From: Kiritimatiellia bacterium
GTDB taxonomy: Bacteria > Verrucomicrobiota > Kiritimatiellia > RFP12 > UBA1067
Direction of reading: 5' to 3'
Assembly: GCA_050949565.1 (NCBI GenBank)
Contig: JBMNFY010000017.1
Coordinates: forward strand, 1,248,001-1,312,000
Length of the DNA: 64,000 nt
Shown here: piece after piece, positions 1 through 64,000 of the stretch
Position numbering within the stretch: the first letter of the stretch is position 1
How the letters are laid out: the number at the start of each line of letters is the position of its first letter
Position numbers and translations under genes: made by a program
Notes under the pieces: generated by a model
The model's input: only the letters and a program-made list of their open reading frames with translations
Database searches by the model: none
What the model was told of the DNA's origin: nothing

Positions 1-2
1 GC

Positions 3-2257
3 ACGCACAGCTACACCGACAATAGTGGCTCGATCACCGGCACGCACAGTGTCTGCTTCAGCCCGCCGTTCGGCTGGGCGGCCATGCAGACCGCCTACGA
101 CCCTTGGGCCGTCTCCCAGCCGGGGGACAATGAAGTCGCCGACCTTATGTACCGCCTAGGTGTCGCCGCCGAGGCCGATTATGAGAACGGCGGCACCAGC
201 GCAAGTATTCTGACGCTGGGCAACCGCCTTAATACGTATCTCTTTTACGAGCCTATAGGCTACGCGGGGTCGCAGGCCGAGTTGCTGCCGGGCCTTAACG
301 AGAGCCTGCGCGTAGGCTACCCGTGCGTCATCGCGGTCCCCGGCCACGCGATTGTGGCGGATGGATTGTTGGACGATAGCGGGACTATGTCGTACCACAT
401 CAACTACGGCTGGGGCGGTTCAAACGACGGCTGGTGGTCCGCCGATAATGTGAACGGCAAGGCGATTAGCTACGGCTGCACCTCGCTCAAACCCATACTG
501 ATGGCGTTCCCGGCCGCAGCGACAGTGCAGGCGGTAGCCGGCGAGCCCATGACCCTCGAGTGGTGGTTGCCATCCCGCCGTGAACAAGAGGCTGAGCACA
601 TTCGGCTCCGTCGGCTGACGCCGCATAGCGCAGTCTGGAACTCTGCCGCCGAAACGCTGGACCATACCGTGTCAAGCGGCTGGCAGATCAAACCCGAAGG
701 CCGCTCCGGCGCGTGCTGGTTCGCTGGGCCGCTCGGCTACAAAGTATTGACGCTCACCGACTTTTTTGTCCCCGATGCTTCGTCGGCACTCACCTTCTGG
801 ATGCAATGTCGGCTGTCCAGTGCGCCTTTCCGGGTCGCGGTTTCTAGCGACGGCGGGAACACCTACACAACCCTGTTCGAAAAGAACGACAATTATACGT
901 TGAGTTGGCAGTCCTACACGGTTCCGCTTGGCGCGTATGCCGGCGAGCAACTCCGGATCAGGTTTGAATTGATCCGGGGATCGTACTATCAGAGCGGCGG
1001 CGTCTGGCTCGACGACCTTAGCGTCACCTCCGGCACTTGGTGGCGCTGGCTGCCGTTCATCGAGGATACGACGCTCGCCTCGCGCCGGTATTCCGAACAG
1101 CGGACGCTGCTTGATAACTGTGCCGACTTCTCGATCTTTGAAGTAACGTCCTCATCGACCTACAAAGACTGGGCCGTCAGTACCACCGGTGGCGTGGATC
1201 AGTGCTTCTACAAGCAGCCGGGCGGTTATTCGAACCGCGAATATCATCTGACTGCAAAAGCACCGATCACTCCCGGTACTGGTACGCGGCTGTTGATGCG
1301 CTGGAAGCGTAACCTCGCGGGTGACGGTTTCCGCGTACTGGTCTCGCCTAACCGCTCGACCTTCACAGAGATCTGGAACGCGGGCGGCGCTTCGGATTGG
1401 ACAGAGCAAGCCATCCCGCTCGGTGCCTACGCCGGGCAACCGATCTACCTGCGGCTGGAATATACGACCGGCAGTTATTATTCCAGCGGCGGAGTCTGGA
1501 TCGACACCCTCTGGCTGCAAGATGTCACGAACCCGGAACTGGAGGGCCAGCCCGTACACCTCACGGTTACGACAGCCCCTCTGGAGGTCGGCAGCTACAC
1601 GCTGGCGTCGGTCGTGGAGGACACCAACGCGATATCCCACACGCTTTCGCCGCCATTCACTCTGAACGTCTCGCCGCGTTTCAATCACCGGCTCGAATCC
1701 GGCGGAAGCGTCACGTTGACCAGTTACAACGGTAGCTCCGAGCGGCTGGATATCCCGTCGGAGTGGGCAGGCCAACCGGTCGCGGGCATCGCTGCGAACG
1801 CCTTTGCCGGTACGCCGGTTGTTTCTGTGACTCTGCCTGCATCGATCGCGACGCTCGAAACCGGCGCTTTCGCCGACGCCAGCGCTTTGCAACGACTCTT
1901 TTTCGCGGGCAACGCGCCATCCGCCGCCCCCAACGCGCTGGCGGGCTCGGCGGCGACCGTCTACTATCTGCCGGGAAGGTCAAACTGGTCCGCCAGCTTT
2001 GGTGGCCGGCCGGCCTTGCTGTGGAATCCCGCGCCGGTTCCCGGCGCCGGATTCGGTTTTCAGGGCGGGATTTTTGGCTTCACGCTGACCGGCACGGCGC
2101 ACTGATCCCGGTGCATGTGCAGGCAACCACCAATCTTACATCCGCCGTCTGGTCTTCAGTCACCAACGCCGAGCTTAACGCCGCCGGCACGCTGCAAGTC
2201 CGCGATCCGGAGTCTCCGGCGCATGCGGGACGCTTCTACCGCGTTGTCTGGCCGTGA
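3..2257 (+). CDS. Secreted peptidase C10 (SpeB/streptopain-like) with two jelly-roll repeat domains, BspA-type LRR and C-terminal 'RFYRV' domain; 5' partial, frameshift near 2095-2102
   Basis: Frame open from window edge; GHAIVADG and YHINYGWGG motifs of C10; two repeats ending PLGAYAG..(I/L)R.E...SGGVW(L/I)D; LRR VTLPASIATLETGAF; a natural-looking tail LIPVHVQATTNL...GRFYRVVWP lies in another frame ending 2257. Confidence 0.75.
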
Positions 2258-2280
2258 GGCGCACACGGGAGGACTGTGGG

Positions 2281-2338
2281 TGTGGGCGGTGTGGCACGGG
2301 CATCTTGCCCGTGGTGGCGGCGTAAACGCCGCCCACAG
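2281..2338. repeat. REP-like palindromes between convergent genes
   Basis: GTGGCACGGGCATCTTGCCCGTG (2291-2313) also at ~17712-17734, ~19883-19905 and ~58210-58232; adjacent palindrome GGCGGCGTAAACGCCGCC. Confidence 0.7.
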
Positions 2339-2358
2339 AACTGCCGCGCACACCCCTG

Positions 2359-3513
2359 TCACTGACCGGCTACCGCGCTGACGATCGCATCGGCGGCGCG
2401 CGTTGAGGCGTCGCCGGTGCCCAGCAGGGCGTTTGTCTCGTCGAGCGCGGCCAGGGTCTGCGCGCGTGCGTCGGCGTCTGTCAGATAGCGCTGGAGCTGG
2501 TCGGCGAGGCGCTGCGGTGTGAAAGCGTCTTGGATGAGTTCCGGCATGACCTCGCGGCCGGCGATGATGTTGGCGAGCCCCAGATGTTTCACGCCCTTGA
2601 TCAGCCAGCGCCCGATCCAGTAAGTCACGCGGCTGGCGATGTAGACCAGCACGGCGGGGCAGCGCATCAGGCAGGCTTCCAGCGTGGCGGTGCCTGAAGT
2701 GACCGCCGCAGCGTGCGCCTGAAGCATCACGTGGCGTGCCTGGCCATCGACAAAGGTGAGGCGCGCGGGCCGGGTGCGGGCGCGGGCGGCGACCGCCTCG
2801 CCGAGTTCGCGCATGGCCGGGGTGGGGGCGGGAATGATGAACGAGCAATCGCCCTCCAAACGTTCTTCAAGCAGGGTGGCGGCGGCCAGCAGGCGCGGCA
2901 GGATGCGCGTGATCTCACTGGCGCGACTGCCCGGCAGCAGCGCGATGCGGTGCGTGCCGTTCCACGGGAGCGCGACGGGCGGCGCGGCGCGTGTTTCGGC
3001 GGCGCGATCGACCAGTGGATGCCCCGTGAAGCGTGCGTCGAGCGATGTCTGCTTGAAGAGCGCGGGCTCAAAGGGCAGGATGCAGAGCAGCAGATCGAGT
3101 ATGCGCGCGAGTTTCGGGATGCGCCCGCGACGCCAGGCCCAGACCTGCGGACAGATGTAGTGAACCGTTTTGATACTGCGGTCGTGCGCGAAGCGGGCGA
3201 GGCGCAGGTTCATACCGGGATAGTCTACCGTGAGCACGATGTCGGGCTGCCAGACGCGGATCTCGCGCTTCATGTGTCTGATCATGCCCAACAGGAACGG
3301 CAGGTTGCGCAGCACGGGGGTGATGCCAATGAGCGCAATACGGTCGGTGTGATAAAACAACTCGGCTCCCTCGGCGCGCATAGCATCGCCGCCGAAGCCG
3401 CGGAAGACGATGGGACGGTCCACGGCAGCCCGCAGAGCGCGCATCAGGGCGGCGGCGTGCATGTCACCGCTCACCTCACCGGCGCAAATCATGATTTTCA
3501 GAGGGGTGTTCAT
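2359..3513 (-). CDS. lpxB: Lipid-A-disaccharide synthase
   Basis: AGEVSGDMHAA, DYPGMN, YICPQVWAWRRGR, LLPGSR, SGTATLE motifs. Confidence 0.97.
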   Translation of the reverse strand: MNTPLKIMICAGEVSGDMHAAALMRALRAAVDRPIVFRGFGGDAMRAEGAELFYHTDRIALIGITPVLRNLPFLLGMIRHMKREIRVWQPDIVLTVDYPGMNLRLARFAHDRSIKTVHYICPQVWAWRRGRIPKLARILDLLLCILPFEPALFKQTSLDARFTGHPLVDRAAETRAAPPVALPWNGTHRIALLPGSRASEITRILPRLLAAATLLEERLEGDCSFIIPAPTPAMRELGEAVAARARTRPARLTFVDGQARHVMLQAHAAAVTSGTATLEACLMRCPAVLVYIASRVTYWIGRWLIKGVKHLGLANIIAGREVMPELIQDAFTPQRLADQLQRYLTDADARAQTLAALDETNALLGTGDASTRAADAIVSAVAGQ

Positions 3514-4361
3514 ACGGGTCTGAGCGGTGCAGGCGGCAGGCCGGAATCAAGGCCGATGATCGCGATGTTCATGCGGTCGGCGGCGGCGATCACAGCCGGG
3601 CGGTCAAGCAAAACCAAGCGTCCGGCCTGATAGGCGAGCGCCGAGACACCGGCGCGGCGCAACACGGGGATGGTCTTCGCGCCGATCACGGGAATGTCAA
3701 AACGCATGTCGTGGCCATTCTTGGCGACCTTGACCACCACGGCACCGCGTCCGCCCAACTTGCCGCCGCGGCGGATTGCACGGTCGGTGCCCTCGAATGC
3801 CTCGACGGCCAGCACCATGCCGTCCTTCACGAGCAGCGTCTGGCCGATGTCCAGGCCGCAGATGTCGCACGCGACCCGGTGCCCGAAGGCGATGTCACTC
3901 GCCTCGCGTTCGTCCGGCGCGCGGCGGGTAAGCACGCCCACGCCGGGAATGTGCTCATCCATGTAACAGGAAGCCGGCAGCATGCGGATGCCGACACGTT
4001 CCACCTCGATTGCGATGCGTCCAAAAATCGTATGCGCGTTTTTGACGGGCAATTCCTTGAGCCAGGTGCGCGCCAGCGTATCGAAACGCGTACGAAAGAG
4101 CGCGATCGGGGTGATGCCGCCGGCCATAATGCCGTGGGAGAAGTCCATGCTCGTGACCCATTCGAAGATACGCTGGATCTCGCCTACGCCGAACCAGACG
4201 CAGGTGTCCGCCAGTGCGGCGGTGGCGCGGGCGGTCGAGCCGCGTAGCGCCAGCATGGTGATGCGTTGGACACCGGCTTTGCGCGCGCCGACGGCAATAC
4301 AAGCGGGGTAGGTGCCGTCACCCGCGACGATCAAAAGATGACGGATGGGTTCAGGAGTCAT
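3510..4361 (-). CDS. lpxI: UDP-2,3-diacylglucosamine diphosphatase LpxI
   Basis: DIGQT, AVEAFEGTD, DMRFDIPVIG motifs; next to lpxB; start set at MTPEPIRH. Confidence 0.92.
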   Translation of the reverse strand: MTPEPIRHLLIVAGDGTYPACIAVGARKAGVQRITMLALRGSTARATAALADTCVWFGVGEIQRIFEWVTSMDFSHGIMAGGITPIALFRTRFDTLARTWLKELPVKNAHTIFGRIAIEVERVGIRMLPASCYMDEHIPGVGVLTRRAPDEREASDIAFGHRVACDICGLDIGQTLLVKDGMVLAVEAFEGTDRAIRRGGKLGGRGAVVVKVAKNGHDMRFDIPVIGAKTIPVLRRAGVSALAYQAGRLVLLDRPAVIAAADRMNIAIIGLDSGLPPAPLRPV

Positions 4362-4443
4362 GTGTTCGGAGTATACCGGATGAGGAAAGGATGAGGGAAG
4401 GGAGAAGTTTGGGTGTAACGCGGTAACGTCGGTCGCCAACTTT

Positions 4444-4472
4444 TTGCTAACACTTCAGCGGACGGTTATGAT
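4444..4472 (+). promoter_or_regulatory. Putative sigma70 promoter of the VTC-CotH operon
   Basis: TTGCTA-17 nt-TATGAT upstream of 4543. Confidence 0.45.
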
Positions 4473-4542
4473 ACGCTGTACGGTTGTAACCTAGAGTTGG
4501 GGAGCGTGTGTGTTCAGAAAGGGCAGACAGTCTAGTCGGGAT

Positions 4543-5331
4543 ATGGTGACGCGGTATGAGGCGAAGTACATCATTCCGCGTTCACGTGTTCCTGAAATAC
4601 GGGCGTTTATCCGCCCGTTCTGTCGGCCTGATCCCTGCGCCCACGGCAACCCGCCGGAGTACACAATCACCACGTTGCAGTTGGACGATTCCCGTTATTC
4701 GCTTCACAACGCTAAGGAATTCGGGGCGCTGAATCGTTTCAAGCTGCGGGCGCGGACCTACGGCACGATCGGTTCGACGCCGGTCTTCGCGGAGGTCAAG
4801 TCGAAGTTGGAAGACACGATCATCAAATCCCGTGCGGCGATTCCCTTTAAGGCATGGAACAGGGAACTGGTGTTCGGGGTGCATCTGCCCAATTTTTTCC
4901 ATAGCGAGCGGCAGGAGATCGATTTTTTGCAGTTCAGGCGTTTGGCTTGGGAGATCGGTGCCGAACCCAAGGTGCTGGTGCGTTATATCCGTGAATCTTA
5001 CGTGGGGGCGATCGACAGCTACGTGCGGGTAACGTTCGATCGTAACCTGCAATACCAGATAACTGACTCCTGGACCGACTTTGGGCGCAGTGGTTTCTGG
5101 CGCGGCATGGATTCGACCGAGGCGCAGGGATTCGGACTGCCCTACTCAGGCGTGGTGATGGAAGTGAAAACGCTCTCCCAAACACCGGCCTGGGTGATGG
5201 ACTTGGTGGAACGATTCGAGTTGAGTAAGCGAGGAAACTGCAAGTATTCGACCGCCATCTGGCGCGAGGGGGTCTTTACGAAACACCCCGGAACAAATTC
5301 TGAAACTGAAGAAGCGTTGGTGAGCCTGTAA
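4543..5331 (+). CDS. VTC-domain (TTM/CYTH fold) polyphosphate polymerase-like protein
   Basis: RYEAKY, RFKLRARTY, FAEVKSK, YIRESY, RVTFDRNL, VVMEVK, KYST motifs. Confidence 0.9.
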   Translation: MVTRYEAKYIIPRSRVPEIRAFIRPFCRPDPCAHGNPPEYTITTLQLDDSRYSLHNAKEFGALNRFKLRARTYGTIGSTPVFAEVKSKLEDTIIKSRAAIPFKAWNRELVFGVHLPNFFHSERQEIDFLQFRRLAWEIGAEPKVLVRYIRESYVGAIDSYVRVTFDRNLQYQITDSWTDFGRSGFWRGMDSTEAQGFGLPYSGVVMEVKTLSQTPAWVMDLVERFELSKRGNCKYSTAIWREGVFTKHPGTNSETEEALVSL

Positions 5332-5347
5332 AGGAGCAGTGTAAACC

Positions 5348-6043
5348 GTGAACGTGCATGACTATCTGGCCCTGTTTTTCGGGACGCAAGAGCCGCTAAA
5401 CCCGGCTCTTGTGGCGGGGGCGATGGTGCTGAGTTTCCTGCTGGCCATCCTCATCGCGACCGTGTACCAGGTCACCTTCCGCGGCTTCACCTACTCGCGC
5501 TCCTACATCCACACCATGGTGCTGGGCAGCATGGTGACCTGCATGTTGATCATGGCGGTTGGCAATAACATCGCGCGCGGCATGGGCATTCTGGGTACAT
5601 TGGCGATTATCCGTTTCCGCACGCCGGTACGCGACCCACGCGACGCCATGTTCCTCTTCGCTTGCCTCGGCGTCGGCATTGCCTGCGGTGCCGGCACGCC
5701 GGTGGTCGCGGTGATCGGTACCGGTTTGATCTGCGCTGCAGCACTGCTGTTGCACTGGATACCGTTCGCCTCGCGCCGCGACTACGAAGGCCTGTTGCGT
5801 TTCATCATGCCCGTCGATGACGCAGAGACCGCGCAAACTGCGCAGGAGATTCTCAAACGCTACTGCTCCTCGTTTTATCTGCTCGGCATGCGCGATGCGG
5901 AGCAGGGCGATGCCATGGAGTTTTCGTACCAGGTGCGGTTGCTGGATCCGGCCTATCAGCAAGATCTCGTCGCCGCCTTCAAAAAAGCGGGTGGCTTTTC
6001 GGACCCCGTGCTGCTGTTGCAGCGTACGACGGTAGAACTGTAA
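5348..6043 (+). CDS. DUF4956 family inner-membrane protein
   Basis: Several TM segments; GNNIARGMGILGTLAIIRFRTPVRDPRD signature; soluble C-terminal domain; usual neighbour of VTC genes. Confidence 0.9.
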   Translation: MNVHDYLALFFGTQEPLNPALVAGAMVLSFLLAILIATVYQVTFRGFTYSRSYIHTMVLGSMVTCMLIMAVGNNIARGMGILGTLAIIRFRTPVRDPRDAMFLFACLGVGIACGAGTPVVAVIGTGLICAAALLLHWIPFASRRDYEGLLRFIMPVDDAETAQTAQEILKRYCSSFYLLGMRDAEQGDAMEFSYQVRLLDPAYQQDLVAAFKKAGGFSDPVLLLQRTTVEL

Positions 6044-6058
6044 GGACAGTGAATCAAG

Positions 6059-7264
6059 ATGAAGACCTCATATAGACGACCCATGCGGCTGCCCTTCAGG
6101 CTGATTCTGAAACGCCTGATGCGGGTCTGCTTCATATTGCTCGTGATAGGTCTGATTCCCTTTTTCCTCTGGTTCCAGACGCAAGATCCTAAAGCGTACC
6201 GTTTCAACGGCGTGGTCGAGAGTGAGGCCGAAACCGTGGGTCCTGTCGAGACCGCGCGCATTCTGTCGATCGAGGTCCAGTCCGGACAGTCCGTGAAGGC
6301 CGGCGACGTGCTGGTGCGCCTAGACCCCGCCGACCGCGCGATGGACTTGGCCATGAACGAGGCGCGCCTTAAGAACTACGAGCAGGATCTGTTACGCTAT
6401 GAGCAGGACATCGTCCGGCAGCGGCAGGACTTGCAGGACTCCGAGCGCCGTTGCCGTCAAGCCGTACGCGAAGCGGAGACCGCCATTGAGACCGAACGAA
6501 TGAACCGCACCCGTGACGCGGCCGAACTGGCTGGTCTGCAAGCCGAGATCAAACGCCTGCAGCCCTTGATCGACCGGCGGCTGGTCAGCGAAACCGAGCT
6601 GTCGCGCCTGCGCCCCGCTGCAGAGGCTCTCGCCACCACGGTCGCCGAATACACGCCCCTGCTCGCCACCTTGGAAAAACAGCACGCGCGCGCGATTGAG
6701 GACCTGAACGAGGTCAAGGCGCTGCTGGCCGAAACAGCAACGAAAGGCACCGATGCCGATCCGATCCTTACCACCATACGCCAGGCTGTGGAGACCTGCC
6801 GCAAGGCCGCCACCAACGACCCCTCTGTGCTGCGTGCCTCGCGTTCCGGCGTGGTGTCGTGCGTCCTACGCCAGCCCGGCGACGTGGTGACGGGCGGCGA
6901 GCCCGTGGTGCGCGTGGCCGCATCAAGCGCGCTCTATATCACCGGAATGCTGACACAGCACCAACTCCAAGACCTGAAGGTCGGTGACATCCTGCACGTC
7001 GCACGCGCGGCAGCCGGTCAGCGTGAGACGCTCAAAGCACAGGTCGAGGTCATCGCACCTGAGGTGATGGACCTGCTGGACCCTTTCAATCCAGTACCGC
7101 GCTTTCCGCTACGCGGCCGGCGTGTACGTATGCGCGTTCTGGACGAGAACAACGGCCTGATTCCCGGTGAGACTGTGACTTTGGAGTCGGGGCATCGCGA
7201 GACCTGGCTGGAGGGGGTCAAGCGCATCTGTTTTTTTTCTGGAACTCCGCCAGCAACGCCATAA
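6059..7264 (+). CDS. HlyD-family membrane fusion (periplasmic adaptor) protein
   Basis: N-terminal TM; two lipoyl half-motifs (ILSIEVQSGQSVKAGDVLVRLD; SGVVSCVLRQPGDVV) around a long coiled coil. Confidence 0.85.
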   Translation: MKTSYRRPMRLPFRLILKRLMRVCFILLVIGLIPFFLWFQTQDPKAYRFNGVVESEAETVGPVETARILSIEVQSGQSVKAGDVLVRLDPADRAMDLAMNEARLKNYEQDLLRYEQDIVRQRQDLQDSERRCRQAVREAETAIETERMNRTRDAAELAGLQAEIKRLQPLIDRRLVSETELSRLRPAAEALATTVAEYTPLLATLEKQHARAIEDLNEVKALLAETATKGTDADPILTTIRQAVETCRKAATNDPSVLRASRSGVVSCVLRQPGDVVTGGEPVVRVAASSALYITGMLTQHQLQDLKVGDILHVARAAAGQRETLKAQVEVIAPEVMDLLDPFNPVPRFPLRGRRVRMRVLDENNGLIPGETVTLESGHRETWLEGVKRICFFSGTPPATP

Positions 7265-7360
7265 ACGTGCGCTGAGCGGGCATTAGGTTGAACAAGGCAT
7301 GCGGCCATGCCGCGAGGGATCAAAAGGAACAACTTTCAACGTTCAAGTTGTAGGCACATC

Positions 7361-8849
7361 ATGGTGATAAGGCGAGTATGGCACACCGCAAAACGTTGCG
7401 TAGCCGGAACGATCGTTCTGGCTGTTGCTGGTTGCTCTACAGTCGAAGACCAGACGCTCGCCATGTCCAAGCCCGTAACCCAAACAGATACGGCATCCTC
7501 TGTTCCGGCGACACCACCAGCCGAGCCGCCAGCCGAAGGCTACGACTGGAATACTCTAGCCCGCATGGCGGCGGCTAACTGCAGCGAAGCCCGCGCCCTG
7601 CTGTTAGATGCGCAGGCGGAACGCAACAAGACGGCGGTGGACACCGGCTGGCGTAACCCCCGGCTCCGTCTGGGACACGGCTGGATCGACCAAGACAACG
7701 ACACGCCGGGACGATCCGGCATGCGGACCTACCCCGACGAGGCGGGCTCGCCGCAACGACCGTTTAGGAGCTACCGTGAATGGGATGACCGCTCGTTCAC
7801 GGAGCGATCCGTGGGGCTGCGCGTCTACACGGCCAACCCCTTTGTGAACCGTTGGCTGCGCAAGCGCGGCGAGGCCGCAGCGCGCGCGATCGAGAAAGAG
7901 TCAGAGGAGGAGGCCTACGCGATCTTCTGCGAAGTCAAGACGCTCTGTCTGGAGGCGGAGCTACTACGCGAGGAGAGTCGGTCTGTTAGAACGGATGGCC
8001 GAGATCCGCACAAAACTGCGCGACCTGCGCCGCGAACAGTCTGAAGCGGGTGTGACCAGTCCGCTCGACCTGGTCCACGCCGAGACGAAGTTAGCGTCAC
8101 AACGCTCTGAGCTTTTCGGCAAGCGGATGGCGCGGCAACAACTCGTGCGGCGCATTGCCGTGCTCGCCGGCGTACCGGCCGAAGGGCTCCGCCTGCGACC
8201 GCGCACAACGGACTGGGTGCCGGTGCCCGCGCATCTAGACGCCGCCGCGCTCACTGATCTCGCCTTCATGCGGCGTCCCGACCTCGCACGATTGGAGCAG
8301 GAGAAAGAGGCCGCAACGTACGCGCTACGTGCCGCGCGCGCCGGACAGATTCCCTGGTTTGAGTATGTCGAGGGCTCGGTTGAAGATACACACGGCGACA
8401 GCTATTCGCGCGAAGAACTCTTCACCGGACGCGACCACACAACGCGTGACGAGACCGAGTGGCAGGTACGGGTCGCCATGACCCTGCCGGTCTTCAACTG
8501 GCTGGGCGACGAGATCCGCCTGACACGCACGCAACTGGCCGCCGCTGAAACGCGCGTGCGCGGACAGTACGACTTGGTCCGATCGGAAGTCAGCGGTGTC
8601 TTGGAGGACTACCGGGCGGCGCAGGCCGAGTGGGCACGCCTGGACAGCGAAGGCGATCGGTTGCGCACCGAGATGTATGCCCGCGTCGAGAGCCTAGCCA
8701 AAGAACCGACCATCAAACGTGAAGAGGTGCTCGCCGTGCACGAGGAGTTGCTGGCCTTTCAGCGTGTCTGCCTCAAGGCCGAACGCGAATGTCTGTTTAT
8801 CGAGCAGTGCTTGGAGACCGTAAGCGGCGGAGCGCTGCCGACAGAATAG
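7361..8849 (+). CDS. TolC-like outer-membrane efflux lipoprotein, split by a +1 frameshift near 7976
   Basis: Lipobox LAVAGC; AGVTSPLDLVHAE, RRPDLARLE, MTLPVFNW motifs; removing one A at ~7976 joins EE to VGLLERMAE. Confidence 0.75.
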
Positions 8850-8859
8850 GAGGAACACC

Positions 8860-11800
8860 ATGAACATACCGACCACAAACACCGGCCGTCACAACCGCCT
8901 TCTGAGCTTGACCGTTTTCGCACTCGCAATGTGCATGAGCGCCCGTGGCGCACTCGTCGTTAACGAGGTCTGCTACGACAACTCGATGGTACCCGACGAT
9001 ACCGGCGATACCTCCTCGGACTGGATCGAGTTGTACAACACAGGCCCGGCAGCGGTGAACATCCTGAACTACGGACTGGGCGATGCCAACCCGTATGACG
9101 ATAACAAAGGGGTGCGGCTGCCCAACTACACCATTCCGCCCGGCGGATTCCTCGTGGTCTTTGCCAGCTCGGATCTGCCCGAATACACAGTCTGGACCAA
9201 CGCGCCGGACATCATCGCGATACCCGCCAACTCCGCTTGGCGCTACAACACACCGGCCAGCGCACCGCCCTCAACCTGGAAAGACAGCACTTTCGATGAC
9301 ACCGCATGGGCAAGCGGGATCACGCCGTTGGGCTATAACGACGCAACCCTCAACATGGATTGCGCGACGATCCTGCCATACGGTTCCAACCCCGCAAACC
9401 GCTACCCGACCGCTTACTTCCGCAAGACCTTCAAGATCGTGAACCCGTCCGTCGTGACCGGCCTCGTCGTCCGCGCACGCATCAACGACGGCATGGTCCT
9501 CTATCTCAACGGAGTGGAGCAGAAGCGCATCTACATGCCGGACGGTGCGATCGCTTACTCAACGCTTGCCACGGTGAGTGTACCGCCGACATTCTGGACC
9601 AACATCCTGCTTTCAGCCTCTGGCCTTGTGGCCGGCGATAACGTGCTGGCCGTTGAGACGCACCAAGCCGCAACAGACAGCGTCGACTTGATCATGGACA
9701 TGACCGTCACCGCGCTCGTCGAGGAACAGATGCCGATCGTTCACGGCCAGTTCGGGCTCAAAAAGACCGGCGAGAACGTCCACCTCTTCGATGCCGGATT
9801 GACACGCATCCACAAGTTCGACTCGCCATCCTCAGAGCCTGGCGAGAACAAGACCTACGGACTCGCAGTTGATGGCGTGACCGGCGTTTGTAAAATCTAC
9901 GACCGCCCGACTCCCGGCTTGCCCAACGCAACGTACGCGCAGAAATACTCGGTCGCGCTTTACTCCGAAACGCCGACTTTTTCGGTCGCGCCCGGTTTTT
10001 ATGCCGCCAACCAGTCCGTCGTGCTAAGCACGCCCACGGCCGGCCACAAAATTTACTACACGCTGGACGGCAGTGACCCTTGGGACAGCACCACGTATGT
10101 GTTCAGCGGTGCGGCCATCTCAATCACCGCCGAGGCACCGGCCACCTCCGGCCTCGCGTGGCTGCGCACGAATCCGATTGAGATCGACAGCAGGGTGCCC
10201 GGCACCGCTTGGTTGCCACCGATCGGTAGCATTCCCAAGGCAGTGGTGCTTCGTGCGATCGCCGTCGATAGTATGACCGGCACCACCTGTTCGCCTGAGA
10301 CGCGCGGCACCTACTTCATCGGCCCCTCCTTCACGACCCGCACCCTGCCCACAGTATCGCTCATTACCGACTCCAACAATTTGTTCGGTTTTACCTCGGG
10401 CATCTATGTGCCAGGCAAGTACTACGCCGATTCGCCGACAGGCTACGGCTCAAACAAGTGGGGCAAGCCCAACGCGAATTACCATCAAGACAACGACGAT
10501 GAGGCTTGGGAACGCCCGGTGCAGGTCGAGCTTTTCGAGACCGCACAGAACACCGCCGCCTTTGCCTGCACAGTCGGCATGGCCATGCACGGCGGCGGCA
10601 CGCGCGCCCTCCCGCAAAAGACGCTCTATCTCATCTCCCGCCTCGGCACATACGGCACAAGCCATATCGACTATCAGCTCTTCCCTGACGAGAGCGGCAC
10701 AAGTTACAAGCGCTTCCTGCTACGCAACAGCGGCAACGACTGGTACGGCCCGATGTCCGGCGGCATCGCCACGATGCTCAAAGACGCGGTTTTCCATCGC
10801 ATCGTCAAAAAACTGGACACCTCGGTCATGGCCTATCGCCCCGTCACCGCCTACATCAACGGCGAGTACTGGGGCATCCATAATCTGCGCGAAAGCTTTG
10901 ACAAGCACTACCTCGCCACGCGCTACGGGCTGGACCCCGACAACATGGACATCCTGATGCACGAAGAAGACGCGAAAGACAAGGTCAGAATCACACGCGT
11001 CGACGGCGATAAAAACAGTGACGAAGAGTATGAGGAGTTGATCGACTGGATCGATGTAAACCCGCTCTCCGAGAACATCAATTACGAGCGCGTGCAGACA
11101 GCCGCCGTGTTCACCAACGCACTCGACATTGTGATCACCGGCATCGATGTCACCAACCACGCCGACTACATCATCGCAGAGACGTTCTTCGCCAACACCG
11201 ACTGGCCGATCAACAACTGCGACTTCTGGCGGGCACACACCAACCAGACCGCCACTTGTGGCGCGTTCGGCGACACCCGCTGGCGCTGGATGCTCTACGA
11301 CCTCGACGTCGCCGGCGAAAAGGGCGCGGACTTCAACATGTTCACTTACCTCTCTTCCAAAAAAATGACCGGCCGTCGCGAACCCGGATTTCTGATCAAC
11401 CAGCTTTGGTCGAACTTGAGTTTCCGCAACTACTTCGTGATGCGCTACGCCAATCTGCTCAACACCACCTTCCGCCCCGAGCGCATGACCGCGATCATCG
11501 CCGATGCCACCGACACAATCGCCCCCGAGATCGAGCAACACTTCCGACGCTGGGGCCGCACCTTCACGCAGGCGCAGTGGCGCGCCGCCGTGACCAACGT
11601 GCTGATCGACTTCACCGCCACGCGCCATGCGGTCTCTTGGCAACATCTCGACAGCCACTTCGGCCTAGGTGGGACCGGCACCCTCACGGTGAACAACCAC
11701 GACGCCACGGGTACCGGCGGACGCTTCATCGTCAACGGGATCGACATCACGACCGGCACCGAAGGCGTCACCACGCGCGCCTCTTGGAGCGGCACCTTCT

Positions 11801-12411
11801 TCCGCAACCTGCCGGTCACCGTCGAGGCCGTACCCGACGACGGCTACGCTTTTGACGGCTGGGTCGGCACCGCCGTAGTGAATCCCGCCCCCAGCCTCTT
11901 CGTCGGCGATGCGCCGATCATCCTGACCGCGCGCTTCCGCCCGCTCGACGCACCGGCCTACCAGCCGACCGGCTACGAGCAGTGGCAACTCGCCAACTAC
12001 ATGGAGCAACAGATTCTGGGCACCGGCGAGGCCGCCGCAGACGCGCCGTCAGGTTACGCCGGCATGAGCAACCTTGCGTTGTACGCCTTCGGCATGAGCC
12101 GCTTCGACGGCTTGACCGACGAACAGCGAATCGCCCGCGCCCGCCTCTCCATCCACGCTCAGGACAGTGCGCTCTGGTTGGGTTACACCCGCCTCAACGA
12201 TAGCTTCAGCGATGTGCGCTACACCCTCAAGGTCGCCTCTTCGCTCACCGCGCCTGTGACTTGGAACGACGCCGTCACCGGCCTCGATCTCGACCCCGTG
12301 GCGCTGACCAACATTCTGGATGCCTCGATCTGGTTCTACGAAGTGCGCCTGCCGCAGGCCACGCCAGAGCGGGCCCAGCGTTTCTTCAAGCTGGAGGCAG
12401 AGTTACAGTAA
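8860..12411 (+). CDS. Secreted CotH-family kinase with lamin-tail and Fn3-like/chitobiase domains
   Basis: Signal peptide; VVNEV..DWIELYN (LTD); IYYTLDGSDP; LLRNSGNDW, INGEYWGIHNLRE, DWPINN, RWRWMLYDLD; ends QRFFKLEAELQ. Confidence 0.9.
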   Translation: MNIPTTNTGRHNRLLSLTVFALAMCMSARGALVVNEVCYDNSMVPDDTGDTSSDWIELYNTGPAAVNILNYGLGDANPYDDNKGVRLPNYTIPPGGFLVVFASSDLPEYTVWTNAPDIIAIPANSAWRYNTPASAPPSTWKDSTFDDTAWASGITPLGYNDATLNMDCATILPYGSNPANRYPTAYFRKTFKIVNPSVVTGLVVRARINDGMVLYLNGVEQKRIYMPDGAIAYSTLATVSVPPTFWTNILLSASGLVAGDNVLAVETHQAATDSVDLIMDMTVTALVEEQMPIVHGQFGLKKTGENVHLFDAGLTRIHKFDSPSSEPGENKTYGLAVDGVTGVCKIYDRPTPGLPNATYAQKYSVALYSETPTFSVAPGFYAANQSVVLSTPTAGHKIYYTLDGSDPWDSTTYVFSGAAISITAEAPATSGLAWLRTNPIEIDSRVPGTAWLPPIGSIPKAVVLRAIAVDSMTGTTCSPETRGTYFIGPSFTTRTLPTVSLITDSNNLFGFTSGIYVPGKYYADSPTGYGSNKWGKPNANYHQDNDDEAWERPVQVELFETAQNTAAFACTVGMAMHGGGTRALPQKTLYLISRLGTYGTSHIDYQLFPDESGTSYKRFLLRNSGNDWYGPMSGGIATMLKDAVFHRIVKKLDTSVMAYRPVTAYINGEYWGIHNLRESFDKHYLATRYGLDPDNMDILMHEEDAKDKVRITRVDGDKNSDEEYEELIDWIDVNPLSENINYERVQTAAVFTNALDIVITGIDVTNHADYIIAETFFANTDWPINNCDFWRAHTNQTATCGAFGDTRWRWMLYDLDVAGEKGADFNMFTYLSSKKMTGRREPGFLINQLWSNLSFRNYFVMRYANLLNTTFRPERMTAIIADATDTIAPEIEQHFRRWGRTFTQAQWRAAVTNVLIDFTATRHAVSWQHLDSHFGLGGTGTLTVNNHDATGTGGRFIVNGIDITTGTEGVTTRASWSGTFFRNLPVTVEAVPDDGYAFDGWVGTAVVNPAPSLFVGDAPIILTARFRPLDAPAYQPTGYEQWQLANYMEQQILGTGEAAADAPSGYAGMSNLALYAFGMSRFDGLTDEQRIARARLSIHAQDSALWLGYTRLNDSFSDVRYTLKVASSLTAPVTWNDAVTGLDLDPVALTNILDASIWFYEVRLPQATPERAQRFFKLEAELQ

Positions 12412-12421
12412 TGCCCACGGT

Positions 12422-15033
12422 TTATGGGGCGGCTATAAGGTCTATCCAGAAAGAGCGTTTGATGCGCAGGAGCCTGAATTCCGGATTGTTTTCCGACAGC
12501 AGGTAATGGCCCATCCCCTCCGGAAATTTAGCAAAATCCGGATGACGCACCTGAGTCACCACGCCCGCGAACGAGGCGCGCATTGACCTGTGCACCAGCC
12601 TCCTGCCGTTGTCGTAATCGTAATACTGGTTGAACCTGCCTTTGTAGATGCCGGTCATAGGCGAATAGCTCAACGTTGCAAGTGCGCTGTTAGCGCCTAT
12701 GTAGACGTAAGCGTCGCCATCCTTCACCGGCCTGATCCCCTTCTCGATCACAAGGCGTGTTCCCGTCGACATCACCGACACCGCGTACGGCAGCGCCTCA
12801 TATTGCGGCAGCACCGCGCTGCCGGACACATAGTAGGCGACATCGTTAGTTTGCGCACACAGCCAGTATTCGGTGGCCGGTAGCACCGCGCCTTTGCCGA
12901 AGTATCCGCCGCACGGCATAAGCAACGCCTCAAAACCGTCCGGTCCGCTGCCGGGCTTGTCCCAGCGCACGAACCAATCTTCTGACCAGTCCGTATCCAC
13001 AACACCCGTGTTCGGAGCGATCCAAAGCATAGCGCCAATTCCCCCTGCTCGTCTGTACAACGGCTGGAAGAACGGCACGCTTGCCATGCTGCCGTAATCA
13101 CCGAACAGCAGCAGCGTTGATGCCTGCGACACTCTGGTACCGTCCGCCAGCACGCCGGCGATCCTGACGCTTCCCCGAAGTCCTACGGTCATCGTCAAAT
13201 ACCCGCTGCCCTGCGGCTCTTCTTGCGCGGCCCCGTACGACAGTACATCATAAGGGTACAGTGAAACCGTGTAATACCCCCTCAGCCGCGCTAGATCGGC
13301 CTGAGCGTAATTGTCCTCACGATCAGCGAACACATGGTAGGCAGCCTCAATGAGTACTTCTTCGTTCCCCAGCGAACCACCCGACAGACGGCCGTACGCC
13401 ATAATCCAGTTGACCCAAAGCTCAAGAGTCTCGCCGCTCGACCTCTGCATACGGACATAGTAATCGTTGTCTTCCGTCACGCCCTGCCAACCCGTCGCCC
13501 TAAAGCTCAGCGAGCGTCCCTGCAGTACAACCTTCGCCGTGATCCGTCCGCGCTTGGTTATGTTCATTGAGAAGGTGCCACACACATCCGGCAAGGGCTC
13601 TCCGCCCCCAAACCTTTTGTCACGAAAAACCACGCCGGGGTAGGTGCCGAAAGGTCCGATGAGTTCAGGTTGTTGCGGCGTTCCGTTACCGGTGAGCCAG
13701 CCCTTAATCGCTTTATACGTGACATCGAAACGCCCGAAAGCGTCGATGCCTCCGCCCGTCTCACACGATGAACTCCCACCCACAAGCTGCCCGATCAGCT
13801 TCCCTGTCGCATCGAAGAGCGGTGCGCCACTACTGCCCGGCTCCGTCACGCCGTCCGTAAAATTCACGAACCAAAAATCTGGATCAATCGCGTCCAGCTT
13901 GCTGAAACTGATTCGTTTGTAAGCGCCGTCTGGGTGATGGATACAGGTGAGCGTTTCGGTATACGACGGCCTGCTCGTCGACCACCCGACATAGGTGGCG
14001 CCATCCGGTGACGGCGAGCGCAAACGCAGCAACGCAAAGTCATTGCCCGTCTCGTAGGTCTGTCCCGCGAGATAATCGGCGCCACCCTCCGTGACGGTCA
14101 CGGCGGCCAGCGATGGAGGCGCACCGTTGCAAGTCGCCGTCTGGAAAAACCAGTAGAACTCGGTATCGCTGGCCTGGCTCTGGTTGGCGACGCAGTGCGT
14201 CCCTGTCAAAAAGAAATCAACCCATGTGCTATCATCCAGATCGTTCGCAGGCACCCCGTGCAATAGAGATAGTTCGCTTCATAAAAGACCCCAATGCCTG
14301 CAACCCCCCGAGAAGCAGCGTCCCACCCCGGGTAGCAACTCACGTCATTGTGGCAATTTCCCTCCTTGAGCCTTATCGTGCCGGGCGTCCGATAGAGATG
14401 GACCACCTTCCCAATCGAAAACGCGGCGCGCGTAGGGTCGCTTCCCCGTGGCACCCAACACTCTACTGTTACCGTTTGCGCAAAAAGCGCCCCGGACCAA
14501 AACGCCTCGCGATTTCTCATGCTGACGCTGTTATACGGTCCCCGCACAACTGTCGGGTCCTCGGTGTCGAACACCCTGATCTCGCAGCCTTCCGGCAACT
14601 CAACATCCTCGAAATGGACGCGTATCCCATGCGCACCATCGGCACGGAGGGTCGTACACCACACACGCGAACCATCCGCCAGCACCGACCATCCGCCGAG
14701 CGACGCCGGAGCCGCTGATCCTCGCGCCGTGATGCGGTTCGGTAGCTGGCGCACCACACCGATCCGCAATGCTTTTTCGCCCGCCGCAACGGCTTCGGCA
14801 TCCTCCGCCGCAAGTGTCTGCAAGTCCAGTGCTTCAAGCACTATTTGGGGCTCGCACTCCCACTGTCCGGCGGCAAAAGAGTGCGGGAGCGATGGCAAGG
14901 CCTTTGGCACCATCGCCATCGGCCGCACAGCCGACGGTACGGAGATTCCGGATTCGCCCGCTCCGCTACTCAGAACCACCGACAGTGTCACAAGCCCCAC
15001 AACCCCGTTTCCTATCCACCACCGCATTTTCAT
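12422..15033 (-). CDS. Secreted lysyl-endopeptidase-like trypsin serine protease with PVC-type C-terminal domain; frameshift near 14246
   Basis: Signal peptide and pro-region in one frame (to YCTGCL); FLTGTHCV, DFALLRL, IHHPDG, TEPGSSGAPLFD in the next; one added base gives CTGCLLND. Confidence 0.8.
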
Positions 15034-15296
15034 TTGTCTACCCTTTCCACGACGGCATTCTACATGCCCATCCCTCAATTTTCCGGCCTCAGAAACCAAC
15101 AGGTTCGCGTAGCCCCAAGTATGCCACTGCATAGTAATAACGTCAATCCGCGCGGTTTATTGTTTGGACTTTTGGGTTGATCAGTCGGATCGGCCTGAAT
15201 CAGTCGGATCTTCTTTGTGGCAAGCGGCAGAAAGCGGGATTGTCATGCCCTTCCAGGGCTGATACCATTCCGGTCTATAAATTCCTTGTAAACGTC

Positions 15297-16229
15297 ATGA
15301 GTAGCGCTGTCCTTAGTTCTATCCTGCCTGTCTGCCTGCTGATGCTGCTGGGCGCGGCGCTACGTCGATTCGGATTCCTGCCGGATCTGTTTTTCGCGCA
15401 ACTGAACCGTCTGGGCTTCTGGATACTCCTACCCTCGTTGCTGTTTTGCACCATCCAGCGGGCACCGCAAGCCGCCAGTGGCGACGGTATACGCGTCGGG
15501 CTCCTGCTCTGTGCCTGTTCGCTGGCCGTGACGGCGGCGGCCTGGCTGGCAGCCCGCGCCATGCGACTCCCCGGTGCTTCGGCGCGCGCACTGATGCAGG
15601 CGGCCATGCGCGGCAATCTGGCTTACACCGCCCTGCCGGTCATCCTGTATGCCTTTGGCGAAAACAGCCAAATGGCGGCAGTCGCCACGTTCGCACTCGC
15701 GCCGGCCATTCCGTTCTATAACTTTTGGGCGGTGGTGATTCTCACCTCGGCTCCGACGGACACCGCACGCGGAAGTCGAAGAGTGCGCGCATTGTTCGCA
15801 GTGCTGAGGAACCCGCTGATCATCGGTTGCCTGCTCGGCGCACTGGCGTGGAAAAGCGGTGTCCCGCTGCCGCAGGGCATCCTGAATGCTGTCACCGCGC
15901 TCGGCAATGCCGCCCTGCCGTGCGCACTGTTGGCACTGGGTGCCGGCTTGACGCCCGCACGTCTGCGCGCCCAATTCCGCCCGGCCTTGGTCGGCACCGC
16001 GCTGAAACTCCTCCTGATGCCTGCCTTCGGTTACCTGTTCGCATGCGCCGCAGGCTTCAACCGCGAGCTGACCTTGGTTGCCCTGCTTTTTCTGGCTAGT
16101 CCCTGTGCGGTCACCTCCTACGTGATGGCCGATCAAATGGGGGCGGACAAAGAACTCGCCGGTTCAGCTATCGTCCTCAGTACACTGCTGTGCCTGCCCG
16201 TCATGGCTGTTCTGTTGCTGGTGTTTTAA
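15297..16229 (+). CDS. AEC (auxin efflux carrier) family transporter
   Basis: ~10 TM; LLPSLLF, RGNLAYTALP, NPLIIG, SPCAVTSYVMADQMGAD. Confidence 0.9.
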   Translation: MSSAVLSSILPVCLLMLLGAALRRFGFLPDLFFAQLNRLGFWILLPSLLFCTIQRAPQAASGDGIRVGLLLCACSLAVTAAAWLAARAMRLPGASARALMQAAMRGNLAYTALPVILYAFGENSQMAAVATFALAPAIPFYNFWAVVILTSAPTDTARGSRRVRALFAVLRNPLIIGCLLGALAWKSGVPLPQGILNAVTALGNAALPCALLALGAGLTPARLRAQFRPALVGTALKLLLMPAFGYLFACAAGFNRELTLVALLFLASPCAVTSYVMADQMGADKELAGSAIVLSTLLCLPVMAVLLLVF

Positions 16230-16230
16230 T

Positions 16231-19200
16231 CTACAGATCGCGCAACGCATCGGGATCGAAGCGCCGTGCGGCGGCGCGCGCCGCGCACCAGACGCAACCG
16301 ACGGCACAAAGCACCAGCACAAGAATCGCGACCGCCATCGTCCGCCATGGCAACGCGCCGCCCAGTGAACGCGCCGCCGGTTGGATCGCCACCAAGGCCG
16401 ACAGGATGCCGGACACCAGTCCCGCCATCACCAGCACCCCGTATTCTGCGGCCAGCAGACGCACTACACTCCGCCGCGCCACACCGACCGCCGCCAGCAG
16501 GGCAAATTCACTGCGGCGCTCCTCCACACCGCGCAGGATCACCAGCGACAATCCGGCCGTACCCAGCAGCAGCCCGAGCGCACCCAGCACCAGAAACAGA
16601 TCCAGATAACTCGCCTCCATCGCACCCAACATGCGCAACCGCTCCTCCACGGTTTCGATCGTCACTCCCGGCACCGGGTGGCGCAACACGGCGGCTTGCG
16701 CGCGCTGTTCGGCAGTCGGACGCCGGGTCACGTCCGTCGCTTCGCGCAAAGCGTAAGGCGCATAGTCGCAGAGCCACATCCGATAACCTTCTTCAGGGGA
16801 CATCTGCGCAAAGAATTGTTCGTCGATAATCAGCGCGCCCTGCAGGATGCCGCTGCGCACCGGCAATGCGCCCACGATCCGCACACGCCACGGCGTGCCG
16901 TCGCTCCCGGCGTAGGTGATGACCGCGCCATCGGTGACTCCCGCCCGAGTCTTGAGACTGTATTGCAGCATCGCCCGGTCGGCCGCCAGTGCCGGGATCG
17001 TGCCATCCGGTAGCGGTTGTTCGAGCGGCGACCAGACGCCGCCCGCCTCGCGCGGTTCGAATGCCCGCGCTCGCGCCATGACGCGCGCCTCGAGGCCCAA
17101 CAACTGCGGCGTTTGCGGTGCGTTCATGTTGAGGCATCCGGCCTCGTCGCCCTCCCGCATACGCACTGGAACAATGCCTTCCGCACCGCTTATTGCATGC
17201 GCCAGTTCTAGGCCGCGTGTGCGATCCAGCGACACTGCCGAGGTGACGATCGCACGGAAACCGCCGCTACCAGACCACGGATGCTCGCTGCCGGCTGCAG
17301 GATCATGCCGCATCGCGAAAATCCCGACCGACAAAAAGAGCCCCACTGCCAACAAAATCACCACCGGCGCACTGCGGCGCGGTATCGCCAGTGCCCGCGC
17401 CACGCCCGCCGCCACCGGCGACTGCACCGCCGACCGTCCGGCAGCGACGCGCCGCCATGCCTCGCCCATCGAGACCAAGAACAGCATGATTGACACCATC
17501 AGCAGGAACCCGGCACCGAAGAACGCCCCGTTCGCAGCCGCCCCCTCCGGACCCCACACCACGATCGCGATCACCGCCAGCGCCAACACACCGCCGACGA
17601 CGCTCTTAGCAGACGCCGACAAACGGTTGTTGCGCGTTTTTTTAACGCAGAGACGCGGAGACGCAGAGGTTTTGCAAAACCCCTCGTGGCATGGGCGTCC
17701 CGCCCATGAAACACGGGCAAGATGCCCGTGCCACACCTGCTCCCGACTCTCTGCCCCCCCTTTCACCAGAAACGCATTGTCTTCGCACCGCCACACCGCC
17801 GTGGGCAGACTCGACGCATAGCGCCGTGTGACGTGCAGCAGCACCAACAGGGTCAAGCCAGCACTGATTGCGGCAGCCAGCAACGCCGCCGGCATGGAGA
17901 AGATGAAGAGCGGTTCAGCACCGGCGAAGGCATCGCGCCAGAAACGGCCCAGACTCCACACAAGTGCGCGGGCGAGCAACGCCCCGCCCGCAGCCCCCAC
18001 CACGGTGCCCACGCAAAGCGGTACGCTCCACTCCGCCACCAAGACCAGTATCACACGATTGCGACGCCACCCCAGCGCACGAAAGAGCGCGATCTCATCC
18101 TTACGCGTTTCGAGCGCCAACGCCAGCGAGAGCCCGACCAGCAACAACGACGCGGCCATCACGATAAAAGCCATGCCGACAAAGAGCAGCCGAAAATCGG
18201 TGGTGCCGCGTGCGGCGGCGAGCCCCTCTTCCCAGATGGGACGCACCTGAAATCCGAGTCGCGTCGGCGGGACGCCTTTGAGAGCCGTGCGCACCGCCGC
18301 TTCGTCCGCCGCCACACTCAAGCACATGGCGTCGCCGAAGACCGTACCGAACGCCGTCTTACCGGTCGCGTGCGTGAAAAAGAGTTTCGGCGTTTCGCGC
18401 CACGCCTTCCAATAGGCCTCGTTCGCGGCATCGTTCAGTTGCTCCTCATCCAACGGCAGGCCGACATCCCAATCCGCACAACTGTCCACGTTCTCAAGTC
18501 CCGGAAACACGGGCATCGCGCGGCGCGCTGTCGTGGCTGTCTCCATCGGGATCACGCCACGCACGCGGAAGGTATCTTGCGTCTCGACCAGCCGACCGCC
18601 CGCTTCAAAACGACGCCAACTCACCGTCACCTCCGCATCGGTGGTGACGCCCAGCGTCTCGGCCAGCCACGCATTGATCACGATCTCGTCGTCGCGCAAA
18701 TCGCGCGGAACGAGCGCACCATCCGGCGTGACCGCCGCCACAAAGCCATACGGCGTGCCGCGTTCCCCCGCCGTGAACGCATCCGCCAAATGATAGGTCG
18801 CGGCACCGACCTTCAGTCCCGCCTGCTCCAACGCCTCACGCAGACCGGGCGGCAGAAACACACGGCGGCTCCTGATCACTGTGACTGTCTCTCCCGCCTC
18901 GGATTTCTGTTCTTCGATCTCCAACCCGCACGCTTCGGGCGTCAGCGTTTGTGCTAATGCACGTTCCAATTCCTGCGGCGACAGAGCGGAGAGCAGCAGG
19001 TTGGCCATCTTCGGCTCACCTACACTTGCCGCCAACGTATCCAGCGGAACGAAGAGATTCACAGGCGGTAACGACGCGGGGCGCAACGCAAAATCGGCGG
19101 GAAGCAGCGTGGTGTTCAGCGGGAGCGGAACGGATGACGGAGCAGACGCCAGATGGCGGCGGACAAGGCGCGACTCCTTCACCTGACCGAGCGGGAGTTC

Positions 19201-19638
19201 CGCCGCATGGAGCGTCGGCTTCACAAAACGCACCGCGCCTTCGGCTCCGCGCAACAGGTCGCGCGCCCGGTCGTTCAGCGTGGCTCGGAACTCTGCGCCT
19301 CCCGTTTCCTGATCACTGTACAGACCGATGATCTGCGCATCAGACGCACACACCGCGCCTTTTGCCGTCAACAACTCACCCCGCAACAGCAACGCGGCTT
19401 CTGTGTTGGGTAGGCGTTGCGCGAGGTCTGCCGGAAAGACCCCTTCGGCAAGCAGTACAGCAGAACGTGCGGCACCGAGACGGGCGTGCAGACGAGCGCG
19501 CAGACCGGCCTGCAACGATTCACCAGTCAGCAACGCGGCACCCAGTACCGCGGCGGTCAGCGCGGCCGTAGCCGCAAAGACGCCGTGCCGGGCGCGATAG
19601 TACCGCAGGCTGCGTTTGACCCAAGTTCCGGTTGTCAT
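16231..19638 (-). CDS. FtsX/MacB-like ABC transporter permease (double unit) with in-frame repeat insertion
   Basis: Two FtsX halves (ETRKDEIALFRALGW; EERRSEFALLAAVGV); repeat-derived peptide in the linker. Confidence 0.85.
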   Translation of the reverse strand: MTTGTWVKRSLRYYRARHGVFAATAALTAAVLGAALLTGESLQAGLRARLHARLGAARSAVLLAEGVFPADLAQRLPNTEAALLLRGELLTAKGAVCASDAQIIGLYSDQETGGAEFRATLNDRARDLLRGAEGAVRFVKPTLHAAELPLGQVKESRLVRRHLASAPSSVPLPLNTTLLPADFALRPASLPPVNLFVPLDTLAASVGEPKMANLLLSALSPQELERALAQTLTPEACGLEIEEQKSEAGETVTVIRSRRVFLPPGLREALEQAGLKVGAATYHLADAFTAGERGTPYGFVAAVTPDGALVPRDLRDDEIVINAWLAETLGVTTDAEVTVSWRRFEAGGRLVETQDTFRVRGVIPMETATTARRAMPVFPGLENVDSCADWDVGLPLDEEQLNDAANEAYWKAWRETPKLFFTHATGKTAFGTVFGDAMCLSVAADEAAVRTALKGVPPTRLGFQVRPIWEEGLAAARGTTDFRLLFVGMAFIVMAASLLLVGLSLALALETRKDEIALFRALGWRRNRVILVLVAEWSVPLCVGTVVGAAGGALLARALVWSLGRFWRDAFAGAEPLFIFSMPAALLAAAISAGLTLLVLLHVTRRYASSLPTAVWRCEDNAFLVKGGAESREQVWHGHLARVSWAGRPCHEGFCKTSASPRLCVKKTRNNRLSASAKSVVGGVLALAVIAIVVWGPEGAAANGAFFGAGFLLMVSIMLFLVSMGEAWRRVAAGRSAVQSPVAAGVARALAIPRRSAPVVILLAVGLFLSVGIFAMRHDPAAGSEHPWSGSGGFRAIVTSAVSLDRTRGLELAHAISGAEGIVPVRMREGDEAGCLNMNAPQTPQLLGLEARVMARARAFEPREAGGVWSPLEQPLPDGTIPALAADRAMLQYSLKTRAGVTDGAVITYAGSDGTPWRVRIVGALPVRSGILQGALIIDEQFFAQMSPEEGYRMWLCDYAPYALREATDVTRRPTAEQRAQAAVLRHPVPGVTIETVEERLRMLGAMEASYLDLFLVLGALGLLLGTAGLSLVILRGVEERRSEFALLAAVGVARRSVVRLLAAEYGVLVMAGLVSGILSALVAIQPAARSLGGALPWRTMAVAILVLVLCAVGCVWCAARAAARRFDPDALRDL
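17644..17788. repeat. Composite REP/IS-end-derived element inside the permease gene
   Basis: 17666-17740 is nearly the reverse complement of the IS right end 58204-58280; 17740-17788 matches 19949-19997. Confidence 0.8.
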
Positions 19639-19654
19639 TAGTGCGTTAGTTCAT

Positions 19655-20146
19655 TAGACGCAGAGGTTTTGATGCATGCGGCGTGACCGCCGCAGGGAGG
19701 GGCAAGCGTCTGCTTGCCCGCGGACGAGCAGACGCTCGTCCCTCCCGGTGCTCCGCAATGGAACCCGTAACCATCCTTCCGCACAGCGGAAGGCGGCTCG
19801 TGGGGACACTCGCCCTCCAAATCATGTCAATCGTGTCAATCATGTCAGTCATGTCAATCATGTCAAAAAATGAAACCATGGAACACGGGCAAGATGCCCG
19901 TGCCACACTCTTTTGCAAGGCACGCTGTTGCGGGCGAGGACGCCCGCGCTCCCGATTCTCTGCTCTCCTTTTCACCAGAAACGCATGATCTTCGCACTCC
20001 CCTGTCACTTGCCTACAACTTACACGATCAAAGTTATCCTCATTTACATCCCAGACGAAACGCGGGCGGCGGGCTAACCGATTACAGTTATTTCACCCTC
20101 TCCTGCTGGGAGAGGGACGGGGTAAGGGTTGCGGGCCCCGCCCGCG
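19655..20146. repeat. Intergenic cluster of REP-like palindromes, 9-bp tandem repeat and terminal-repeat copy
   Basis: GGCAAGCGTCTGCT..AGCAGACGCTCGTCC; GGCTCGTGGGGACACTCGCCCTCC; five AATCATGTC-like units (19820-19864); CACGGGCAAGATGCCCGTGCCAC; 19931-20007 homologous to 41784-~41857; CCCTCTCC..GGAGAGGG. Confidence 0.8.
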
Positions 20147-20761
20147 TCATTCTGTTCCCTCAAAGAAAGCATACCCGTTTTCTGGGCTTCGATATACTTG
20201 GAAGGCTAAGGAAATATCCTTGTGGCTGTTTCTTCCCAGATCGAGTTCAGGCAGGTTTTCAAGGGTAAAGAAACCGACTTCACTTGTTTCCAAGCTGACT
20301 TGCGGTTCACCTCCGGTCAATTCGCAGAGGAAATGAATCTTGTAGATATACTCGGGATGGGGAGGATATCCAGAGCGGTTTCTGTCGATGAGATTTATAA
20401 TCTTTTTTGCCTTGACCCTGTAGCCGGATTCTTCAAAAACTTCCCGCTCAACATTCTCAGCCGGTGTGGCATTCACATCGGCCCAACCGCCTGGCAGCGT
20501 CCATTTTTCTGTTGAAACCTCCTTCACAAGAAGGATTTCATTATCGTGAATAACAGCACCCCTTACATCTAGTTTCGGTGTGGGATAACCGATTTCATCC
20601 GGCCACACGAAATCCGGGCACCTCCCTTCGGCTTGAATGATAAGTGAAGACAACTCTTTGAGTCTGGCGAAACGCTCCTGATCGAACGGGTCTTTTGAAT
20701 AGGTCAACCCACCTTGAGCTATTGCTCGTAACTCCCGTGCTATGTCCAACAAGTTCATCAT
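20147..20761 (-). CDS. NUDIX hydrolase (ADP-ribose pyrophosphatase-like, with N-terminal domain)
   Basis: IAQGGLTYSKDPFDQERF; GYPTPKLDVRG; Nudix box PGGWADVNATPAENVEREVFEESG. Confidence 0.93.
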   Translation of the reverse strand: MMNLLDIARELRAIAQGGLTYSKDPFDQERFARLKELSSLIIQAEGRCPDFVWPDEIGYPTPKLDVRGAVIHDNEILLVKEVSTEKWTLPGGWADVNATPAENVEREVFEESGYRVKAKKIINLIDRNRSGYPPHPEYIYKIHFLCELTGGEPQVSLETSEVGFFTLENLPELDLGRNSHKDISLAFQVYRSPENGYAFFEGTE

Positions 20762-20774
20762 GTGGATACTCCTG

Positions 20775-21647
20775 TTACGAACCTCTTCCGAACAGCCCGC
20801 TGCGCCACTCGCCGAACAGCAGGCTGTCAACCTCAACTAGTCCCTGCGCCTCGTAAGCGGCGCGCACGGCGGCGTACTGTTCGTCCAGGATGCCGGAGAC
20901 CACCAAACGCGCGCCCGGCCCCGCAGTCAGCGAGGCGGCCACCTGCGGCGCGAACTGGATCAGCACCGGCGCGAGGATATTCGCCACAACGATATCGGCT
21001 GGCGGATGCGCGTGCGAGAGGTCGTCCAGCGCGAAGGGGATCGACACACCGTTCAATTCTGCGTTTTCCGCCGACACGCGCATGCAGTCGGGATCATTGT
21101 CAAAGCCGCGCACGTCAGTGAAGCCCAGCAGCTTCGCGCCGATCGCCAAAATGCCGGAGCCGCACCCCATATCGAGCACGGAGCGCTGAATGTCCTCTTC
21201 AGCCAACCGATCCAAGAAGCGGAGACAGGCCTGCGTGGTGGCGTGTTTGCCGGTGCCGAAGCTCAAACCGGGGTCAAGCGTGATCACGCACTCGCCGGGC
21301 TGCGCCGTGTACGGTTCCCACGAAGGACGCACCACCACACGAGGGGAGATTTTCTCGACGTGGAAAAAGCGTTTCCAACTCTCGGCCCAATCGGTCTGCG
21401 CGACGGCCGTGACCGTCGGTTCGACCGTCACGCCGAGCAGCGCGGCAGCGGCGAGCAACGCAGCCTGCGTGCGCGCCACGCCGTCCGGTTCATCCGGAAA
21501 GAGCGAGACACGGCAGACGCCGCTTTCCACATCGTACCACGAGGTCGGCGTAAAGCCATCGTTGCCGATGATCTCAAACAGCGCGTCCGCCGTCTCGGGC
21601 GGCAGCGTGGCGGTGACGCAGGGAACGGAAGCGGCAGAGTCGGTCAT
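20775..21647 (-). CDS. prmA: Ribosomal protein L11 methyltransferase
   Basis: DWAESWK, LDPGLSFGTGKHATT, LDMGCGSGILAI, VVANILA. Confidence 0.95.
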   Translation of the reverse strand: MTDSAASVPCVTATLPPETADALFEIIGNDGFTPTSWYDVESGVCRVSLFPDEPDGVARTQAALLAAAALLGVTVEPTVTAVAQTDWAESWKRFFHVEKISPRVVVRPSWEPYTAQPGECVITLDPGLSFGTGKHATTQACLRFLDRLAEEDIQRSVLDMGCGSGILAIGAKLLGFTDVRGFDNDPDCMRVSAENAELNGVSIPFALDDLSHAHPPADIVVANILAPVLIQFAPQVAASLTAGPGARLVVSGILDEQYAAVRAAYEAQGLVEVDSLLFGEWRSGLFGRGS

Positions 21648-21664
21648 GTCCAGGCACCCCTGTC

Positions 21665-22542
21665 TTAGCGCAACTCAATCTGCGACAGGTAGTCCAGGCT
21701 TTTCGGCAACTGCTCCAGCACCGTCGGGCTTTCGTCTTCGATGAAGTAGTACTTGATGCCGATCTCTTGGCAGACCTTCAGAATCGCGGGGTAGTCCGCT
21801 TGGCCGGTACCGAGCACGACATCGTTCGTCAGGTCGGTCCCACCGCTGAGGTTGCCAACGACGCCCTTCTTCAAATCCTTGAGGTGCATCAAGACCCAAC
21901 GGTCGGGATATTTCTTGAGCAGCTTTACTGGGTCTTGACCGGGGAAGACTGTCCAGAGCACGTCCATCTCGAATTTGACGAGATCAGGATCGGTCTTCTC
22001 CATCAACAGGTCGAACAGCGTCCCGTCCTTGTATGGATAGAACTCAAAGCCGTGGTTGTGGTAAAAGAACTGGATGCCCGCCGCCTTGAGCCGCTTACCG
22101 ATCTCGTTGAATTCGGCGGCGATCTTCAAGGTCTGCGCTTCGTCGAGCGGCTTCTTGTGCGAGGCCCAGGCGACACCAAGATACTTCAGACCGAAAAAGC
22201 GTGCGGCGGCGATCGCCTCATCCGTCTTGTTGAGCAGGAAGCCTTGCCCGGCATGTGCGGCGATCGGGATCAGACCGCGCTCGTCCAGCGCCTGCTTCAT
22301 CTGCTCCTGCGTCAGACCGTAGTGGCTCTCAATGCCGATCTCGACATACTTGACGTTCAGGTCTTTGAGCACATCAAGCGCCTTCGCCCCGTCCTGCTTG
22401 AGCTGATTGCGCAGCGAATAGATTTGGACACCGACAGGCCCCTTGAAAGGTTGCGCTGGTACCGACGCCTTGGGCGGAAGCCGCGACAGAGAAGGAGTGC
22501 CGCCGTAACGGAAACAAGTAGGTTTTTCGAACTTTTCATCAT
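21665..22542 (-). CDS. Exported sugar-phosphate isomerase/epimerase (xylose isomerase-like TIM barrel); frameshifted in the 5' region
   Basis: GVQIYSLR, YHNHGFEF, FEMDVLW, MHLKD, FIEDE; signal MMKSSKNLL, VAASAQGVGTSAT and FKGPVG fall in three frames at ~22445-22490. Confidence 0.8.
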
Positions 22543-22556
22543 GTCGTCCTTTTTGT

Positions 22557-24134
22557 TTACACCACCGTGCAGAGGGTGTAGTGGGCGTTGACTTCGGTCT
22601 TGATCGCTTCGAGCATATCCTGCGAAATCGGTTGGTTGAGCTTGATGATCGCCAGCGAGCGGTGGGTCTTGGCGTTGTGCGGATTGCGCATGTCCTCGAT
22701 GTTGATGTGCGCGTCGGCCAGCTTGCGGCTGATCGCAGCGATCACGCCCGGCCGGTCGTCGTACAGGCAGAAGAGGGTGGCGCCGCTCGGCTCGAAGTAG
22801 AGGCGGTCGAACTCGTCGATGCGCGAAACCGTCTGCACGCCTTCGGTGACCGTGCCGCGCACGCTGAAACTCTTGAGACTCTTGCCGGACTTTTCGACTT
22901 TGAGATCGATCGTAATGGCGTTGCCGTAGCCCTTTTCGGGATCGGCTTCGCGGTCGATCAACTCGATGCCCATATCCTTGAGGAATTTGGTCGCGGCTTT
23001 ATAGTCGTTGTAGCGGTCGAACTCGCTCCAGATGCCGGCGAGGATCGAGACGGTCAGCCATTTGCCGAAGGGCGCGAGATCGCCGTAGAAGCTAGTCTCG
23101 ATCATCTTGATCGGCGCTTGGGTGCCGGACATCTGCCGCACGAGGCTGGCGAGGTTGAAGGCCAGCTCGCAGTAGGCGCGTTCGAGACCCTCGGGGATAT
23201 CGCGATTGACGATGCAGCTCATATCGGCCTTTTCGTCGAGGTCGATCAGCTCTTGCGCCGCGCGCTTCGCCGCCGTGAAGTTGGCCTCATGGGTGTTGGC
23301 ACCGAGGTGCGGCAGCATCAGGTCGGCGATGTCGGCCATGCTCTTGGGGCCGGCCTCGTCCTTGGGATAGACGTCGTTCAGATAACGCAGTCCCTTCTCG
23401 GCCTTGACCGCACGTAGCGCATCTTCGTCGACGATACCAAAGCGGGCGCAGTTGATAATCGTGGCGCCCTGCTTCATGAGACCGATCAGCTTAGTGCCGA
23501 CCAGACCGCGCGTGCTCTCGCCGCCCGGGACGTGGAGCGTGACGTAATCACTCTGGCTGAAAATCTCCTCCAGCGTGGCGGACTCGATGCCGAGATCGCG
23601 CAGGCGGTCGCGGTTGACCAACGGGTCGTAGCCGAGGATGCGGCACTCGAAGCCCCTGAGGCGTTTGGCGACCAGACGGCCGATATTGCCGAGACCGACG
23701 ATGCCCACGGTCTTGCCGGAGATCTCACGGCCCATGTAGTTCTTCTTCTCCCAGCCACCGGCGCGCGTCGTAGTGTCGGCCTGCACGATGTGGCGCGCAT
23801 CGGCCAGCATCATGGCGATGACCTCTTCGGCGACGCCGTTGGCGTTTGCGCCGGGCGTGTTCATCACGTCCACGCCTTTTTTGCGGGCGTGCTTGATGTC
23901 GATCGTGTCATACCCCGCACCGGCGCGCACGATTACCTTGAGCTGCGGGAGCGCGTCGATGATCGCGGCAGGCACCTTTTCACTACGCACGATCAGGGCG
24001 TAGGTATCGGGATGTGTCTTGATTTGCTCCTCAAGGGGCGTCTTCGCGTCTTGCACCACGTTGTAGCCGCCGTGTGCGTTCAGGATCTCGGCGGCTACGG
24101 CATCCAGCTTGGTCGGAATCAAAACTTTTTTCAT
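22557..24134 (-). CDS. serA: D-3-phosphoglycerate dehydrogenase with ACT domain
   Basis: RAGAGYDTID, GIVGLGNIG, INCAR, PHLGANT, DRPGVIA. Confidence 0.85.
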   Translation of the reverse strand: MKKVLIPTKLDAVAAEILNAHGGYNVVQDAKTPLEEQIKTHPDTYALIVRSEKVPAAIIDALPQLKVIVRAGAGYDTIDIKHARKKGVDVMNTPGANANGVAEEVIAMMLADARHIVQADTTTRAGGWEKKNYMGREISGKTVGIVGLGNIGRLVAKRLRGFECRILGYDPLVNRDRLRDLGIESATLEEIFSQSDYVTLHVPGGESTRGLVGTKLIGLMKQGATIINCARFGIVDEDALRAVKAEKGLRYLNDVYPKDEAGPKSMADIADLMLPHLGANTHEANFTAAKRAAQELIDLDEKADMSCIVNRDIPEGLERAYCELAFNLASLVRQMSGTQAPIKMIETSFYGDLAPFGKWLTVSILAGIWSEFDRYNDYKAATKFLKDMGIELIDREADPEKGYGNAITIDLKVEKSGKSLKSFSVRGTVTEGVQTVSRIDEFDRLYFEPSGATLFCLYDDRPGVIAAISRKLADAHINIEDMRNPHNAKTHRSLAIIKLNQPISQDMLEAIKTEVNAHYTLCTVV

Positions 24135-24315
24135 GCTTCTCCAGTCTCTCGGGGTTTGGTACGCTTAAAAGTGAATCGGGCTGATTCAGGCGTGGCGACA
24201 CCTCGCCTGTCGCCAGCCAAAAAAGAGGGTACTACTTTAATCCTGTTGCGGACGGGAATCAAGCTCCGTCGCAGCCATGAACGGACCCGGCGGCACAGGG
24301 CGGAATGGAAGAGGC

Positions 24316-25344
24316 ATGAAGAGACAGGTTACAACCATCGGCTTCGCGGTGCTCATCGCGGTGGCGACTGTCACGGCAGCTTGGGCGCAGGTCAGCCGTC
24401 ACGGCAGGACGCACGGCTACGCCACCGACCACTTCGAAGGGTTTGACGCGCTCGATGAGGACTCGCGTATCCCGCAGAAGAAAAAATCGTTCTGGTATTC
24501 GGTGGACGCCGAAACACCAGCCGCCCAGATGCAGATCGCGGAGAAAAAAGAGGCGCTGGGACGCAACCGTTCCGCGCGCAAAGCCTATGAGGCGCTGATC
24601 CGCGAGTGGCCCACCGCTCCGGAGGCGGCACAGGCCCAATACGCGCTGGCGCAACTTCTGGAACGCCAGGGGAAGTACGAAAAAGCCTTTGATGAATACC
24701 AGTATCTGATCACCCACTACGCTGGCCATTGCCCATACCAAGAAGTGCTCGACCGCCAGTTCCGCATCGCCAATTACCTGCTGCATAACAATACCAGTAT
24801 GTTCGGGTGGACTCTGAGCGGCAGCGACACGATCCGCGAACGCTTCGAGCAGATTGTGCGCAATGCCCCGCGCGGCGCTCAGGCACCGGAGATCATGCTG
24901 GTCATCGGCAGCATCCGGGTCTCCGAAAAAGAACTGCCGGAGGCGATCGCCGTCTACGAAGGGCTCCTCAACCGCTTTCCGCAGACTTCCCAAGCGACCG
25001 ACGCCGCCTATCTTGCAGCACAGTGCCGCCATGAACTCGCCGTCAAGCACAGCTACAACGAGCCGCGCTGCCGCGAAGCGATCGCCTTCATCAAATCCGC
25101 GCTCGTCCGTATACCGAACCACCCCCAGAAGGTGCAGATGACGACGTGGCTGAATGAGCTGACCGCCTTGCTGATTGAGCAGAACTACCAGCAGGCGGTT
25201 TTCTACGACACCAAGCAGCGCAATGCCGAGGCCGCCAAGGCCGCCTACCGCCGCTTTCTTACTGAGTTCTCTGACTCCCATTATGCCGCGCAGGTCCGCG
25301 AGCGCCTTATGCAGCTCGAAAAGGGCGCGGCTCCGTTGCGTTAA
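24316..25344 (+). CDS. TPR protein, BamD/YfiO-like
   Basis: Signal peptide, TPR repeats, directly upstream of an LptE-like gene. Confidence 0.7.
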   Translation: MKRQVTTIGFAVLIAVATVTAAWAQVSRHGRTHGYATDHFEGFDALDEDSRIPQKKKSFWYSVDAETPAAQMQIAEKKEALGRNRSARKAYEALIREWPTAPEAAQAQYALAQLLERQGKYEKAFDEYQYLITHYAGHCPYQEVLDRQFRIANYLLHNNTSMFGWTLSGSDTIRERFEQIVRNAPRGAQAPEIMLVIGSIRVSEKELPEAIAVYEGLLNRFPQTSQATDAAYLAAQCRHELAVKHSYNEPRCREAIAFIKSALVRIPNHPQKVQMTTWLNELTALLIEQNYQQAVFYDTKQRNAEAAKAAYRRFLTEFSDSHYAAQVRERLMQLEKGAAPLR

Positions 25345-25359
25345 CCATTGGAGGTCACT

Positions 25360-25902
25360 ATGTTCAATATGCAAAAAACGCGGGTTGCTGGCCGTTTGGC
25401 CCTCTGTCCACTCTTCCTTTTCCTGACCGCAAGTTGCGCCTCGTACCGGATCGGCTCGGCTGTTCCCCAAGAGCTACGCACGATCGCGGTGCCGGTCTTC
25501 GAAAACGCCTCGGGATTCCCCGAGATCGATGCCACCGTCACCCAGTATGTGCTGCGTGAATTCCAGCGCGAGGGCACCTTCAAAATCGCCTCGATGGATG
25601 ATGCCTCGGTCAAGTTGCTCGGCAAACTGATCAGGGCCGACCTGCAATCGCTCAACTACGACCGCGGCTACGGCGCACGCACCTCGGAGTACCGCTATAC
25701 GCTTGTAGCCGAGATCACGCTCGTCGAGCGCGGTACCGGCAAGTTGCTGATCGATGGCGAGCGGATCAAGGCCAACACCACCTTCCTCACGCACGGCGAC
25801 ATGCTGACGGGCATGCAGGACGCCGGTCCGCGTATCGCCAAGGAGCTGTCCCGCTCCATTGTCGATGCCGTGCTCGCCTACTGGGCGCCCCCCCGCGAAT
25901 GA
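25360..25902 (+). CDS. LptE-family LPS assembly lipoprotein
   Basis: Lipobox LTASC; YRIGS..IAVPVFEN; EYRYTLVAEITL. Confidence 0.8.
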   Translation: MFNMQKTRVAGRLALCPLFLFLTASCASYRIGSAVPQELRTIAVPVFENASGFPEIDATVTQYVLREFQREGTFKIASMDDASVKLLGKLIRADLQSLNYDRGYGARTSEYRYTLVAEITLVERGTGKLLIDGERIKANTTFLTHGDMLTGMQDAGPRIAKELSRSIVDAVLAYWAPPRE

Positions 25903-27062
25903 AGTTGCATGACACAGCCCGTGTCGAGCGCGCCGTTCTGGTTCAGGTCGTGCATGCCCGCATGGACGCGCTGGAAGCTGCCGACTCCCTCCTCGAATTG
26001 GGACGTCTCGCCGACACCGCCGGGCTGGAAGTCGCAGGCCAGTTGACCCAGAACCGCGACAAGCCCGACGGCGGCACCATGATCGGCTCGGGCAAAGTCG
26101 AAGACCTCAAGACGCTCATCGAAGAAACCGGCGCGAACACCGTAGTCGTCGACAACGAACTGAACGCCTTTCAAGCCTTCAATCTCGCCAAAGCACTGGG
26201 CGTACGCGTGATGGACCGCACCGAGGTGATCCTGGAAATCTTTGCGCGCCGCGCTCGTTCCGCCGAAGCGCAGCTCCAAGTCGAACTGGCGCAAACCCAG
26301 TTCTTGCTCTCGCGCATCCCGGTCACCGAATCGCAGCAGCGCTTCGCCGGCGGCGGTGGTGGCGCCTACGTGCGCGGCCCCGGTGAAAGCCACCTAAGCC
26401 TGCGCAATGAACCACTGCGGCGGCGCATCGCCGAACTGCGCAAGCGACTGGCAACAATCCAAAAACGGCGGACCGTGCGCGACCGCACCAAGCGCGAGTG
26501 GCCCGTCGTCTGCCTCGTGGGTTACACCAACGCTGGCAAGTCAACGCTCCTCAACGCGCTCGCCGGTGCGGGTGCCTACGTGGACGACCGCCTCTTCGCC
26601 ACACTCGACACCAAGACGCGCAAGGTCTGGCTCGCGCCCAGCCGCGAAATCTTGCTGACCGACACCGTCGGCTTCATCCGCAACCTGCCGCACGGGCTGA
26701 TCGCCTCCTTCCGCTCCACCCTCAGCGTCGCGACCGAGGCCGACCTGCTGCTGGTCGTGGTCGACGCCGCCTACCCGCGCGTAGCCGACCACATCGACGT
26801 CTGCTTCCGCACCTTGCGCGAGATCGGCGCGGGCGACGTACCGCACCTGCTGGTGCTCAACAAATGCGACACCGAGGGCGCGGTTTCCGCCAAGGAAGCC
26901 GCCACTGCGACGTTGCCGCTCCTTGCCGGAGAGCACCCCCAGGCGCTGCCGGTCTCGGCCCTGACCGGTTACGGGCTCGACTTGCTTAAACAGGCCATCA
27001 TTCAGGAACTCCAATCATGCTCCACGTTGTGGCGACTCCCATCGGCAACCTCGCGGACCTGA
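25899..27062 (+). CDS. hflX: GTPase HflX
   Basis: [47 protein letters not shown]. Confidence 0.97.
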
Positions 27063-27709
27063 GCCCGCGTGCGCTGGAGGCGTTGAAGAGCGCCGACCTC
27101 ATCGCGTGTGAAGACACGCGGCGCACGTGGGCGCTGCTCAGCGCCTTCGACATCCCGCGGCCGGAGATGATCTCATACCGGCAAGGCAACGAAGATCGCG
27201 TCGCCGAGCGCATCTTGCAGGCGGTCGCCGCCGGCCGCAACGTCGCGCTCTGCTCCGACGGCGGCTACCCCGGCATCAGCGATCCCGGCTACCGGCTCAT
27301 CCGGCGTGCCGTGCAGGAAAAGGTGCCGTTCAGCGTGTTGCCCGGCGCCTCCGCCGTGGACCTCGCACTACTCTTGTCCGGACTCTCCACATCGAGCTAC
27401 ACCTTCAAGGGATTCCCGCCGCGAAAGCCCGGCGCGTTGCGCCGTTTCTTCGAAGAGGAGAAAACGCTGCCGCACACACTCATCTGTTTCGAGTCGCCGT
27501 TTCGCGTGGGTGCCGCACTCAAGGCGGCGCATGAGGTGCTGGGCGACCGCGAAGCCGCCGTCTGCATCGAACTGACCAAAGTGCACGAGCGCGTACATCG
27601 CGGCTACCTCACCGAGTTGATCCCGCTCTTCGACGACAAGCCGATCAAAGGCGAAGTCACCCTCGTCATCGCAGGCGCCAACCCCAAATTCGCACGCGAT
27701 GCGGACTGA
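27017..27709 (+). CDS. rsmI: 16S rRNA (cytidine1402-2'-O)-methyltransferase
   Basis: [40 protein letters not shown]. Confidence 0.95.
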   Translation: MLHVVATPIGNLADLSPRALEALKSADLIACEDTRRTWALLSAFDIPRPEMISYRQGNEDRVAERILQAVAAGRNVALCSDGGYPGISDPGYRLIRRAVQEKVPFSVLPGASAVDLALLLSGLSTSSYTFKGFPPRKPGALRRFFEEEKTLPHTLICFESPFRVGAALKAAHEVLGDREAAVCIELTKVHERVHRGYLTELIPLFDDKPIKGEVTLVIAGANPKFARDAD

Positions 27710-27755
27710 GCGTTCGTCAGCCCCTACGCCAGCACGTTTTAGTGACCGAAACAAC

Positions 27756-29914
27756 ATGATGAACCATCTAAAATCAATTGTTGCGGGCACAGTCATCGTT
27801 TTCCGCTTAAGGGGGCAAACCGCAACACGGGCACAACGCACGTCAAGGCCGGCACGCTCGCATTGAAACGCGACTTCGCCCGTCCCGGCCTCGCCGCGAT
27901 CTGGAGCTTCGAAGATGCGGCCGATATGGGCGTGGAACGGCGGGATGTGGCTCCGCTGCGAATGACGAACGAACTCACCTGCGCGACGGAAGACACGCTG
28001 GAACTCGTGCCCGGCGTCGTCGGCCAGGCCATCCGCTTCAAAGGCGGCACGACGACTGCACTCAAGATGACAGGTACGATCCTAAGCACGCCTATCGCTA
28101 CAGACGGAAAATTACCAGCGGGCAACGAACCCTTAACGATCAGTTTCTGGCTGCGGCCGGACATCGCCGGGTGCGGCGCCTATCCTAACTTCCTCCGGTT
28201 CTGGGACGGCAACTGGACCGGCCTTAACGGCATCTGGTTCCGCACGCCGAGCGACACGTTCCAGAGCCTCGTGATGAGCACGGAGCATGGGTGGAACGTC
28301 AAACAGACGAACGACCCCAGTCGGGCCGTGGTGGTTGACTTCGGTTCGAACGCCTATCTCGGCGACGGCGACTGGCACCATGTGGTGGGCACCTATGCCG
28401 ATCAGGTCATCACGCTCTACGTCGACGGCGTGTCGCGCGGCAGCAACAACCTCGGGGCGGATATGAATATCCCCGCAGCCTCCCAGTTCCGGGTCGGGAA
28501 CTTTTCGAGCACCGATGCCAACCATAAGTTCGCGGGCGACATCGACGAAATCCAGATTTTGCACGGTGCGTGGACAGCCGAGGAGGTAGCGGCGGAGTAT
28601 GCGGCAAAGCGCCCGGCTGCCGATGCGTCGCTGCCGGCCCCGATCGCGCGGTGGACCTTCGACGAGTTGGTCGATGAGGGCGGCATGAAGCTCTTCAAGG
28701 ATGCGGGACCAAACGGATGGGACCTCGTCAATACGCCATCGAACGGCGTGTACGTCGCCAACCCGGCGATGACTTATCCCGAAGATTTCGGCGGACGGTA
28801 TGCGGCGCTTCCGGCAACGGCGGGCCCCTACCTGCGGCTCAAGAGCGGCGTGACGATGACCGATGCCCTGCCGCAGGGCTCCTCCTTCACGGTATCTGCG
28901 CGGGTGCGTTATCCTGTGAGCGGCGTGGTGCTCATCTTCGGCGACGGCACAGAGGCGGGATCATACCGTCTCGGCTACTCCGGCTGCCCGCGTAACATTG
29001 TCGCCTATGTGGGCGCAAACACCTGCAAGCTATACGAGACCTCCATGTACGGCATCGGCGGCTCTACGACGGACGCCGCCTGGCAGCTTGTCACGGCGAC
29101 CTACAATGCCCAAGCCAAAATCGTGCGCACGTTCTTGGACGGTGTGCCGATGAACGAAGTGACGGGTCAAACAGTCACGATCAATCCGACGGACCTCGTG
29201 TTCGGCGTAAAGACACTCCCCGTCCCCGGACCGACCACCTACAGTGGTTTCACCCATGCGAGTATCGATGAACTGCGTATCTACGACCGCGCACTCGAAG
29301 CGGATGAGGTGAGCCGCCTCGCGCGTACATTCCGCTACGGTGACGGCACGACGGTCGATGATCAGGTGCTTTCGCCGGATTCGCCGGTGGTCGTGGATGC
29401 GGGCGCGACGCTCGAAGCCACGGATGGCGACCATGTGGCGATGTCCGTCTCGGGTGCGGGCGCGGTCAACATTTTGCTCACGGCCACCTTTGCGGCGGAT
29501 GACTGGAGCGGCTTCGCAGGAACGGTTTCGGGCGACGGTGCGCTCCTCGTGCGCAAGGGACAGACGGTTCCGCTCCCGATCGCGAGCGTGACCGCCGATG
29601 CAGGGTTCGAGGACAACACGGTGGTCCTTGACCGCGCGACTGCCGCGATACCGCGCGTGAGAGCCTCTGGACGAGTGCTCCTGCCCGATACGGGCACGCT
29701 GAAACTCGCCGATGCGTCAACACCTGGTGCTTGGTTCGGCAAGACCTTTGTAATCGCTGAGTGCGGATCGTATGAAGGGCCATCGGACACCACCGGGTGG
29801 ACCTTTGATCCTGCGGCCGAAGCGGGCAAGCCCATCCAAGGCGAGTTCAAGGTTATCGACGGCAGACTACTCCTCCAGACACAGGGCGGCGGCACCGCCA
29901 TCCTCATCCGGTAA
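27756..29914 (+). pseudogene. Two-LamG-domain exported protein whose 5' end is out of frame (probable internal deletion)
   Basis: LamG motifs DGDWHHVVGTY, GDIDEIQI, WQLVTATY, IDELRIYDRAL; leader MMNHLKSIVAGTVIVF not in frame with LKGANRNTGTTHVKAGTL; ends GGTAILIR. Confidence 0.6.
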
Positions 29915-30580
29915 GGGCGCCAGATAGCTTTCGCGCATCCGTTTGAGATAGCGCGTGCAGCGGCGGCGCACCTTGTGGCGCACGTATATGGGGATCAGCG
30001 ACAGCCCAGGTATCAGCGCCCGCCCCATCGGCTCGAAATCAACAATGCGCAAACGGAACTCATCCGGTCCCGTCCACTGCACCATGGTATTCGGAGGATC
30101 GTAAAAGCACACCGAATGCTCCGCCAGTTGATCGAACAATTTCGCCATTGCCCGGTATAGCCGTTCGCACAAAGCGCGATCCTCGGCCTCACGCATTTCT
30201 ACGGCCACCGGGCGGATGGCCGAACCGTCAGCATTTTCAATGAGGCTCTCAATCACGCCCCAACCGCGCTTGCGGGAAAAGACCATGCGCATCTGCTCCG
30301 GGAACGCCGCGAAAAGATCTGGGGGCAACCGCTTCCGCAACCGCGCATGGTAGCAGGCCTCATGATAGTTCACGTTGAACCAGAGACAGAAACGGGAGAA
30401 GAAAATACTGGTCCGCACACTGCGACGGGTCTTCTTGGTATACTCCGCCGGCGTCCGGTAAAACTTCACGCAAAACGGCTGCCCCGAAATCCTGAAACAG
30501 CAACGCCGACTCCCATCGCCGATCCGCTCCAGATGATCCTCGTCGATCGTTATGTCTGGCTCTAACACAAACTCACTCAT
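29867..30580 (-). CDS. YrbL-family (PhoP-regulated) kinase-like protein
   Basis: IGDGSRRCCF..CVKFY, GWGVIESLIENADGS, RLRIVDFE. Confidence 0.7.
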   Translation of the reverse strand: MSEFVLEPDITIDEDHLERIGDGSRRCCFRISGQPFCVKFYRTPAEYTKKTRRSVRTSIFFSRFCLWFNVNYHEACYHARLRKRLPPDLFAAFPEQMRMVFSRKRGWGVIESLIENADGSAIRPVAVEMREAEDRALCERLYRAMAKLFDQLAEHSVCFYDPPNTMVQWTGPDEFRLRIVDFEPMGRALIPGLSLIPIYVRHKVRRRCTRYLKRMRESYLAPLPDEDGGAAALCLEE

Positions 30581-30605
30581 AACCGCACAGTATCACTCGC
30601 GCTGT

Positions 30606-31898
30606 TCAAGCAAGCGACCACGGGCCACGCATCGCGCGCGTCAGCAGGCGGTTGGCCATGTCGTCGCCGTCAAAGCGTTCCTTGACCGGATCCCACTTCA
30701 GCTTGCGCTGGAGTTGCATTACGATGTTGCCGATGTTACAGAGGTTGTTGGTCTTGTGTCCGATCGCTAGATCTGAAACCGGACGCTCGCGTGTCTTGAC
30801 GCACTCGATCCAGTTGCCGAAGTGATCGCGGCTCTTGTAGAGACCAATCTCGTCATCGTCGATCTTCTCTTTGAGAATAGACTCTGGATTGGACTTCAGT
30901 TTACTGCGCGAAACATCCAGCGAGCCCTTGTCGCCGAAAAAGATGATGTTGCCGTCGGAAATGCCATCCGTGCGGGTGCGCATGCGCATGGTCACGCCGT
31001 TGGCGTAGGTATAGCGCACGTCCACGCGCGTGGGCGAAGTGAAGAGTCCGCTACTGGGATAGACGCCGTGACCGTCCACTTCGACCGGCCCGGACTCATC
31101 CATGCCCAGCGCCCACTGCGCGATGTCGAGATAGTGTGCGCCCCAATTGGTCGTCTGTCCGCCCGCGTAATCAAGGTTGAAGCGGAACTGGTAGTGGGTG
31201 CGCTGCGACGTGTACGGCGCATAGGGTGCGGGTCCCAACCAAAAATCGTAATCGAGTCCGGCGGGAACCGGTTCGGGCTTCCATGTCGCGCCGACATAGC
31301 GGTTGTTCGCGGGGATCAGCACGTCGATGTGCTTGATCGTACCGAGGCGTCCGTTGCGGATCAGTTCCGCCGCGCGGTGGAAGCCCTCGAACGAACGCTG
31401 CATCGTGCCGGTCTGCCCCACGCGCTTGTGCTTGCGTAGCTCTTCAACCAGCACCTGCCCCTCGCGGACGGTCAGCGTCAGTGGCTTCTCTACAAAGACA
31501 TCCTTACCGTTGCGGATCGCGTCGATCGCCGGAATCGCGTGCCAATGGTCCGGCGTAGCCACGGTGATCAGGTCCACGTCCTTGGAGCGTGTGACCTCGC
31601 GGAAATCGCCGATCATACGGCAGTCTTCGTTGCCATATTTTTTGTTGATGATCTGCGCCGCACGCTTCTGGTGGAAAGCATCGACATCAACCACGGCCAC
31701 AATCCGCACGGTCTTGCGGTCGACCAACTGCTTGATGTGCGAGAGCCCCATCCCGCCCACACCCACACACGCCACCGTCAACACCTTGGACGGAGCATCC
31801 TGCCCCAGCACCGAGGCCGGGATGATCGTCGGGAAAGCTGCGGCCGCCCCGGCCGCCACGCCTGCACACTTCACAAAATCACGTCTGGACACGTTCAT
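30606..31898 (-). CDS. Tat-exported Gfo/Idh/MocA oxidoreductase
   Basis: SRRDFVK, GVGGMG, ATPDHWH, VEKPLT, NWGAHYLDIAQW. Confidence 0.92.
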   Translation of the reverse strand: MNVSRRDFVKCAGVAAGAAAAFPTIIPASVLGQDAPSKVLTVACVGVGGMGLSHIKQLVDRKTVRIVAVVDVDAFHQKRAAQIINKKYGNEDCRMIGDFREVTRSKDVDLITVATPDHWHAIPAIDAIRNGKDVFVEKPLTLTVREGQVLVEELRKHKRVGQTGTMQRSFEGFHRAAELIRNGRLGTIKHIDVLIPANNRYVGATWKPEPVPAGLDYDFWLGPAPYAPYTSQRTHYQFRFNLDYAGGQTTNWGAHYLDIAQWALGMDESGPVEVDGHGVYPSSGLFTSPTRVDVRYTYANGVTMRMRTRTDGISDGNIIFFGDKGSLDVSRSKLKSNPESILKEKIDDDEIGLYKSRDHFGNWIECVKTRERPVSDLAIGHKTNNLCNIGNIVMQLQRKLKWDPVKERFDGDDMANRLLTRAMRGPWSLA

Positions 31899-31953
31899 GA
31901 AACTCTCCTCAGAAAACAGTTTGATGACTGAAACCTCAACGCCCGCACCGGCT

Positions 31954-32448
31954 TCACTGCGCCCGGGTCCGTGCCGCAACCGCGCCAGCACAACCCTCTG
32001 CTTCGCGGCCCTTGAGCGCGCCAGCCGCCGCGCGCAACGCTGCCGTGGCCTCTTCGCCCGGCACCTGCTCAATCGCCATGCGGGTCAGGAAGGCAATATT
32101 CTCGTTGTCGCTCGTCAGATTTTTCTTGAGGGCCGCCACGCTTTTCGGCGAGGCGATCAACGCCAGCAGACGGCAGATAAAACCGTAGCCCGCCTCGGTA
32201 CACGCCTCGTCAGCCGCGCACTTCAGCAGCTTCTCTTCGAACCCCGGATGCTGCGACGGATCGGCATCCAGAATCATGCGCTCGATCGTCGAGACCATCG
32301 TACGGTCATCGCCATAGTCGAGGGTAGCGATCACGCTCCACGGATCGACCGTCATGTTGAAACTCTTATACCGTGCATCCGCCGTCTGTCCGGCCAACGG
32401 ATCACTCGCAGCGCGCTGCCCGTCAGACACAATGGTTTTCTTGCTCAT
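31954..32448 (-). CDS. HEAT-repeat protein
   Basis: FICRLLALIASPKSVAALKK, RMAIEQVPGEEATAALRAA. Confidence 0.65.
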   Translation of the reverse strand: MSKKTIVSDGQRAASDPLAGQTADARYKSFNMTVDPWSVIATLDYGDDRTMVSTIERMILDADPSQHPGFEEKLLKCAADEACTEAGYGFICRLLALIASPKSVAALKKNLTSDNENIAFLTRMAIEQVPGEEATAALRAAAGALKGREAEGCAGAVAARTRAQ

Positions 32449-32639
32449 CCGCTTCCCTCCGTAACTTGAAACTAGGCGTACATGATACCACACCTACCCG
32501 CCCGCTCCCATCATATTTGCTTTCCGTTTTTTTGCCAGTCGGTTACCCTTCCCGTGTTTGCTGTGATCAGTAGGAAAAGTTATCAATCTGAGTCGTGACT
32601 TTCAGAGGTATGCACCTTCGGGAAAGGAGTGACGTGCAA

Positions 32640-34073
32640 ATGGGAAAGGTACTGCCGGCAATGACGACACGTCGTAATTTTTTGGGATCGTTCGGTGTAT
32701 TCACGGCGGCGAGTGCGATGGGGCCCGCGATGCGGGCGTTTGCGAAGGTAACGGAGTCGCTCTCGCCGTTGCCCGCTTATTGGCAGCCGCATCTCGCGGC
32801 GGTCGCCGCGAAGGTAAACGCCCACGCGCAGACGGCACCGTTCGGGTTCTGGTTTATCACCGACCTGCATGTCGGCGCAAACAGGCGTCATTCGGGCGCG
32901 GCACTTGTCGCGCTGAACGGCATGACGCCGCTGAAGACGATCGTGTGCGGCGGCGATCTGGTAGAGGCGTTCGCCACAAAATACCCCACGGACAAAGAGG
33001 GCGTCGATTTTGCCATCAACGCTTACCGCTCGTTCTGGATCGATCCTGTCGAGGCCGTGGGCATGGATGTCTATACGGCGAAGGGCAATCACGACTTCAC
33101 CATCCGCCATGATTCAGAGTCGGACGCGGGCTTCACCTATTCGGGTGAGGAGGCGCGAAAGTTCATCATGGGCTCGAAGGCCTGCGCACGTGCGGTAACG
33201 AACACGGACGATCCCACGGCGTGTTACTACTATCAGGACTTCGCCGAGGCGAAGATCCGCCTCATCGTGGCGGATACGACGGACACGGTGAACCCGAAGG
33301 CCGCATTCTGGGGCGTCGTCTTCGGCATGCACGATGTACAACTCCACTGGCTCGCGGAACGGGCTTTCGCCACGATTCCGTCCGGCTGGGGTGCCGTCGT
33401 GGCGCACCACATCCCGATCGCATCCTGCGTGGCCAGCACGGGTGATCATACGAGATACACACCGTTCCGTGAGTTGCTGGAGGCGTATCAGAACCGCACC
33501 ACATGCACGCTTCACGGGAAAACGTTTGATTTCACGCACGCCGCAGGACGTATCCTCCTTGACATCACGGGGCACCTCCACCATGAATGCCAGACGTTCC
33601 GCAAAGGCATCCTTCACGTGTCGGAACCCTGCGACGCCGCGTATAGCGACTACATCATGCGTTCACGGCCGTGGTGCGGCGAACTGCCGCGTAAAACGGC
33701 CGGGACGACTGCCGAGCAGACATTCGGTGCCGTGCAGATCGACGCTGTCCGCAATCTCGTCCACTTTACGCGCGTAGGCGGTGGGCAGGACCGCACCATT
33801 CATCTCACACCACGCACAACGACTGTCGGGAAGCCCCTCGTGTTCGAGTCCAAACATCTGAAAGGTCCGCTCACATGGGGTTGCTACGATGCAGACGACA
33901 GGACGAAGAAGCGCGATCCTCATTCCAAGTACAACGTATCGTTCGTCTACCACAATCGCGTGGCCACCATCTCGCCCGATGGCGTCCTCACAGCGTTAGT
34001 CCCCGGCGAGACGATGGTTCTTGCCATGGACGCGCATCTCAATAAAGAAGTCTTTCCGGTGACGGTTGAGTGA
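32640..34073 (+). CDS. Tat-exported calcineurin-like metallophosphoesterase
   Basis: TRRNFLG; TDLH, GGDL, GNHD, AHHIP, GHLH. Confidence 0.88.
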   Translation: MGKVLPAMTTRRNFLGSFGVFTAASAMGPAMRAFAKVTESLSPLPAYWQPHLAAVAAKVNAHAQTAPFGFWFITDLHVGANRRHSGAALVALNGMTPLKTIVCGGDLVEAFATKYPTDKEGVDFAINAYRSFWIDPVEAVGMDVYTAKGNHDFTIRHDSESDAGFTYSGEEARKFIMGSKACARAVTNTDDPTACYYYQDFAEAKIRLIVADTTDTVNPKAAFWGVVFGMHDVQLHWLAERAFATIPSGWGAVVAHHIPIASCVASTGDHTRYTPFRELLEAYQNRTTCTLHGKTFDFTHAAGRILLDITGHLHHECQTFRKGILHVSEPCDAAYSDYIMRSRPWCGELPRKTAGTTAEQTFGAVQIDAVRNLVHFTRVGGGQDRTIHLTPRTTTVGKPLVFESKHLKGPLTWGCYDADDRTKKRDPHSKYNVSFVYHNRVATISPDGVLTALVPGETMVLAMDAHLNKEVFPVTVE

Positions 34074-34120
34074 AAACCTGATACCATCCTTTCTGGTAAA
34101 TGCCGAGGGAGGATTGAACA

Positions 34121-35146
34121 ATGTCTGAGAATCCGGGACCCGCACAGGGCGACGTTGCCGCAATCGCGTCAATGCGTGAGCGGTGTGCATGTATGAAAGA
34201 ACAACTGGCGCGCGTGATCGTGGGCCAGGACAAGGTAATCGAAGAGGTCTTGATCGCGGTCTTCAGCCGTGGCCACGCGCTGCTGGTCGGCGTACCGGGG
34301 GTCGCCAAGACCTTGCTGGTCAGCACAATCAGCCGCGCGCTGGATCTGAGTTTCAAGCGCATCCAGTTCACGCCTGACCTGATGCCGAGCGACATCACCG
34401 GTACGGATGTTTTGGAGGAGGACCACACGACCGGACGTCGCACGTTCCGTTTCGTCAAGGGTCCGATCTTCGCCAACATGGTGCTGGCTGACGAGATCAA
34501 CCGTACACCGCCCAAAACCCAGGCGGCGCTACTGGAAGCGATGCAGGAGCACCGGGTTACAGTCGGCGGCGTGAACTACGCGCTGCCCGAGCCGTTTTTC
34601 GTGCTGGCTACGCAGAACCCGATTGAGCAGGAGGGGACCTATCCGCTGCCCGAAGCACAGCTCGACCGCTTCCTCTTCAACATCATTGTCGATTATCCGG
34701 CCAAGGAGGAGGAGAGCACGATCATCCGCCAAGTGACCGGACCGCAGAGCGCGACAGTGGATAAGGTCTTGGACGCCGCGCAGGTCTTGGAGATGCAGGA
34801 ACTGGTGCGGCGTGTGCCGGTGGCGGAACACGTCATCGATTTCGCGCGCGATCTGGCGCGCGCCACCCGTCCCGCCCAGCCCGAGGCACCGGATTTCGTG
34901 CGCGAGATGGTCGCCTGGGGCGCGGGTCCGCGTGCGGGCATCAGCCTGATCACGGCGGCCAAGACGCGCGCGGCGATCCACGGACGCACCCACGCCACCA
35001 CGGTGGATGTCGCGGCGGTGGCCTATCCGGTGTTGCGTCACCGCGTGCTCACCACCTTCAATGCCGAAGCGGCCGGCATCAAGAGCGAGACGATCATCGC
35101 CCGGTTGCTGGAGCGCCTACGCCCCTCTGAAGATCTGGACGTGTAA
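34121..35146 (+). CDS. MoxR-family AAA+ ATPase
   Basis: GVPGVAKT, RIQFTPDLMPSDITG, DEINRTPPKTQAALLEAM, ATQNPIEQEGTYPLPEAQLDRF. Confidence 0.96.
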   Translation: MSENPGPAQGDVAAIASMRERCACMKEQLARVIVGQDKVIEEVLIAVFSRGHALLVGVPGVAKTLLVSTISRALDLSFKRIQFTPDLMPSDITGTDVLEEDHTTGRRTFRFVKGPIFANMVLADEINRTPPKTQAALLEAMQEHRVTVGGVNYALPEPFFVLATQNPIEQEGTYPLPEAQLDRFLFNIIVDYPAKEEESTIIRQVTGPQSATVDKVLDAAQVLEMQELVRRVPVAEHVIDFARDLARATRPAQPEAPDFVREMVAWGAGPRAGISLITAAKTRAAIHGRTHATTVDVAAVAYPVLRHRVLTTFNAEAAGIKSETIIARLLERLRPSEDLDV

Positions 35147-35209
35147 GCCACCGCGCCCGTGCGCAACGGACCGCGCGCGGCGCACCCCGTCTGCCGACGC
35201 CTCCTTACA

Positions 35210-36127
35210 ATGAGCACACCTTCCTACATGCGATTTTTGCCACCCGAGACGCTGGCCAAGCTCGGCCGCTGCGAACTGTCGGCGCGCGGTGTGGTCGAGG
35301 GGTTCATCTCCGGCAGGCACAAGAGCCCCTTCAAAGGCTTCTCGGTCGAGTTTGCCGAACACCGGCAATACACGCCCGGTGACGATCTGCGCAATCTGGA
35401 TTGGCGCGTGCTCGCCCGCAAGGACCGTTACTTCATCAAGCAGTACATCGACGAGACCAACATGCGCGTCACGCTACTATTGGACGCCTCGGGTTCGATG
35501 GCTTACGCTGGCGATGAGGCCGCGCCGCGCGATGGCCGGCCGCTCTCGAAACTCGCCTACGCGCAGTACATTGCGGCGATGCTCGGCTACCTGCTGGTCA
35601 ACCAGCAGGACGCCGCCGGGCTCGTCACCTTCGACACCGCGCTGCGCACCTACCTGCCGGCCCGTGCGCGGGCCAGCCAAGTGCGCAGCATCCTTGAAAC
35701 GCTGGATCAGACCGAACCGGGCGGCGAGACCGCCTTGGCAAAGATTTTTCACGACATCGCGGAACGCATTCCGCGTCGCGGCATGGTGGTGATCCTCAGC
35801 GACCTGTACGACGATCCCGCCGCGCTCATTCAGGCGCTGCACCACTTCCGTTACCGCCGCCACGAGGTGTTGCTCTTTCACATCGTCGCCGAAGAGGAGC
35901 TGACCTTTCCCTTTGAGTCGTACACCAAATTCCAAGACTTGGAGTGCGCCGACAACCGTCTGCCGATCGATCCGCGCACCATCCGCGCGACCTACCTGAC
36001 ACGCATGCGCGCGTTCCTAGATGAGATCGAAGCGGCATGCGGCCGCCTCAAGATTGATTACGTGCGCATGAACACGCGCGTACCGTACGATCAAGCGTTA
36101 GCGGAATACCTGTCATTGAGGAACTAG
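35210..36127 (+). CDS. DUF58 (vWA-like) protein
   Basis: GRHKSPFKGFSVEFAEHRQYTPGDDLRNLDWR, LDASGSM. Confidence 0.93.
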   Translation: MSTPSYMRFLPPETLAKLGRCELSARGVVEGFISGRHKSPFKGFSVEFAEHRQYTPGDDLRNLDWRVLARKDRYFIKQYIDETNMRVTLLLDASGSMAYAGDEAAPRDGRPLSKLAYAQYIAAMLGYLLVNQQDAAGLVTFDTALRTYLPARARASQVRSILETLDQTEPGGETALAKIFHDIAERIPRRGMVVILSDLYDDPAALIQALHHFRYRRHEVLLFHIVAEEELTFPFESYTKFQDLECADNRLPIDPRTIRATYLTRMRAFLDEIEAACGRLKIDYVRMNTRVPYDQALAEYLSLRN

Positions 36128-36143
36128 AACCTTACACCGCATC

Positions 36144-39038
36144 ATGCTGTTTCTCCATCCATATTTGCTGCTGGGACTGACCGGGATCGCGATCCCGGTG
36201 ATCATCCATTTGTTCAACCGGCGCAATGCACGGGAGATCAAATGGGGCGCGATGCGCTTCTTGATGGACAGCCTGATGAGCCGCCGCCGCAGTTTGTTGT
36301 TGGAAGAGATGTTGTTGCTGGCCGCGCGTTGCCTGATTGTCGGTTGCGCGGTGTTGGCCATGGCGCGTCCGTTCGTGCCAGCCGGCTCCTCTTTCCCCTG
36401 GTGGCTCGTGCTGCCGCTGGGGCTGCTGGGCATCGTCTTCTTCGGCATGAGTTTCGCACTGGGCCGTTACCGCCGCTGGCAAGTGCTGGCGTGGCTGGCG
36501 TGCCTACTCTGTTTGGGGTTGAGCGCCGCAGCGATCCTGTTGGAAAAACATCTCAGCCTTGGCCGCTTCACCGGTGGCGCCGCGCGTGACGTAGCGTTGG
36601 TCATCGACGGCTCTTCATCCATGACGCTGGAGGTGAACGGCGAGAGCAACTTCAACCGCGCACTGAAAGAGGCCGCGCGTTTGGTCGAGGAAGCGCCGCG
36701 CGGCGTGGCGTTCAGCGTGATCGTGGCTGGCGCGGTGCCGGACCCGCTCGTGCCCGCACCGGTCACCGACCGCAAGTACGTGCAGGCCGCGCTGGAACAG
36801 GCGATTCCGGTTCACGGTGTGTTGCGCGCGCCCGACGCACTTGCCGCCGCAGCCGCATCGCTGGCACAGGGCAACCAAGCCACCAAGCAGATCATCCTGA
36901 TTGGCGACGGCCAGTCCGTAGGATGGCAGACCGACGACCTCGAAAGCTGGCGGTTTCTGGACGAGGCCTTCGCGCATCTGCCCGCCAAGCCACGTATCTT
37001 CGTGCGCGTGCTGGACCTGCCGCAAGGCATCCGCAACCTGACCCTCAAAGACGTCGCCTTTTCGCGACCGGTAGTCGGCACGGACCGCGATGTACGCATC
37101 GATGTAACGCTGGCCAATACCGGCCGCGAGGCGGTCACCCCCGCCCGCGTCGTGTTGCGCGCGGGTGATTCTGAGAAGGTCGATCGCTCGGTGGGACAGA
37201 TGGAGCCGGACAGCGAGCGCGTGGTCTCCTTCATGCACCGGTTCGACACGCCCGGCGCACAGGTCGTCGAGGCGCAGGTCGTTGCGGAGGACGAACTCGC
37301 CTCGGACGATATCATGCGCCGCGTGATTCAGGTCATGCGCACGCTCAAGGTGCTGGTGGTGGATGACGGCCGCGCTGTGCGACTGTTTGACCGTGCCGGC
37401 GGGTATGTGGCGCTGGGGCTGATGCCCTCGACCAAGGAGTTGCTGCGCGACGAGTCAAAACGCGGCACGGCTCCTGAACGTGCGCGTTTTCTGATGGAGC
37501 CGGAGTTGACGGCGGTGAGCGGGCTGGGGCTTAAGCGTACGCTCACCGGATACGCAGTAGCGGTGCTGGCCGATGTGCCGTCGCTACCCGCCGAGCAGGC
37601 CGCGCAACTCGCCGACTTCGTGCGTCGCGGCGGCAGCCTGCTGTTGATCCATGGTGCGCGTGCCGATCCGGCGTTTTTCAACAACTGGCAGAGCGAGGGC
37701 GAGCCGGTCGCGCCGCTGGCGCTCGGTGCGTGTGTGACCGTGCCCGCCACCAACGCGCAGGCCGCCGTCAGGATTGCGCCCGACACCTTCCGCCATCCCG
37801 CGCTGGCGCTTTTCCGCGAATCCGGCGACTTGGCCGATGCCGTGATCGAGTGCTACCGCCAAGCGCTGGAAAGTAACGAGGTGGCCGGAGTAGTCGGCCG
37901 TCTGCAAAATGGTAACGCCTTTCTGGCGGAGCGTGCGCTCGGCAGAGGGCGCGTGGCACAGCTCTTCGTGCCGCTGGACCGCACGGCCGGCAATCTGGTG
38001 GTGCGCCACTCTTTCTTGCCGCTGATCCAAGAACTCACCGCCTACCTCGCGCAACCGGTGGTCGCCACGCTGAACATTCCGCCCTCGCGCGGCGCGGTGG
38101 TGCAGCTCTCTTCACCTGCGTTGACGCATCTCAGCGGCAACGGACTCTACGCCGAATATTTCAGAAAAAATGACCCGAAGAAAATCCTGCTCACGCGCGT
38201 AGACCCGACACTGGACTTCTCGTGGGGTACGCATGCGCCGGCCGAGGGGCTACCCGCCGACCACTTCTCGGTGCGCTGGAGCGGTTCGTTCGTGCCGCGC
38301 CAGAGCGGGACATACACCTTCACGGTGCGGGCGGACGATCGCATCAACCTCAAAATCGGCGCGTACAAGGTGAGCACCGCCTCGTTCGACCAGCAACAAG
38401 AACTACGCGGCACCTTCACGGCGGGAGAACGGTATCCGCTCACAGCGTTGCTCACGGAAGACCAAGGCGAGGCTGGGGTTTGGGTTGACATGGAAGGACC
38501 GGGCTTTCCCCGCGCACGCCTGCCGGGTGACTGGCTGATACCGGTGCGCGGCGCGGTTGATTCATGGGCGGAGGCGGTGGATACGCAGGTGCGGGCGCCA
38601 GGCGGACGTACCCTGTACGCCAAAATCCGCAGCGGCGAGGAGGGACTCGCGCTGCGCACCGACAGCCCGCTGATGCAGGGCCTCTACGAGGTGGCAGTGC
38701 CGACGGCCGCAGCCGGTTGGCTGGGGCATCTTGCCAGTACCAACGACACGTTCCCGATTTGTGTGACTGAAAACCCCGCCGAGAGCCGCCTCGACGCGCT
38801 GACCCCGGATGAACAGGCGATCATCCTGCGTCAGGCTGATATCACCGTGGCGCGCTCGTTCGATGACTTGCGGAGTGCGCTGCGCGGCAAAACCTTCGGA
38901 CGTGAGTTGTGGCGTATCCCGGCATTCGTACTGTTCGTCCTCCTGCTTCTGGAGGCGTTTCTGACACGCTGGATCTGCATCCAGCGCAAGACCGGCGAGG
39001 AGGTGGGCGGAGCAGAGCACGCCCCGCAAAAAAGTTAA
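36144..39038 (+). CDS. BatA-domain/vWA membrane protein with inserted PA14 domain
   Basis: IPVIIHLFNRR..WGAMRFL; IDGSSSM MIDAS; PA14 GLYAEYF..TRVDPTLDFSWG..FSVRWSG..ADD. Confidence 0.85.
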   Translation: MLFLHPYLLLGLTGIAIPVIIHLFNRRNAREIKWGAMRFLMDSLMSRRRSLLLEEMLLLAARCLIVGCAVLAMARPFVPAGSSFPWWLVLPLGLLGIVFFGMSFALGRYRRWQVLAWLACLLCLGLSAAAILLEKHLSLGRFTGGAARDVALVIDGSSSMTLEVNGESNFNRALKEAARLVEEAPRGVAFSVIVAGAVPDPLVPAPVTDRKYVQAALEQAIPVHGVLRAPDALAAAAASLAQGNQATKQIILIGDGQSVGWQTDDLESWRFLDEAFAHLPAKPRIFVRVLDLPQGIRNLTLKDVAFSRPVVGTDRDVRIDVTLANTGREAVTPARVVLRAGDSEKVDRSVGQMEPDSERVVSFMHRFDTPGAQVVEAQVVAEDELASDDIMRRVIQVMRTLKVLVVDDGRAVRLFDRAGGYVALGLMPSTKELLRDESKRGTAPERARFLMEPELTAVSGLGLKRTLTGYAVAVLADVPSLPAEQAAQLADFVRRGGSLLLIHGARADPAFFNNWQSEGEPVAPLALGACVTVPATNAQAAVRIAPDTFRHPALALFRESGDLADAVIECYRQALESNEVAGVVGRLQNGNAFLAERALGRGRVAQLFVPLDRTAGNLVVRHSFLPLIQELTAYLAQPVVATLNIPPSRGAVVQLSSPALTHLSGNGLYAEYFRKNDPKKILLTRVDPTLDFSWGTHAPAEGLPADHFSVRWSGSFVPRQSGTYTFTVRADDRINLKIGAYKVSTASFDQQQELRGTFTAGERYPLTALLTEDQGEAGVWVDMEGPGFPRARLPGDWLIPVRGAVDSWAEAVDTQVRAPGGRTLYAKIRSGEEGLALRTDSPLMQGLYEVAVPTAAAGWLGHLASTNDTFPICVTENPAESRLDALTPDEQAIILRQADITVARSFDDLRSALRGKTFGRELWRIPAFVLFVLLLLEAFLTRWICIQRKTGEEVGGAEHAPQKS

Positions 39039-39040
39039 CG

Positions 39041-41776
39041 ATGAATGATGTGCGCATAGATCTGTTGCCGCCAGAAATCGCCACGTGGTTGGTGGCGCTG
39101 ATGATGGTGATCGCGATTGCGATCAGCTTCGGCGTACGGACGCTGACCGAACGTTTCCGCGCGCGGTTGCCGCGTCTGGCGGTGATTCTGCCGCGCGCGT
39201 TCGCGGCGGTGGCGGCGGCGTGGTTCCTGTTGCAGCTTATCGGCCGCGTGGCGACGTACGCCTGTCCGTGGCCGCTGTGGGTCGCCGCCCTGATGCTGGG
39301 GCTCGGCGTCGAGTGCGTGCTGGCCTGCTTCCGCCGCGAACGCCAGGCACTGTCGCCACGGCTGGGCAAGCTGATCCCGCTGCTGCGCACCACGGCAGTG
39401 GCGGTAACGGCGTTGATCCTGATGCAGCCAGTGCTGGTGCGCTCGACCGACAAACGAATCACGCGCCGCGTCGCCGTGCTGGTAGACGGGTCGGCCTCGA
39501 TGCGGTTCACGGACCGGCAGTGGACACCGCTTGAGCGGTTGCAATGGGCGGCCCATGTTGGCGCACTCGGAGCGGAACAACAGGCCGCGCTGACCAACGC
39601 AGCGACGGATGCGGGAGCGCTTTGGGACTCCCTGCCCGAGACGGCGCGTGCGGAGGTAAACGTATTTTGCGAAACCACGCGCGTCGCGCTGGCGTGCGCG
39701 ATGTTGACGCAGCCGGTCGCAGCCGGAGTGCCGTTCCTGGAGACGCTGGGCAACCGTTACGATCTGAGCCTCTTTACTGTCGGGCGTGGACTCTCCTGGG
39801 CGACCGAAGCCGACCTGCACGCCGGTCTGGCCCCGACTGGCACGCTGTCATTTGCGGAGCGTCACTTCCAAGGCGCGACCGACCTCACAGCCGCGCTGGA
39901 AGGCGTCCTCAAGGAGATTCCTTCTGAACACTTGGCGGGCGTGTTGCTAATAAGCGACGGCCTGCACAACGCCGACACCTCGGTGTTGCCGGTGACACGG
40001 CGCTTCGGCGCGCAGGGCGCACCCATTTGCGGCGTCATGGTCGGCGGCACGCGGTTGCCGTTTGATGTGGCACTGGCCGATGTGGCCGCGCCGGAATCGG
40101 TGTTCCTCGGAGATCGCGTGCGGATGGTCGCGTCGGTGCGGGCGACCGGTGCGTCGGGCCGCACGATCAAGGTCGCGCTGCTGTGCGAAACCAACGTGGT
40201 CGAAGAGCAGGAGTGGAAGATTACGTCGGACGATTGGCAACGCGAGATCCGGTTGGCGCATGAGCCGACGACCAACGGCGTAGTGTGCTATACAGTACGA
40301 GCCGAAACGCTCGAAGGAGAATTGTTTGACGACAACAACGTCTGGCGCGCCGACGTGGCGGTCAGCGATGACCGCATCAATGTGCTGCTGGTGGATCACG
40401 CGCCGCGCTGGGAGTTCCGTTATTTGCGCAATCTCTTTTTCGGGCGCGACAAATCGGTGCATCTCCAGTCTTGGCTGGTTCAGCCCGATCAAGTGTCCGG
40501 CGGGGCGACGGTCGAGTTGCCGCCGGCTTCGGCGGGGCGCAAGTTCGGCGACGCCGAGTCGGGGGGCTGGCCGAAGGGGCGCGAGGAGTGGCGCGCGTTT
40601 GACGTGATCATTCTGGGCGACCTGAACCCGCAGACGCTGACGCCGCAGGTGCAGGAGGAGATCCGCGCTTGTGTGGCCGACCGTGGCGCGTTGCTGGTGC
40701 TGATCGGTGGACCGCGGGCCATGCCGCACGCCTTCGCGCCGGATTCGCCGCTCGCTGCGCTCGCACCGTTCACAGTGCGCGAGCGGGCCGATTACTGGCA
40801 GGGGCCCGAAGCGACGTTCCGATTGCAGCTCACGCCGACCGGACAGAGACACCCGGTGATGGTGCAGTCCGGCAGTCTCTCCGAAAATGAAGAGGTGTGG
40901 GCCGCACTGCCGCCGTTTGACTGGCGGCTGCCCGTGACGGCGAAGCAGGGCGCCGAAGTTCTGGCCGTGGCACTGCCCGAGGACGGCGAGCGCGAACAGG
41001 TCCTAACCGATGTACGTCAAGCGGCCGAACATTTGGAAGCCGTCATGCAGCATCGCGCGCGCCACGCCGTGATCGTGTCGCAACGGGTGGGACGCGGCAA
41101 AGTGTTGGGGCTGGCGTTTGACCGCACTTGGCGTCTGCGATATCGTACGGGCGACACGCGCCATCATCGCTTTTGGGGGCAGGTCATGCGTTGGGGATTG
41201 GGTGAACGTCTGCGTGCCGGAAGCGAGCGTTTCCGCGCCGGAACCGACCGTCTGGTGTACGGCCCCGATGATCCGGTAATCGTGATGGCGCGCGTGCTGA
41301 ATGAAGATTTTTCGGGAGTCGCCGACGCGCGACTCGAAGCGGTGTTGCGCAATGCCGATGGGAACGAAATCACACGCACGGCTCTGACGCCGCGCGCTGA
41401 CTCACACGGTTTTTACGAGGCCACGCTGCCGCCGCAAACGCAGCCCGGCGCGATCGACCTTGAGGTGGTGCGACTGGATACGGTCGCGCCCGAGCGAATC
41501 GAAACCGCTATTCTGGTGACGGCCTCGCGGCGTCCCATCGAAATGGGCACGGTGCGTCCATCGCGCGATACGTTAGAGGCGCTGGCGAAAGGCACCGGTG
41601 GCCGTGTGGTGACGCCCGACCGGCTGACGGAATTGACCGAGGCCTTCGGCGAAGGTCGGGGCACGGTACAGGAGCGACGTGAGATCGCACTCTGGAATCA
41701 TCCGCTGGTGCTGCTCCTGCTGGCACTGCTCCTGACGACCGAATGGCTGCTGCGCAAACGCGGGGGGTTGGCCTAA
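39041..41776 (+). CDS. vWA plus glutamine-amidotransferase-like membrane protein of the MoxR operon
   Basis: VDGSASM, LISDGLHN, PRWEFRYLRN, FDVIILGD, HHRFWGQVMRW, EWLLRKRGGLA. Confidence 0.82.
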   Translation: MNDVRIDLLPPEIATWLVALMMVIAIAISFGVRTLTERFRARLPRLAVILPRAFAAVAAAWFLLQLIGRVATYACPWPLWVAALMLGLGVECVLACFRRERQALSPRLGKLIPLLRTTAVAVTALILMQPVLVRSTDKRITRRVAVLVDGSASMRFTDRQWTPLERLQWAAHVGALGAEQQAALTNAATDAGALWDSLPETARAEVNVFCETTRVALACAMLTQPVAAGVPFLETLGNRYDLSLFTVGRGLSWATEADLHAGLAPTGTLSFAERHFQGATDLTAALEGVLKEIPSEHLAGVLLISDGLHNADTSVLPVTRRFGAQGAPICGVMVGGTRLPFDVALADVAAPESVFLGDRVRMVASVRATGASGRTIKVALLCETNVVEEQEWKITSDDWQREIRLAHEPTTNGVVCYTVRAETLEGELFDDNNVWRADVAVSDDRINVLLVDHAPRWEFRYLRNLFFGRDKSVHLQSWLVQPDQVSGGATVELPPASAGRKFGDAESGGWPKGREEWRAFDVIILGDLNPQTLTPQVQEEIRACVADRGALLVLIGGPRAMPHAFAPDSPLAALAPFTVRERADYWQGPEATFRLQLTPTGQRHPVMVQSGSLSENEEVWAALPPFDWRLPVTAKQGAEVLAVALPEDGEREQVLTDVRQAAEHLEAVMQHRARHAVIVSQRVGRGKVLGLAFDRTWRLRYRTGDTRHHRFWGQVMRWGLGERLRAGSERFRAGTDRLVYGPDDPVIVMARVLNEDFSGVADARLEAVLRNADGNEITRTALTPRADSHGFYEATLPPQTQPGAIDLEVVRLDTVAPERIETAILVTASRRPIEMGTVRPSRDTLEALAKGTGGRVVTPDRLTELTEAFGEGRGTVQERREIALWNHPLVLLLLALLLTTEWLLRKRGGLA

Positions 41777-41915
41777 CGGCCAATGACAGGGGGGCGCGAA
41801 GTTCACGCGTTTCTGGTGAAAAGGAGCAGAGAGTCGGGATCGGGCGTCCTCGTCCGCACTGTGGATGGCCGCGCGCGATTCAGATGCGCGGTTGGGATTT
41901 CAAGAAGGGTGCGTA

Positions 41916-42330
41916 TCACTCTTTTACCCTGTAAGCGGCGTGAACAACCGAGCGCGCATCTGGAGTGAGTTGAAACGGGTCGTTTGTCGACACAACATAC
42001 CAGTTGTCGGGATCCACCTGCGGCGGCGCGTCAAAGAACACAAGCGAGCCCATCTCCACGGTGATGTTGGCCTGAGCGAACCTTTCCTTGGCCAGCGTGA
42101 CCTGCACGAGCGCGGACAGCGTGTCGATGCAGGCGACACCGTTGGTGCGCATGATCGCCACATCGACGCCCACGGACTTGACGTTCACGCCGACCGGAGC
42201 GCTGAATACATTGGTCTGCCCTCACCCGTCGACGTACGACCCGCACACGCTGCTCGATAGTTGCGACAGGAAGAGGCGGTTGGTCGAGTCCGGCGCGACA
42301 CCGTACGCGGTCGAGTCGAAAGCCGCGAAT
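41916..42330 (-). pseudogene. Internal fragment of a larger exported protein
   Basis: Coding-like frame FDSTAYGVAPDSTNRLFLSQ..DG*GQTNVFSAPVGVNVKSV..ERFAQANI with an internal stop and no proper start. Confidence 0.5.
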
Positions 42331-42343
42331 GTGTGACTTCTTA

Positions 42344-43315
42344 TCATGTGAAGTTCGCGCCGACGATTTCGCCCGTGGCGGCGTCGACATAGATAAGGAT
42401 GTCGGGCGGAATCGACCGCAAACCGCCTTCATACACTTTTGTGCCGATTGTTTCATACGTCACCACCCAGCAAAGTCGCGTTTCTTCCGGCGGCTTGTCA
42501 CGCATCCATACTGCCCGCTTGGGGTCAAGTAACCAGTTGGGGGCCGCAATAAGAAGTTCGGCTTTCTTGATGCCCCTCACTTTAAAATCAGGGAGGCGGC
42601 ACATCCGATAGAACGGAGTCTTCATCACTAGGGGCACCGCTTTTTCTCCTTTTGCCACGGCATCCTCACGGGATATCTTCACGTCTGTCGTGCAGGGGGG
42701 CGGCAAAACATCATAGCAGTAGAAACCGAGGAATCCGTAACGCTCATGGAAACTGACACTGACAGATTGTGATAGAAATGTCAGAAATGAATCAAATCTG
42801 TATCCCTGAAATGTGCGATCCCATCCGACATACCATTCATATGGGGCATAATAACCGAACACGACCTCTCTCAAACGGATGGGGTACGGTATCTTGACGC
42901 CGATGATATCCAGATAATTCTGGGCGCGTTCGACAGCCTCGTTTGTGGTCAGCGATTGGATACACTGCACGTTGTTTGTCTTTAGGAATCTCATCAGAGA
43001 ATCGTTCCAAATCGTTGTCAGTCGATTGTTCGGTTGCTCCAGAATGAAACACAATTGGCCGCGGATGTCGGCCCGAGTGCCCATTTCATCCGTTTTTATC
43101 ACATGGTACTCTTCGTCAAGGCGGAACGGCTGACGATAAATATCTGCGAACGGGACGTCGGTGGGTGCCAGTTTGGGGGCAAGGGTAGCATACCACTGCT
43201 TGGCGACCGCGATCGCACGATCCACCTCCGGCCCTTCGCGGATAATAGTGCCCTCATCCGCAAGAACGAAAAGAGCCATTAGACATCCAAGGACAAATAC
43301 AGTCTTTAAGTGCAT
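42344..43315 (-). CDS. Exported protein with C-terminal PepSY-like motif (candidate immunity/inhibitor 2)
   Basis: Signal peptide; DVKISREDA..; ends IYVDAATGEIVGANFT; paralog of 43432-44382; AT-richer. Confidence 0.7.
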   Translation of the reverse strand: MHLKTVFVLGCLMALFVLADEGTIIREGPEVDRAIAVAKQWYATLAPKLAPTDVPFADIYRQPFRLDEEYHVIKTDEMGTRADIRGQLCFILEQPNNRLTTIWNDSLMRFLKTNNVQCIQSLTTNEAVERAQNYLDIIGVKIPYPIRLREVVFGYYAPYEWYVGWDRTFQGYRFDSFLTFLSQSVSVSFHERYGFLGFYCYDVLPPPCTTDVKISREDAVAKGEKAVPLVMKTPFYRMCRLPDFKVRGIKKAELLIAAPNWLLDPKRAVWMRDKPPEETRLCWVVTYETIGTKVYEGGLRSIPPDILIYVDAATGEIVGANFT

Positions 43316-43368
43316 CAGTTACCTTTCTTCAGATCAACGACGTTGTTCGTGCTACCGTAAAGCTTCAT
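43315..43368 (-). pseudogene. Orphan remnant of the C-terminal tip of a paralog of the 1639-aa protein
   Basis: MKLYGSTNNVVDLKKGN* vs MKIYGATDNVIDKTTN; TGATG overlap with the downstream start. Confidence 0.7.
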
Positions 43369-43431
43369 TCCATGCGTCGGGGATTACACCATGCGCAACG
43401 ACACCCGTGTCCTCTAACGCATGTCTCCTTA

Positions 43432-44382
43432 TCATGTGAAGTTCGCCCCGACGATCTCGCCTGTGGCGGCGTCGATGTAGACCCGGAAAAACGGCGGAAC
43501 CAGCAGTTCGCCGGGTTCTGTCTTCCCGGTGTATTCGCTTGCGAGCGAGACCACCCAGCACAGGCGCGTTTCTTCTGGCACCCCCCGTCTCAACCAGATG
43601 GCCCGCTTCGGGTCGAGCAGCCAGTTCGGCGCGGCGATGAGCAATTCCGCCTTAAGCACGCCGGACACCTTGAACCCCGGCAGACGGCATTGCAGATAAT
43701 ACGGCGACCGCTGGATGAGCGGGACGGCCAGGACAGCCTTGTCTGCGGCGGCCTCCGCAGAAATCTTCACATCCATCCGTTTGGGGGCAGGATAGTCGTA
43801 GCGCCCGTAAAAGCCGATGAAGCCGTATTTTTCGCTGATTCGGACTTCGATTTGCTGCGCCTCGTAATTGATAAACGAATCATACCCTATGTTGTTGACT
43901 CGGGGTTCCCAAACGACTACCCACGCAGGCTCTTTATTTTTTCCATACAGAACGGATTTCACATACATGTTCGTCGGCAGGGAAACGCCGAGCACAGAGA
44001 TGTATTCCTTCGCCTGCTCGACCGCCCGTTGCGGAGTCCATGCCGGAACCCTTTGTACATTGTTTGTTCCGTTGTATGACCTCAGACGATGATTGTACAC
44101 CGCAATCAGTCTGGGAGGGTGCTCGTCCACCATATGGAAATCCAACTGCGCCGCCACTAAAAAAACAGACGGATAGTAGTCGAAATCTTTGCGTTCGCAC
44201 CCCCAGCGTTCAAGTGTCAGTTTATTTTTGTATATATTTGCAAAAGGGACGTTGGACGGGGTTAACGTCGCAACAACGCGATCATAGAAGTTTGAAACTC
44301 CTTTCAGCGTTGCCTCGGATATTCCGCCGGCAAACAAGCACTGTGTGAAAAAAAAGACAGCGAATAGAACGAGTGATCTCAT
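43432..44382 (-). CDS. Exported protein with C-terminal PepSY-like motif (candidate immunity/inhibitor 1)
   Basis: Signal peptide; ends VYIDAATGEIVGANFT; ATGA overlap with the upstream large gene. Confidence 0.7.
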   Translation of the reverse strand: MRSLVLFAVFFFTQCLFAGGISEATLKGVSNFYDRVVATLTPSNVPFANIYKNKLTLERWGCERKDFDYYPSVFLVAAQLDFHMVDEHPPRLIAVYNHRLRSYNGTNNVQRVPAWTPQRAVEQAKEYISVLGVSLPTNMYVKSVLYGKNKEPAWVVVWEPRVNNIGYDSFINYEAQQIEVRISEKYGFIGFYGRYDYPAPKRMDVKISAEAAADKAVLAVPLIQRSPYYLQCRLPGFKVSGVLKAELLIAAPNWLLDPKRAIWLRRGVPEETRLCWVVSLASEYTGKTEPGELLVPPFFRVYIDAATGEIVGANFT

Positions 44383-47300
44383 GGCGCGTTTTCCGTGTTC
44401 GTTGTTTTATCGATTACATTGTCTGTTGCCCCGTAAATCTTCATAAACCGTTCATCCCTGTCGGAGGTGGGAGCCAGCGCATTATGCTGATCTAAAAAAG
44501 CAGTATGCGCCTGCTGGACCGTTTTTCTGCCCTTGAGGTTGTTCAGGAACTCGGATGTCCACCTTTGCGCGGCGGTGGGATTCATGGTCCATGCCCAGCC
44601 CATGTAGGCGGAGTCCGCGCCGAAGGCGTCTGCGAAATCCATGCACTCGGCGACCAGATTGTCGTTGGCCCGCGCCGCGGCCTTGTGCGCCTCGATGCCG
44701 GCGTCGCCCCCGAGCAAGTTGAGCGGCATCTCCATCCTCACGTCCCACTCCTCCAATCGCTGGGTCATCGCCGAGCAGCAGCCGTCAACCATGACCAGCT
44801 TGTAGTCCAGATCCCTGTCCTCAAGGTCTTGGGTCCTGATCCGTTCTTCCGTCGCGAGTTCCAGCCCGTCAAAGGTGACGGCCCCGGTGCTCTTGCTGAC
44901 GAGCAGCTTGGCGTGGGACATAGAGTACCAGACTCCCTTGTTCTTTACACGCGACATCACCCAGTCCTTGGTTGCCTTTTTGTGCAGGTCGACCGTGTAG
45001 CGCAGGTCTTTGATCGGCTGCGCGATAAGGGCCGCCTCGTTCAAGCCCGCGCCCCAGCTTGTCCCGACGTCCAGCGACCGCCAGACCAGCGCGTCTTTTT
45101 CCGGCGGCACCTCTTTCTTCACGGGCGTGCAGCCGGTGAGGAACGCGACCGCCGAGACGCTGTGCGCCATCGGGTTCTTCCACCTCAAGTGTTCCGCGTC
45201 GATGCGCAAGGGCGTGTAGCCGGGCGGCGGGTCGGCGTCGAGTTCGCCGTCCGGGATCAGGATGAAGGCTTGGTCGGAAAGCAGGCCGCCGCCGGAAGCG
45301 GAGAAGGTGACCGTCCGGTCGCCGAAGGAGAGCGGGGACGGGCCTGCGCCGTAAGTCCCGGTCACGCTGTCCACGGAGGTGGTGAGCGAGACGGATGCCA
45401 GCAGGTCCTGCGGGAGCCCCGTGATCCTGATGCGCCACGGCGCGAAATCGGGCACGGCGAGCGCGGACGCGGGGAGGTCGGTCGGGACCGGCGGGTTGTA
45501 GTTCCGGTAGACGCCGGACTGCGGCGCGGTCTCCCAGACCGTGAAGACGGCGTTGGAAAGCCCGAACCCGTCCGTGACGGCGAGGCGGGGCGTTCCCGCC
45601 GCCGCAGACAGCCGGACGGAGAAGCTGCCGTTCGTGAAGGCGCCCGAGCCGGGGGCGGTCTCCGTCAGCCCGGTGTCGTCGGAGAGCGTCTCCGTGGTGA
45701 TGCGGAGGTCCGCGATGCGGGGGACGGCGGACGGCGCTCCCGCGCTGAAGACCAGCCCGAACAAGGTGTTTTCGAAGGCTGAACTTTCCGCCGACGTTTC
45801 AACGCAGGGGTAAACCGCGTTGGTGACGCCGAGCGCGGGGAAGGTGACAGACGCGCTGACCCACTCCTGGACGTTGGTGTCGGCAAGCAGCGCCCCTGAA
45901 AGCGTGACGCAAGAGGCCCCGTTCGTAAAAAAGAGGCTGTCCGGGGCGGTCTCGGTCAATACGCAAGATGCGCCGAGATACGTCACGGCGGCAGAACGGA
46001 GACCGGCGGCGTTTGTCGGGGACAACGTGAACGCGAGGTCGCTGCCGGGGCAATCATAGACCGGCTCGCCTTTGCCGATGCCGTCGGATGGTGTGAAGAC
46101 GGGCAGATGGGCCATCGGCTGACCTTCGTCCTCGCCCTCGGCATGCACAAACTCAATGTCCCACGCCACGATCTTCTGGGTGGCTTCGGCGCGGAAGCGG
46201 TGGCGGCGGTCGTATTTCGGGCCGTAGAACTCGAAGGTGAGTTCGGCGTCGCCGGGCCCGAGGAACTCGGCGTAGACTTCAAGGTCGGTGAAGCGGTCGG
46301 GGAAGTCATGTATGGACACGTCATCCGGGGAGCCGGTGCGTGAGAGGAGCGGCGTGCCGTTCGTAGACGCGGGCGCGGGCCAGACCCGGAAGCGGGCGTT
46401 GCCGGAGGCATGGAGCCGGAGCGTCCCGGGCACGCCGGCGCCGACGTATGCCGAGAGCCGCACCTTCTTCAGCGCGTTGCTGGCGGCGCCGACGTGCCAC
46501 GTCCGGTTGGAGGAGAGGACGAGGACGGCGTGGTCCGGCGCGCCGGGCAGGGTGGAGGCGACCGCGCCGTCGCCGTCGGCGTCGGGCATCAGCGCGACGC
46601 CGAGGACGGTGACGCGGTTGGTGGCGTAGTGGTGGCGCTGCCAGGTCTCATGGCCGTCGTGCACGGTCTCGGTCCAGTGCCAGACGAGCGCGTCGGCCCA
46701 CGGGCCGGGGCTGGGGGCCAACCCTTCGGCGTAGACGCGCTGGCTCTGCATGATCGAGCCGGAGAAGGCCGTTTGTTTGCCGGTGTCCCGCCAGAGCCTG
46801 ACGCGGGAGGACGCGGAGGCGAGTTCCGCCCCGGGCTCTTCCGCCCAGCCGTGGCCCGGGCACTGGCAGCAGGCGGGGCCGAGCGGCACGAGGGGGGCGA
46901 GGTCGGGGTCCGGCTCGTCCGCCGTCCACGGGGCCTGTTCCCGGTCTTCCTGCAGGTCACCGTCGTCGTCGTTGGCATTGAGGATGAGCAGGATGTTTTC
47001 GTTGCGCCCCCAGGGCGGGTGGTCGGGCTCGTCCGGTTCGCCGGGATCGCCGCCGGGGCCGGGGTCGCCAGGTTCGTCTGGATCGTCGGAGCCGGGATCG
47101 TGGAGGCGGGCGCATGCGTCCCGTGTGCAGTCGTGCTCGTGGCACCAGTCCGCGGGACACTCCGGGTACGGGCAGCCGTGCCTGGGGCAGACCGGCGGCG
47201 GGGAGCACTCCGAGACGTCGCAGTTGTGGAGGAAGCACCACACCGGCGAGCTGTTGCCGTGGTCGCAGGCGCACAGCGCGTCCTCGCAGTCGTGCGCGAG

Positions 47301-49298
47301 GCACCACGCCGGGGCGGGCTCCTCCGGCAGGATGCAGGTGTGGATGTCGACCCAGTCGGTTTTCGCGGCGGACGCGCCCTCGGCCGTGAAGCTGAGTCCC
47401 AGCGCGCCGCTTTTCGGCATCGTCAGGTTGACGTGGGGGCGGTCCCCCGGAAGCGGGGTCCCGTTCAGCCGCCATGCGTACGCGCCGCGCATCGGCGGGG
47501 TGATTTTTGCCGCCAGGCTCTTCCTGCCCGCCGAGTGGAAGCAGACGGTCCCGCCGCGCTCCCGCGCCGCCGTCGGCGCCCGGACGGCGACGAGGGGTTG
47601 GGCGATCAGTCCGGCGGCGACCGGCGCGCCCGGCGGGAGCGTCATGCCGTCCCCGAACGCCGCCGCCCCGGCGCCGCCGGGCTGGAACGCCGCACAGCCG
47701 CCGCCGGCCGTCAGCGAGAGCCGCACCCAGCCCCCTTGGGCCGACCACAGCGAGACCGGCCAGGCGGCCCCCTCGTCCAGCCAGAAGGTCCATGTCCCGG
47801 TCCTGTCGATCAGGAGCCGCCGGTTTCCGACCGCCAGCACGGCGGGGGCTGCCGGGACGGCCTTGACCTCGACGGTGACGGGGAACATCGCGGCCGAGCC
47901 GTCGTGCCGCAGGGGCGTGCTGCCGTCGTTGAACGGGTCGGAGCACAGAAGCCCCTCCAGCCAGTCGGGGAACCCGTCGCCGTCGCTGTCCAGTTCCGCG
48001 TCGGCGCCGGCCGCCAGCCCGTTGAGGTCGGCGAGGATCCGGCGCCGCACGGCATCGGGATCGGTCTCGGGGGTCAGCGGGGCGGGGTCGATGCCGTCCC
48101 GCAGGCCGTCGCCGTCGGTGTCGGGGTCGAGGGGGTCCGTGCCGAGGGCGATTTCCGCGCCGTCGTCCGCCCCGTCGCCGTCGCTGTCGGCGCGGCGCGG
48201 GTCGGTGCCGTGGATGAGCAGTTCGTCATAGATGGAGAGGCCGTCGCCGTCGTGGTCGTCAATGGCCGGGTCGAGCAGGCCGAAGGCGCGCCAGCGCAGT
48301 TCGAGGCCGTCGGCGAGCGCGGAGGGATCGTCGAGGGCGAAGGCCTCGCCGCCGCCGTTGTGCCGGGCGCCGATGAAGAGGTTGGTGAAGGCGTGGCCGG
48401 GGGATCGGAGCGCGGAGCCGGCCGGTATTTTGTACCGGAAGCGGAAATCGCCGTTCCCGGAGAGTTCGGACTGGAAGGAGACCGGGCAGTTGGTGTCGCG
48501 CCCGGCGTAGAGGTTCTCCCAGGCCAGCAGCAGGCCGCCCGAGGGCGTGGGCGCGTGCCAGAAGCGCCCCTGCGGCGGCACGGTGCCGAGGCTGCCGTGC
48601 AGCGGCGCGAGCAGGCTGGCGTTCTCGGGCACGGAGGAGGGTTTCGGCGTGGACAACGGGTCCCGGAACGACACCAGCCCGGAACTCGACACGTAAAGGC
48701 CCTCGACCTGATTGGTGCCGAGGATGAAGGACCAGCCGTTTGTCCGCAGCCAGAAGATGTCCTCGGCGACGCCGTAGACGGTCCACGGCGCGTGGACGAC
48801 CGCGTTGGAGGGGGCCGCCAGCCACGCGGCGGGGTTGGTCGCGGCGGAGACGAGGGCGAAGCCGGCGGCGTACTGGCCGGGGGTGAGGAAGCCGGGGGTG
48901 GCACCCAGCGATGCGTAGTCGAAGGGCAGGGCCGGGGCGCCGCCGGACTGCGGGGAGGCGGCACCGCCGGAGGCGGGCGCCGCCGGGGGCGGGGTGTTTG
49001 TGGAGGGGGGCGTGCCCCCCGCCGGGGGCGGCGCGCTCCCCGCAGCCGACCCTTGGTATTGGGCGGCGGGCACGGGCTCCGGGGCGCCGGAGGGAGCGCC
49101 GGGGCCGGGTTTGGGCTTGGAGCCGCCGTAGATGCAGAGCGCGACGACGAGCGCCAGGACGAGCATCTGGTCGAAGCGGGACTGAGCCCGGAAGTTGCGT
49201 ATCGGGTCGCGGAAGACGCCGTCGGTCTCGCAGGCGCGGGCGATGAACCACAGCACGAAAGCGATGCCGAGGAACCAGAAAAGCATGGCAGGTGTCAT
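44379..49298 (-). CDS. 1639-aa membrane-anchored/exported protein with DxDGDG Ca-binding repeats, Cys/His repeats and a caspase-like (clan CD) C-terminal domain; candidate polymorphic effector
   Basis: Start MTPAMLFWF with RBS GAAGGGG; two hydrophobic N-terminal segments; Pro-rich linker; DHDGDG/DSDGDG/DTDGDG; VWYSMSHA and LVMVDGCCS. Confidence 0.7.
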   Translation of the reverse strand: MTPAMLFWFLGIAFVLWFIARACETDGVFRDPIRNFRAQSRFDQMLVLALVVALCIYGGSKPKPGPGAPSGAPEPVPAAQYQGSAAGSAPPPAGGTPPSTNTPPPAAPASGGAASPQSGGAPALPFDYASLGATPGFLTPGQYAAGFALVSAATNPAAWLAAPSNAVVHAPWTVYGVAEDIFWLRTNGWSFILGTNQVEGLYVSSSGLVSFRDPLSTPKPSSVPENASLLAPLHGSLGTVPPQGRFWHAPTPSGGLLLAWENLYAGRDTNCPVSFQSELSGNGDFRFRYKIPAGSALRSPGHAFTNLFIGARHNGGGEAFALDDPSALADGLELRWRAFGLLDPAIDDHDGDGLSIYDELLIHGTDPRRADSDGDGADDGAEIALGTDPLDPDTDGDGLRDGIDPAPLTPETDPDAVRRRILADLNGLAAGADAELDSDGDGFPDWLEGLLCSDPFNDGSTPLRHDGSAAMFPVTVEVKAVPAAPAVLAVGNRRLLIDRTGTWTFWLDEGAAWPVSLWSAQGGWVRLSLTAGGGCAAFQPGGAGAAAFGDGMTLPPGAPVAAGLIAQPLVAVRAPTAARERGGTVCFHSAGRKSLAAKITPPMRGAYAWRLNGTPLPGDRPHVNLTMPKSGALGLSFTAEGASAAKTDWVDIHTCILPEEPAPAWCLAHDCEDALCACDHGNSSPVWCFLHNCDVSECSPPPVCPRHGCPYPECPADWCHEHDCTRDACARLHDPGSDDPDEPGDPGPGGDPGEPDEPDHPPWGRNENILLILNANDDDGDLQEDREQAPWTADEPDPDLAPLVPLGPACCQCPGHGWAEEPGAELASASSRVRLWRDTGKQTAFSGSIMQSQRVYAEGLAPSPGPWADALVWHWTETVHDGHETWQRHHYATNRVTVLGVALMPDADGDGAVASTLPGAPDHAVLVLSSNRTWHVGAASNALKKVRLSAYVGAGVPGTLRLHASGNARFRVWPAPASTNGTPLLSRTGSPDDVSIHDFPDRFTDLEVYAEFLGPGDAELTFEFYGPKYDRRHRFRAEATQKIVAWDIEFVHAEGEDEGQPMAHLPVFTPSDGIGKGEPVYDCPGSDLAFTLSPTNAAGLRSAAVTYLGASCVLTETAPDSLFFTNGASCVTLSGALLADTNVQEWVSASVTFPALGVTNAVYPCVETSAESSAFENTLFGLVFSAGAPSAVPRIADLRITTETLSDDTGLTETAPGSGAFTNGSFSVRLSAAAGTPRLAVTDGFGLSNAVFTVWETAPQSGVYRNYNPPVPTDLPASALAVPDFAPWRIRITGLPQDLLASVSLTTSVDSVTGTYGAGPSPLSFGDRTVTFSASGGGLLSDQAFILIPDGELDADPPPGYTPLRIDAEHLRWKNPMAHSVSAVAFLTGCTPVKKEVPPEKDALVWRSLDVGTSWGAGLNEAALIAQPIKDLRYTVDLHKKATKDWVMSRVKNKGVWYSMSHAKLLVSKSTGAVTFDGLELATEERIRTQDLEDRDLDYKLVMVDGCCSAMTQRLEEWDVRMEMPLNLLGGDAGIEAHKAAARANDNLVAECMDFADAFGADSAYMGWAWTMNPTAAQRWTSEFLNNLKGRKTVQQAHTAFLDQHNALAPTSDRDERFMKIYGATDNVIDKTTNTENAP

Positions 49299-49314
49299 GT
49301 CCGTGTCCCCTTCG

Positions 49315-49914
49315 TCATTTGATGGTGATGCGCGCGCCGTCCGGGGCGGACACGGTTTTGATGCGTTCCTGCGGCGCGTCCGCGCCGCGCGCGGTGACGC
49401 GCAGGGTGTCCCATGTTCCGGGGCGCAGCCATTCCGGGAGGGGCGGCTGGGGGAGGCCCGCGAAGGCGACCGCGCCGTCGCGGTCGGTGAAGGCCGGGGG
49501 CAGACAGACACCCGAAGCAGTGACGCGGATGAGGGCGGTGAGCCTCTGCGTGCCGTTGGACGAGGCGGCGGGGACGGCGTGGCGGGCGCGCAGGCCGCGC
49601 GGCGACAGGAACCACCCGCCGCGGTCCCAGCCGACGGCAAGGTCGGTCTCGCCCGCGTCGAGCGCGCCGTCCGCCGGGGCGGCGTCGCGGCCCAGGCAGA
49701 CCTGGACGTGGTTGGAGGGCGTGGCCTCGAAGACAAGCTCGAGGCGGAAGACGCGCGGGCCGCCGGGGCCGGCGGCGGGCAGGGCGTGCGTCGCCGACAC
49801 CTCGCGGTCGGCGGTCGCAGGCTCCGGCAGGCGCGGCACCTCCAGGGTGGCGGCACCCGCCGCCAGCGCGGCTGCGGTGATGACGGTGGCTATGGTTATT
49901 ACGTTGTGTTTCAT
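49315..49914 (-). CDS. Exported hypothetical protein (199 aa), first gene of the island operon
   Basis: RBS GAAGGGAA, signal peptide MKHNVITIATVITAAALAAGA, ends 16 nt before the large gene. Confidence 0.7.
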   Translation of the reverse strand: MKHNVITIATVITAAALAAGAATLEVPRLPEPATADREVSATHALPAAGPGGPRVFRLELVFEATPSNHVQVCLGRDAAPADGALDAGETDLAVGWDRGGWFLSPRGLRARHAVPAASSNGTQRLTALIRVTASGVCLPPAFTDRDGAVAFAGLPQPPLPEWLRPGTWDTLRVTARGADAPQERIKTVSAPDGARITIK

Positions 49915-50433
49915 CTCGTTCCCTTCACTCGGTCCTCCGGCAGGGAAAAGGCGCGGACCCCGCTCCGTGCCACCTACGAGGTACCGTCAAGGACCTTTGG
50001 AGAAGCCCGGCGACGAGGCCGCGCCCGATCGGGCGCGTCCCCGTGCATTCCGCTTCTCCTAGAATTTGACGGTTTTGGTAGGAAGCGTTCTGCGCGAAAG
50101 CGCAAAAATCAAATCAGTCTATGGGGGTTCGGTTCTCTTCTCGTTCTCCGGTTTTCTCTCTTGTCGTCCGCCAAGCGGCTCTCGTTCGCATGCGGCCTGC
50201 CGACTACCATCCAACAACAACGCCGCATTCCATCGTTGAGTGCATCTTATACTCACTGGCAGATAGAACGCAAGGCGAAAAATTCACAGCCTTTTCGCCA
50301 GAAACGCATGATCTTCGCATCCCCCCTGTCACCAACTGCGGATTACTTACGGTCAACGAGTTGACCTTGACGAAAAATGAAACGGATGGCATAACATAAA
50401 TTGTTCTAACAATTTTAGAGAAAGGATGTGCTT

Positions 50434-51090
50434 ATGTTACCTCGTACACAGGAACTTAGAAATTGGACCTCGGAGAAAAAATGCCGCAAGGTGGTGGATA
50501 ACCTGACCAAGAAACATTTCACTGCGGTGTATTGTGCCACTGCCAAGGAGGCCGCCGACTACATCATGAAAGAGGCTGCGTCAGCGCAGAGCATCGGCTT
50601 CGGCGGATCGCTCTCGGTGGCCGACCTCCAGATCACCGCGCGTTTGGCTGAGCAAGGCAAGGAGATCCTGAACCACGGTGCCCCGGATCTGACACCCGAG
50701 CAGCGGGTGGCGTTCATGAAGCGGCAGCAGACCTGCGACCTCTTTTTGAGCGGCACAAACGCTGTGACGCTGGATGGATGCCTGGTCAATATCGACGGTC
50801 ACGGCAACCGCGTCGCGGCCATGATCTACGGCCCCACGAAGGTGATCGTGGTGGCGGGTCGCAACAAGATCGTTGAAGGCGATATCGCGGACGCCATCCG
50901 TCGCATCAAGGACAAGGCCGCGCCGCCCAACGCCATGCGGCTGGAGCGGGAGACGCCGTGCGCGGCAACCGGTTTCTGCAACGACTGCGACGCGCCGCAC
51001 CGCATCTGTCATGTCACGACGATCATCGACAGCAAGCCGGGTGCCACCGACCTCCATGTGCTGGTCGTCAACGAAGACATGGGACTGTAA
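50434..51090 (+). CDS. LUD-domain (lactate utilisation-like) protein
   Basis: GFGGSLS, FLSGTNAVTLDGCLVNIDGHGNRVAAMIYGP, PCAATGFCNDC. Confidence 0.88.
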   Translation: MLPRTQELRNWTSEKKCRKVVDNLTKKHFTAVYCATAKEAADYIMKEAASAQSIGFGGSLSVADLQITARLAEQGKEILNHGAPDLTPEQRVAFMKRQQTCDLFLSGTNAVTLDGCLVNIDGHGNRVAAMIYGPTKVIVVAGRNKIVEGDIADAIRRIKDKAAPPNAMRLERETPCAATGFCNDCDAPHRICHVTTIIDSKPGATDLHVLVVNEDMGL

Positions 51091-51098
51091 GTAGCCGA

Positions 51099-54000
51099 CT
51101 ACCGGACAAGGATCACCGTTCCCCTGCCGGAAGGCACCACATACACCGCGTTGCCATCGGCCACAAGCCGCATTTGGCGACCGGTGTCGTCGGCGATCAC
51201 GGTCCATGCCCCCGCAGTGAACCCGCTCAGTGACGCGCCATCCACAGCTTCGGCCAGCAGGGCCGGCTCGTCCGGCAGCGCGGCCGCACCCGTGATCGTT
51301 ACAGTCCCGCCGCCCATGAAAGTGAGTCCGCCCGCCGTGCGCAACGGTACAACACTGCCCGCACCAACGGCCACATGCCAGGTCGCGCTATCGTTGACCG
51401 TCAGCGGGCCGGCCAGTGACAGCTCGGCCGTCGGGTTTTCGGAAGACACCTGCCTGATGCCATTCACCGTCAGTGTGCCGTCCGACACCGCGCCGACGCC
51501 GCCGAACGTACCCAACTCGTATTCGCCGCCGCCCAACAGTAGCTCGGTGCCCTCTCGTAACGTCAGGGTCATGAGCGCAGCCGAGGCTCCTCCGGTACCG
51601 GTGCCGCTGCCATCGCCCGATGCCAGCCCCCACTTGGTCGCCAGATAGGTTCCGACCTGCAGCACCTCAATGTCCGTCAACACGTCATCATAGATCAGCA
51701 ATTCGGCGAGCTTCTGCCCACCGCTACGATTCACCCCGTCAGCGTGTCCGTCCGGCAGCACGCGCATATCTTTGGCCAAACCGTCGATCTTCAGTCCCGC
51801 CGTCGTGCGCATAGCAATCACTTGGTAGCCGCCGTTGAGCGGCGTCGAGGTACCGGTGCCGACAGACACGCCGTTGGTGAAGGTCTCGCCAAGCCTCACT
51901 GCGTCATCACTCCATTGGGCATTCCAAATCATACAATCGCACGTGACATTAGCCTCATCCATCGCCGGCGTGCCCGGCGCCGGTCCGCGAATCAGATTGT
52001 GCGCACTGCTGCCCATCAACAGGCCACCGCCCTGTTGCGACCCCAGTACCCAGAAGATCGTGCGCGCATTCTCCACCGGCGTGATTTGCAACCATTGGCC
52101 ACTGCGCCAAGCACCGAAATCGAGTACCGCACGACCGTTAAGCGCCGCCGGTTCCAGTGTCGGCGGCAACGCCGTGCGATAGCCCGATGCCTTGTTGTTG
52201 GGCACGAACGGATTGAGGAACGCATACGGGTAATTGGTCACGGCCGGATCGGTATCGCGCGCATCACGCCAGCCGATAACCGCGTTCGGCGAGCCAGGCT
52301 GAAACACCAGCGACGGCCCGCGGCTGGCGTCCGCCCAGAAAGCGAGGTTGCGCTCGACCTTGGTACAGCCGGCCAGTGACACGCGCCCCTCGATAACGTC
52401 CAGCCATCCCGCGAAATCCTGAAACTGAAACAGACTCAGTGCCGCCGCGCCGGTCTTGGCCAGCAGGCCGGTCCCGCTCAGGCTGCCGACATTCAGCTCG
52501 CGAACACCGACCTGAAGCGTTCCGGCCAGCGGCGGCTCGTCCTCCGCCGGCACCGTGAGCGCTCCCAGCGTCGCAGGGATATCGCGCGTGAAAGGACGCT
52601 GCCACTTGCTCATCAAATACGCCTCGACCTGGGCCATCTCGGCCTCGCTCAACGCATTGGTGTAGACAATCACCTCGCCCAGCCGCTGGCCGCCGCTGCG
52701 TTCCGTGAGCCAGCGGTCGCGTGCGAACTGTCCAGCCAAAACATTGCCTGTCGTGCGCAGCGCCACCACCTGATAGCCGCCGGAAAGACCGGCCTGCGTG
52801 TTGTCCACAGGAACGCCGTCGATGCGGGTCGGACAGCCTTTCACCGATCCATGCGCATACTGCCAGAAGAGCGGCGTGGCGGCGCTGGCGACCGGACCGC
52901 GCGCAAAGTGATTGTCGCCGGTGGCATCCTCGTTCTGCGTGCCGCCGAGCAGCACCCCGCCGCCCTGCTGCGAGCCGATCACCCAGAATACCGTGCGCAC
53001 GTTCTCGAGCGTGCGCGACCACTGCAAGCCCTTGTCGACCGTCGGTGTGTTGGTGGGGCCTAAATCCACCACCGCCAACGCACCGATCTCGTTGGGCAAC
53101 AGCACCGGCGCATGTGTCCAGCGCTGCGTCGCCACGATATAGGCGTCCGTTCCGTCCCAGCGCACATCGCGCCAGTAGACACGGCCCGCAGCATCCGTAC
53201 CGAAGCTGTCGGCGACGTTGGCGTCAACCCAGAACGCGGCGCCCGGCACCGGATTGGTGGTGGCCGCATGCGCCGTGAGCTGCGCCGCCAGCCCGTCCGC
53301 CGTGAACGCGCCCTCGGCCAGCGCCAGCGTGCCGCTGAACAGCTCCGGCGCTTCGACCGACATCGTGCCGGCCCCGAGTTTGGCCAAGGTGCCGCTGCCG
53401 GTGATCCGGCCGAACGGCACCGTCACATTGGCGTGGGGAATCTCCACGCCGCCCGTGCCGTTCACCACGAGGTCAGCCGCGCGCACGCGCATACCGCCGC
53501 TCCCGCCCAGCCACTTACGCATAAGGTAGACCTCGACCGTCTGTCGCTCCTCCTCGGTCAGGACGCGGTCGTAGATCAACACTTCGGCCAACCGCTGGCC
53601 GCCGCTACGTTTTGTCCCGTCAGCGTGCCCGCCGGTCAATGTCGTGCGCATGTCCTTGGCCAACCCGTTGACCGTCACTTCGCCAGTGGTGAGCGCCGTG
53701 ACCAATTGGTAGCCGCCGCTCAAGCCGGTGGTGGTAGGATTGACAGCAAGCCTGTCGACCCAGACTTGGCTTTCCCTGAACTCGGGCGAGACCCATGTGT
53801 CCGAGCCGAAGATCGGATGCGAGGCCAGCAAGGTCCCGTCGATCTGCCCGCCGCCGCGCGCCGCGGACTTGTCGGGCGACCCGATCAACATGCCGCCGCT
53901 GTTCTGCGAGCCGATCACCCAGAAGAAGGTGCGCGCATTCGCAACCGGGCCGAACTCCAGCCACTGACCACTGTGATAAACACCGAAATCCAAAGCCGGC

Positions 54001-56534
54001 AGCCCCTCCACAGCGCCCGGCAGCACGACCGGCGGCAAGGCGGTCTTATATCCGGGATCTTTCAGGTTCGGCGAGAACTCATTAAGCCAGGCATAAGGAT
54101 GGCCCGAACCGACCGAGCCGTCGCGCACGTCATTCCAGCGGATCACCTGATCGACCGTTCCCTCTTTGAACACCAGCGTCTGCGCGGCCGACGCATCGAG
54201 CCACAGCGCCGGATCGACGGCAGGATCCAGTTCCTCCAGCAGCACGCCGTTCTCCAACACGATCGAACCGGTGTGGTCGGTCACCAATCTGACCGAGAGC
54301 CGGCCGCCGCCGCGCACGATCAGGTCGCCGGCCCCGGCCAGCCGCTCCAACGTATGAGTCATGCCGCCGGCGATCTCGAGCACCACCGCGCCGCCGCTCA
54401 GGGTCAGGCCGTCCGGCGCATTCAGCGCGGCGCTTTCAATGATCAGCTCGCCGCTGCCCTGCTTGTCAAGGGTGCCGTCCACCGTTAAGCCGCCGGCCAA
54501 ACGCAGGCTCCCGCCGTCGACATAGAAACCGCCCCCCGCCAGGGACACCGCCTGCTGCAGAGTCAGAGCGGCACCCGGCGTGGTGCGAAGCAGGCCACCG
54601 TTGAGCGCAACCGCGTTGCCGGCCGATCCCAAAGCGCTTTCGCTGCCGACCAGCAAGGTGCCGCCATCCACCGCGACGCTGCCGGCGAACGTGTTGTTGC
54701 CGGTGAGCGCTGCTGTGCCGCCCTCCAGCTTGACCAGCGCACCGCTGCCCGCGATCACGCCCGCATGGGTCACACTCCCCAGCCCTGAAAAAGTCAAGGT
54801 GCCGCCATTCAGCGTGACGGCGTGAGTGACGGTATACGTGTTCAGCGGCGAATCAAAGACGGTATTGTCCGCGACAGCCTGCGTGTCGTAGATCAACGTT
54901 TCGCCGGCCCCGAGCGTAATGCCGCCGTCGAAGCTCGCCAGATTCGCGGCCACCACCCGCAGCGCGCTGCCCGCGTCGAGGAACGTCTGCAAGCCCGCCA
55001 GCGCGTCGCCTTCCAGCACGGCCTCCGTCCCCGGCGCCACCGCCCATGTGCCGGACGCCGGCAGACGTCGGAGCCAGACCGAATCGCGGAACAAGATGGT
55101 TTCACCTTCCGGCACCGTCACCGCGGCGTCGAACAATGCGGGCACGGCGCCGTCCGAACCGACCGCGACCGACGTGTTGACCGCCAGCGCGGCATCCGTC
55201 AGATTGTCTTCCGATGCGGTCATGCCGCCCGGTGCCACGAAAACGGGGAGCGGCGAGCAGCCGGTGAGAGTGACCGTGCCGCCGCCGGGACCGACGCAGA
55301 TCGCACCGTTGTTGGTTGAAAAGGCGCGCTCCGCCGCCGTCGTTTCATAGAGCGTCAGTGCGCTGCCGTCCAGCAGCAGCGTCGCGCCACCCAACGCCTG
55401 CTGGTTAGTTACGGTGAGCGTTGCGCCATCGGGAATCGCCACCACGCCCGCACCCGCACCATCGGCCATCTGCACATCGAATGCGCCGCCGCACCAGACG
55501 ATACGTGTGCCGTGCGTCAGGACACCGTGCAGCGCCAGCGCGTCGGCATAGAGCGCGCCACCGGTCGGCACGCGGTTGGTGACAATCCCGCCTGCGGTCA
55601 CGACCAGTTCGGTCACCCGGTTGCTGGTGCCGGCCAGATCGACCACACCGCGCCAGGCACCGTCCACCGTGAGTCCGCCTTTGCCGACGCCGTAGGGCAA
55701 CACGCCGTCGGCTGCAAGCTGCAAGTAGGCCAAATTGTACGGTGCGCCACTGATGTGGTATCCGGGGCCGTTGGTACCCACGACCGTACCGCCGACGTAG
55801 TCGTTGGTTGGATTGGACAACAGGAAGCATCCGTTGTTCTGGCTCAGGAAAAGCGTGCCGGGGCCGGTGATGGGGCTGGCGAAGGTCAGGGTCTTGTCAT
55901 CGGACCAGCCAATCGCAAAGGACCCGCCGTGTTCCAGCAGCGTGATACCCATTGTCGGCGGGAAAACCGGCGACGAGTCATAGTTCTTGATGGTGCCGCC
56001 ATTCAGGATCAGGGCGTCTGGCCGATAGACCGCAGGCTCGGTCATCAGCGAGGTGCCGGTCCTGATCTCCAGTCGATCCTGCTCCACCAACCACGACCCG
56101 TTAAAGGGGCTCTCGGTATTGGGAAAGTTTAGACGCCCTACGCCGATTTTGCGCAACACACCTGCGCCGGGACCGAGCAGGCCCTGAAGTTCCACGCTAC
56201 CTCGCTCAACATACACCGTGTTGGTCGAGCCAACATCGGCTGCAAGCGTAATCGGACACCCGGACTGAAGCACCCAGGTCACATTGCTACTGAAACTGAG
56301 CCCACCGAGCACCAGCCCCGGCACATCGTTGCTCACCGATAGCGAGACCCCGACGTCACCCTTGAAGACTGCACTTCCACCATTACCCGGCACAACCCCA
56401 TTCTCCCAGTTTGCGGGATTCGACCACTGCGGAGTAACACCCAGCCAAACACCATCCGTCTGGGCCCATGCCCCAAAGACACCCAGAACCACCGCAAAGG
56501 CAATTCGCTGAAAAAGTCGGCTTGTCAGTCTCAT
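51099..56534 (-). CDS. ~1811-aa secreted adhesin-like protein with passenger-associated beta-strand repeats and three concanavalin/LamG-like domains
   Basis: Signal peptide; LVKLEGGTAALTGNNTFAGSVAVDGGTL; three repeats W(L/V/A)DA..TxFWV(I/L)GSQ..SGGQ(R/K)L(A/G)E..YLxxKW; ends GRGTVILVR. Confidence 0.8.
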   Translation of the reverse strand: MRLTSRLFQRIAFAVVLGVFGAWAQTDGVWLGVTPQWSNPANWENGVVPGNGGSAVFKGDVGVSLSVSNDVPGLVLGGLSFSSNVTWVLQSGCPITLAADVGSTNTVYVERGSVELQGLLGPGAGVLRKIGVGRLNFPNTESPFNGSWLVEQDRLEIRTGTSLMTEPAVYRPDALILNGGTIKNYDSSPVFPPTMGITLLEHGGSFAIGWSDDKTLTFASPITGPGTLFLSQNNGCFLLSNPTNDYVGGTVVGTNGPGYHISGAPYNLAYLQLAADGVLPYGVGKGGLTVDGAWRGVVDLAGTSNRVTELVVTAGGIVTNRVPTGGALYADALALHGVLTHGTRIVWCGGAFDVQMADGAGAGVVAIPDGATLTVTNQQALGGATLLLDGSALTLYETTAAERAFSTNNGAICVGPGGGTVTLTGCSPLPVFVAPGGMTASEDNLTDAALAVNTSVAVGSDGAVPALFDAAVTVPEGETILFRDSVWLRRLPASGTWAVAPGTEAVLEGDALAGLQTFLDAGSALRVVAANLASFDGGITLGAGETLIYDTQAVADNTVFDSPLNTYTVTHAVTLNGGTLTFSGLGSVTHAGVIAGSGALVKLEGGTAALTGNNTFAGSVAVDGGTLLVGSESALGSAGNAVALNGGLLRTTPGAALTLQQAVSLAGGGFYVDGGSLRLAGGLTVDGTLDKQGSGELIIESAALNAPDGLTLSGGAVVLEIAGGMTHTLERLAGAGDLIVRGGGRLSVRLVTDHTGSIVLENGVLLEELDPAVDPALWLDASAAQTLVFKEGTVDQVIRWNDVRDGSVGSGHPYAWLNEFSPNLKDPGYKTALPPVVLPGAVEGLPALDFGVYHSGQWLEFGPVANARTFFWVIGSQNSGGMLIGSPDKSAARGGGQIDGTLLASHPIFGSDTWVSPEFRESQVWVDRLAVNPTTTGLSGGYQLVTALTTGEVTVNGLAKDMRTTLTGGHADGTKRSGGQRLAEVLIYDRVLTEEERQTVEVYLMRKWLGGSGGMRVRAADLVVNGTGGVEIPHANVTVPFGRITGSGTLAKLGAGTMSVEAPELFSGTLALAEGAFTADGLAAQLTAHAATTNPVPGAAFWVDANVADSFGTDAAGRVYWRDVRWDGTDAYIVATQRWTHAPVLLPNEIGALAVVDLGPTNTPTVDKGLQWSRTLENVRTVFWVIGSQQGGGVLLGGTQNEDATGDNHFARGPVASAATPLFWQYAHGSVKGCPTRIDGVPVDNTQAGLSGGYQVVALRTTGNVLAGQFARDRWLTERSGGQRLGEVIVYTNALSEAEMAQVEAYLMSKWQRPFTRDIPATLGALTVPAEDEPPLAGTLQVGVRELNVGSLSGTGLLAKTGAAALSLFQFQDFAGWLDVIEGRVSLAGCTKVERNLAFWADASRGPSLVFQPGSPNAVIGWRDARDTDPAVTNYPYAFLNPFVPNNKASGYRTALPPTLEPAALNGRAVLDFGAWRSGQWLQITPVENARTIFWVLGSQQGGGLLMGSSAHNLIRGPAPGTPAMDEANVTCDCMIWNAQWSDDAVRLGETFTNGVSVGTGTSTPLNGGYQVIAMRTTAGLKIDGLAKDMRVLPDGHADGVNRSGGQKLAELLIYDDVLTDIEVLQVGTYLATKWGLASGDGSGTGTGGASAALMTLTLREGTELLLGGGEYELGTFGGVGAVSDGTLTVNGIRQVSSENPTAELSLAGPLTVNDSATWHVAVGAGSVVPLRTAGGLTFMGGGTVTITGAAALPDEPALLAEAVDGASLSGFTAGAWTVIADDTGRQMRLVADGNAVYVVPSGRGTVILVR

Positions 56535-56630
56535 GTTAACCTCTCCCTTTTTCTCGTGTGCACACCCAACCACGCCGGACAACACTACCCAAAATTGACC
56601 GCCACCAAAAGACGCAAACGTAATTGCCCT

Positions 56631-58280
56631 GAGGCTCTTGCAAAACCCCCACACCGCAACGCCTGACGGCCTGCGGGCGGGACGTCTTGTCAGCGAACCA
56701 TCCCACCGCCCGGCGCGGCCGGGCATGACGCTCCGCCCCACGCCGCGTCGCCTTCTGCACGGCACCATACCGCGCCCAAAACGAACAGGGGTATTGTCGC
56801 ACATTCCGGGGTGTTTGTCTACCCCCCCGATTTTTGTTGTATCTTGTTGCCGCGCAATATGTTACAATGCCTCCATCATCCGTAAGGACGGAAAAACAAA
56901 CGCGGAAAGGAGACAAAAACGCATGAAGGAAACGCGACATCAACCCCCTCTGGGCCAGTTGTGGAACAGCATCCAGTCATGGCTCTTCCCGATGCTGGAG
57001 GACGAGATCGGGGAACTCGACGAGAAGCACCGCCAGTTCGTCGCGGTCTGCGAGCTGTGCGCCCCGCAGGATCACATGGGCGCCTACCGCTGGTGCGGCA
57101 ACGGCTGCCCGCCGTGCGACCGGCTGGCGATGTGCAAGGCGTTCATAGGCAAGACCGTCTGGAACTTCGACACCACGAGCGGCCTGATCGACGCCATCCG
57201 CCACCGTCCGGCCCTGCGCCGGCTGTGCGGCTGGGAGACGCTCGGCGAAGTGCCCTCGGCGTCGACCTTCTCGCGCGCCTTCGCCGAATTCGCCAAAAAC
57301 GGGTGCCCGCAGGAAATCCACGAGGCGATGGTCAAGGCCCGCTATGGCGACAAGCTCGCCGGGCACGTCAGCCGCGACGCCACCGCGATCCGCGCCCGCG
57401 AGAAGGCCGCGGCCAAGCCGGAGACGGCCCCCGCCCCCGAGCGCGGCAAACGCGGCCGGCGCAGGAAGGGCGAGCCCCCGGCGCCGCCGCCGGATCCGAC
57501 ACGGCTGCAACTGCAGCTCAACCGCGGCTTGAAGGAAAACCTGGCCGACCTGCCCGCGTCCTGCGACTGGGGCTGCAAGAAGAACAGCAAGGGCAAGACA
57601 GAATGCTGGCGCGGCTACAAGGCCCATCTGGACGTGATCGACGGCGATATCCCGGTCAGCTTCATACTCACTTCCGCCAGCCTGCACGACAGCCAGGCCG
57701 CCATCCCGCTGGCGCAGATGACCGCCGGACGGATCGTCAACCTCTATGATCTGGCCGACGCCGCCTACGACGCCAAGGAGATCCGCGAGATGTCGGCGCG
57801 GCTGGGGCACGTGGCGCTCATCGACCACAACCCGCGCCGGGGCGAGAAGATCGAGTTCTCCCCGGCGGAAGCCCGGCGCTACCACGAACGCACGGCCGTC
57901 GAGCGCGTCAACAGCCATCTGCACGAAGAGCACGGCGGACGGAACGTCCGGGTGCGCGGCCCGGCGAAGGTGGCGGCGCATCTGGCCTTCGGGCTGCTGG
58001 TCATCGCCGCCGAGCAGATGCTCAGAATGCTTCCCTGACCGGCCCCGCGGCAGACTGCCCTCCCTGAAAACCCGCCCGCGACCGGGCGGAGGCGCCGGGG
58101 TCTGCCCGGAAACATCCGAAAAACGGGAAAAACGCCCTGTCGCGTCCGTTTTTCAGCAACCGCTGCGCCTCTTCGTCAGAAAATCCTGCAAAATCCCTTG
58201 CGTGCAGGCGTGGCACGGGCATCCTGCCCGTGTTTCATGGGCGGGACGCCCATGTCACGAGGGGGTTTTGCAAGAGCCTC
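56631..58280 (+). mobile_element. Insertion sequence (IS5/IS1182-like), 1650 bp
   Basis: Perfect 20-bp TIRs GAGGCTCTTGCAAAACCCCC; GCCCT duplicated at 56626-56630 and 58281-58285. Confidence 0.93.
56923..58038 (+). CDS. DDE transposase
   Basis: LRRLCGW..PSASTFSRAF, SRDATAI, GYKAH, ASLHDS, ADAAYD, YHERTAVERVN. Confidence 0.92.
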   Translation: MKETRHQPPLGQLWNSIQSWLFPMLEDEIGELDEKHRQFVAVCELCAPQDHMGAYRWCGNGCPPCDRLAMCKAFIGKTVWNFDTTSGLIDAIRHRPALRRLCGWETLGEVPSASTFSRAFAEFAKNGCPQEIHEAMVKARYGDKLAGHVSRDATAIRAREKAAAKPETAPAPERGKRGRRRKGEPPAPPPDPTRLQLQLNRGLKENLADLPASCDWGCKKNSKGKTECWRGYKAHLDVIDGDIPVSFILTSASLHDSQAAIPLAQMTAGRIVNLYDLADAAYDAKEIREMSARLGHVALIDHNPRRGEKIEFSPAEARRYHERTAVERVNSHLHEEHGGRNVRVRGPAKVAAHLAFGLLVIAAEQMLRMLP

Positions 58281-58303
58281 GCCCTGTTATACGCAACCAC
58301 AAC

Positions 58304-61129
58304 TTACGGCTGACCGCCTCGCAGCGTCAGCACGAGGCTCGGGTCCAACGGATAGCGCCCGAAGCGCTCGCCGTACACCGCGAGTCCTGACGCCAGTGCT
58401 TCGTCCGCCTCAATCCGTACGGTCAGGTGTCCCTCTTTTGCCGCCTGCGCCAACAGCGCTTGCGGGATCGCCACGGAGACCAGATAGCCGTAGGAGCCAG
58501 CCTCCGAAAGTGTCCCGTCCTGCTTCTGCGCCTGCCACGAAAGAATCCCGCGGTGGTCGGCTGGATCATCCGGCAGATCGACAAACCCGACCACGCGACC
58601 GCCTGCGCTCACGCGGACCGCGCCCGCATAGCGATATGTGTCGGTCATCGGATACGAGTTGGGGTTGCGGCTCGGGTCGTGCGTGCCCAAACCGCGCATG
58701 TAGTCGCCATCCATGTTGGCGGCACCCGCTGTATCCTTGCCATTCAGACGCTTGGCCGAGAGTTCCGCCATAAACACCGCACTGCTCACACCTTCGGCGC
58801 GCAGACCCGCAGGCCATGGCAACCGGTACTCGAAAAAGCCTTTGCCCGCGCCGTTGACCTTAAGTCCGTCAAACACATCCCACTGCTTCATCGACCATGC
58901 TGACGCTGTGAACGCCTTGGGCGCGACGCGCACCACCTGCACCGTCGCGCCATCGCGCATGAGGCGCGCCTGACGTGGTTGCTCGCCGTCGCGCACCGCG
59001 AAGGTGGTGAAGTTGCGCACCAAGACATTGCCGGTCACATCTTCCAGCCAGACGGCCACGACGCACACCGACGGCTCCGCAGGCAGGGTGACTTCCAGCG
59101 GATCCAGCGGACCGCACTGCCACGCCTTCACCGTCATGTCGCGCGCAGACCCGATCGGCACCACACGCTCGACACCGAACGCGTCCCAACTCCGCAACGA
59201 AGCGCGCAAGACCAAGCGCTGTCCGGCAGCAAAGCGGTCGGTCAAGGCCGAGAGATACAGCGGCACCGACACCTTGGCGCCGGGGCGCTCCTCGCGGCAC
59301 AACTCTTTGCCGACGGCCACATAGAGATCGCCATGCCAGTCGCGCAACGTCATGCCCGGGACGAGTTCCTCGATGCCCGTGAGTTTTTCGGAACGGTCGA
59401 ACTTCCAATAGCCGTTCCACTCATTGATCACGTCGTGGTGTTCGGTGTAGAGCCAACCGCAACACTGCGGGTGCCGACGGAAGGCATCCATCATCAGGTG
59501 GTAGTCCCAACTCCAATCCACATCGCCAGTGCTGTCTTTGTAGCCCCACACATTGCCGCACTCACTGTTCAGCAACGGCTCGCGCCCCTGCTTGCGACCG
59601 CCGATATAGTTCCATGTCGAGCCGGGGAAGGTGTTTTTGCAGACATCCTGCAACTCCTGTTCCCACTTGTATCCCGGACGGTAGGCGTGCCAACTGTTGA
59701 TGTCGGTCACCACGTGATCATGATTGCAGGGCGAGTTGTCCTCCACCAAGCGGGACGGGTCCAGCGCTTTCGCGAGCTTGACCATCGAAGCGACCCACTC
59801 TTGCGTTTCAGGCAGGTAGACCGGCTTGCCCTCCTTGTTTTTGGTGCGGAGTCCCCAAGTCTCATTGAAGACCACCCAACTGAAGACACAGGGATGGTTC
59901 ATATCGCGCTCGATCATACCGCGCAGCGCGACTTCGGTCTCGGCGCGCATGGGCGCATCGGGCTCGCCCCAACTGTTCGGCACGTCAGCCATGATCAGCA
60001 TACCTAGACGGTCAGCCCAGTAGAGCTTACGCGGCACCTCGACCTTGATGTGGATCCGCTGCCCGTTCAGCCCGATCGACCGGCTGCGCAGAATCTCGTC
60101 GCGCATGAAGGCGTCGGTCGGGAAAGTGTAATACCCGTCCGGGTGGTAACTCTGATCCAGCGCGAGCTTGAGATAAAGCGGCTTGTTGTTGAGCGCAATG
60201 TAAGGATGCCCTAGCCCCGGCAGATCCACCACGCTGATTTTGCGCATGCCGAAGTAGGTGGCGACCGTGTCGGTCTGGCCGCCGCACGCAAGCGTGGCGG
60301 TCACCTCATACAGGTAAGGGTCTTCCAGCGACCACAGCCGCGCGTCGGCGAGCGGCACATCCAGCTCGAACGCCTGCTGCCCTTGCGGGATCTCAGCTAC
60401 AGCAGGCGCGGCGCGATCGCCGGCCTTGAAGGCGAGCGTGAAACGCGCCGCCGTCGGTGCCGGTGCGCTGAGACGGCCCTTGACCCGGACACGACCAGCG
60501 TCGATGTCCGGCACGAAGTGCACGCGCTCCAGCGCCGTGGCCGGACGCGCCTCAAGATAGGCGGTCTGCCACACGCCGCGCACGTTGCCGTAACCCTGCT
60601 TGCCCGTGAGCCTGAAGCCGTGCGGCGTGTCGTCGACGCGCAACACGAGCGTCTGCTCCGCGCCCCACTTCACATGGTCGGTCAAGTCAAAGGCGAAGGG
60701 CGTATAACCCCCCTGATACACGCCGACCTGCTGGCCGTCGAGCCAGCCGGTCGTGTGCCAGTCGCTCGCGCCGACGACGAGAAAGACACGCTGGCCGCGC
60801 CATGCTTCGGGCACCTTCAGCGTACGCCGGTACCAGCCGATATCGGCCTCGTTCTTGACGCCCGACAGCGCCGATCCCCAGCCGAACGGCACGGTAATCG
60901 TGAGCGGAAACGCCGTCTTGCCTTCGGCCCATCCCTCGCCGATGCCGACGTTCGCCTTGTCAAAACGGAACCCCCACGCTCCGTTAAGGTTTTGCCATGC
61001 GGAGCGCTGGAAATCCGGGCGCGGATGTTCCGGCAGCGGAATCTCCGCCGCCGCGCACACACTCCCCGCCCCCATCATGCCAGCCACCACGCATGCCGCC
61101 AGCCCCACCCGTACCGAGGTCTTTCCCAT
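58304..61129 (-). CDS. Glycoside hydrolase family 2 protein
   Basis: EHPRPDFQR..WQNLNGAW, GGYTPF, YFGMRKI, LDQSYHPDG, RIHIKVE, NHPC..W..FNETWG, SECG. Confidence 0.9.
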   Translation of the reverse strand: MGKTSVRVGLAACVVAGMMGAGSVCAAAEIPLPEHPRPDFQRSAWQNLNGAWGFRFDKANVGIGEGWAEGKTAFPLTITVPFGWGSALSGVKNEADIGWYRRTLKVPEAWRGQRVFLVVGASDWHTTGWLDGQQVGVYQGGYTPFAFDLTDHVKWGAEQTLVLRVDDTPHGFRLTGKQGYGNVRGVWQTAYLEARPATALERVHFVPDIDAGRVRVKGRLSAPAPTAARFTLAFKAGDRAAPAVAEIPQGQQAFELDVPLADARLWSLEDPYLYEVTATLACGGQTDTVATYFGMRKISVVDLPGLGHPYIALNNKPLYLKLALDQSYHPDGYYTFPTDAFMRDEILRSRSIGLNGQRIHIKVEVPRKLYWADRLGMLIMADVPNSWGEPDAPMRAETEVALRGMIERDMNHPCVFSWVVFNETWGLRTKNKEGKPVYLPETQEWVASMVKLAKALDPSRLVEDNSPCNHDHVVTDINSWHAYRPGYKWEQELQDVCKNTFPGSTWNYIGGRKQGREPLLNSECGNVWGYKDSTGDVDWSWDYHLMMDAFRRHPQCCGWLYTEHHDVINEWNGYWKFDRSEKLTGIEELVPGMTLRDWHGDLYVAVGKELCREERPGAKVSVPLYLSALTDRFAAGQRLVLRASLRSWDAFGVERVVPIGSARDMTVKAWQCGPLDPLEVTLPAEPSVCVVAVWLEDVTGNVLVRNFTTFAVRDGEQPRQARLMRDGATVQVVRVAPKAFTASAWSMKQWDVFDGLKVNGAGKGFFEYRLPWPAGLRAEGVSSAVFMAELSAKRLNGKDTAGAANMDGDYMRGLGTHDPSRNPNSYPMTDTYRYAGAVRVSAGGRVVGFVDLPDDPADHRGILSWQAQKQDGTLSEAGSYGYLVSVAIPQALLAQAAKEGHLTVRIEADEALASGLAVYGERFGRYPLDPSLVLTLRGGQP

Positions 61130-61151
61130 GTCGTCTTCCTTTCAGCGAAAC

Positions 61152-62543
61152 TCAGATCGAAACCGGCGCTTCCCAGCCCTTGCGGTAAGTCCGGCGCAGC
61201 AGACGGTCCGCCGCCTCCGAATTCGTGATGCGCAACTGCCGGGCGTCCCACGCCAACTCTGTATCCGGCACGCGGATCGCGACCGTGCCGAGCAGGATCG
61301 TCTCGGCCATGGGGCCGGTCTGCTGGAAGTGCGACTCGCACATCCCGACACCGAGCACGGCATCCAGGAAGTGGTGGTAGTGGTTGCGCGGCGGCATCTT
61401 CGGCTTGGGATGGCCGCCGAACTTGCCCTTCGGCAGCAGTACCGGCCCGGAGGTGTGCGGCAGCAGCATCGCGCCCTCGGTGCCGATCACCATGGCCGAC
61501 TCGGCCGGATACTCGTTGAACCCCGCCTCGCGCGCCATAGCCTGCACATCCTCAGGCGGGAAGATCAGGCCGTCGAACCACTCCATCGTGTAGGGCTTGC
61601 CATCGCTGGCCTTGCACCCCGGGAAGGTCCAAGTGATGTGGTCACTCTGCGGCCACACGTCGGCACGCCGTGCACGGTCACCCTTCCAAGATGCCTGGAC
61701 CTCCGCCTTGACGGTCAGGGGGGCGGTCGCGCCCAGATCCATGCCCTTCCACACCGCATCGAAAATGTGGCAACCGATGTCGCCGGACCAGCCGGTGCCG
61801 AAATCCTGCCACGCGCGCCACTTCGCCGGATGGTAGATTTTCGGGGCGTACTCGCGCTCAGGCGCCGTGCCCAGCCACAGGTCCCACGCCAGATGCTCGG
61901 GCGCAGACTCGCCCTTCGCAGGACGCGGCCCCAAGAGCCGGTAGTCGTCAATCGCACCAGGACGGTTGGAGCAGAGGATCACCCGCTTCACAGCACCGAT
62001 GACACCTTCGCGCAACCAATGGACGCCAATGCGGTCGCCCGCACCCGAGGCGTGCTGCGTGCCGAGTTGCGTCACCACGCCCGTGCGCCGGGCCGCCTCC
62101 AAAAGTGCGCGGCATTCGGCCACATCGTGGCAAAGCGGTTTCTGGCAATAGACATGCTTGCCCGCCTGCATGGCAGACAGCGCGATCAGCGCGTGCATGT
62201 GATCAGGCACTGCGACGCTGACCGAATCAATACGGTCGCCCTCTTTCGCAAGCATCTCGCGCCAATCGGTGTAGCGGCGGGCGTCCGGCACCAACTCGGC
62301 GGCTCTGTTCAGATGGTTCTTGTCCACGTCGCAGATCGCCACGATCTCGGTACGTGCATGTGATTTATAGTTCGTCAGATCATGGTAGCCCATGCCGCCC
62401 ACGCCGACGCAGGCGTGCGCGACCTTGCCGTTCGGCGAGATGCGACGCGGCTGCTGGCCAGTCGCATAGCCCGCCAAGGTGCCGACGGCCGTCGCCGCCG
62501 TGACTGAGAGAAAATGCCGCCGATTCATGTTTGTGCCCATCAT
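61152..62543 (-). CDS. Tat-exported Gfo/Idh/MocA oxidoreductase
   Basis: [31 protein letters not shown]. Confidence 0.92.
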
Positions 62544-62687
62544 TCTACCGTCCTCCTTGATCCAGCGCTCCGCGCCAGTTTTCCACTGACATTCATTTTC
62601 AACAGGATACGAAAGCTTATCATCCCCATTCGGGGGCGCTCCGTCAACCTTGATTTTGGGCTTTTCGCCAAACGCGGCACCCCAGAC

Positions 62688-62716
62688 TTGCATAATGGAC
62701 GGTCACTAGTCATAAT
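62688..62716 (+). promoter_or_regulatory. Putative sigma70 promoter of tpiA
   Basis: TTGCAT-17 nt-CATAAT; AGGAG RBS downstream. Confidence 0.5.
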
Positions 62717-62750
62717 GGAAGGCACCATTTTTTCACAAAAGGAGAGCATA

Positions 62751-63503
62751 ATGCGTAAGAAAATTGTCGCGGGTAACTGGAAGATGAACAAGACGGCATC
62801 CGAAGCCGCCGCATTGATCGATGGAATCAAGAAAGAGGTCGCGGATGTCACGGAGGTTGATGTCGTGGTCTGCCCGCCCTTCACCAATTTGCAAGTTGCG
62901 GCCGCCGCTTGTGCGGGCTCGAACGTGAAACTCGGTGCGCAGAATGTGCACTGGGAAGCATCCGGCGCGTACACCGGCGAGATTTCAGCCGCGATGCTGA
63001 AGGATCTCGGCGTCGAGTACGTGATCATCGGCCACAGCGAGCGCCGCCAGTATTTCGGCGAGACCGACGAGACGGTCAACGCGCGCACTAAGGCCGCGCT
63101 GGCCGTAGGCCTGATTCCGATCGTCTGCGTAGGCGAGACGCTCGCCGAGCGTGACGCCGGCAACATGGAGGCCGTGGTGGTGCGTCAGGTCAAGGCCGGG
63201 CTGAACGACTTGGGCGACGACCTCGCCAAGGTCGTGATCGCTTACGAGCCCGTGTGGGCGATCGGTACTGGTCGCACCGCCACACCGGCGCAGGCGCAAG
63301 AGGTCCACGCCTTGATTCGCCTCACGTTGGCGGAAATCTCTGACGGCGACACGGCCAACGCGATCCGCATCCAGTACGGCGGCAGCATGAAGCCCGAAAA
63401 CGCCAAAGAGCTGATGAGCCAGCCCGACATCGACGGCGGCCTGATCGGCGGTGCCGCGCTCAAAGCCGACTCATTCGCAGCGATTGTCAAGGCTGGGGAA
63501 TAA
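62751..63503 (+). CDS. tpiA: Triosephosphate isomerase
   Basis: [38 protein letters not shown]. Confidence 0.98.
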
Positions 63504-63515
63504 TCGGGACGGCGG

Positions 63516-63596
63516 TTATCGAAAGAATCGATAGATTCGAGTGAATCGAGTGAATCGATTATTTCGAATCTTTCGATTCGCTCGATTCCATCGACC
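63516..63596. repeat. Degenerate 9-bp tandem repeat (9 units, TCGA core)
   Basis: TTATCGAAA GAATCGATA GATTCGAGT GAATCGAGT GAATCGATT ATTTCGAAT CTTTCGATT CGCTCGATT CCATCGACC. Confidence 0.85.
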
Positions 63597-63597
63597 C

Positions 63598-64000
63598 TCA
63601 CCCGTTGTCCCCCCTTATCTCCCGCACGCCCCTGCACTCTGGATACCCCGTGCAGCCCCAAAACGCCTGTCCCGCGTTTTTGCCGCTTTTGGCCTTTCGT
63701 CGCGCCATGGGCTTGCCGCAGTCTGGGCATACTGGCGCACCCTGCTGTTGCGCCCGCGCCTCCACCCGAATGCCGGTCAACTTCTCGCGGAACCCACCCT
63801 CCTCTTTGAAGGTCTCACCCTGCGACTCCATCTGGCGATTGAGCATGTTGATCACCCGTGCGATCAGGATAAGTAGCGTGTTTGCCATCGTCACGTCATC
63901 GTCAGATTCGAGCCACGCCGAAAACTTCCGCTTCTGCGCCAGGATGTGTACGCAGGCGTCATGCACCACATCTTCACCGTAAGCCGTCTTATCCAGTCGC
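63598..64000 (-). CDS. Four-helix-bundle suffix-domain protein with topoisomerase-type C4 zinc ribbon (5' partial)
   Basis: ANTLLILI..LNRQM..FKEEGGFREKL; CPDCGKPM..FWGCTGYPEC. Confidence 0.85.
   Translation of the reverse strand, partial: RLDKTAYGEDVVHDACVHILAQKRKFSAWLESDDDVTMANTLLILIARVINMLNRQMESQGETFKEEGGFREKLTGIRVEARAQQQGAPVCPDCGKPMARRKAKSGKNAGQAFWGCTGYPECRGVREIRGDNG

Follow-up and report, generated by a model that had tools for sequence, protein, structure and literature searches.

A conserved VTC-DUF4956-HlyD-TolC gene module in Kiritimatiellia, a candidate polyphosphate exporter of the cell envelope

A set of four adjacent genes of the VTC, DUF4956, HlyD and TolC families, found in Kiritimatiellia and in other PVC bacteria, may encode a polymerase-coupled polyphosphate exporter that spans the cell envelope; judging from the sequences, we put the probability of this reading at about 0.5. 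The set was studied in a window of 64,000 nt (the whole stretch of DNA that was analyzed) from a Kiritimatiellia bacterium (Verrucomicrobiota; RFP12; UBA1067), assembly GCA_050949565.1, contig JBMNFY010000017.1, forward-strand positions 1,248,001-1,312,000, and all coordinates below are positions in that window. Direct observations are the set of genes and how far it is conserved, the retained catalytic residues, the folds, and the finding that no conventional pump is linked to the set.

In the proposed mechanism, the VTC, DUF4956, HlyD and TolC proteins would form one envelope-spanning machine. A soluble Vtc4-like tunnel enzyme at the cytoplasmic face would polymerize phosphate from ATP, and the growing chain would enter DUF4956, which has an invariant Arg-Phe-Arg motif and further arginines at its predicted cytoplasmic membrane face. 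An EmrA-like adaptor anchored in the membrane, followed by a TolC-like lipoprotein channel of the outer membrane, would then conduct the chain to the surface or the medium. Export would be driven by polymerization, as in the yeast VTC complex, and not by an ABC, RND or MFS pump. In the window's family, an exported CotH kinase may act as an extracytoplasmic client or partner of the module. We infer that the module's proteins bind one another, that polyphosphate is the product and which way it is transported, as well as any part played by CotH. The preliminary description had proposed VTC and DUF4956 as an inner-membrane unit bridged by HlyD and TolC; the linkage of the genes, the lack of a conserved pump and the Vtc4 residues lend this partial support, and on the basis of gene linkage and sequence it would be the most economical reading.

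Gene cluster and boundaries

The cluster consists of five genes in the order VTC, DUF4956, HlyD, TolC, CotH, all on the + strand and separated by gaps of 16, 15, 42 and 10 nt, so that the earlier claim of five closely spaced, co-oriented genes (gaps of 10-42 nt) holds. The claim that the cluster lacks an ABC ATPase or RND pump is likewise borne out, given that no ABC, RND or MFS domain was found by Pfam in any of the five genes. The cluster is bounded upstream by lpxI (3510-4439), which is divergent, and downstream by a trypsin-like gene (12422-14263), which is convergent. A single putative promoter had also been described, and one sigma-70-like match (TTGCTA-17-TATGAT, 4444-4472, + strand) is indeed present within the 70-nt gap between lpxI and VTC; but such matches occur at chance level (two sites observed, 2.2 expected in shuffles), and as a promoter candidate this one is a weak lead. 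The five-gene arrangement itself is far beyond chance, the same layout being present in dozens of genomes. No paper describing the VTC-DUF4956-HlyD-TolC layout was found in the literature.

Conservation of the module

VTC, DUF4956 and HlyD follow one another in all 14 VTC loci of the window's family, and TolC comes next in 13 of them, the remaining locus ending at a contig edge. Across a class sample of 301 genomes, with HlyD matches counted at E <= 1e-12, 61 of the 75 matches to the window's HlyD share the strand of a VTC hit and lie less than 3 kb downstream of it; these 61 come from 60 genomes. When 15 sampled VTC loci called unlinked by this HlyD search were inspected, ten had a diverged HlyD beside DUF4956. 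Nine of the 35 class loci with a linked HlyD have no TolC beside it, a point against the exporter reading; one of the nine is truncated by a contig end. Of the 80 named loci of the PVC group that come nearest to the window's VTC, 66 contain the complete set of four, three of these in the permuted order HlyD-TolC-VTC-DUF4956, and in an additional locus HlyD and TolC share one ORF. The preliminary description had named a lack of conservation beside VTC-DUF4956 as grounds for refutation; HlyD, and for the most part TolC, is conserved there over the class and in other PVC lineages, and the idea is not refuted by this check.

Two changes on the VTC tree suffice to explain HlyD linkage, which argues for one old, retained association rather than repeated independent recruitment and was counted against the exporter reading. 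In the tree, VTC proteins with a linked HlyD group apart from the triad-type VTC of the window's own order.

These data bear on a different explanation, namely that two adjacent systems are merely co-regulated: the adaptor and channel would serve an unlinked ABC, MFS or RND transporter, and VTC-DUF4956 would make or sense polyphosphate at the inner membrane in an MgtC-like regulatory role. This would suit the VTC-DUF4956-CotH triads without HlyD or TolC that exist in the window's order, in bacteria that are likewise diderm, and the five of the 80 named loci in which VTC, in four cases together with DUF4956, is accompanied by neither HlyD nor TolC within the 8 kb flank; both observations count against the exporter reading. 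It would also suit the resemblance of DUF4956 to MgtC, the fact that E. coli TolC is encoded apart from its pumps, and one locus of the same genus (L036), where an ABC ATPase and a second HlyD stand immediately upstream. Adaptors are usually encoded with their own transporter, however, and here the subfamily adjoins DUF4956 in the 61 of 75 cases given above; moreover, the four genes remain together even in permuted order. Neighbors of the module vary between loci, even inside a genus, and the flanks scanned contain no conserved transporter of the ABC, RND or MFS type: ABC genes adjoin only a few loci (L036, L059, with importer parts, and L089), and RND or MFS genes were not seen in the flanks scanned around related loci. 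We consider two such adjacent systems quite unlikely.

The VTC protein

The VTC gene (4510-5331, + strand) more likely starts at GTG 4510 than at ATG 4543, because the 11 residues before the ATG are conserved in relatives. It encodes a soluble protein of 273 aa without hydrophobic segments, whose sole Pfam match is the VTC domain (PF09359, 93.8 bits, cut-off 23), covering profile positions 2-230 of 235. Neither an SPX domain nor a fused membrane domain was found in it; longer fused VTC forms were searched for and none was found, which is weak evidence.

When a profile of 29 VTC homologues was compared with solved structures, the catalytic domain of yeast Vtc4 (3g3q) was matched at 4e-22 and the non-catalytic Vtc2 and Vtc3 more weakly, at about 1e-12. 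Residues K19, R80, R82, E95, K97, E218, K220 and K245 are invariant in the 29 sequences and align, in this order, to Vtc4 K200, R264, R266, E279, K281, E426, K428 and K458. K200, K281 and K458, equivalent to K19, K97 and K245 here, are important for Vtc4 function. Substituting R264, R266 and E426 together yields a catalytically impaired yeast complex, according to the part of the source available to us (PMC9911596). The protein is therefore best described as a candidate Vtc4-like triphosphate tunnel enzyme and putative polyphosphate polymerase. Our literature search found no biochemical or genetic data on any bacterial VTC-domain protein, which counts against the exporter reading.

Tunnel enzymes of the VTC superfamily include triphosphatases and cyclases, and the module might accordingly be a novel tripartite efflux pump for another substrate (e.g., a small molecule, a cation complex or a different polymer), with the VTC-like enzyme hydrolyzing ATP or triphosphate to energize DUF4956. 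Such a pump would account equally for the gene linkage and for the absence of a conventional pump. It is nevertheless unlikely, given that the solved structures matched at E <= 0.01 are Vtc4, Vtc2 and Vtc3 and no other tunnel enzyme, with the polymerase subunit the best of them, that the Vtc4 catalytic residues are invariant, the K458 equivalent included, and that the flanks scanned show no conserved genes for substrate-specific enzymes.

In bacteria, polyphosphate is made by PPK1 and PPK2, and there are reports of the polymer outside cells or on their surface; we know of no bacterial polyphosphate exporter. PPK1 and a Ppx/GppA gene are also present in this genome, and the VTC module would therefore be an additional system.

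The DUF4956 protein

DUF4956 (5348-6043, + strand; PF16316, 46.6 bits, cut-off 30.6) is a membrane protein of 231 aa with five predicted helices and a C-terminal ACT-like domain. In its AF2 model (pLDDT 82) the helices span residues 19-43, 51-71, 75-89, 97-114 and 118-137, and residues 147-224 form a beta-alpha-beta-beta-alpha-beta domain similar to ACT, NikR and MgtC C-terminal domains (Z 8-11). R89-F90-R91 is invariant and lies, with further arginines, at the predicted cytoplasmic membrane face. No solved structure was matched by the transmembrane part, which was counted against the exporter reading. We regard the protein as a candidate inner-membrane conduit or anchor.

Several membrane helices followed by a C-terminal ACT-like domain are also found in the MgtC family, and the MgtC C-terminal domains 7qa5 (Z 9.0) and 2lqj (Z 8.3) align to the DUF4956 model. 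DUF4956 nonetheless scores below the cut-off of the family, both in Pfam (PF02308, 23.5 vs 31.4 bits, E 7.5e-5) and in NCBIfam (20.2 vs 255 bits). To our knowledge, MgtC is a regulator and not a channel, acting through the binding of other proteins, and we know of no polymer conduction by it; for a distantly MgtC-like protein such as DUF4956, this counts against a role as conduit.

The HlyD-type adaptor and the TolC-type channel

The third gene (6059-7264, + strand) encodes a membrane fusion protein of 401 aa of the HlyD/EmrA type. HlyD family membership follows from Pfam matches above cut-off (HlyD_3, 47.8 bits, cut-off 22.2; HlyD_D23, 35.6 bits, cut-off 30) and from the presence of lipoyl domain, hairpin and beta-barrel. 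By alignment, a short basic N-terminus is followed by one transmembrane helix (hydrophobic segment at residues 11-42), the lipoyl domain, a long helical hairpin and the beta-barrel. The best solved structure for the adaptor profile is EmrA (4tko, 7e-28), yet the protein falls below all NCBIfam subfamily cut-offs, with 72.1 vs 390.8 bits for EmrA/EmrK, 67.5 vs 208.65 for type I HlyD and 57.7 vs 94.9 for RND adaptors.

The OEP/TolC-type channel gene (7307-8849, + strand) is not in an intact reading frame in this assembly. It appears as two overlapping ORFs, 7307-8044 and 7995-8849, each with a Pfam OEP match, one above the cut-off of 22 (37.8 bits) and one below it (17.3 bits). The two frames result from one extra base at about 7975-7977, seen as a 1-base insertion when the gene is aligned to two genes of the same genus. 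One reading of this is a true pseudogene, the module being dead in this strain. However, in four of four other public runs (two DNA and two RNA-library) whose contigs hold near-identical DNA, the extra base is absent at full depth. If an X is placed at the break, the gene translates into 513 aa without a further stop, and this product has 95.3% identity to an intact orthologue of the same genus. A pseudogene is thus very unlikely; more probably, the base is an assembly error or a variant confined to one strain. The frameshift in this assembly was also counted against the exporter reading.

The channel has a lipoprotein-type N-terminus (LAVAGC). The intact orthologue from the same genus has 513 aa, and its model (pLDDT 87.7) matches E. 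coli TolC (1ek9) at 1.2e-18, with a TM of 0.66 by target length. Two OEP repeats and a TolC fold, the latter taken from this orthologue model, identify the protein as a TolC-type factor, although its scores are far short of the NCBIfam cut-offs for the NodT and TolC families.

The CotH protein

The fifth gene (8860-12411, + strand) encodes a multidomain protein of 1183 aa with a signal-peptide-like N-terminus (hydrophobic segment 14-34), followed by LTD, CHB_HEX_C/Fn3_assoc, CotH (PF08757, 144.8 bits) and Flg_new_2 domains. Its profile matches B. cereus CotH (5jd9) at 2.3e-13, and in the alignment D781 and D814 fall on two aspartates of B. cereus CotH (chain positions 224 and 247); by a numbering offset of 4, these would correspond to the catalytic D228 and D251 of B. 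subtilis. With the domain above cut-off and both catalytic aspartates in place, the protein is classed as a CotH kinase.

The tie of CotH to the module, as first described, stands within the window's family, where CotH or LTD-bearing giant proteins adjoin 10 of 14 loci, and is weaker over the class, where this is so in only 14 of 40 sampled loci; CotH as a fifth gene is thus mainly a feature of the family. The same adjacency would be expected if the module were a type I-like apparatus for the secretion or anchoring of these giant proteins, with VTC-DUF4956 in place of an ABC exporter. We find this highly improbable, as the signal-peptide-like segment of the window's CotH suggests Sec export, most class loci are without an adjacent CotH, and there is no obvious part for a phosphate-tunnel enzyme to play in exporting proteins. 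For the polyphosphate exporter, that the exported polymer feeds CotH is speculation. Polymerase-driven secretion across the envelope combined with a surface CotH that uses polyphosphate instead of ATP as phosphoryl donor appears quite doubtful; if true, it would explain how secreted kinases act without ATP and how bacteria release polyphosphate.

Comparison with known systems

The idea that polymerization is coupled to membrane translocation comes from the eukaryotic VTC complex (the available part of PMC9911596). That complex (Vtc4/Vtc3 or Vtc2/Vtc1; 3g3q, 7ytj, 8i6v) has a catalytic tunnel domain homologous to that of the bacterial protein (profile E 4e-22), in which the equivalents of K200, R264, R266, K281, E426 and K458 are kept. 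The bacterial protein differs in its 273 aa without SPX or fused membrane domain, and its membrane partner, DUF4956, belongs to another Pfam family than any named yeast component. Also, the bacterial module adds an adaptor and an outer-membrane channel, and it is proposed to deliver to the exterior of a double-membraned cell, whereas the yeast complex delivers to the vacuole. If the exporter reading is true, the eukaryotic VTC polymerase-translocase would have in this module its first counterpart among bacteria.

With EmrAB-TolC, HlyBD-TolC and MacAB-TolC, the module shares the adaptor domain architecture (EmrA 4tko, 7e-28) and a TolC-fold channel. In contrast to these, it encodes no MFS, ABC or RND transporter, and so lacks the linked transporter of a conventional tripartite pump or type I secretion system; its adaptor and channel also lie far below the curated subfamily cut-offs for tripartite efflux systems. 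A true exporter of this kind would be an additional class of TolC-dependent envelope machine, with polymer synthesis as its drive instead of an ABC, RND or MFS transporter.

The earlier remark that VTC, DUF4956 and CotH genes often occur together had already been published, as the accessible parts of two sources state (10.1101/768473, PMC12345266). Clusters of these families are found next to pel operons of Gram-positive bacteria and also within NELoc-2 of C. perfringens (10.1101/768473, 10.1101/2024.04.20.589940, PMC12345266, PMC2879425), and S. intermedius mutants in the CotH and DUF4956 genes showed less Pel and less aggregation (PMC12345266), again as far as the accessible text goes. The pel and NELoc-2 clusters resemble the present one in uniting the three families, but their hosts are single-membraned and have no such adaptor or channel. 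If true, the exporter reading would offer a handle on the recurrent link between VTC-DUF4956 and exported CotH, including that near Gram-positive pel biofilm operons. As the module occurs commonly among Kiritimatiellia and further PVC bacteria that live in anaerobic digesters, sediments and guts, it could matter for phosphorus cycling.

Organization of the gene cluster

The cluster consists of five plus-strand ORFs, which the ORF calls in the window separate by intergenic gaps of 16, 15, 42 and 10 nt. The first encodes a Vtc4-like triphosphate tunnel protein (VTC) of 273 residues (4510-5331, +; Pfam PF09359, E = 1.5e-26), and is followed by a DUF4956 protein (5348-6043, +; PF16316, E = 4.2e-12; an MgtC match falls below threshold), an adaptor of the HlyD type (6059-7264, +; Pfam), an OEP/TolC channel in two pieces (7307-8044 and 7995-8849, +; Pfam) and a CotH protein of 1183 residues (8860-12411, +), which presents LTD, CHB_HEX_C/Fn3_assoc, CotH (E = 5.7e-42) and Flg_new_2 matches. 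Pfam also identifies lpxI and lpxB on the opposite strand upstream of the cluster and a convergent trypsin-like gene downstream of it. VTC lacks hydrophobic segments; there are several in DUF4956 and one each in the adaptor and the CotH protein (residues 11-42 and 14-34, respectively). The N-terminus of TolC, LAVAGC, is lipoprotein-like, and AGC is the consensus at this position among 26 orthologues.

The preliminary description had reported five closely spaced, co-oriented genes with no ABC ATPase or RND pump among them. This is confirmed by the ORFs and by the Pfam scan, in which ABC, RND and MFS domains are absent from all five genes. The one putative promoter it had placed ahead of them is a weak lead at most: the sole promoter-like match, at 4444-4472, is no better than chance, and the promoter and terminator scan returned nothing above chance. 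Contigs from two RNA libraries span most of the cluster, yet these give only a weak hint of its expression, because strand, start and level cannot be read from such contigs and one of them, 5.2 kb long, extends past 4300, the upstream end of the stretch compared.

The TolC pieces are overlapping ORFs read in different frames, and the window carries one extra base at approximately 7975-7977 in comparison with two same-genus genes. When an X is placed at the break, the resulting protein has 513 residues, is 95.3% identical to an intact orthologue and contains no further stop. Near-identical DNA is present in public runs from anaerobic digesters, bioreactors and a landfill, and the extra base is missing, at full depth, in the contigs of all four runs compared (two DNA, two RNA-library). 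Therefore, the frameshift more likely stems from misassembly or is confined to one strain, the TolC gene of the population being intact.

Conservation and linkage of the four-gene core

A VTC match was found in 21 of 61 relatives, and 20 of these loci were examined. In the window's family, VTC, DUF4956 and HlyD follow one another in 14 of 14 loci, with TolC next in 13; the remaining contig stops within HlyD. CotH adjoins this module in 10 of the 14 (downstream in the same orientation in eight, upstream in one and convergent in one). The other six loci come from different families within the order; each is a VTC-DUF4956-CotH triad in which CotH carries Laminin_G_3 and the adaptor and channel are absent.

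The class survey covered 301 Kiritimatiellia genomes, each at least 80% complete, with VTC in 126 and an adaptor closely homologous to that of the window (E <= 1e-12) in 68. Among the 150 of 158 VTC matches listed, 61 of 75 adaptor matches, spread over 60 genomes, are located less than 3 kb downstream of a VTC match with the same orientation, and no adaptor is linked to any of the 34 VTC matches with a short N-terminus, i.e., those of the triad type. Several of the 14 remaining adaptor matches are at contig starts. Forty class loci (25 linked and 15 called unlinked) were sampled and scanned with profiles from the window-family proteins, which yielded an adaptor in 35 (10 of these from the "unlinked" set of 15), and TolC also in 26 of those 35.

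Given one genome per species, a scan by VTC alignment confirmed 336 loci, of which the closest 80 were analysed; some of these are the same contigs as the class and relative loci. The closest 80 of 336 are labelled as PVC-group MAGs (Kiritimatiellia, Lentisphaerae/Victivallales, Limisphaerales, subdivision 3 and Spartobacteria), except for a few odd bin labels (Treponema, Bifidobacteriaceae). All four core genes are present in 66 of these 80; among the rest, seven are cut by a contig end, one has adaptor and channel in a single ORF, one is without TolC, and five have neither adaptor nor channel despite 8 kb of flank. The order HlyD-TolC-VTC-DUF4956 occurs in three loci (L164, L166 and L170), where the four genes are still together, and a giant CotH protein is found upstream of the permuted core in L166. 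The single ORF, in L104 (3581-6259, +; 892 residues), comes after VTC and DUF4956 and comprises a complete adaptor (residues 4-391) and a complete TolC-like part (residues 410-891); it is either a natural fusion or the product of a stop codon lost in that MAG.

In a VTC tree of 61 rows, adaptor linkage requires two changes, a number as low being obtained in none of 500 shuffles, and the VTCs of the triad type group on a well-supported branch of their own. The divergence spanned reaches about 25% identity for VTC and about 17% for the adaptor. The linkage reflects one old association retained through deep divergence, not many independent inventions. The counts in family, class and PVC loci bear out that HlyD, and mostly TolC, are conserved beside VTC-DUF4956. 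Clusters in Planctomycetota and Myxococcota are named in a protein-atlas match list, which is a lead only.

Conserved residues and predicted folds

Single-sequence searches of solved structures with VTC, DUF4956 and the CotH domain returned nothing useful, and profiles were required. With a VTC profile of 29 sequences, the solved matches at E <= 0.01 are Vtc4, Vtc2 and Vtc3 only, Vtc4 being the best (4e-22). In the profile alignment, window residues K19, R80, R82, E95, K97, E218, K220 and K245 correspond to Vtc4 K200, R264, R266, E279, K281, E426, K428 and K458, and all are invariant; the roles of K200, K281 and K458 are reportedly described in the 2009 Vtc4 structure paper. A yeast complex with the triple substitution R264A/R266A/E426N is catalytically impaired (PMC9911596).

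The AF2 model of DUF4956 (pLDDT 82) comprises five helices and, at residues 147-224, a beta-alpha-beta-beta-alpha-beta domain similar (Z 8-11) to NikR, ACT and MgtC C-terminal domains. Only this C-terminal domain was matched by Foldseek or VIA-align, neither of which returned a match for the membrane part, a part these searches barely probed. R89-F90-R91 is invariant in the alignment and, by the positive-inside rule, would face the cytoplasm together with the arginines that follow. The VTC and DUF4956 complex prediction scored 0.26, the mark being 0.32, and weighs neither for nor against contact between the two.

The adaptor profile is nearest EmrA (4tko, 7e-28), yet far under all curated subfamily cut-offs. 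The TolC orthologue model (pLDDT 87.7) matches E. coli TolC at 1.2e-18, and the CotH profile matches B. cereus CotH (5jd9, 2.3e-13). In the alignment, D781 and D814 of the window's CotH fall on the aspartates that correspond to B. subtilis D228 and D251, and the kinase is inactive when these are substituted.

Neighbouring genes and other VTC contexts

Flanking genes vary between loci, even inside the genus. No RND or MFS gene was found in the flanks of the related loci scanned, and ABC-type genes occur at three loci: upstream in L036, adjoining in L059 (importer parts), and two to three genes away in L089. L036, which belongs to a genome of the same genus, has an ABC ATPase gene and another HlyD-type adaptor gene (2953-4838, -) directly upstream of VTC and co-oriented with it; both are absent in the window and in two other same-genus loci. 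An FtsX-type permease in the window (16231-19638, -; 1135 residues, domain C-terminal) was considered as a hidden pump partner and dropped, because the flanks are not conserved between relatives; the scanned ORFs near it contain no ABC ATPase domain.

CotH or LTD-bearing giant proteins adjoin the module in 14 of the 40 sampled class loci, a count relevant to the alternative that the module is a secretion route for CotH/LTD proteins. Loci L046-L051 and L091 are triads with Laminin_G_3 in CotH and an N-terminally shorter VTC, and in L077 and L079 VTC adjoins CotH proteins bearing a right-handed beta-helix; adaptor and channel are absent in all of these. In L089 (13571-17401, -) the VTC domain is C-terminal (residues 1021-1255) in a 1276-residue frame in which Pfam matches nothing over the first 1000 residues; either a fusion or an ORF called too long may account for this. 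A dedicated search found no longer VTC fusions, which is weak evidence.

Proposed polyphosphate export

The window's genome (4.66 Mb, 21 contigs, 92% complete) contains one VTC gene and six CotH genes. PPK1 and Ppx/GppA genes lie side by side on the same contig (1574722-1577181), about 320 kb from the cluster; therefore, the VTC module is additional to ordinary polyphosphate metabolism. A PPK2 gene was not found at this level of completeness.

The most economical reading is that the core would be a polymerase-coupled polyphosphate exporter, in which VTC would make polyphosphate at the inner face of the inner membrane, DUF4956 would conduct it through that membrane, and the adaptor and TolC would take it over the periplasm and outer membrane, driven by chain growth, as proposed for yeast VTC. 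The exporter interpretation of the preliminary description is thus upheld in part: linkage, catalytic residues, folds and the lack of a linked conventional pump agree with it. How the proteins touch one another, what they make, which way it travels and what CotH contributes are inferred. Less likely, VTC would energize the pumping of some other substrate, the adaptor and channel would be a system unrelated to the VTC-DUF4956 pair next to it, or the module would secrete CotH/LTD proteins. That exported polyphosphate serves as phosphodonor for CotH is speculation that fits the recurrence of VTC-DUF4956-CotH in three different layouts.

The CotH/polymerase/DUF4956 triad is described among the accessory genes of Gram-positive pel operons, and also in C. 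perfringens NELoc-2 (10.1101/768473, 10.1101/2024.04.20.589940, PMC12345266, PMC2879425). No description of a VTC-type polymerase with a TolC-type duct was found in the literature on DUF4956, on CotH/VTC/polyphosphate or on bacterial VTC domains. The module seems to be an undescribed variant joining the two, its functional assignments being drawn from sequence.

Other features of the window

Two giant ORFs of 1825 and 1901 residues (44379-49856, - and 51099-56804, -) have no Pfam match at E <= 1e-5. A MoxR-type AAA ATPase, a DUF58 protein and a BatA/VWA/PA14 protein stand in a row at 34121-39038 (+), a Bat-like aerotolerance-type cluster. The 673-residue protein at 84-2105 (+) is probably a secreted protease, with matches to Peptidase_C10, MAM and BspA-type leucine-rich repeats.

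Follow-up and report, generated by a model that had tools for sequence, protein, structure and literature searches.

To our knowledge, nearly all bacterial warfare systems described so far come from Proteobacteria, Firmicutes, Bacteroidetes and Actinobacteria. Clan CD of the cysteine proteases includes caspases, separase, gingipains and legumain, and the known PepSY inhibitors target zinc metalloproteases, mostly in cis as propeptides. The closest described systems are polymorphic toxins, whose Tox-Caspase domains have already been catalogued (Zhang, de Souza, Anantharaman, Iyer, Aravind 2012, PMC3482391); in the portions of that catalogue examined, these domains are partnered by Imm36 and Imm57, use T2SS, T6SS, T7SS and PVC routes and occur in Actinobacteria, Proteobacteria, Bacteroidetes and other hosts. 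The same portions list Imm35 as a 'possible protease inhibitor', and neither the word PepSY nor the word TSP3 occurs in them (PMC3482391).

Here we describe a locus in a 64-kb window (the whole stretch of DNA analysed) in which a caspase-like domain and PepSY-like proteins meet. As far as computation can test, it holds as a Kiritimatiellota-like operon with a toxin-immunity layout on an undescribed scaffold. Its features, in the order of transcription, are as follows.

49315-49914, minus strand: 199-aa exported accessory protein P0004, the first gene of the operon, with a signal-peptide-like N-terminus.
ATG 49298 to 44379, minus strand: gene for the 1639-aa modular protein, with anchor, N-terminal module, constant middle and swappable C-terminal cassette.
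47895-49298, minus strand: N-terminal module (residues 1-468), common to an RHS protein and other paralogues.
49122-49289, minus strand: predicted membrane anchor, two hydrophobic segments and an Arg-rich loop.
About 47928-48320, minus strand: TSP3 repeats within the N-terminal module (Pfam TSP3_bac, NCBIfam CglD-like match).
46170-46199, minus strand: junction motif RFRAEATQKI, the last conserved residues; P0139, P0141, P0145 and P0155 are alike up to ..QKI, then unrelated.
45282-46169, minus strand: pre-module of ~296 aa that starts VAWDIEFVHAEG, has repeated TETAxxSxxFxN units and always travels with the protease.
44397-45101, minus strand: putative clan CD (CHAT/caspase-like) cysteine protease domain, from AlphaFold2, Foldseek, VIA-align and a conserved His/Cys pair.
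43432-44382, minus strand: 316-aa exported tandem-PepSY protein P0002, candidate inhibitor or immunity protein, ATGA-coupled, assigned from its model and Foldseek.
43315-43368, minus strand: orphan protease tail of 17 aa, MKLYGSTNNVVDLKKGN, similar to the end of the large protein, MKIYGATDNVID.
42344-43315, minus strand: 323-aa exported tandem-PepSY paralogue P0003, candidate orphan immunity gene, 43% identical to P0002.
41916-42347, minus strand: stop-interrupted remnant of a P0141-type cassette (tblastn 88% over 131 residues, 41934-42326).

The operon thus runs on the minus strand from the 199-aa exported protein through the 1639-aa protein and a first PepSY-like gene to the 17-aa orphan tail and a second PepSY-like gene. 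A 16-nt spacer with AAGGGGA separates the 199-aa gene from the large gene, which overlaps the 316-aa PepSY gene by ATGA; a 63-nt spacer precedes the orphan ORF, and this ORF overlaps the 323-aa paralogue by TGATG. The gene order and couplings given in the preliminary description were all verified on the ORFs, and the G+C profile agrees with its picture of a GC-rich large gene with an AT-richer tip and AT-richer downstream genes: G+C is 0.71-0.78 across most of the large gene, 0.59-0.62 in its last ~800 nt and 0.48-0.56 in much of both PepSY genes. A longer, GTG-extended frame of the large gene was rejected as spurious because it is Arg/Pro/Ala-rich and overlaps the 199-aa gene. A sigma-70 promoter scan returned four promoter-like sites against 1.3 expected, the sole one on the gene strand lying at 50440-50412, ~500 nt upstream of the 199-aa gene, and a terminator scan predicted terminators no more frequently than chance. 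P0004 itself has no match in Pfam or NCBIfam, and the ESM Atlas places it in unnamed clusters only, of which a single one has its phylum recorded, Kiritimatiellota; near-identical genes of its type stand ahead of four paralogous large genes of this genome.

Two hydrophobic segments (residues ~4-23 and 45-59 in a Kyte-Doolittle scan) flank the Arg-rich loop at the start of the large protein, and this N-terminus would act as an N-out/C-out membrane anchor, or else as a signal peptide followed by one transmembrane helix, the topology being predicted from the positive-inside rule. An inner-membrane anchor in a diderm does not by itself account for contact with a neighbouring cell. TSP3_bac is the sole Pfam match of the 1639-aa protein, NCBIfam gives only a partial CglD-like match over the same repeats, and neither collection reveals a known trafficking domain; the N-terminal 340 aa yielded a weak NIDO lead in the ESM Atlas, with a score (0.84) under the tool's reliable level.

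At least seven paralogous loci in the same genome have the N-terminal module, and the protease (E <= 0.01) is present at only one of them. Identity across the module is 63% in P0146 and 59% in P0149 (both q1-467) and 68% in P0147 (q1-403), with 34-37% in P0160, P0179 and P0180 across q1-450 to 620; a copy of the large protein from another dataset, P0140, is 99% identical. Pfam detects RHS repeats in P0146 and P0160, P0179 is named RHS repeat-associated in its source, and P0180 has PF25023 in a precomputed Pfam list. It had been stated that no RHS marker is visible, which is true of the window's 1639-aa protein, where Pfam finds no RHS repeats, but not of its scaffold family, which includes RHS-repeat proteins sharing ~450 N-terminal residues.

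Close homologues share the N-terminal ~1043 residues at 83-95% identity and switch abruptly after RFRAEAxQKI, a motif that we take to be functionally like the VENN or PxxxxDPxGL junction motifs. Past it, their C-termini are of zincin, DUF900 or unrecognised type: P0139 is 83% identical over q1-1049 and then has ~500 unrelated aa, P0141 is 95% identical over q403-1053 and continues into a cassette with an HExxH motif, and both P0145 and P0155 carry DUF900. Such differing C-termini past a sharp junction, together with orphan fragments and immunity-like arrays here and elsewhere, bear out the polymorphic layout that had been proposed from the window, and invariant C-termini and neighbours are not what the homologues present. 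The exchanged unit had been drawn too small, as a ~260-aa tip; it is a cassette of ~596 aa that unites pre-module and protease. An impression by eye that the P0139-type cassette is a second His/Cys protease was abandoned, hhalign against the protease alignment giving a probability of 0.6%.

The pre-module also precedes the protease on unrelated N-termini (P0080, P0083, P0089, P0100, P0103), and pre-module-only ORFs exist at metagenome loci. For the protease domain (~last 240 aa), the AlphaFold2 model has a pLDDT of 86.0 and a pTM of 0.79, and its top 17 Foldseek matches in the PDB (E <= 0.001) are all clan CD, among them SAVED-CHAT (the best, E 4e-7), separase, Csx29, Dronc and MALT1. VIA-align gave a Z of 14.7 to SAVED-CHAT (8tl0; rmsd 3.0, 174 residues aligned), 13.3 to separase, 13.2 to both DdvA and gingipain RgpB and 11.8 to Csx29; metacaspase and legumain fall in the 11-13 range, and caspases at ~11. 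The clan CD reading of the C-terminus in the preliminary description is upheld by these comparisons, which place the domain with CHAT, separase, gingipain, metacaspase and caspases. The dyad proposed alongside it, from VWYSMSHA (44910-44933, His codon 44913-44915) and LVMVDGCCS (44772-44798, first Cys codon 44778-44780), consists of conserved residues in an alignment of 26 homologues, where D166, C168 and A171 are invariant and H123 is conserved in at least 90%; in the model, predicted strands 117-121 and 162-166 directly precede the H123 and C168 regions. The window's catalytic-candidate His is followed by Ala, the consensus of the 26 sequences being Gly.

None of the curated Pfam families CHAT (PF12770), C14, C25 and C13 rises above threshold in the window protein. 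Over the His-Cys region, sub-threshold Pfam matches among the 26 relatives are to clan CD families only (CHAT 2/26, C25 2/26, C14 1/26), the best CHAT score being 20.9 bits against a cut-off of 24. Since the curated clan CD families are not reached, the domain would form a new sequence family within the clan. A PDB sequence search with the protease and PepSY family profiles gave no meaningful match. By its predicted fold and its dyad, the domain is a clan CD cysteine protease of putative activity.

Both partners begin with signal-peptide-like N-termini, so that any protection they afford would be placed outside the cytoplasm, and both end in Y(I/V)DAATGEIVGANFT, the shared C-terminal motif to which attention had been drawn before. 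Their reading as PepSY-like is corroborated by the model of P0002 (pLDDT 87.5), which matches YpeB and M4/M36 propeptides: all five Foldseek matches with E <= 0.001 are YpeB (5boi, three PepSY domains, E 5.7e-7), an uncharacterised Eubacterium protein (5coz) and the fungalysin and vibriolysin propeptides (~1e-5). Pfam PepSY (PF03413) scores 15.8 bits in P0002 and 23.0 bits in P0003, both below the 24-bit cut-off, and weak matches to it recur in 18 of 20 family members (best E 6.4e-5). Imm35 (PF15567) is matched weakly in 8 of the 20 over the C-terminal PepSY-like unit (best E 2.5e-4), P0003 reaching 16 bits against a cut-off of 27.5. A complex prediction of the protease domain with P0002 scored 0.29 against a mark of 0.32, a value that speaks neither for nor against binding. 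Among 5782 candidates there was no longer protein fused to the PepSY partner, which is weak evidence.

The protease lies directly upstream at 7 of 13 PepSY loci from genomes; at the other six, which include Verrucomicrobia loci in unrelated contexts, none is nearby. The metagenomes supplied 45 protease loci, 32 of them informative (at least 1 kb downstream): a PepSY gene starts within 300 nt after the protease in 17 and farther down in four more, counts that overstate independence because of near-duplicate loci (L043/L044, L061/L062, L039/L041). Seven metagenome loci have two or three tandem PepSY genes, and 11 of the 32 have no detectable PepSY gene after the protease, with small membrane proteins or pre-module-only ORFs instead. 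The pairing of protease and PepSY is not obligatory. Protease and partner divergence across six loci gave a Pearson r of 0.73, driven by one close pair, and a Spearman coefficient of 0.33 (p 0.22) over 15 non-independent pairs. Among 301 genomes sampled from the phylum, the protease profile matches only G000. The relatives all come from metagenomes or MAGs.

Remnants surround the intact genes. As a regular expression, the tail motif occurs in only two places in the six frames of the window, in the orphan and in the large protein; these agree in eight residues, four of them with different codons, so the orphan tail would derive from a diverged protease gene and not from a recent copy. Similar orphan tails are found at L005 (two), L037, L054 and L075. 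The remnant at 41916-42347, whose ATG overlaps the P0003 stop, corresponds to residues 111-241 of the P0141 C-terminal cassette with one internal stop; the full P0141 cassette carries HELCH (HExxH), a part that the remnant is without. The array extends beyond 42344, the end of the stretch first considered. At a further locus in the same genome, an orphan cassette keeping ~100 aa of the constant domain comes after the large gene, followed by four paralogous exported proteins and then a third PepSY gene. On contig C19, a degraded paralogue split over several frames combines a His/Cys domain and two PepSY-like genes, all of them divergent, with a fragment of half a protease.

We consider it probable that this is a locus of the polymorphic-toxin type, with a scaffold, an exchangeable clan CD protease cassette, PepSY immunity and leftovers. 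The 1639-aa protein would cross the inner membrane on export and stay anchored in it through its N-terminal hydrophobic segments, residues 1-1043 serving as constant scaffold and the last 596 aa as exchangeable cassette, in which the pre-module would be followed by a clan CD cysteine protease using the His/Cys dyad. This protease would be the effector, its presumed proteolytic activity and toxicity directed at a target outside the cytoplasm of another cell that it would somehow reach. The next gene would provide a Sec-exported protein of three PepSY-like units, which may act in the periplasm by binding its cognate protease and shutting it off, so that the producer and kin cells are protected. 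The second PepSY gene with the 17-aa tail, and the broken zincin fragment, would be leftovers of earlier cassettes, displaced downstream as new ones recombined at RFRAEAxQKI.

The alternative that survives best, though we think it unlikely, is a housekeeping or niche-adaptation surface protease that acts on the cell's own surface proteins or on environmental ones, with the PepSY proteins as folding chaperones or zymogen-keeping inhibitors and the varied C-termini as enzyme diversification. The N-terminal anchor would indeed retain the protein on its producer, and many giant TSP3/LamG surface proteins occur in such genomes, but cassettes are sharply replaced in near-identical scaffolds, and the same scaffold also carries RHS and DUF900 cassettes. 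PepSY is a known propeptide or regulator of a cell's own secreted proteases, exactly the proteins that P0002 matches in structure, and PepSY relatives without a nearby protease occur; against this, partner genes stand in tandem arrays, and orphan tails, half-domains and the stop-interrupted remnant accompany them. A delivery system was not found, TssC and Hcp being absent from the 92%-complete genome in our searches, yet the protease is extremely patchy (1/301 genomes), and the end of the cassette and the partner genes are lower in G+C. Swapping, orphans, arrays, patchiness and the G+C drop are hallmarks of conflict systems and not of housekeeping enzymes.

We regard it as quite improbable that the clan CD domain is an autoprocessing peptidase, modelled on MARTX and large clostridial toxins, which frees the pre-module or another part while PepSY times the cleavage. 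Clan CD domains release many polymorphic and host-directed toxins in the examined portions of the catalogue (Zhang 2012, PMC3482391), but releasing peptidases there sit upstream of a separate toxin domain, and by that logic the domain here would count as a toxin. The pre-module always accompanies the protease and also occurs as pre-module-only ORFs, but Pfam detects no further enzymatic domain in the cassette, and a cut made only within the molecule would give little reason for a dedicated exported partner that diversifies. That the locus is decaying, the fossil remains of a mobile cassette system that no longer serves any role, is hardly credible: remnants and pseudogenes do lie around it and the C19 paralogue is broken into several frames, but the reading frames for the 1639-aa protein, the two PepSY proteins and the 199-aa protein are all unbroken and show translational coupling, the catalytic positions keep their conserved residues, and P0140 is a 99%-identical copy in another dataset.

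Going beyond the polymorphic-toxin reading itself, we put forward tentatively, as somewhat less than an even prospect, that the locus may belong to an undescribed polymorphic-toxin platform of Kiritimatiellota/PVC without T5, T6 or T7 secretion, and that the triple-PepSY proteins may represent the first family of immunity proteins or inhibitors directed at clan CD protease toxins. The parts of the proposed platform are the two-helix anchor, the ~300-aa domain, the TSP3 repeats, the 199-aa accessory protein and the fixed RFRAEAxQKI junction, and its cassettes would be of at least five types (two His/Cys protease types, a zincin, DUF900 and one unassigned), RHS joining further upstream. If true, PepSY would no longer be confined to cis-propeptides of metalloproteases but would also include trans-inhibitors of cysteine proteases. 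A caspase-like protease matched with an exported PepSY protein points to a new natural class of clan CD inhibitors, and the locus offers a testable function for many orphan PepSY proteins. A barely cultured phylum would have a complete cassette-swapping toxin family with its own scaffold and no known injection machine, which makes the delivery question directly testable, and the sharp junction motif is a simple handle to mine more cassettes.

Literature searches returned no relevant paper on PepSY in polymorphic-toxin immunity, with CHAT or inhibiting cysteine proteases, and none on polymorphic or Rhs toxins of Kiritimatiellota; in the portions of two papers examined, the sole PepSY mention of one concerns ligand-binding domains (PMC12419801) and those of the other an archaeal family (PMC6393860). 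Compared with Rhs and CdiA systems, the locus shares a constant N-terminal part, a short junction motif, a variable C-terminus with an adjacent candidate protective gene, and displaced orphan modules of which some retain a piece of the constant region. Unlike them, the 1639-aa protein is without RHS repeats, FHA repeats, a TpsB partner, PAAR or VgrG in Pfam and NCBIfam, though its ~450 N-terminal residues recur in an RHS-bearing paralogue. The best structural matches of the domain are the CHAT proteases (SAVED-CHAT 8tl0, Csx29 TPR-CHAT, DdvA) and separase, which it also resembles in motif style, a hydrophobic strand then His and a hydrophobic strand then x-Cys-x-Ser/Thr; those, however, are cytoplasmic, signal-activated proteases of defence or the cell cycle, whereas the domain here is predicted to be extracytoplasmic, constitutively fused to a surface scaffold and served by an exported partner.

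On the partner's side, the PepSY domains of vibriolysin MCP-02 (3nqy, M4), fungalysin (4k90, M36) and YpeB (5boi) have the fold and tandem arrangement of P0002 and its conserved C-terminal D-A-x-T-G-E-hydrophobic motif, and are likewise extracytoplasmic and protease-associated, but P0002 is a separate protein, paired with a cysteine protease of unrelated fold. Imm35 has a similar context, adjoining peptidase toxins, but in the portions of the catalogue examined it is paired with papain-like Tox-PL1 and Ntox40 and not with caspase-like toxins (PMC3482391). Closest of all are the Tox-Caspase proteins of the same portions, in which a caspase-like H/C peptidase is likewise the C-terminal-most part of a large modular secreted protein, with a small gene next and orphan cassettes present (PMC3482391). 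Compared by description and not by profile, our locus differs from them in its triple PepSY-like exported partner, its new N-terminal module and its Kiritimatiellota-like genome. What is new, beside caspase-like toxin domains that were known before, is the pairing with PepSY and the scaffold.

The region forms a single operon on the minus strand, with the following genes and frames:

49315-49914, minus strand: first gene, encoding a protein of 199 aa whose N-terminus resembles a signal peptide
44379-49298, minus strand: the 1639-aa large protein, from an ATG at 49298 that lies 16 nt after the 199-aa gene and is preceded by AAGGGGA
43432-44382, minus strand: P0002, a 316-aa partner protein, its start overlapping the large-gene stop (ATGA)
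43315-43368, minus strand: a 17-codon ORF, MKLYGSTNNVVDLKKGN, 63 nt past P0002
42344-43315, minus strand: P0003, a 323-aa paralogue 43% identical to P0002, its start overlapping the stop of the 17-codon ORF (TGATG)
to ~41916, minus strand: a frame with one internal stop, its ATG overlapping the P0003 stop

The 1639-aa reading of the large gene in the preliminary description is correct, since paralogues begin at the same MTP(A/N)MLFWF; the longer GTG-extended frame offered by an ORF finder, an Arg/Pro/Ala-rich sequence that would overlap the first gene, was rejected. The large gene has a G+C content of 0.71-0.78 for most of its length and of 0.59-0.62 over the final ~800 nt; much of the genes downstream lies at 0.48-0.56. 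The source genome (4.66 Mb, 92% complete) encodes proteins whose nearest named relatives are MAGs labelled Kiritimatiellia/Kiritimatiellaeota. Directly downstream of the locus, and convergent with it, lies a Bat-type aerotolerance-like operon (34121-41776, plus strand; MoxR AAA ATPase, DUF58, BatA/VWA/PA14 and MG2-like genes); on the other side, a plus-strand LUD-domain gene (50428-51090) separates the operon from the gene for a 1901-aa protein (51099-56804, minus strand) with a sub-threshold match to PATR, an autotransporter passenger repeat. Within the large protein, residues ~655-733 (47100-47336, minus strand) are rich in Cys and His: a W-C-x-x-H-x-C-x(4-5)-C-like motif occurs there three times, alongside CPRHGCPYPEC; this stretch has no Pfam match, is conserved in the homologue P0078 and looks like a small metal-binding repeat.

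Pfam and NCBIfam recognise TSP3 repeats alone in the large protein. An exhaustive HMMER search with its last 300 residues returned representatives of 63 clusters, 44 of them at E <= 1e-10. The hits are either long proteins or short fragments covering only the final ~100 residues, and the domain was C-terminal-most in 9/9 relatives inspected at full length. The His of VWYSMSHA and the Cys of LVMVDGCCS had been proposed as a catalytic dyad of clan CD type; indeed, when 26 relatives are aligned, D166, C168 and A171 (numbered along the 300 residues searched) do not vary and H123 is kept in at least 90%, the window protein reading His-Ala where most relatives read His-Gly. An AlphaFold2 model built from this alignment (pLDDT 86.0, pTM 0.79) places the His and the Cys each directly after a strand. 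All 17 of its Foldseek matches in the PDB at E <= 0.001 belong to clan CD, the best being SAVED-CHAT (4e-7), to which VIA-align superposes 174 residues with Z 14.7 and rmsd 3.0, followed by separase (Z 13.3), DdvA and gingipain RgpB (both 13.2), metacaspase (~12), and caspases and legumain (~11). Sequence-level matches are all sub-threshold, all to clan CD (CHAT 2/26, C25 2/26, C14 1/26), and cover the His-Cys region. Given these structural matches, the dyad and family scores that stay below threshold, the C-terminus is predicted to be a protease domain with the fold and dyad of clan CD, outside every curated family.

The downstream partners had been described as PepSY-like from a shared terminal motif. 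At E <= 1e-3, 72 relatives of P0002 were found, none with a name more specific than 'hypothetical'; conservation lies in the C-terminal half, which terminates in IYIDAATGEIVGANFT. Its model (pLDDT 87.5) comprises three helix-plus-sheet units, and its sole Foldseek matches at E <= 0.001 are the triple-PepSY protein YpeB (5.7e-7), an uncharacterised Eubacterium protein, and the fungalysin and vibriolysin propeptides. Pfam PepSY scores the two partners at 15.8 and 23.0 bits, just below the 24-bit cut-off; weak PepSY matches occur in 18/20 partner relatives and weak matches in 8/20 to Imm35, a family annotated as 'possible protease inhibitor' (Zhang et al., 2012, PMC3482391). Both N-termini carry hydrophobic, signal-like segments. 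By the fold modelled for P0002, the partners are tandem PepSY proteins.

The layout had also been likened to that of polymorphic toxin loci. A search with the first 1000 residues found 318 proteins, mostly via TSP3 repeats, and the top 46 were compared by BLASTP. P0140 is the same protein as ours (99% identity). P0139 is 83% identical over residues 1-1049 and unrelated in its final ~500; P0141 is 95% identical over 403-1053 and then carries a cassette with HELCH, an HExxH motif; P0145 and P0155 continue into DUF900; P0143 and P0144 diverge past residue 624. Residues 1 to 450-620 are common to P0146, P0160, P0179 and P0180, with RHS repeats by Pfam in P0146 and P0160, an RHS repeat-associated name from the source for P0179, and PF25023 in the precomputed Pfam list of P0180. 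Side by side, the sequences agree through RFRAEAxQKI and are unrelated directly beyond; this abrupt loss of similarity therefore places the start of the window cassette at VAWDIEFVHAEG (nt 46169). The 596-aa cassette comprises a ~296-aa pre-module of repeated TETAxxSxxFxN units and the protease, an architecture that recurs on very different N-termini in P0080, P0083, P0089, P0100 and P0103.

The same genome holds further versions of this arrangement. The N-terminal 400 residues of the large protein have 23 matches in it at E <= 1e-5, and tblastn with ORF maps gives at least seven paralogous large genes, among them three more distant ones on contigs C2 and C17; at E <= 0.01, the protease itself is found in the window gene only. 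A paralogue on contig C10 starts with the same N-terminus as P0146, which carries RHS repeats, and has an RHS-like orphan downstream. On C17 (1937018-1948542), a toxin-like 1282-aa gene is tandemly duplicated in a unit of ~7 kb, with a near-identical 199-aa gene before each copy and two paralogous ~295-aa exported proteins after each; the copies read alike except for single changes over the first 40 and last 25 residues compared of each product. Downstream of this pair, a 647-aa orphan retains ~100 aa of constant domain ahead of the junction and shares 70% identity with the P0139 cassette over its C-terminal 500 aa. Next come four exported proteins of 283-290 aa, paralogous to one another, and the third PepSY paralogue of the genome, together a five-gene array that appears immunity-like. 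A close paralogue on C19 (13644-22031) is split over several reading frames, through either pseudogene formation or assembly error. That locus ends in a divergent domain in which VWIHNGHG, LVFMNTCDS and YVGWDCEV can be read (hhalign E 6e-4, probability 29%), a pair of divergent PepSY-like genes with the end YVDAVTGEMIGG (E 8e-6, probability 84%), a fragment of 157 aa covering half a protease (E 1.4e-4) and an additional 171-aa exported protein. The statistics are weak but the motifs align, which suggests a second, independent protease/PepSY pairing.

Beyond this genome, a protease profile matched it alone among 301 genomes sampled across the phylum. Starting from PepSY, 13 loci were found in species-representative genomes; in 7 of them a same-strand protease gene lies immediately upstream, and in 6 it does not. 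Starting from the protease, 45 metagenome loci were found, 32 with at least 1 kb downstream; among these 32, which are not independent because several loci are near-duplicates, a PepSY gene starts within 300 nt of the protease in 17, lies ~1 kb further on in 4 more, and was not detected after the protease in 11. Seven of the 32 have two or three tandem PepSY genes. In the 11 loci where no PepSY gene was detected, other small proteins come after the protease: ~380-aa ORFs that join a signal or lipobox sequence to the pre-module alone, a TM-anchored family of ~160-180 aa with the C-terminus WENWWxQTGxHLPFDEEKGQLVLPE, and one of ~110-130 aa with several TM helices (MKRLTTYYFLLL...). Seen at L046, L049, L053, L054, L063, L065, L066, L067 and L070, the latter two families accompany divergent members of the same protease family and possibly represent alternative immunity types. 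Directly after protease genes or within PepSY arrays there are also intact ORFs of ~375-385 aa (L005:2831-3988; L038:1116-2255; L045:3594-4745; L059:880-2007), each with its own signal, TM or lipobox N-terminus followed by the pre-module alone, and all stopping where the protease domain would start. Their constant length suggests that they have a function (as a decoy, a prodomain acting in trans or an alternative form of immunity) and are not products of decay.

The 17-codon ORF, proposed to be an orphan C-terminal tip, fits the protease-family consensus tail MKIYGxxxNVID; across all six frames of the window, that motif turns up only here and in the tail of the large protein. Because four of the eight residues it shares with the protease tail use different codons, the ORF is what is left of a protease that had diverged, presumably the one formerly cognate to P0003, rather than the product of recent copying. 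Past P0003, the interrupted frame matches the central part of the P0141 cassette at 88% identity across 131 residues; it has one stop inside and lacks the HExxH part. Besides L005, orphan tails occur in 3/45 metagenome loci. At L005 they appear twice in the same position, as 24-codon ORFs whose starts each overlap the preceding PepSY gene's stop, the first overlapping the next PepSY gene's start and the second that of a pre-module-only ORF. The same locus (L005:1-672) has a PepSY-family gene after a different C-terminal domain (...NHPSNEWM..., end KGLDAKKGGTP). Domains of this type recur downstream of protease genes at L047, L053 and L072, which suggests a putative further cassette type sharing the extreme tail alone.

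With the sequence observations of the preliminary description confirmed, its interpretation is supported as a candidate, and we regard a toxin-immunity reading of the locus as probable. What the analysis establishes are the folds, the conservation of the dyad, the exchange of cassettes at one fixed junction, the translational coupling of the genes, the linkage to the partner and the orphans; the mechanism built on them is inferred. Near the N-terminus of the large protein, two hydrophobic segments flank an Arg-rich loop, an arrangement that would leave most of the protein outside the cytoplasm. Its protease would act as the effector, and the exported PepSY protein would inhibit that protease in the periplasm of both the producer and its kin. 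New cassettes would recombine at the junction together with their partner genes, displacing older ones downstream, where they would decay. TssC and Hcp were not found in the 92%-complete genome; candidates for a part in export or attachment are the 199-aa protein, which is conserved, and the N-terminal domain.

In the library searched, the literature gave nothing on such a toxin scaffold in this phylum and no paper linking PepSY with such toxin or protease terms; the supplementary files and the closing part of the text of Zhang et al. (2012) could list related architectures. The kind of system is already known, since Zhang et al. (2012, PMC3482391) give caspase-like domains as C-terminal toxins. 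New here are the protease as a sequence family, the finding in this phylum of a scaffold that comes with a junction motif and an accessory gene, and the pairing of the protease with PepSY-fold proteins, whereas the partners given for the caspase-like toxins in that work are Imm36 and Imm57.
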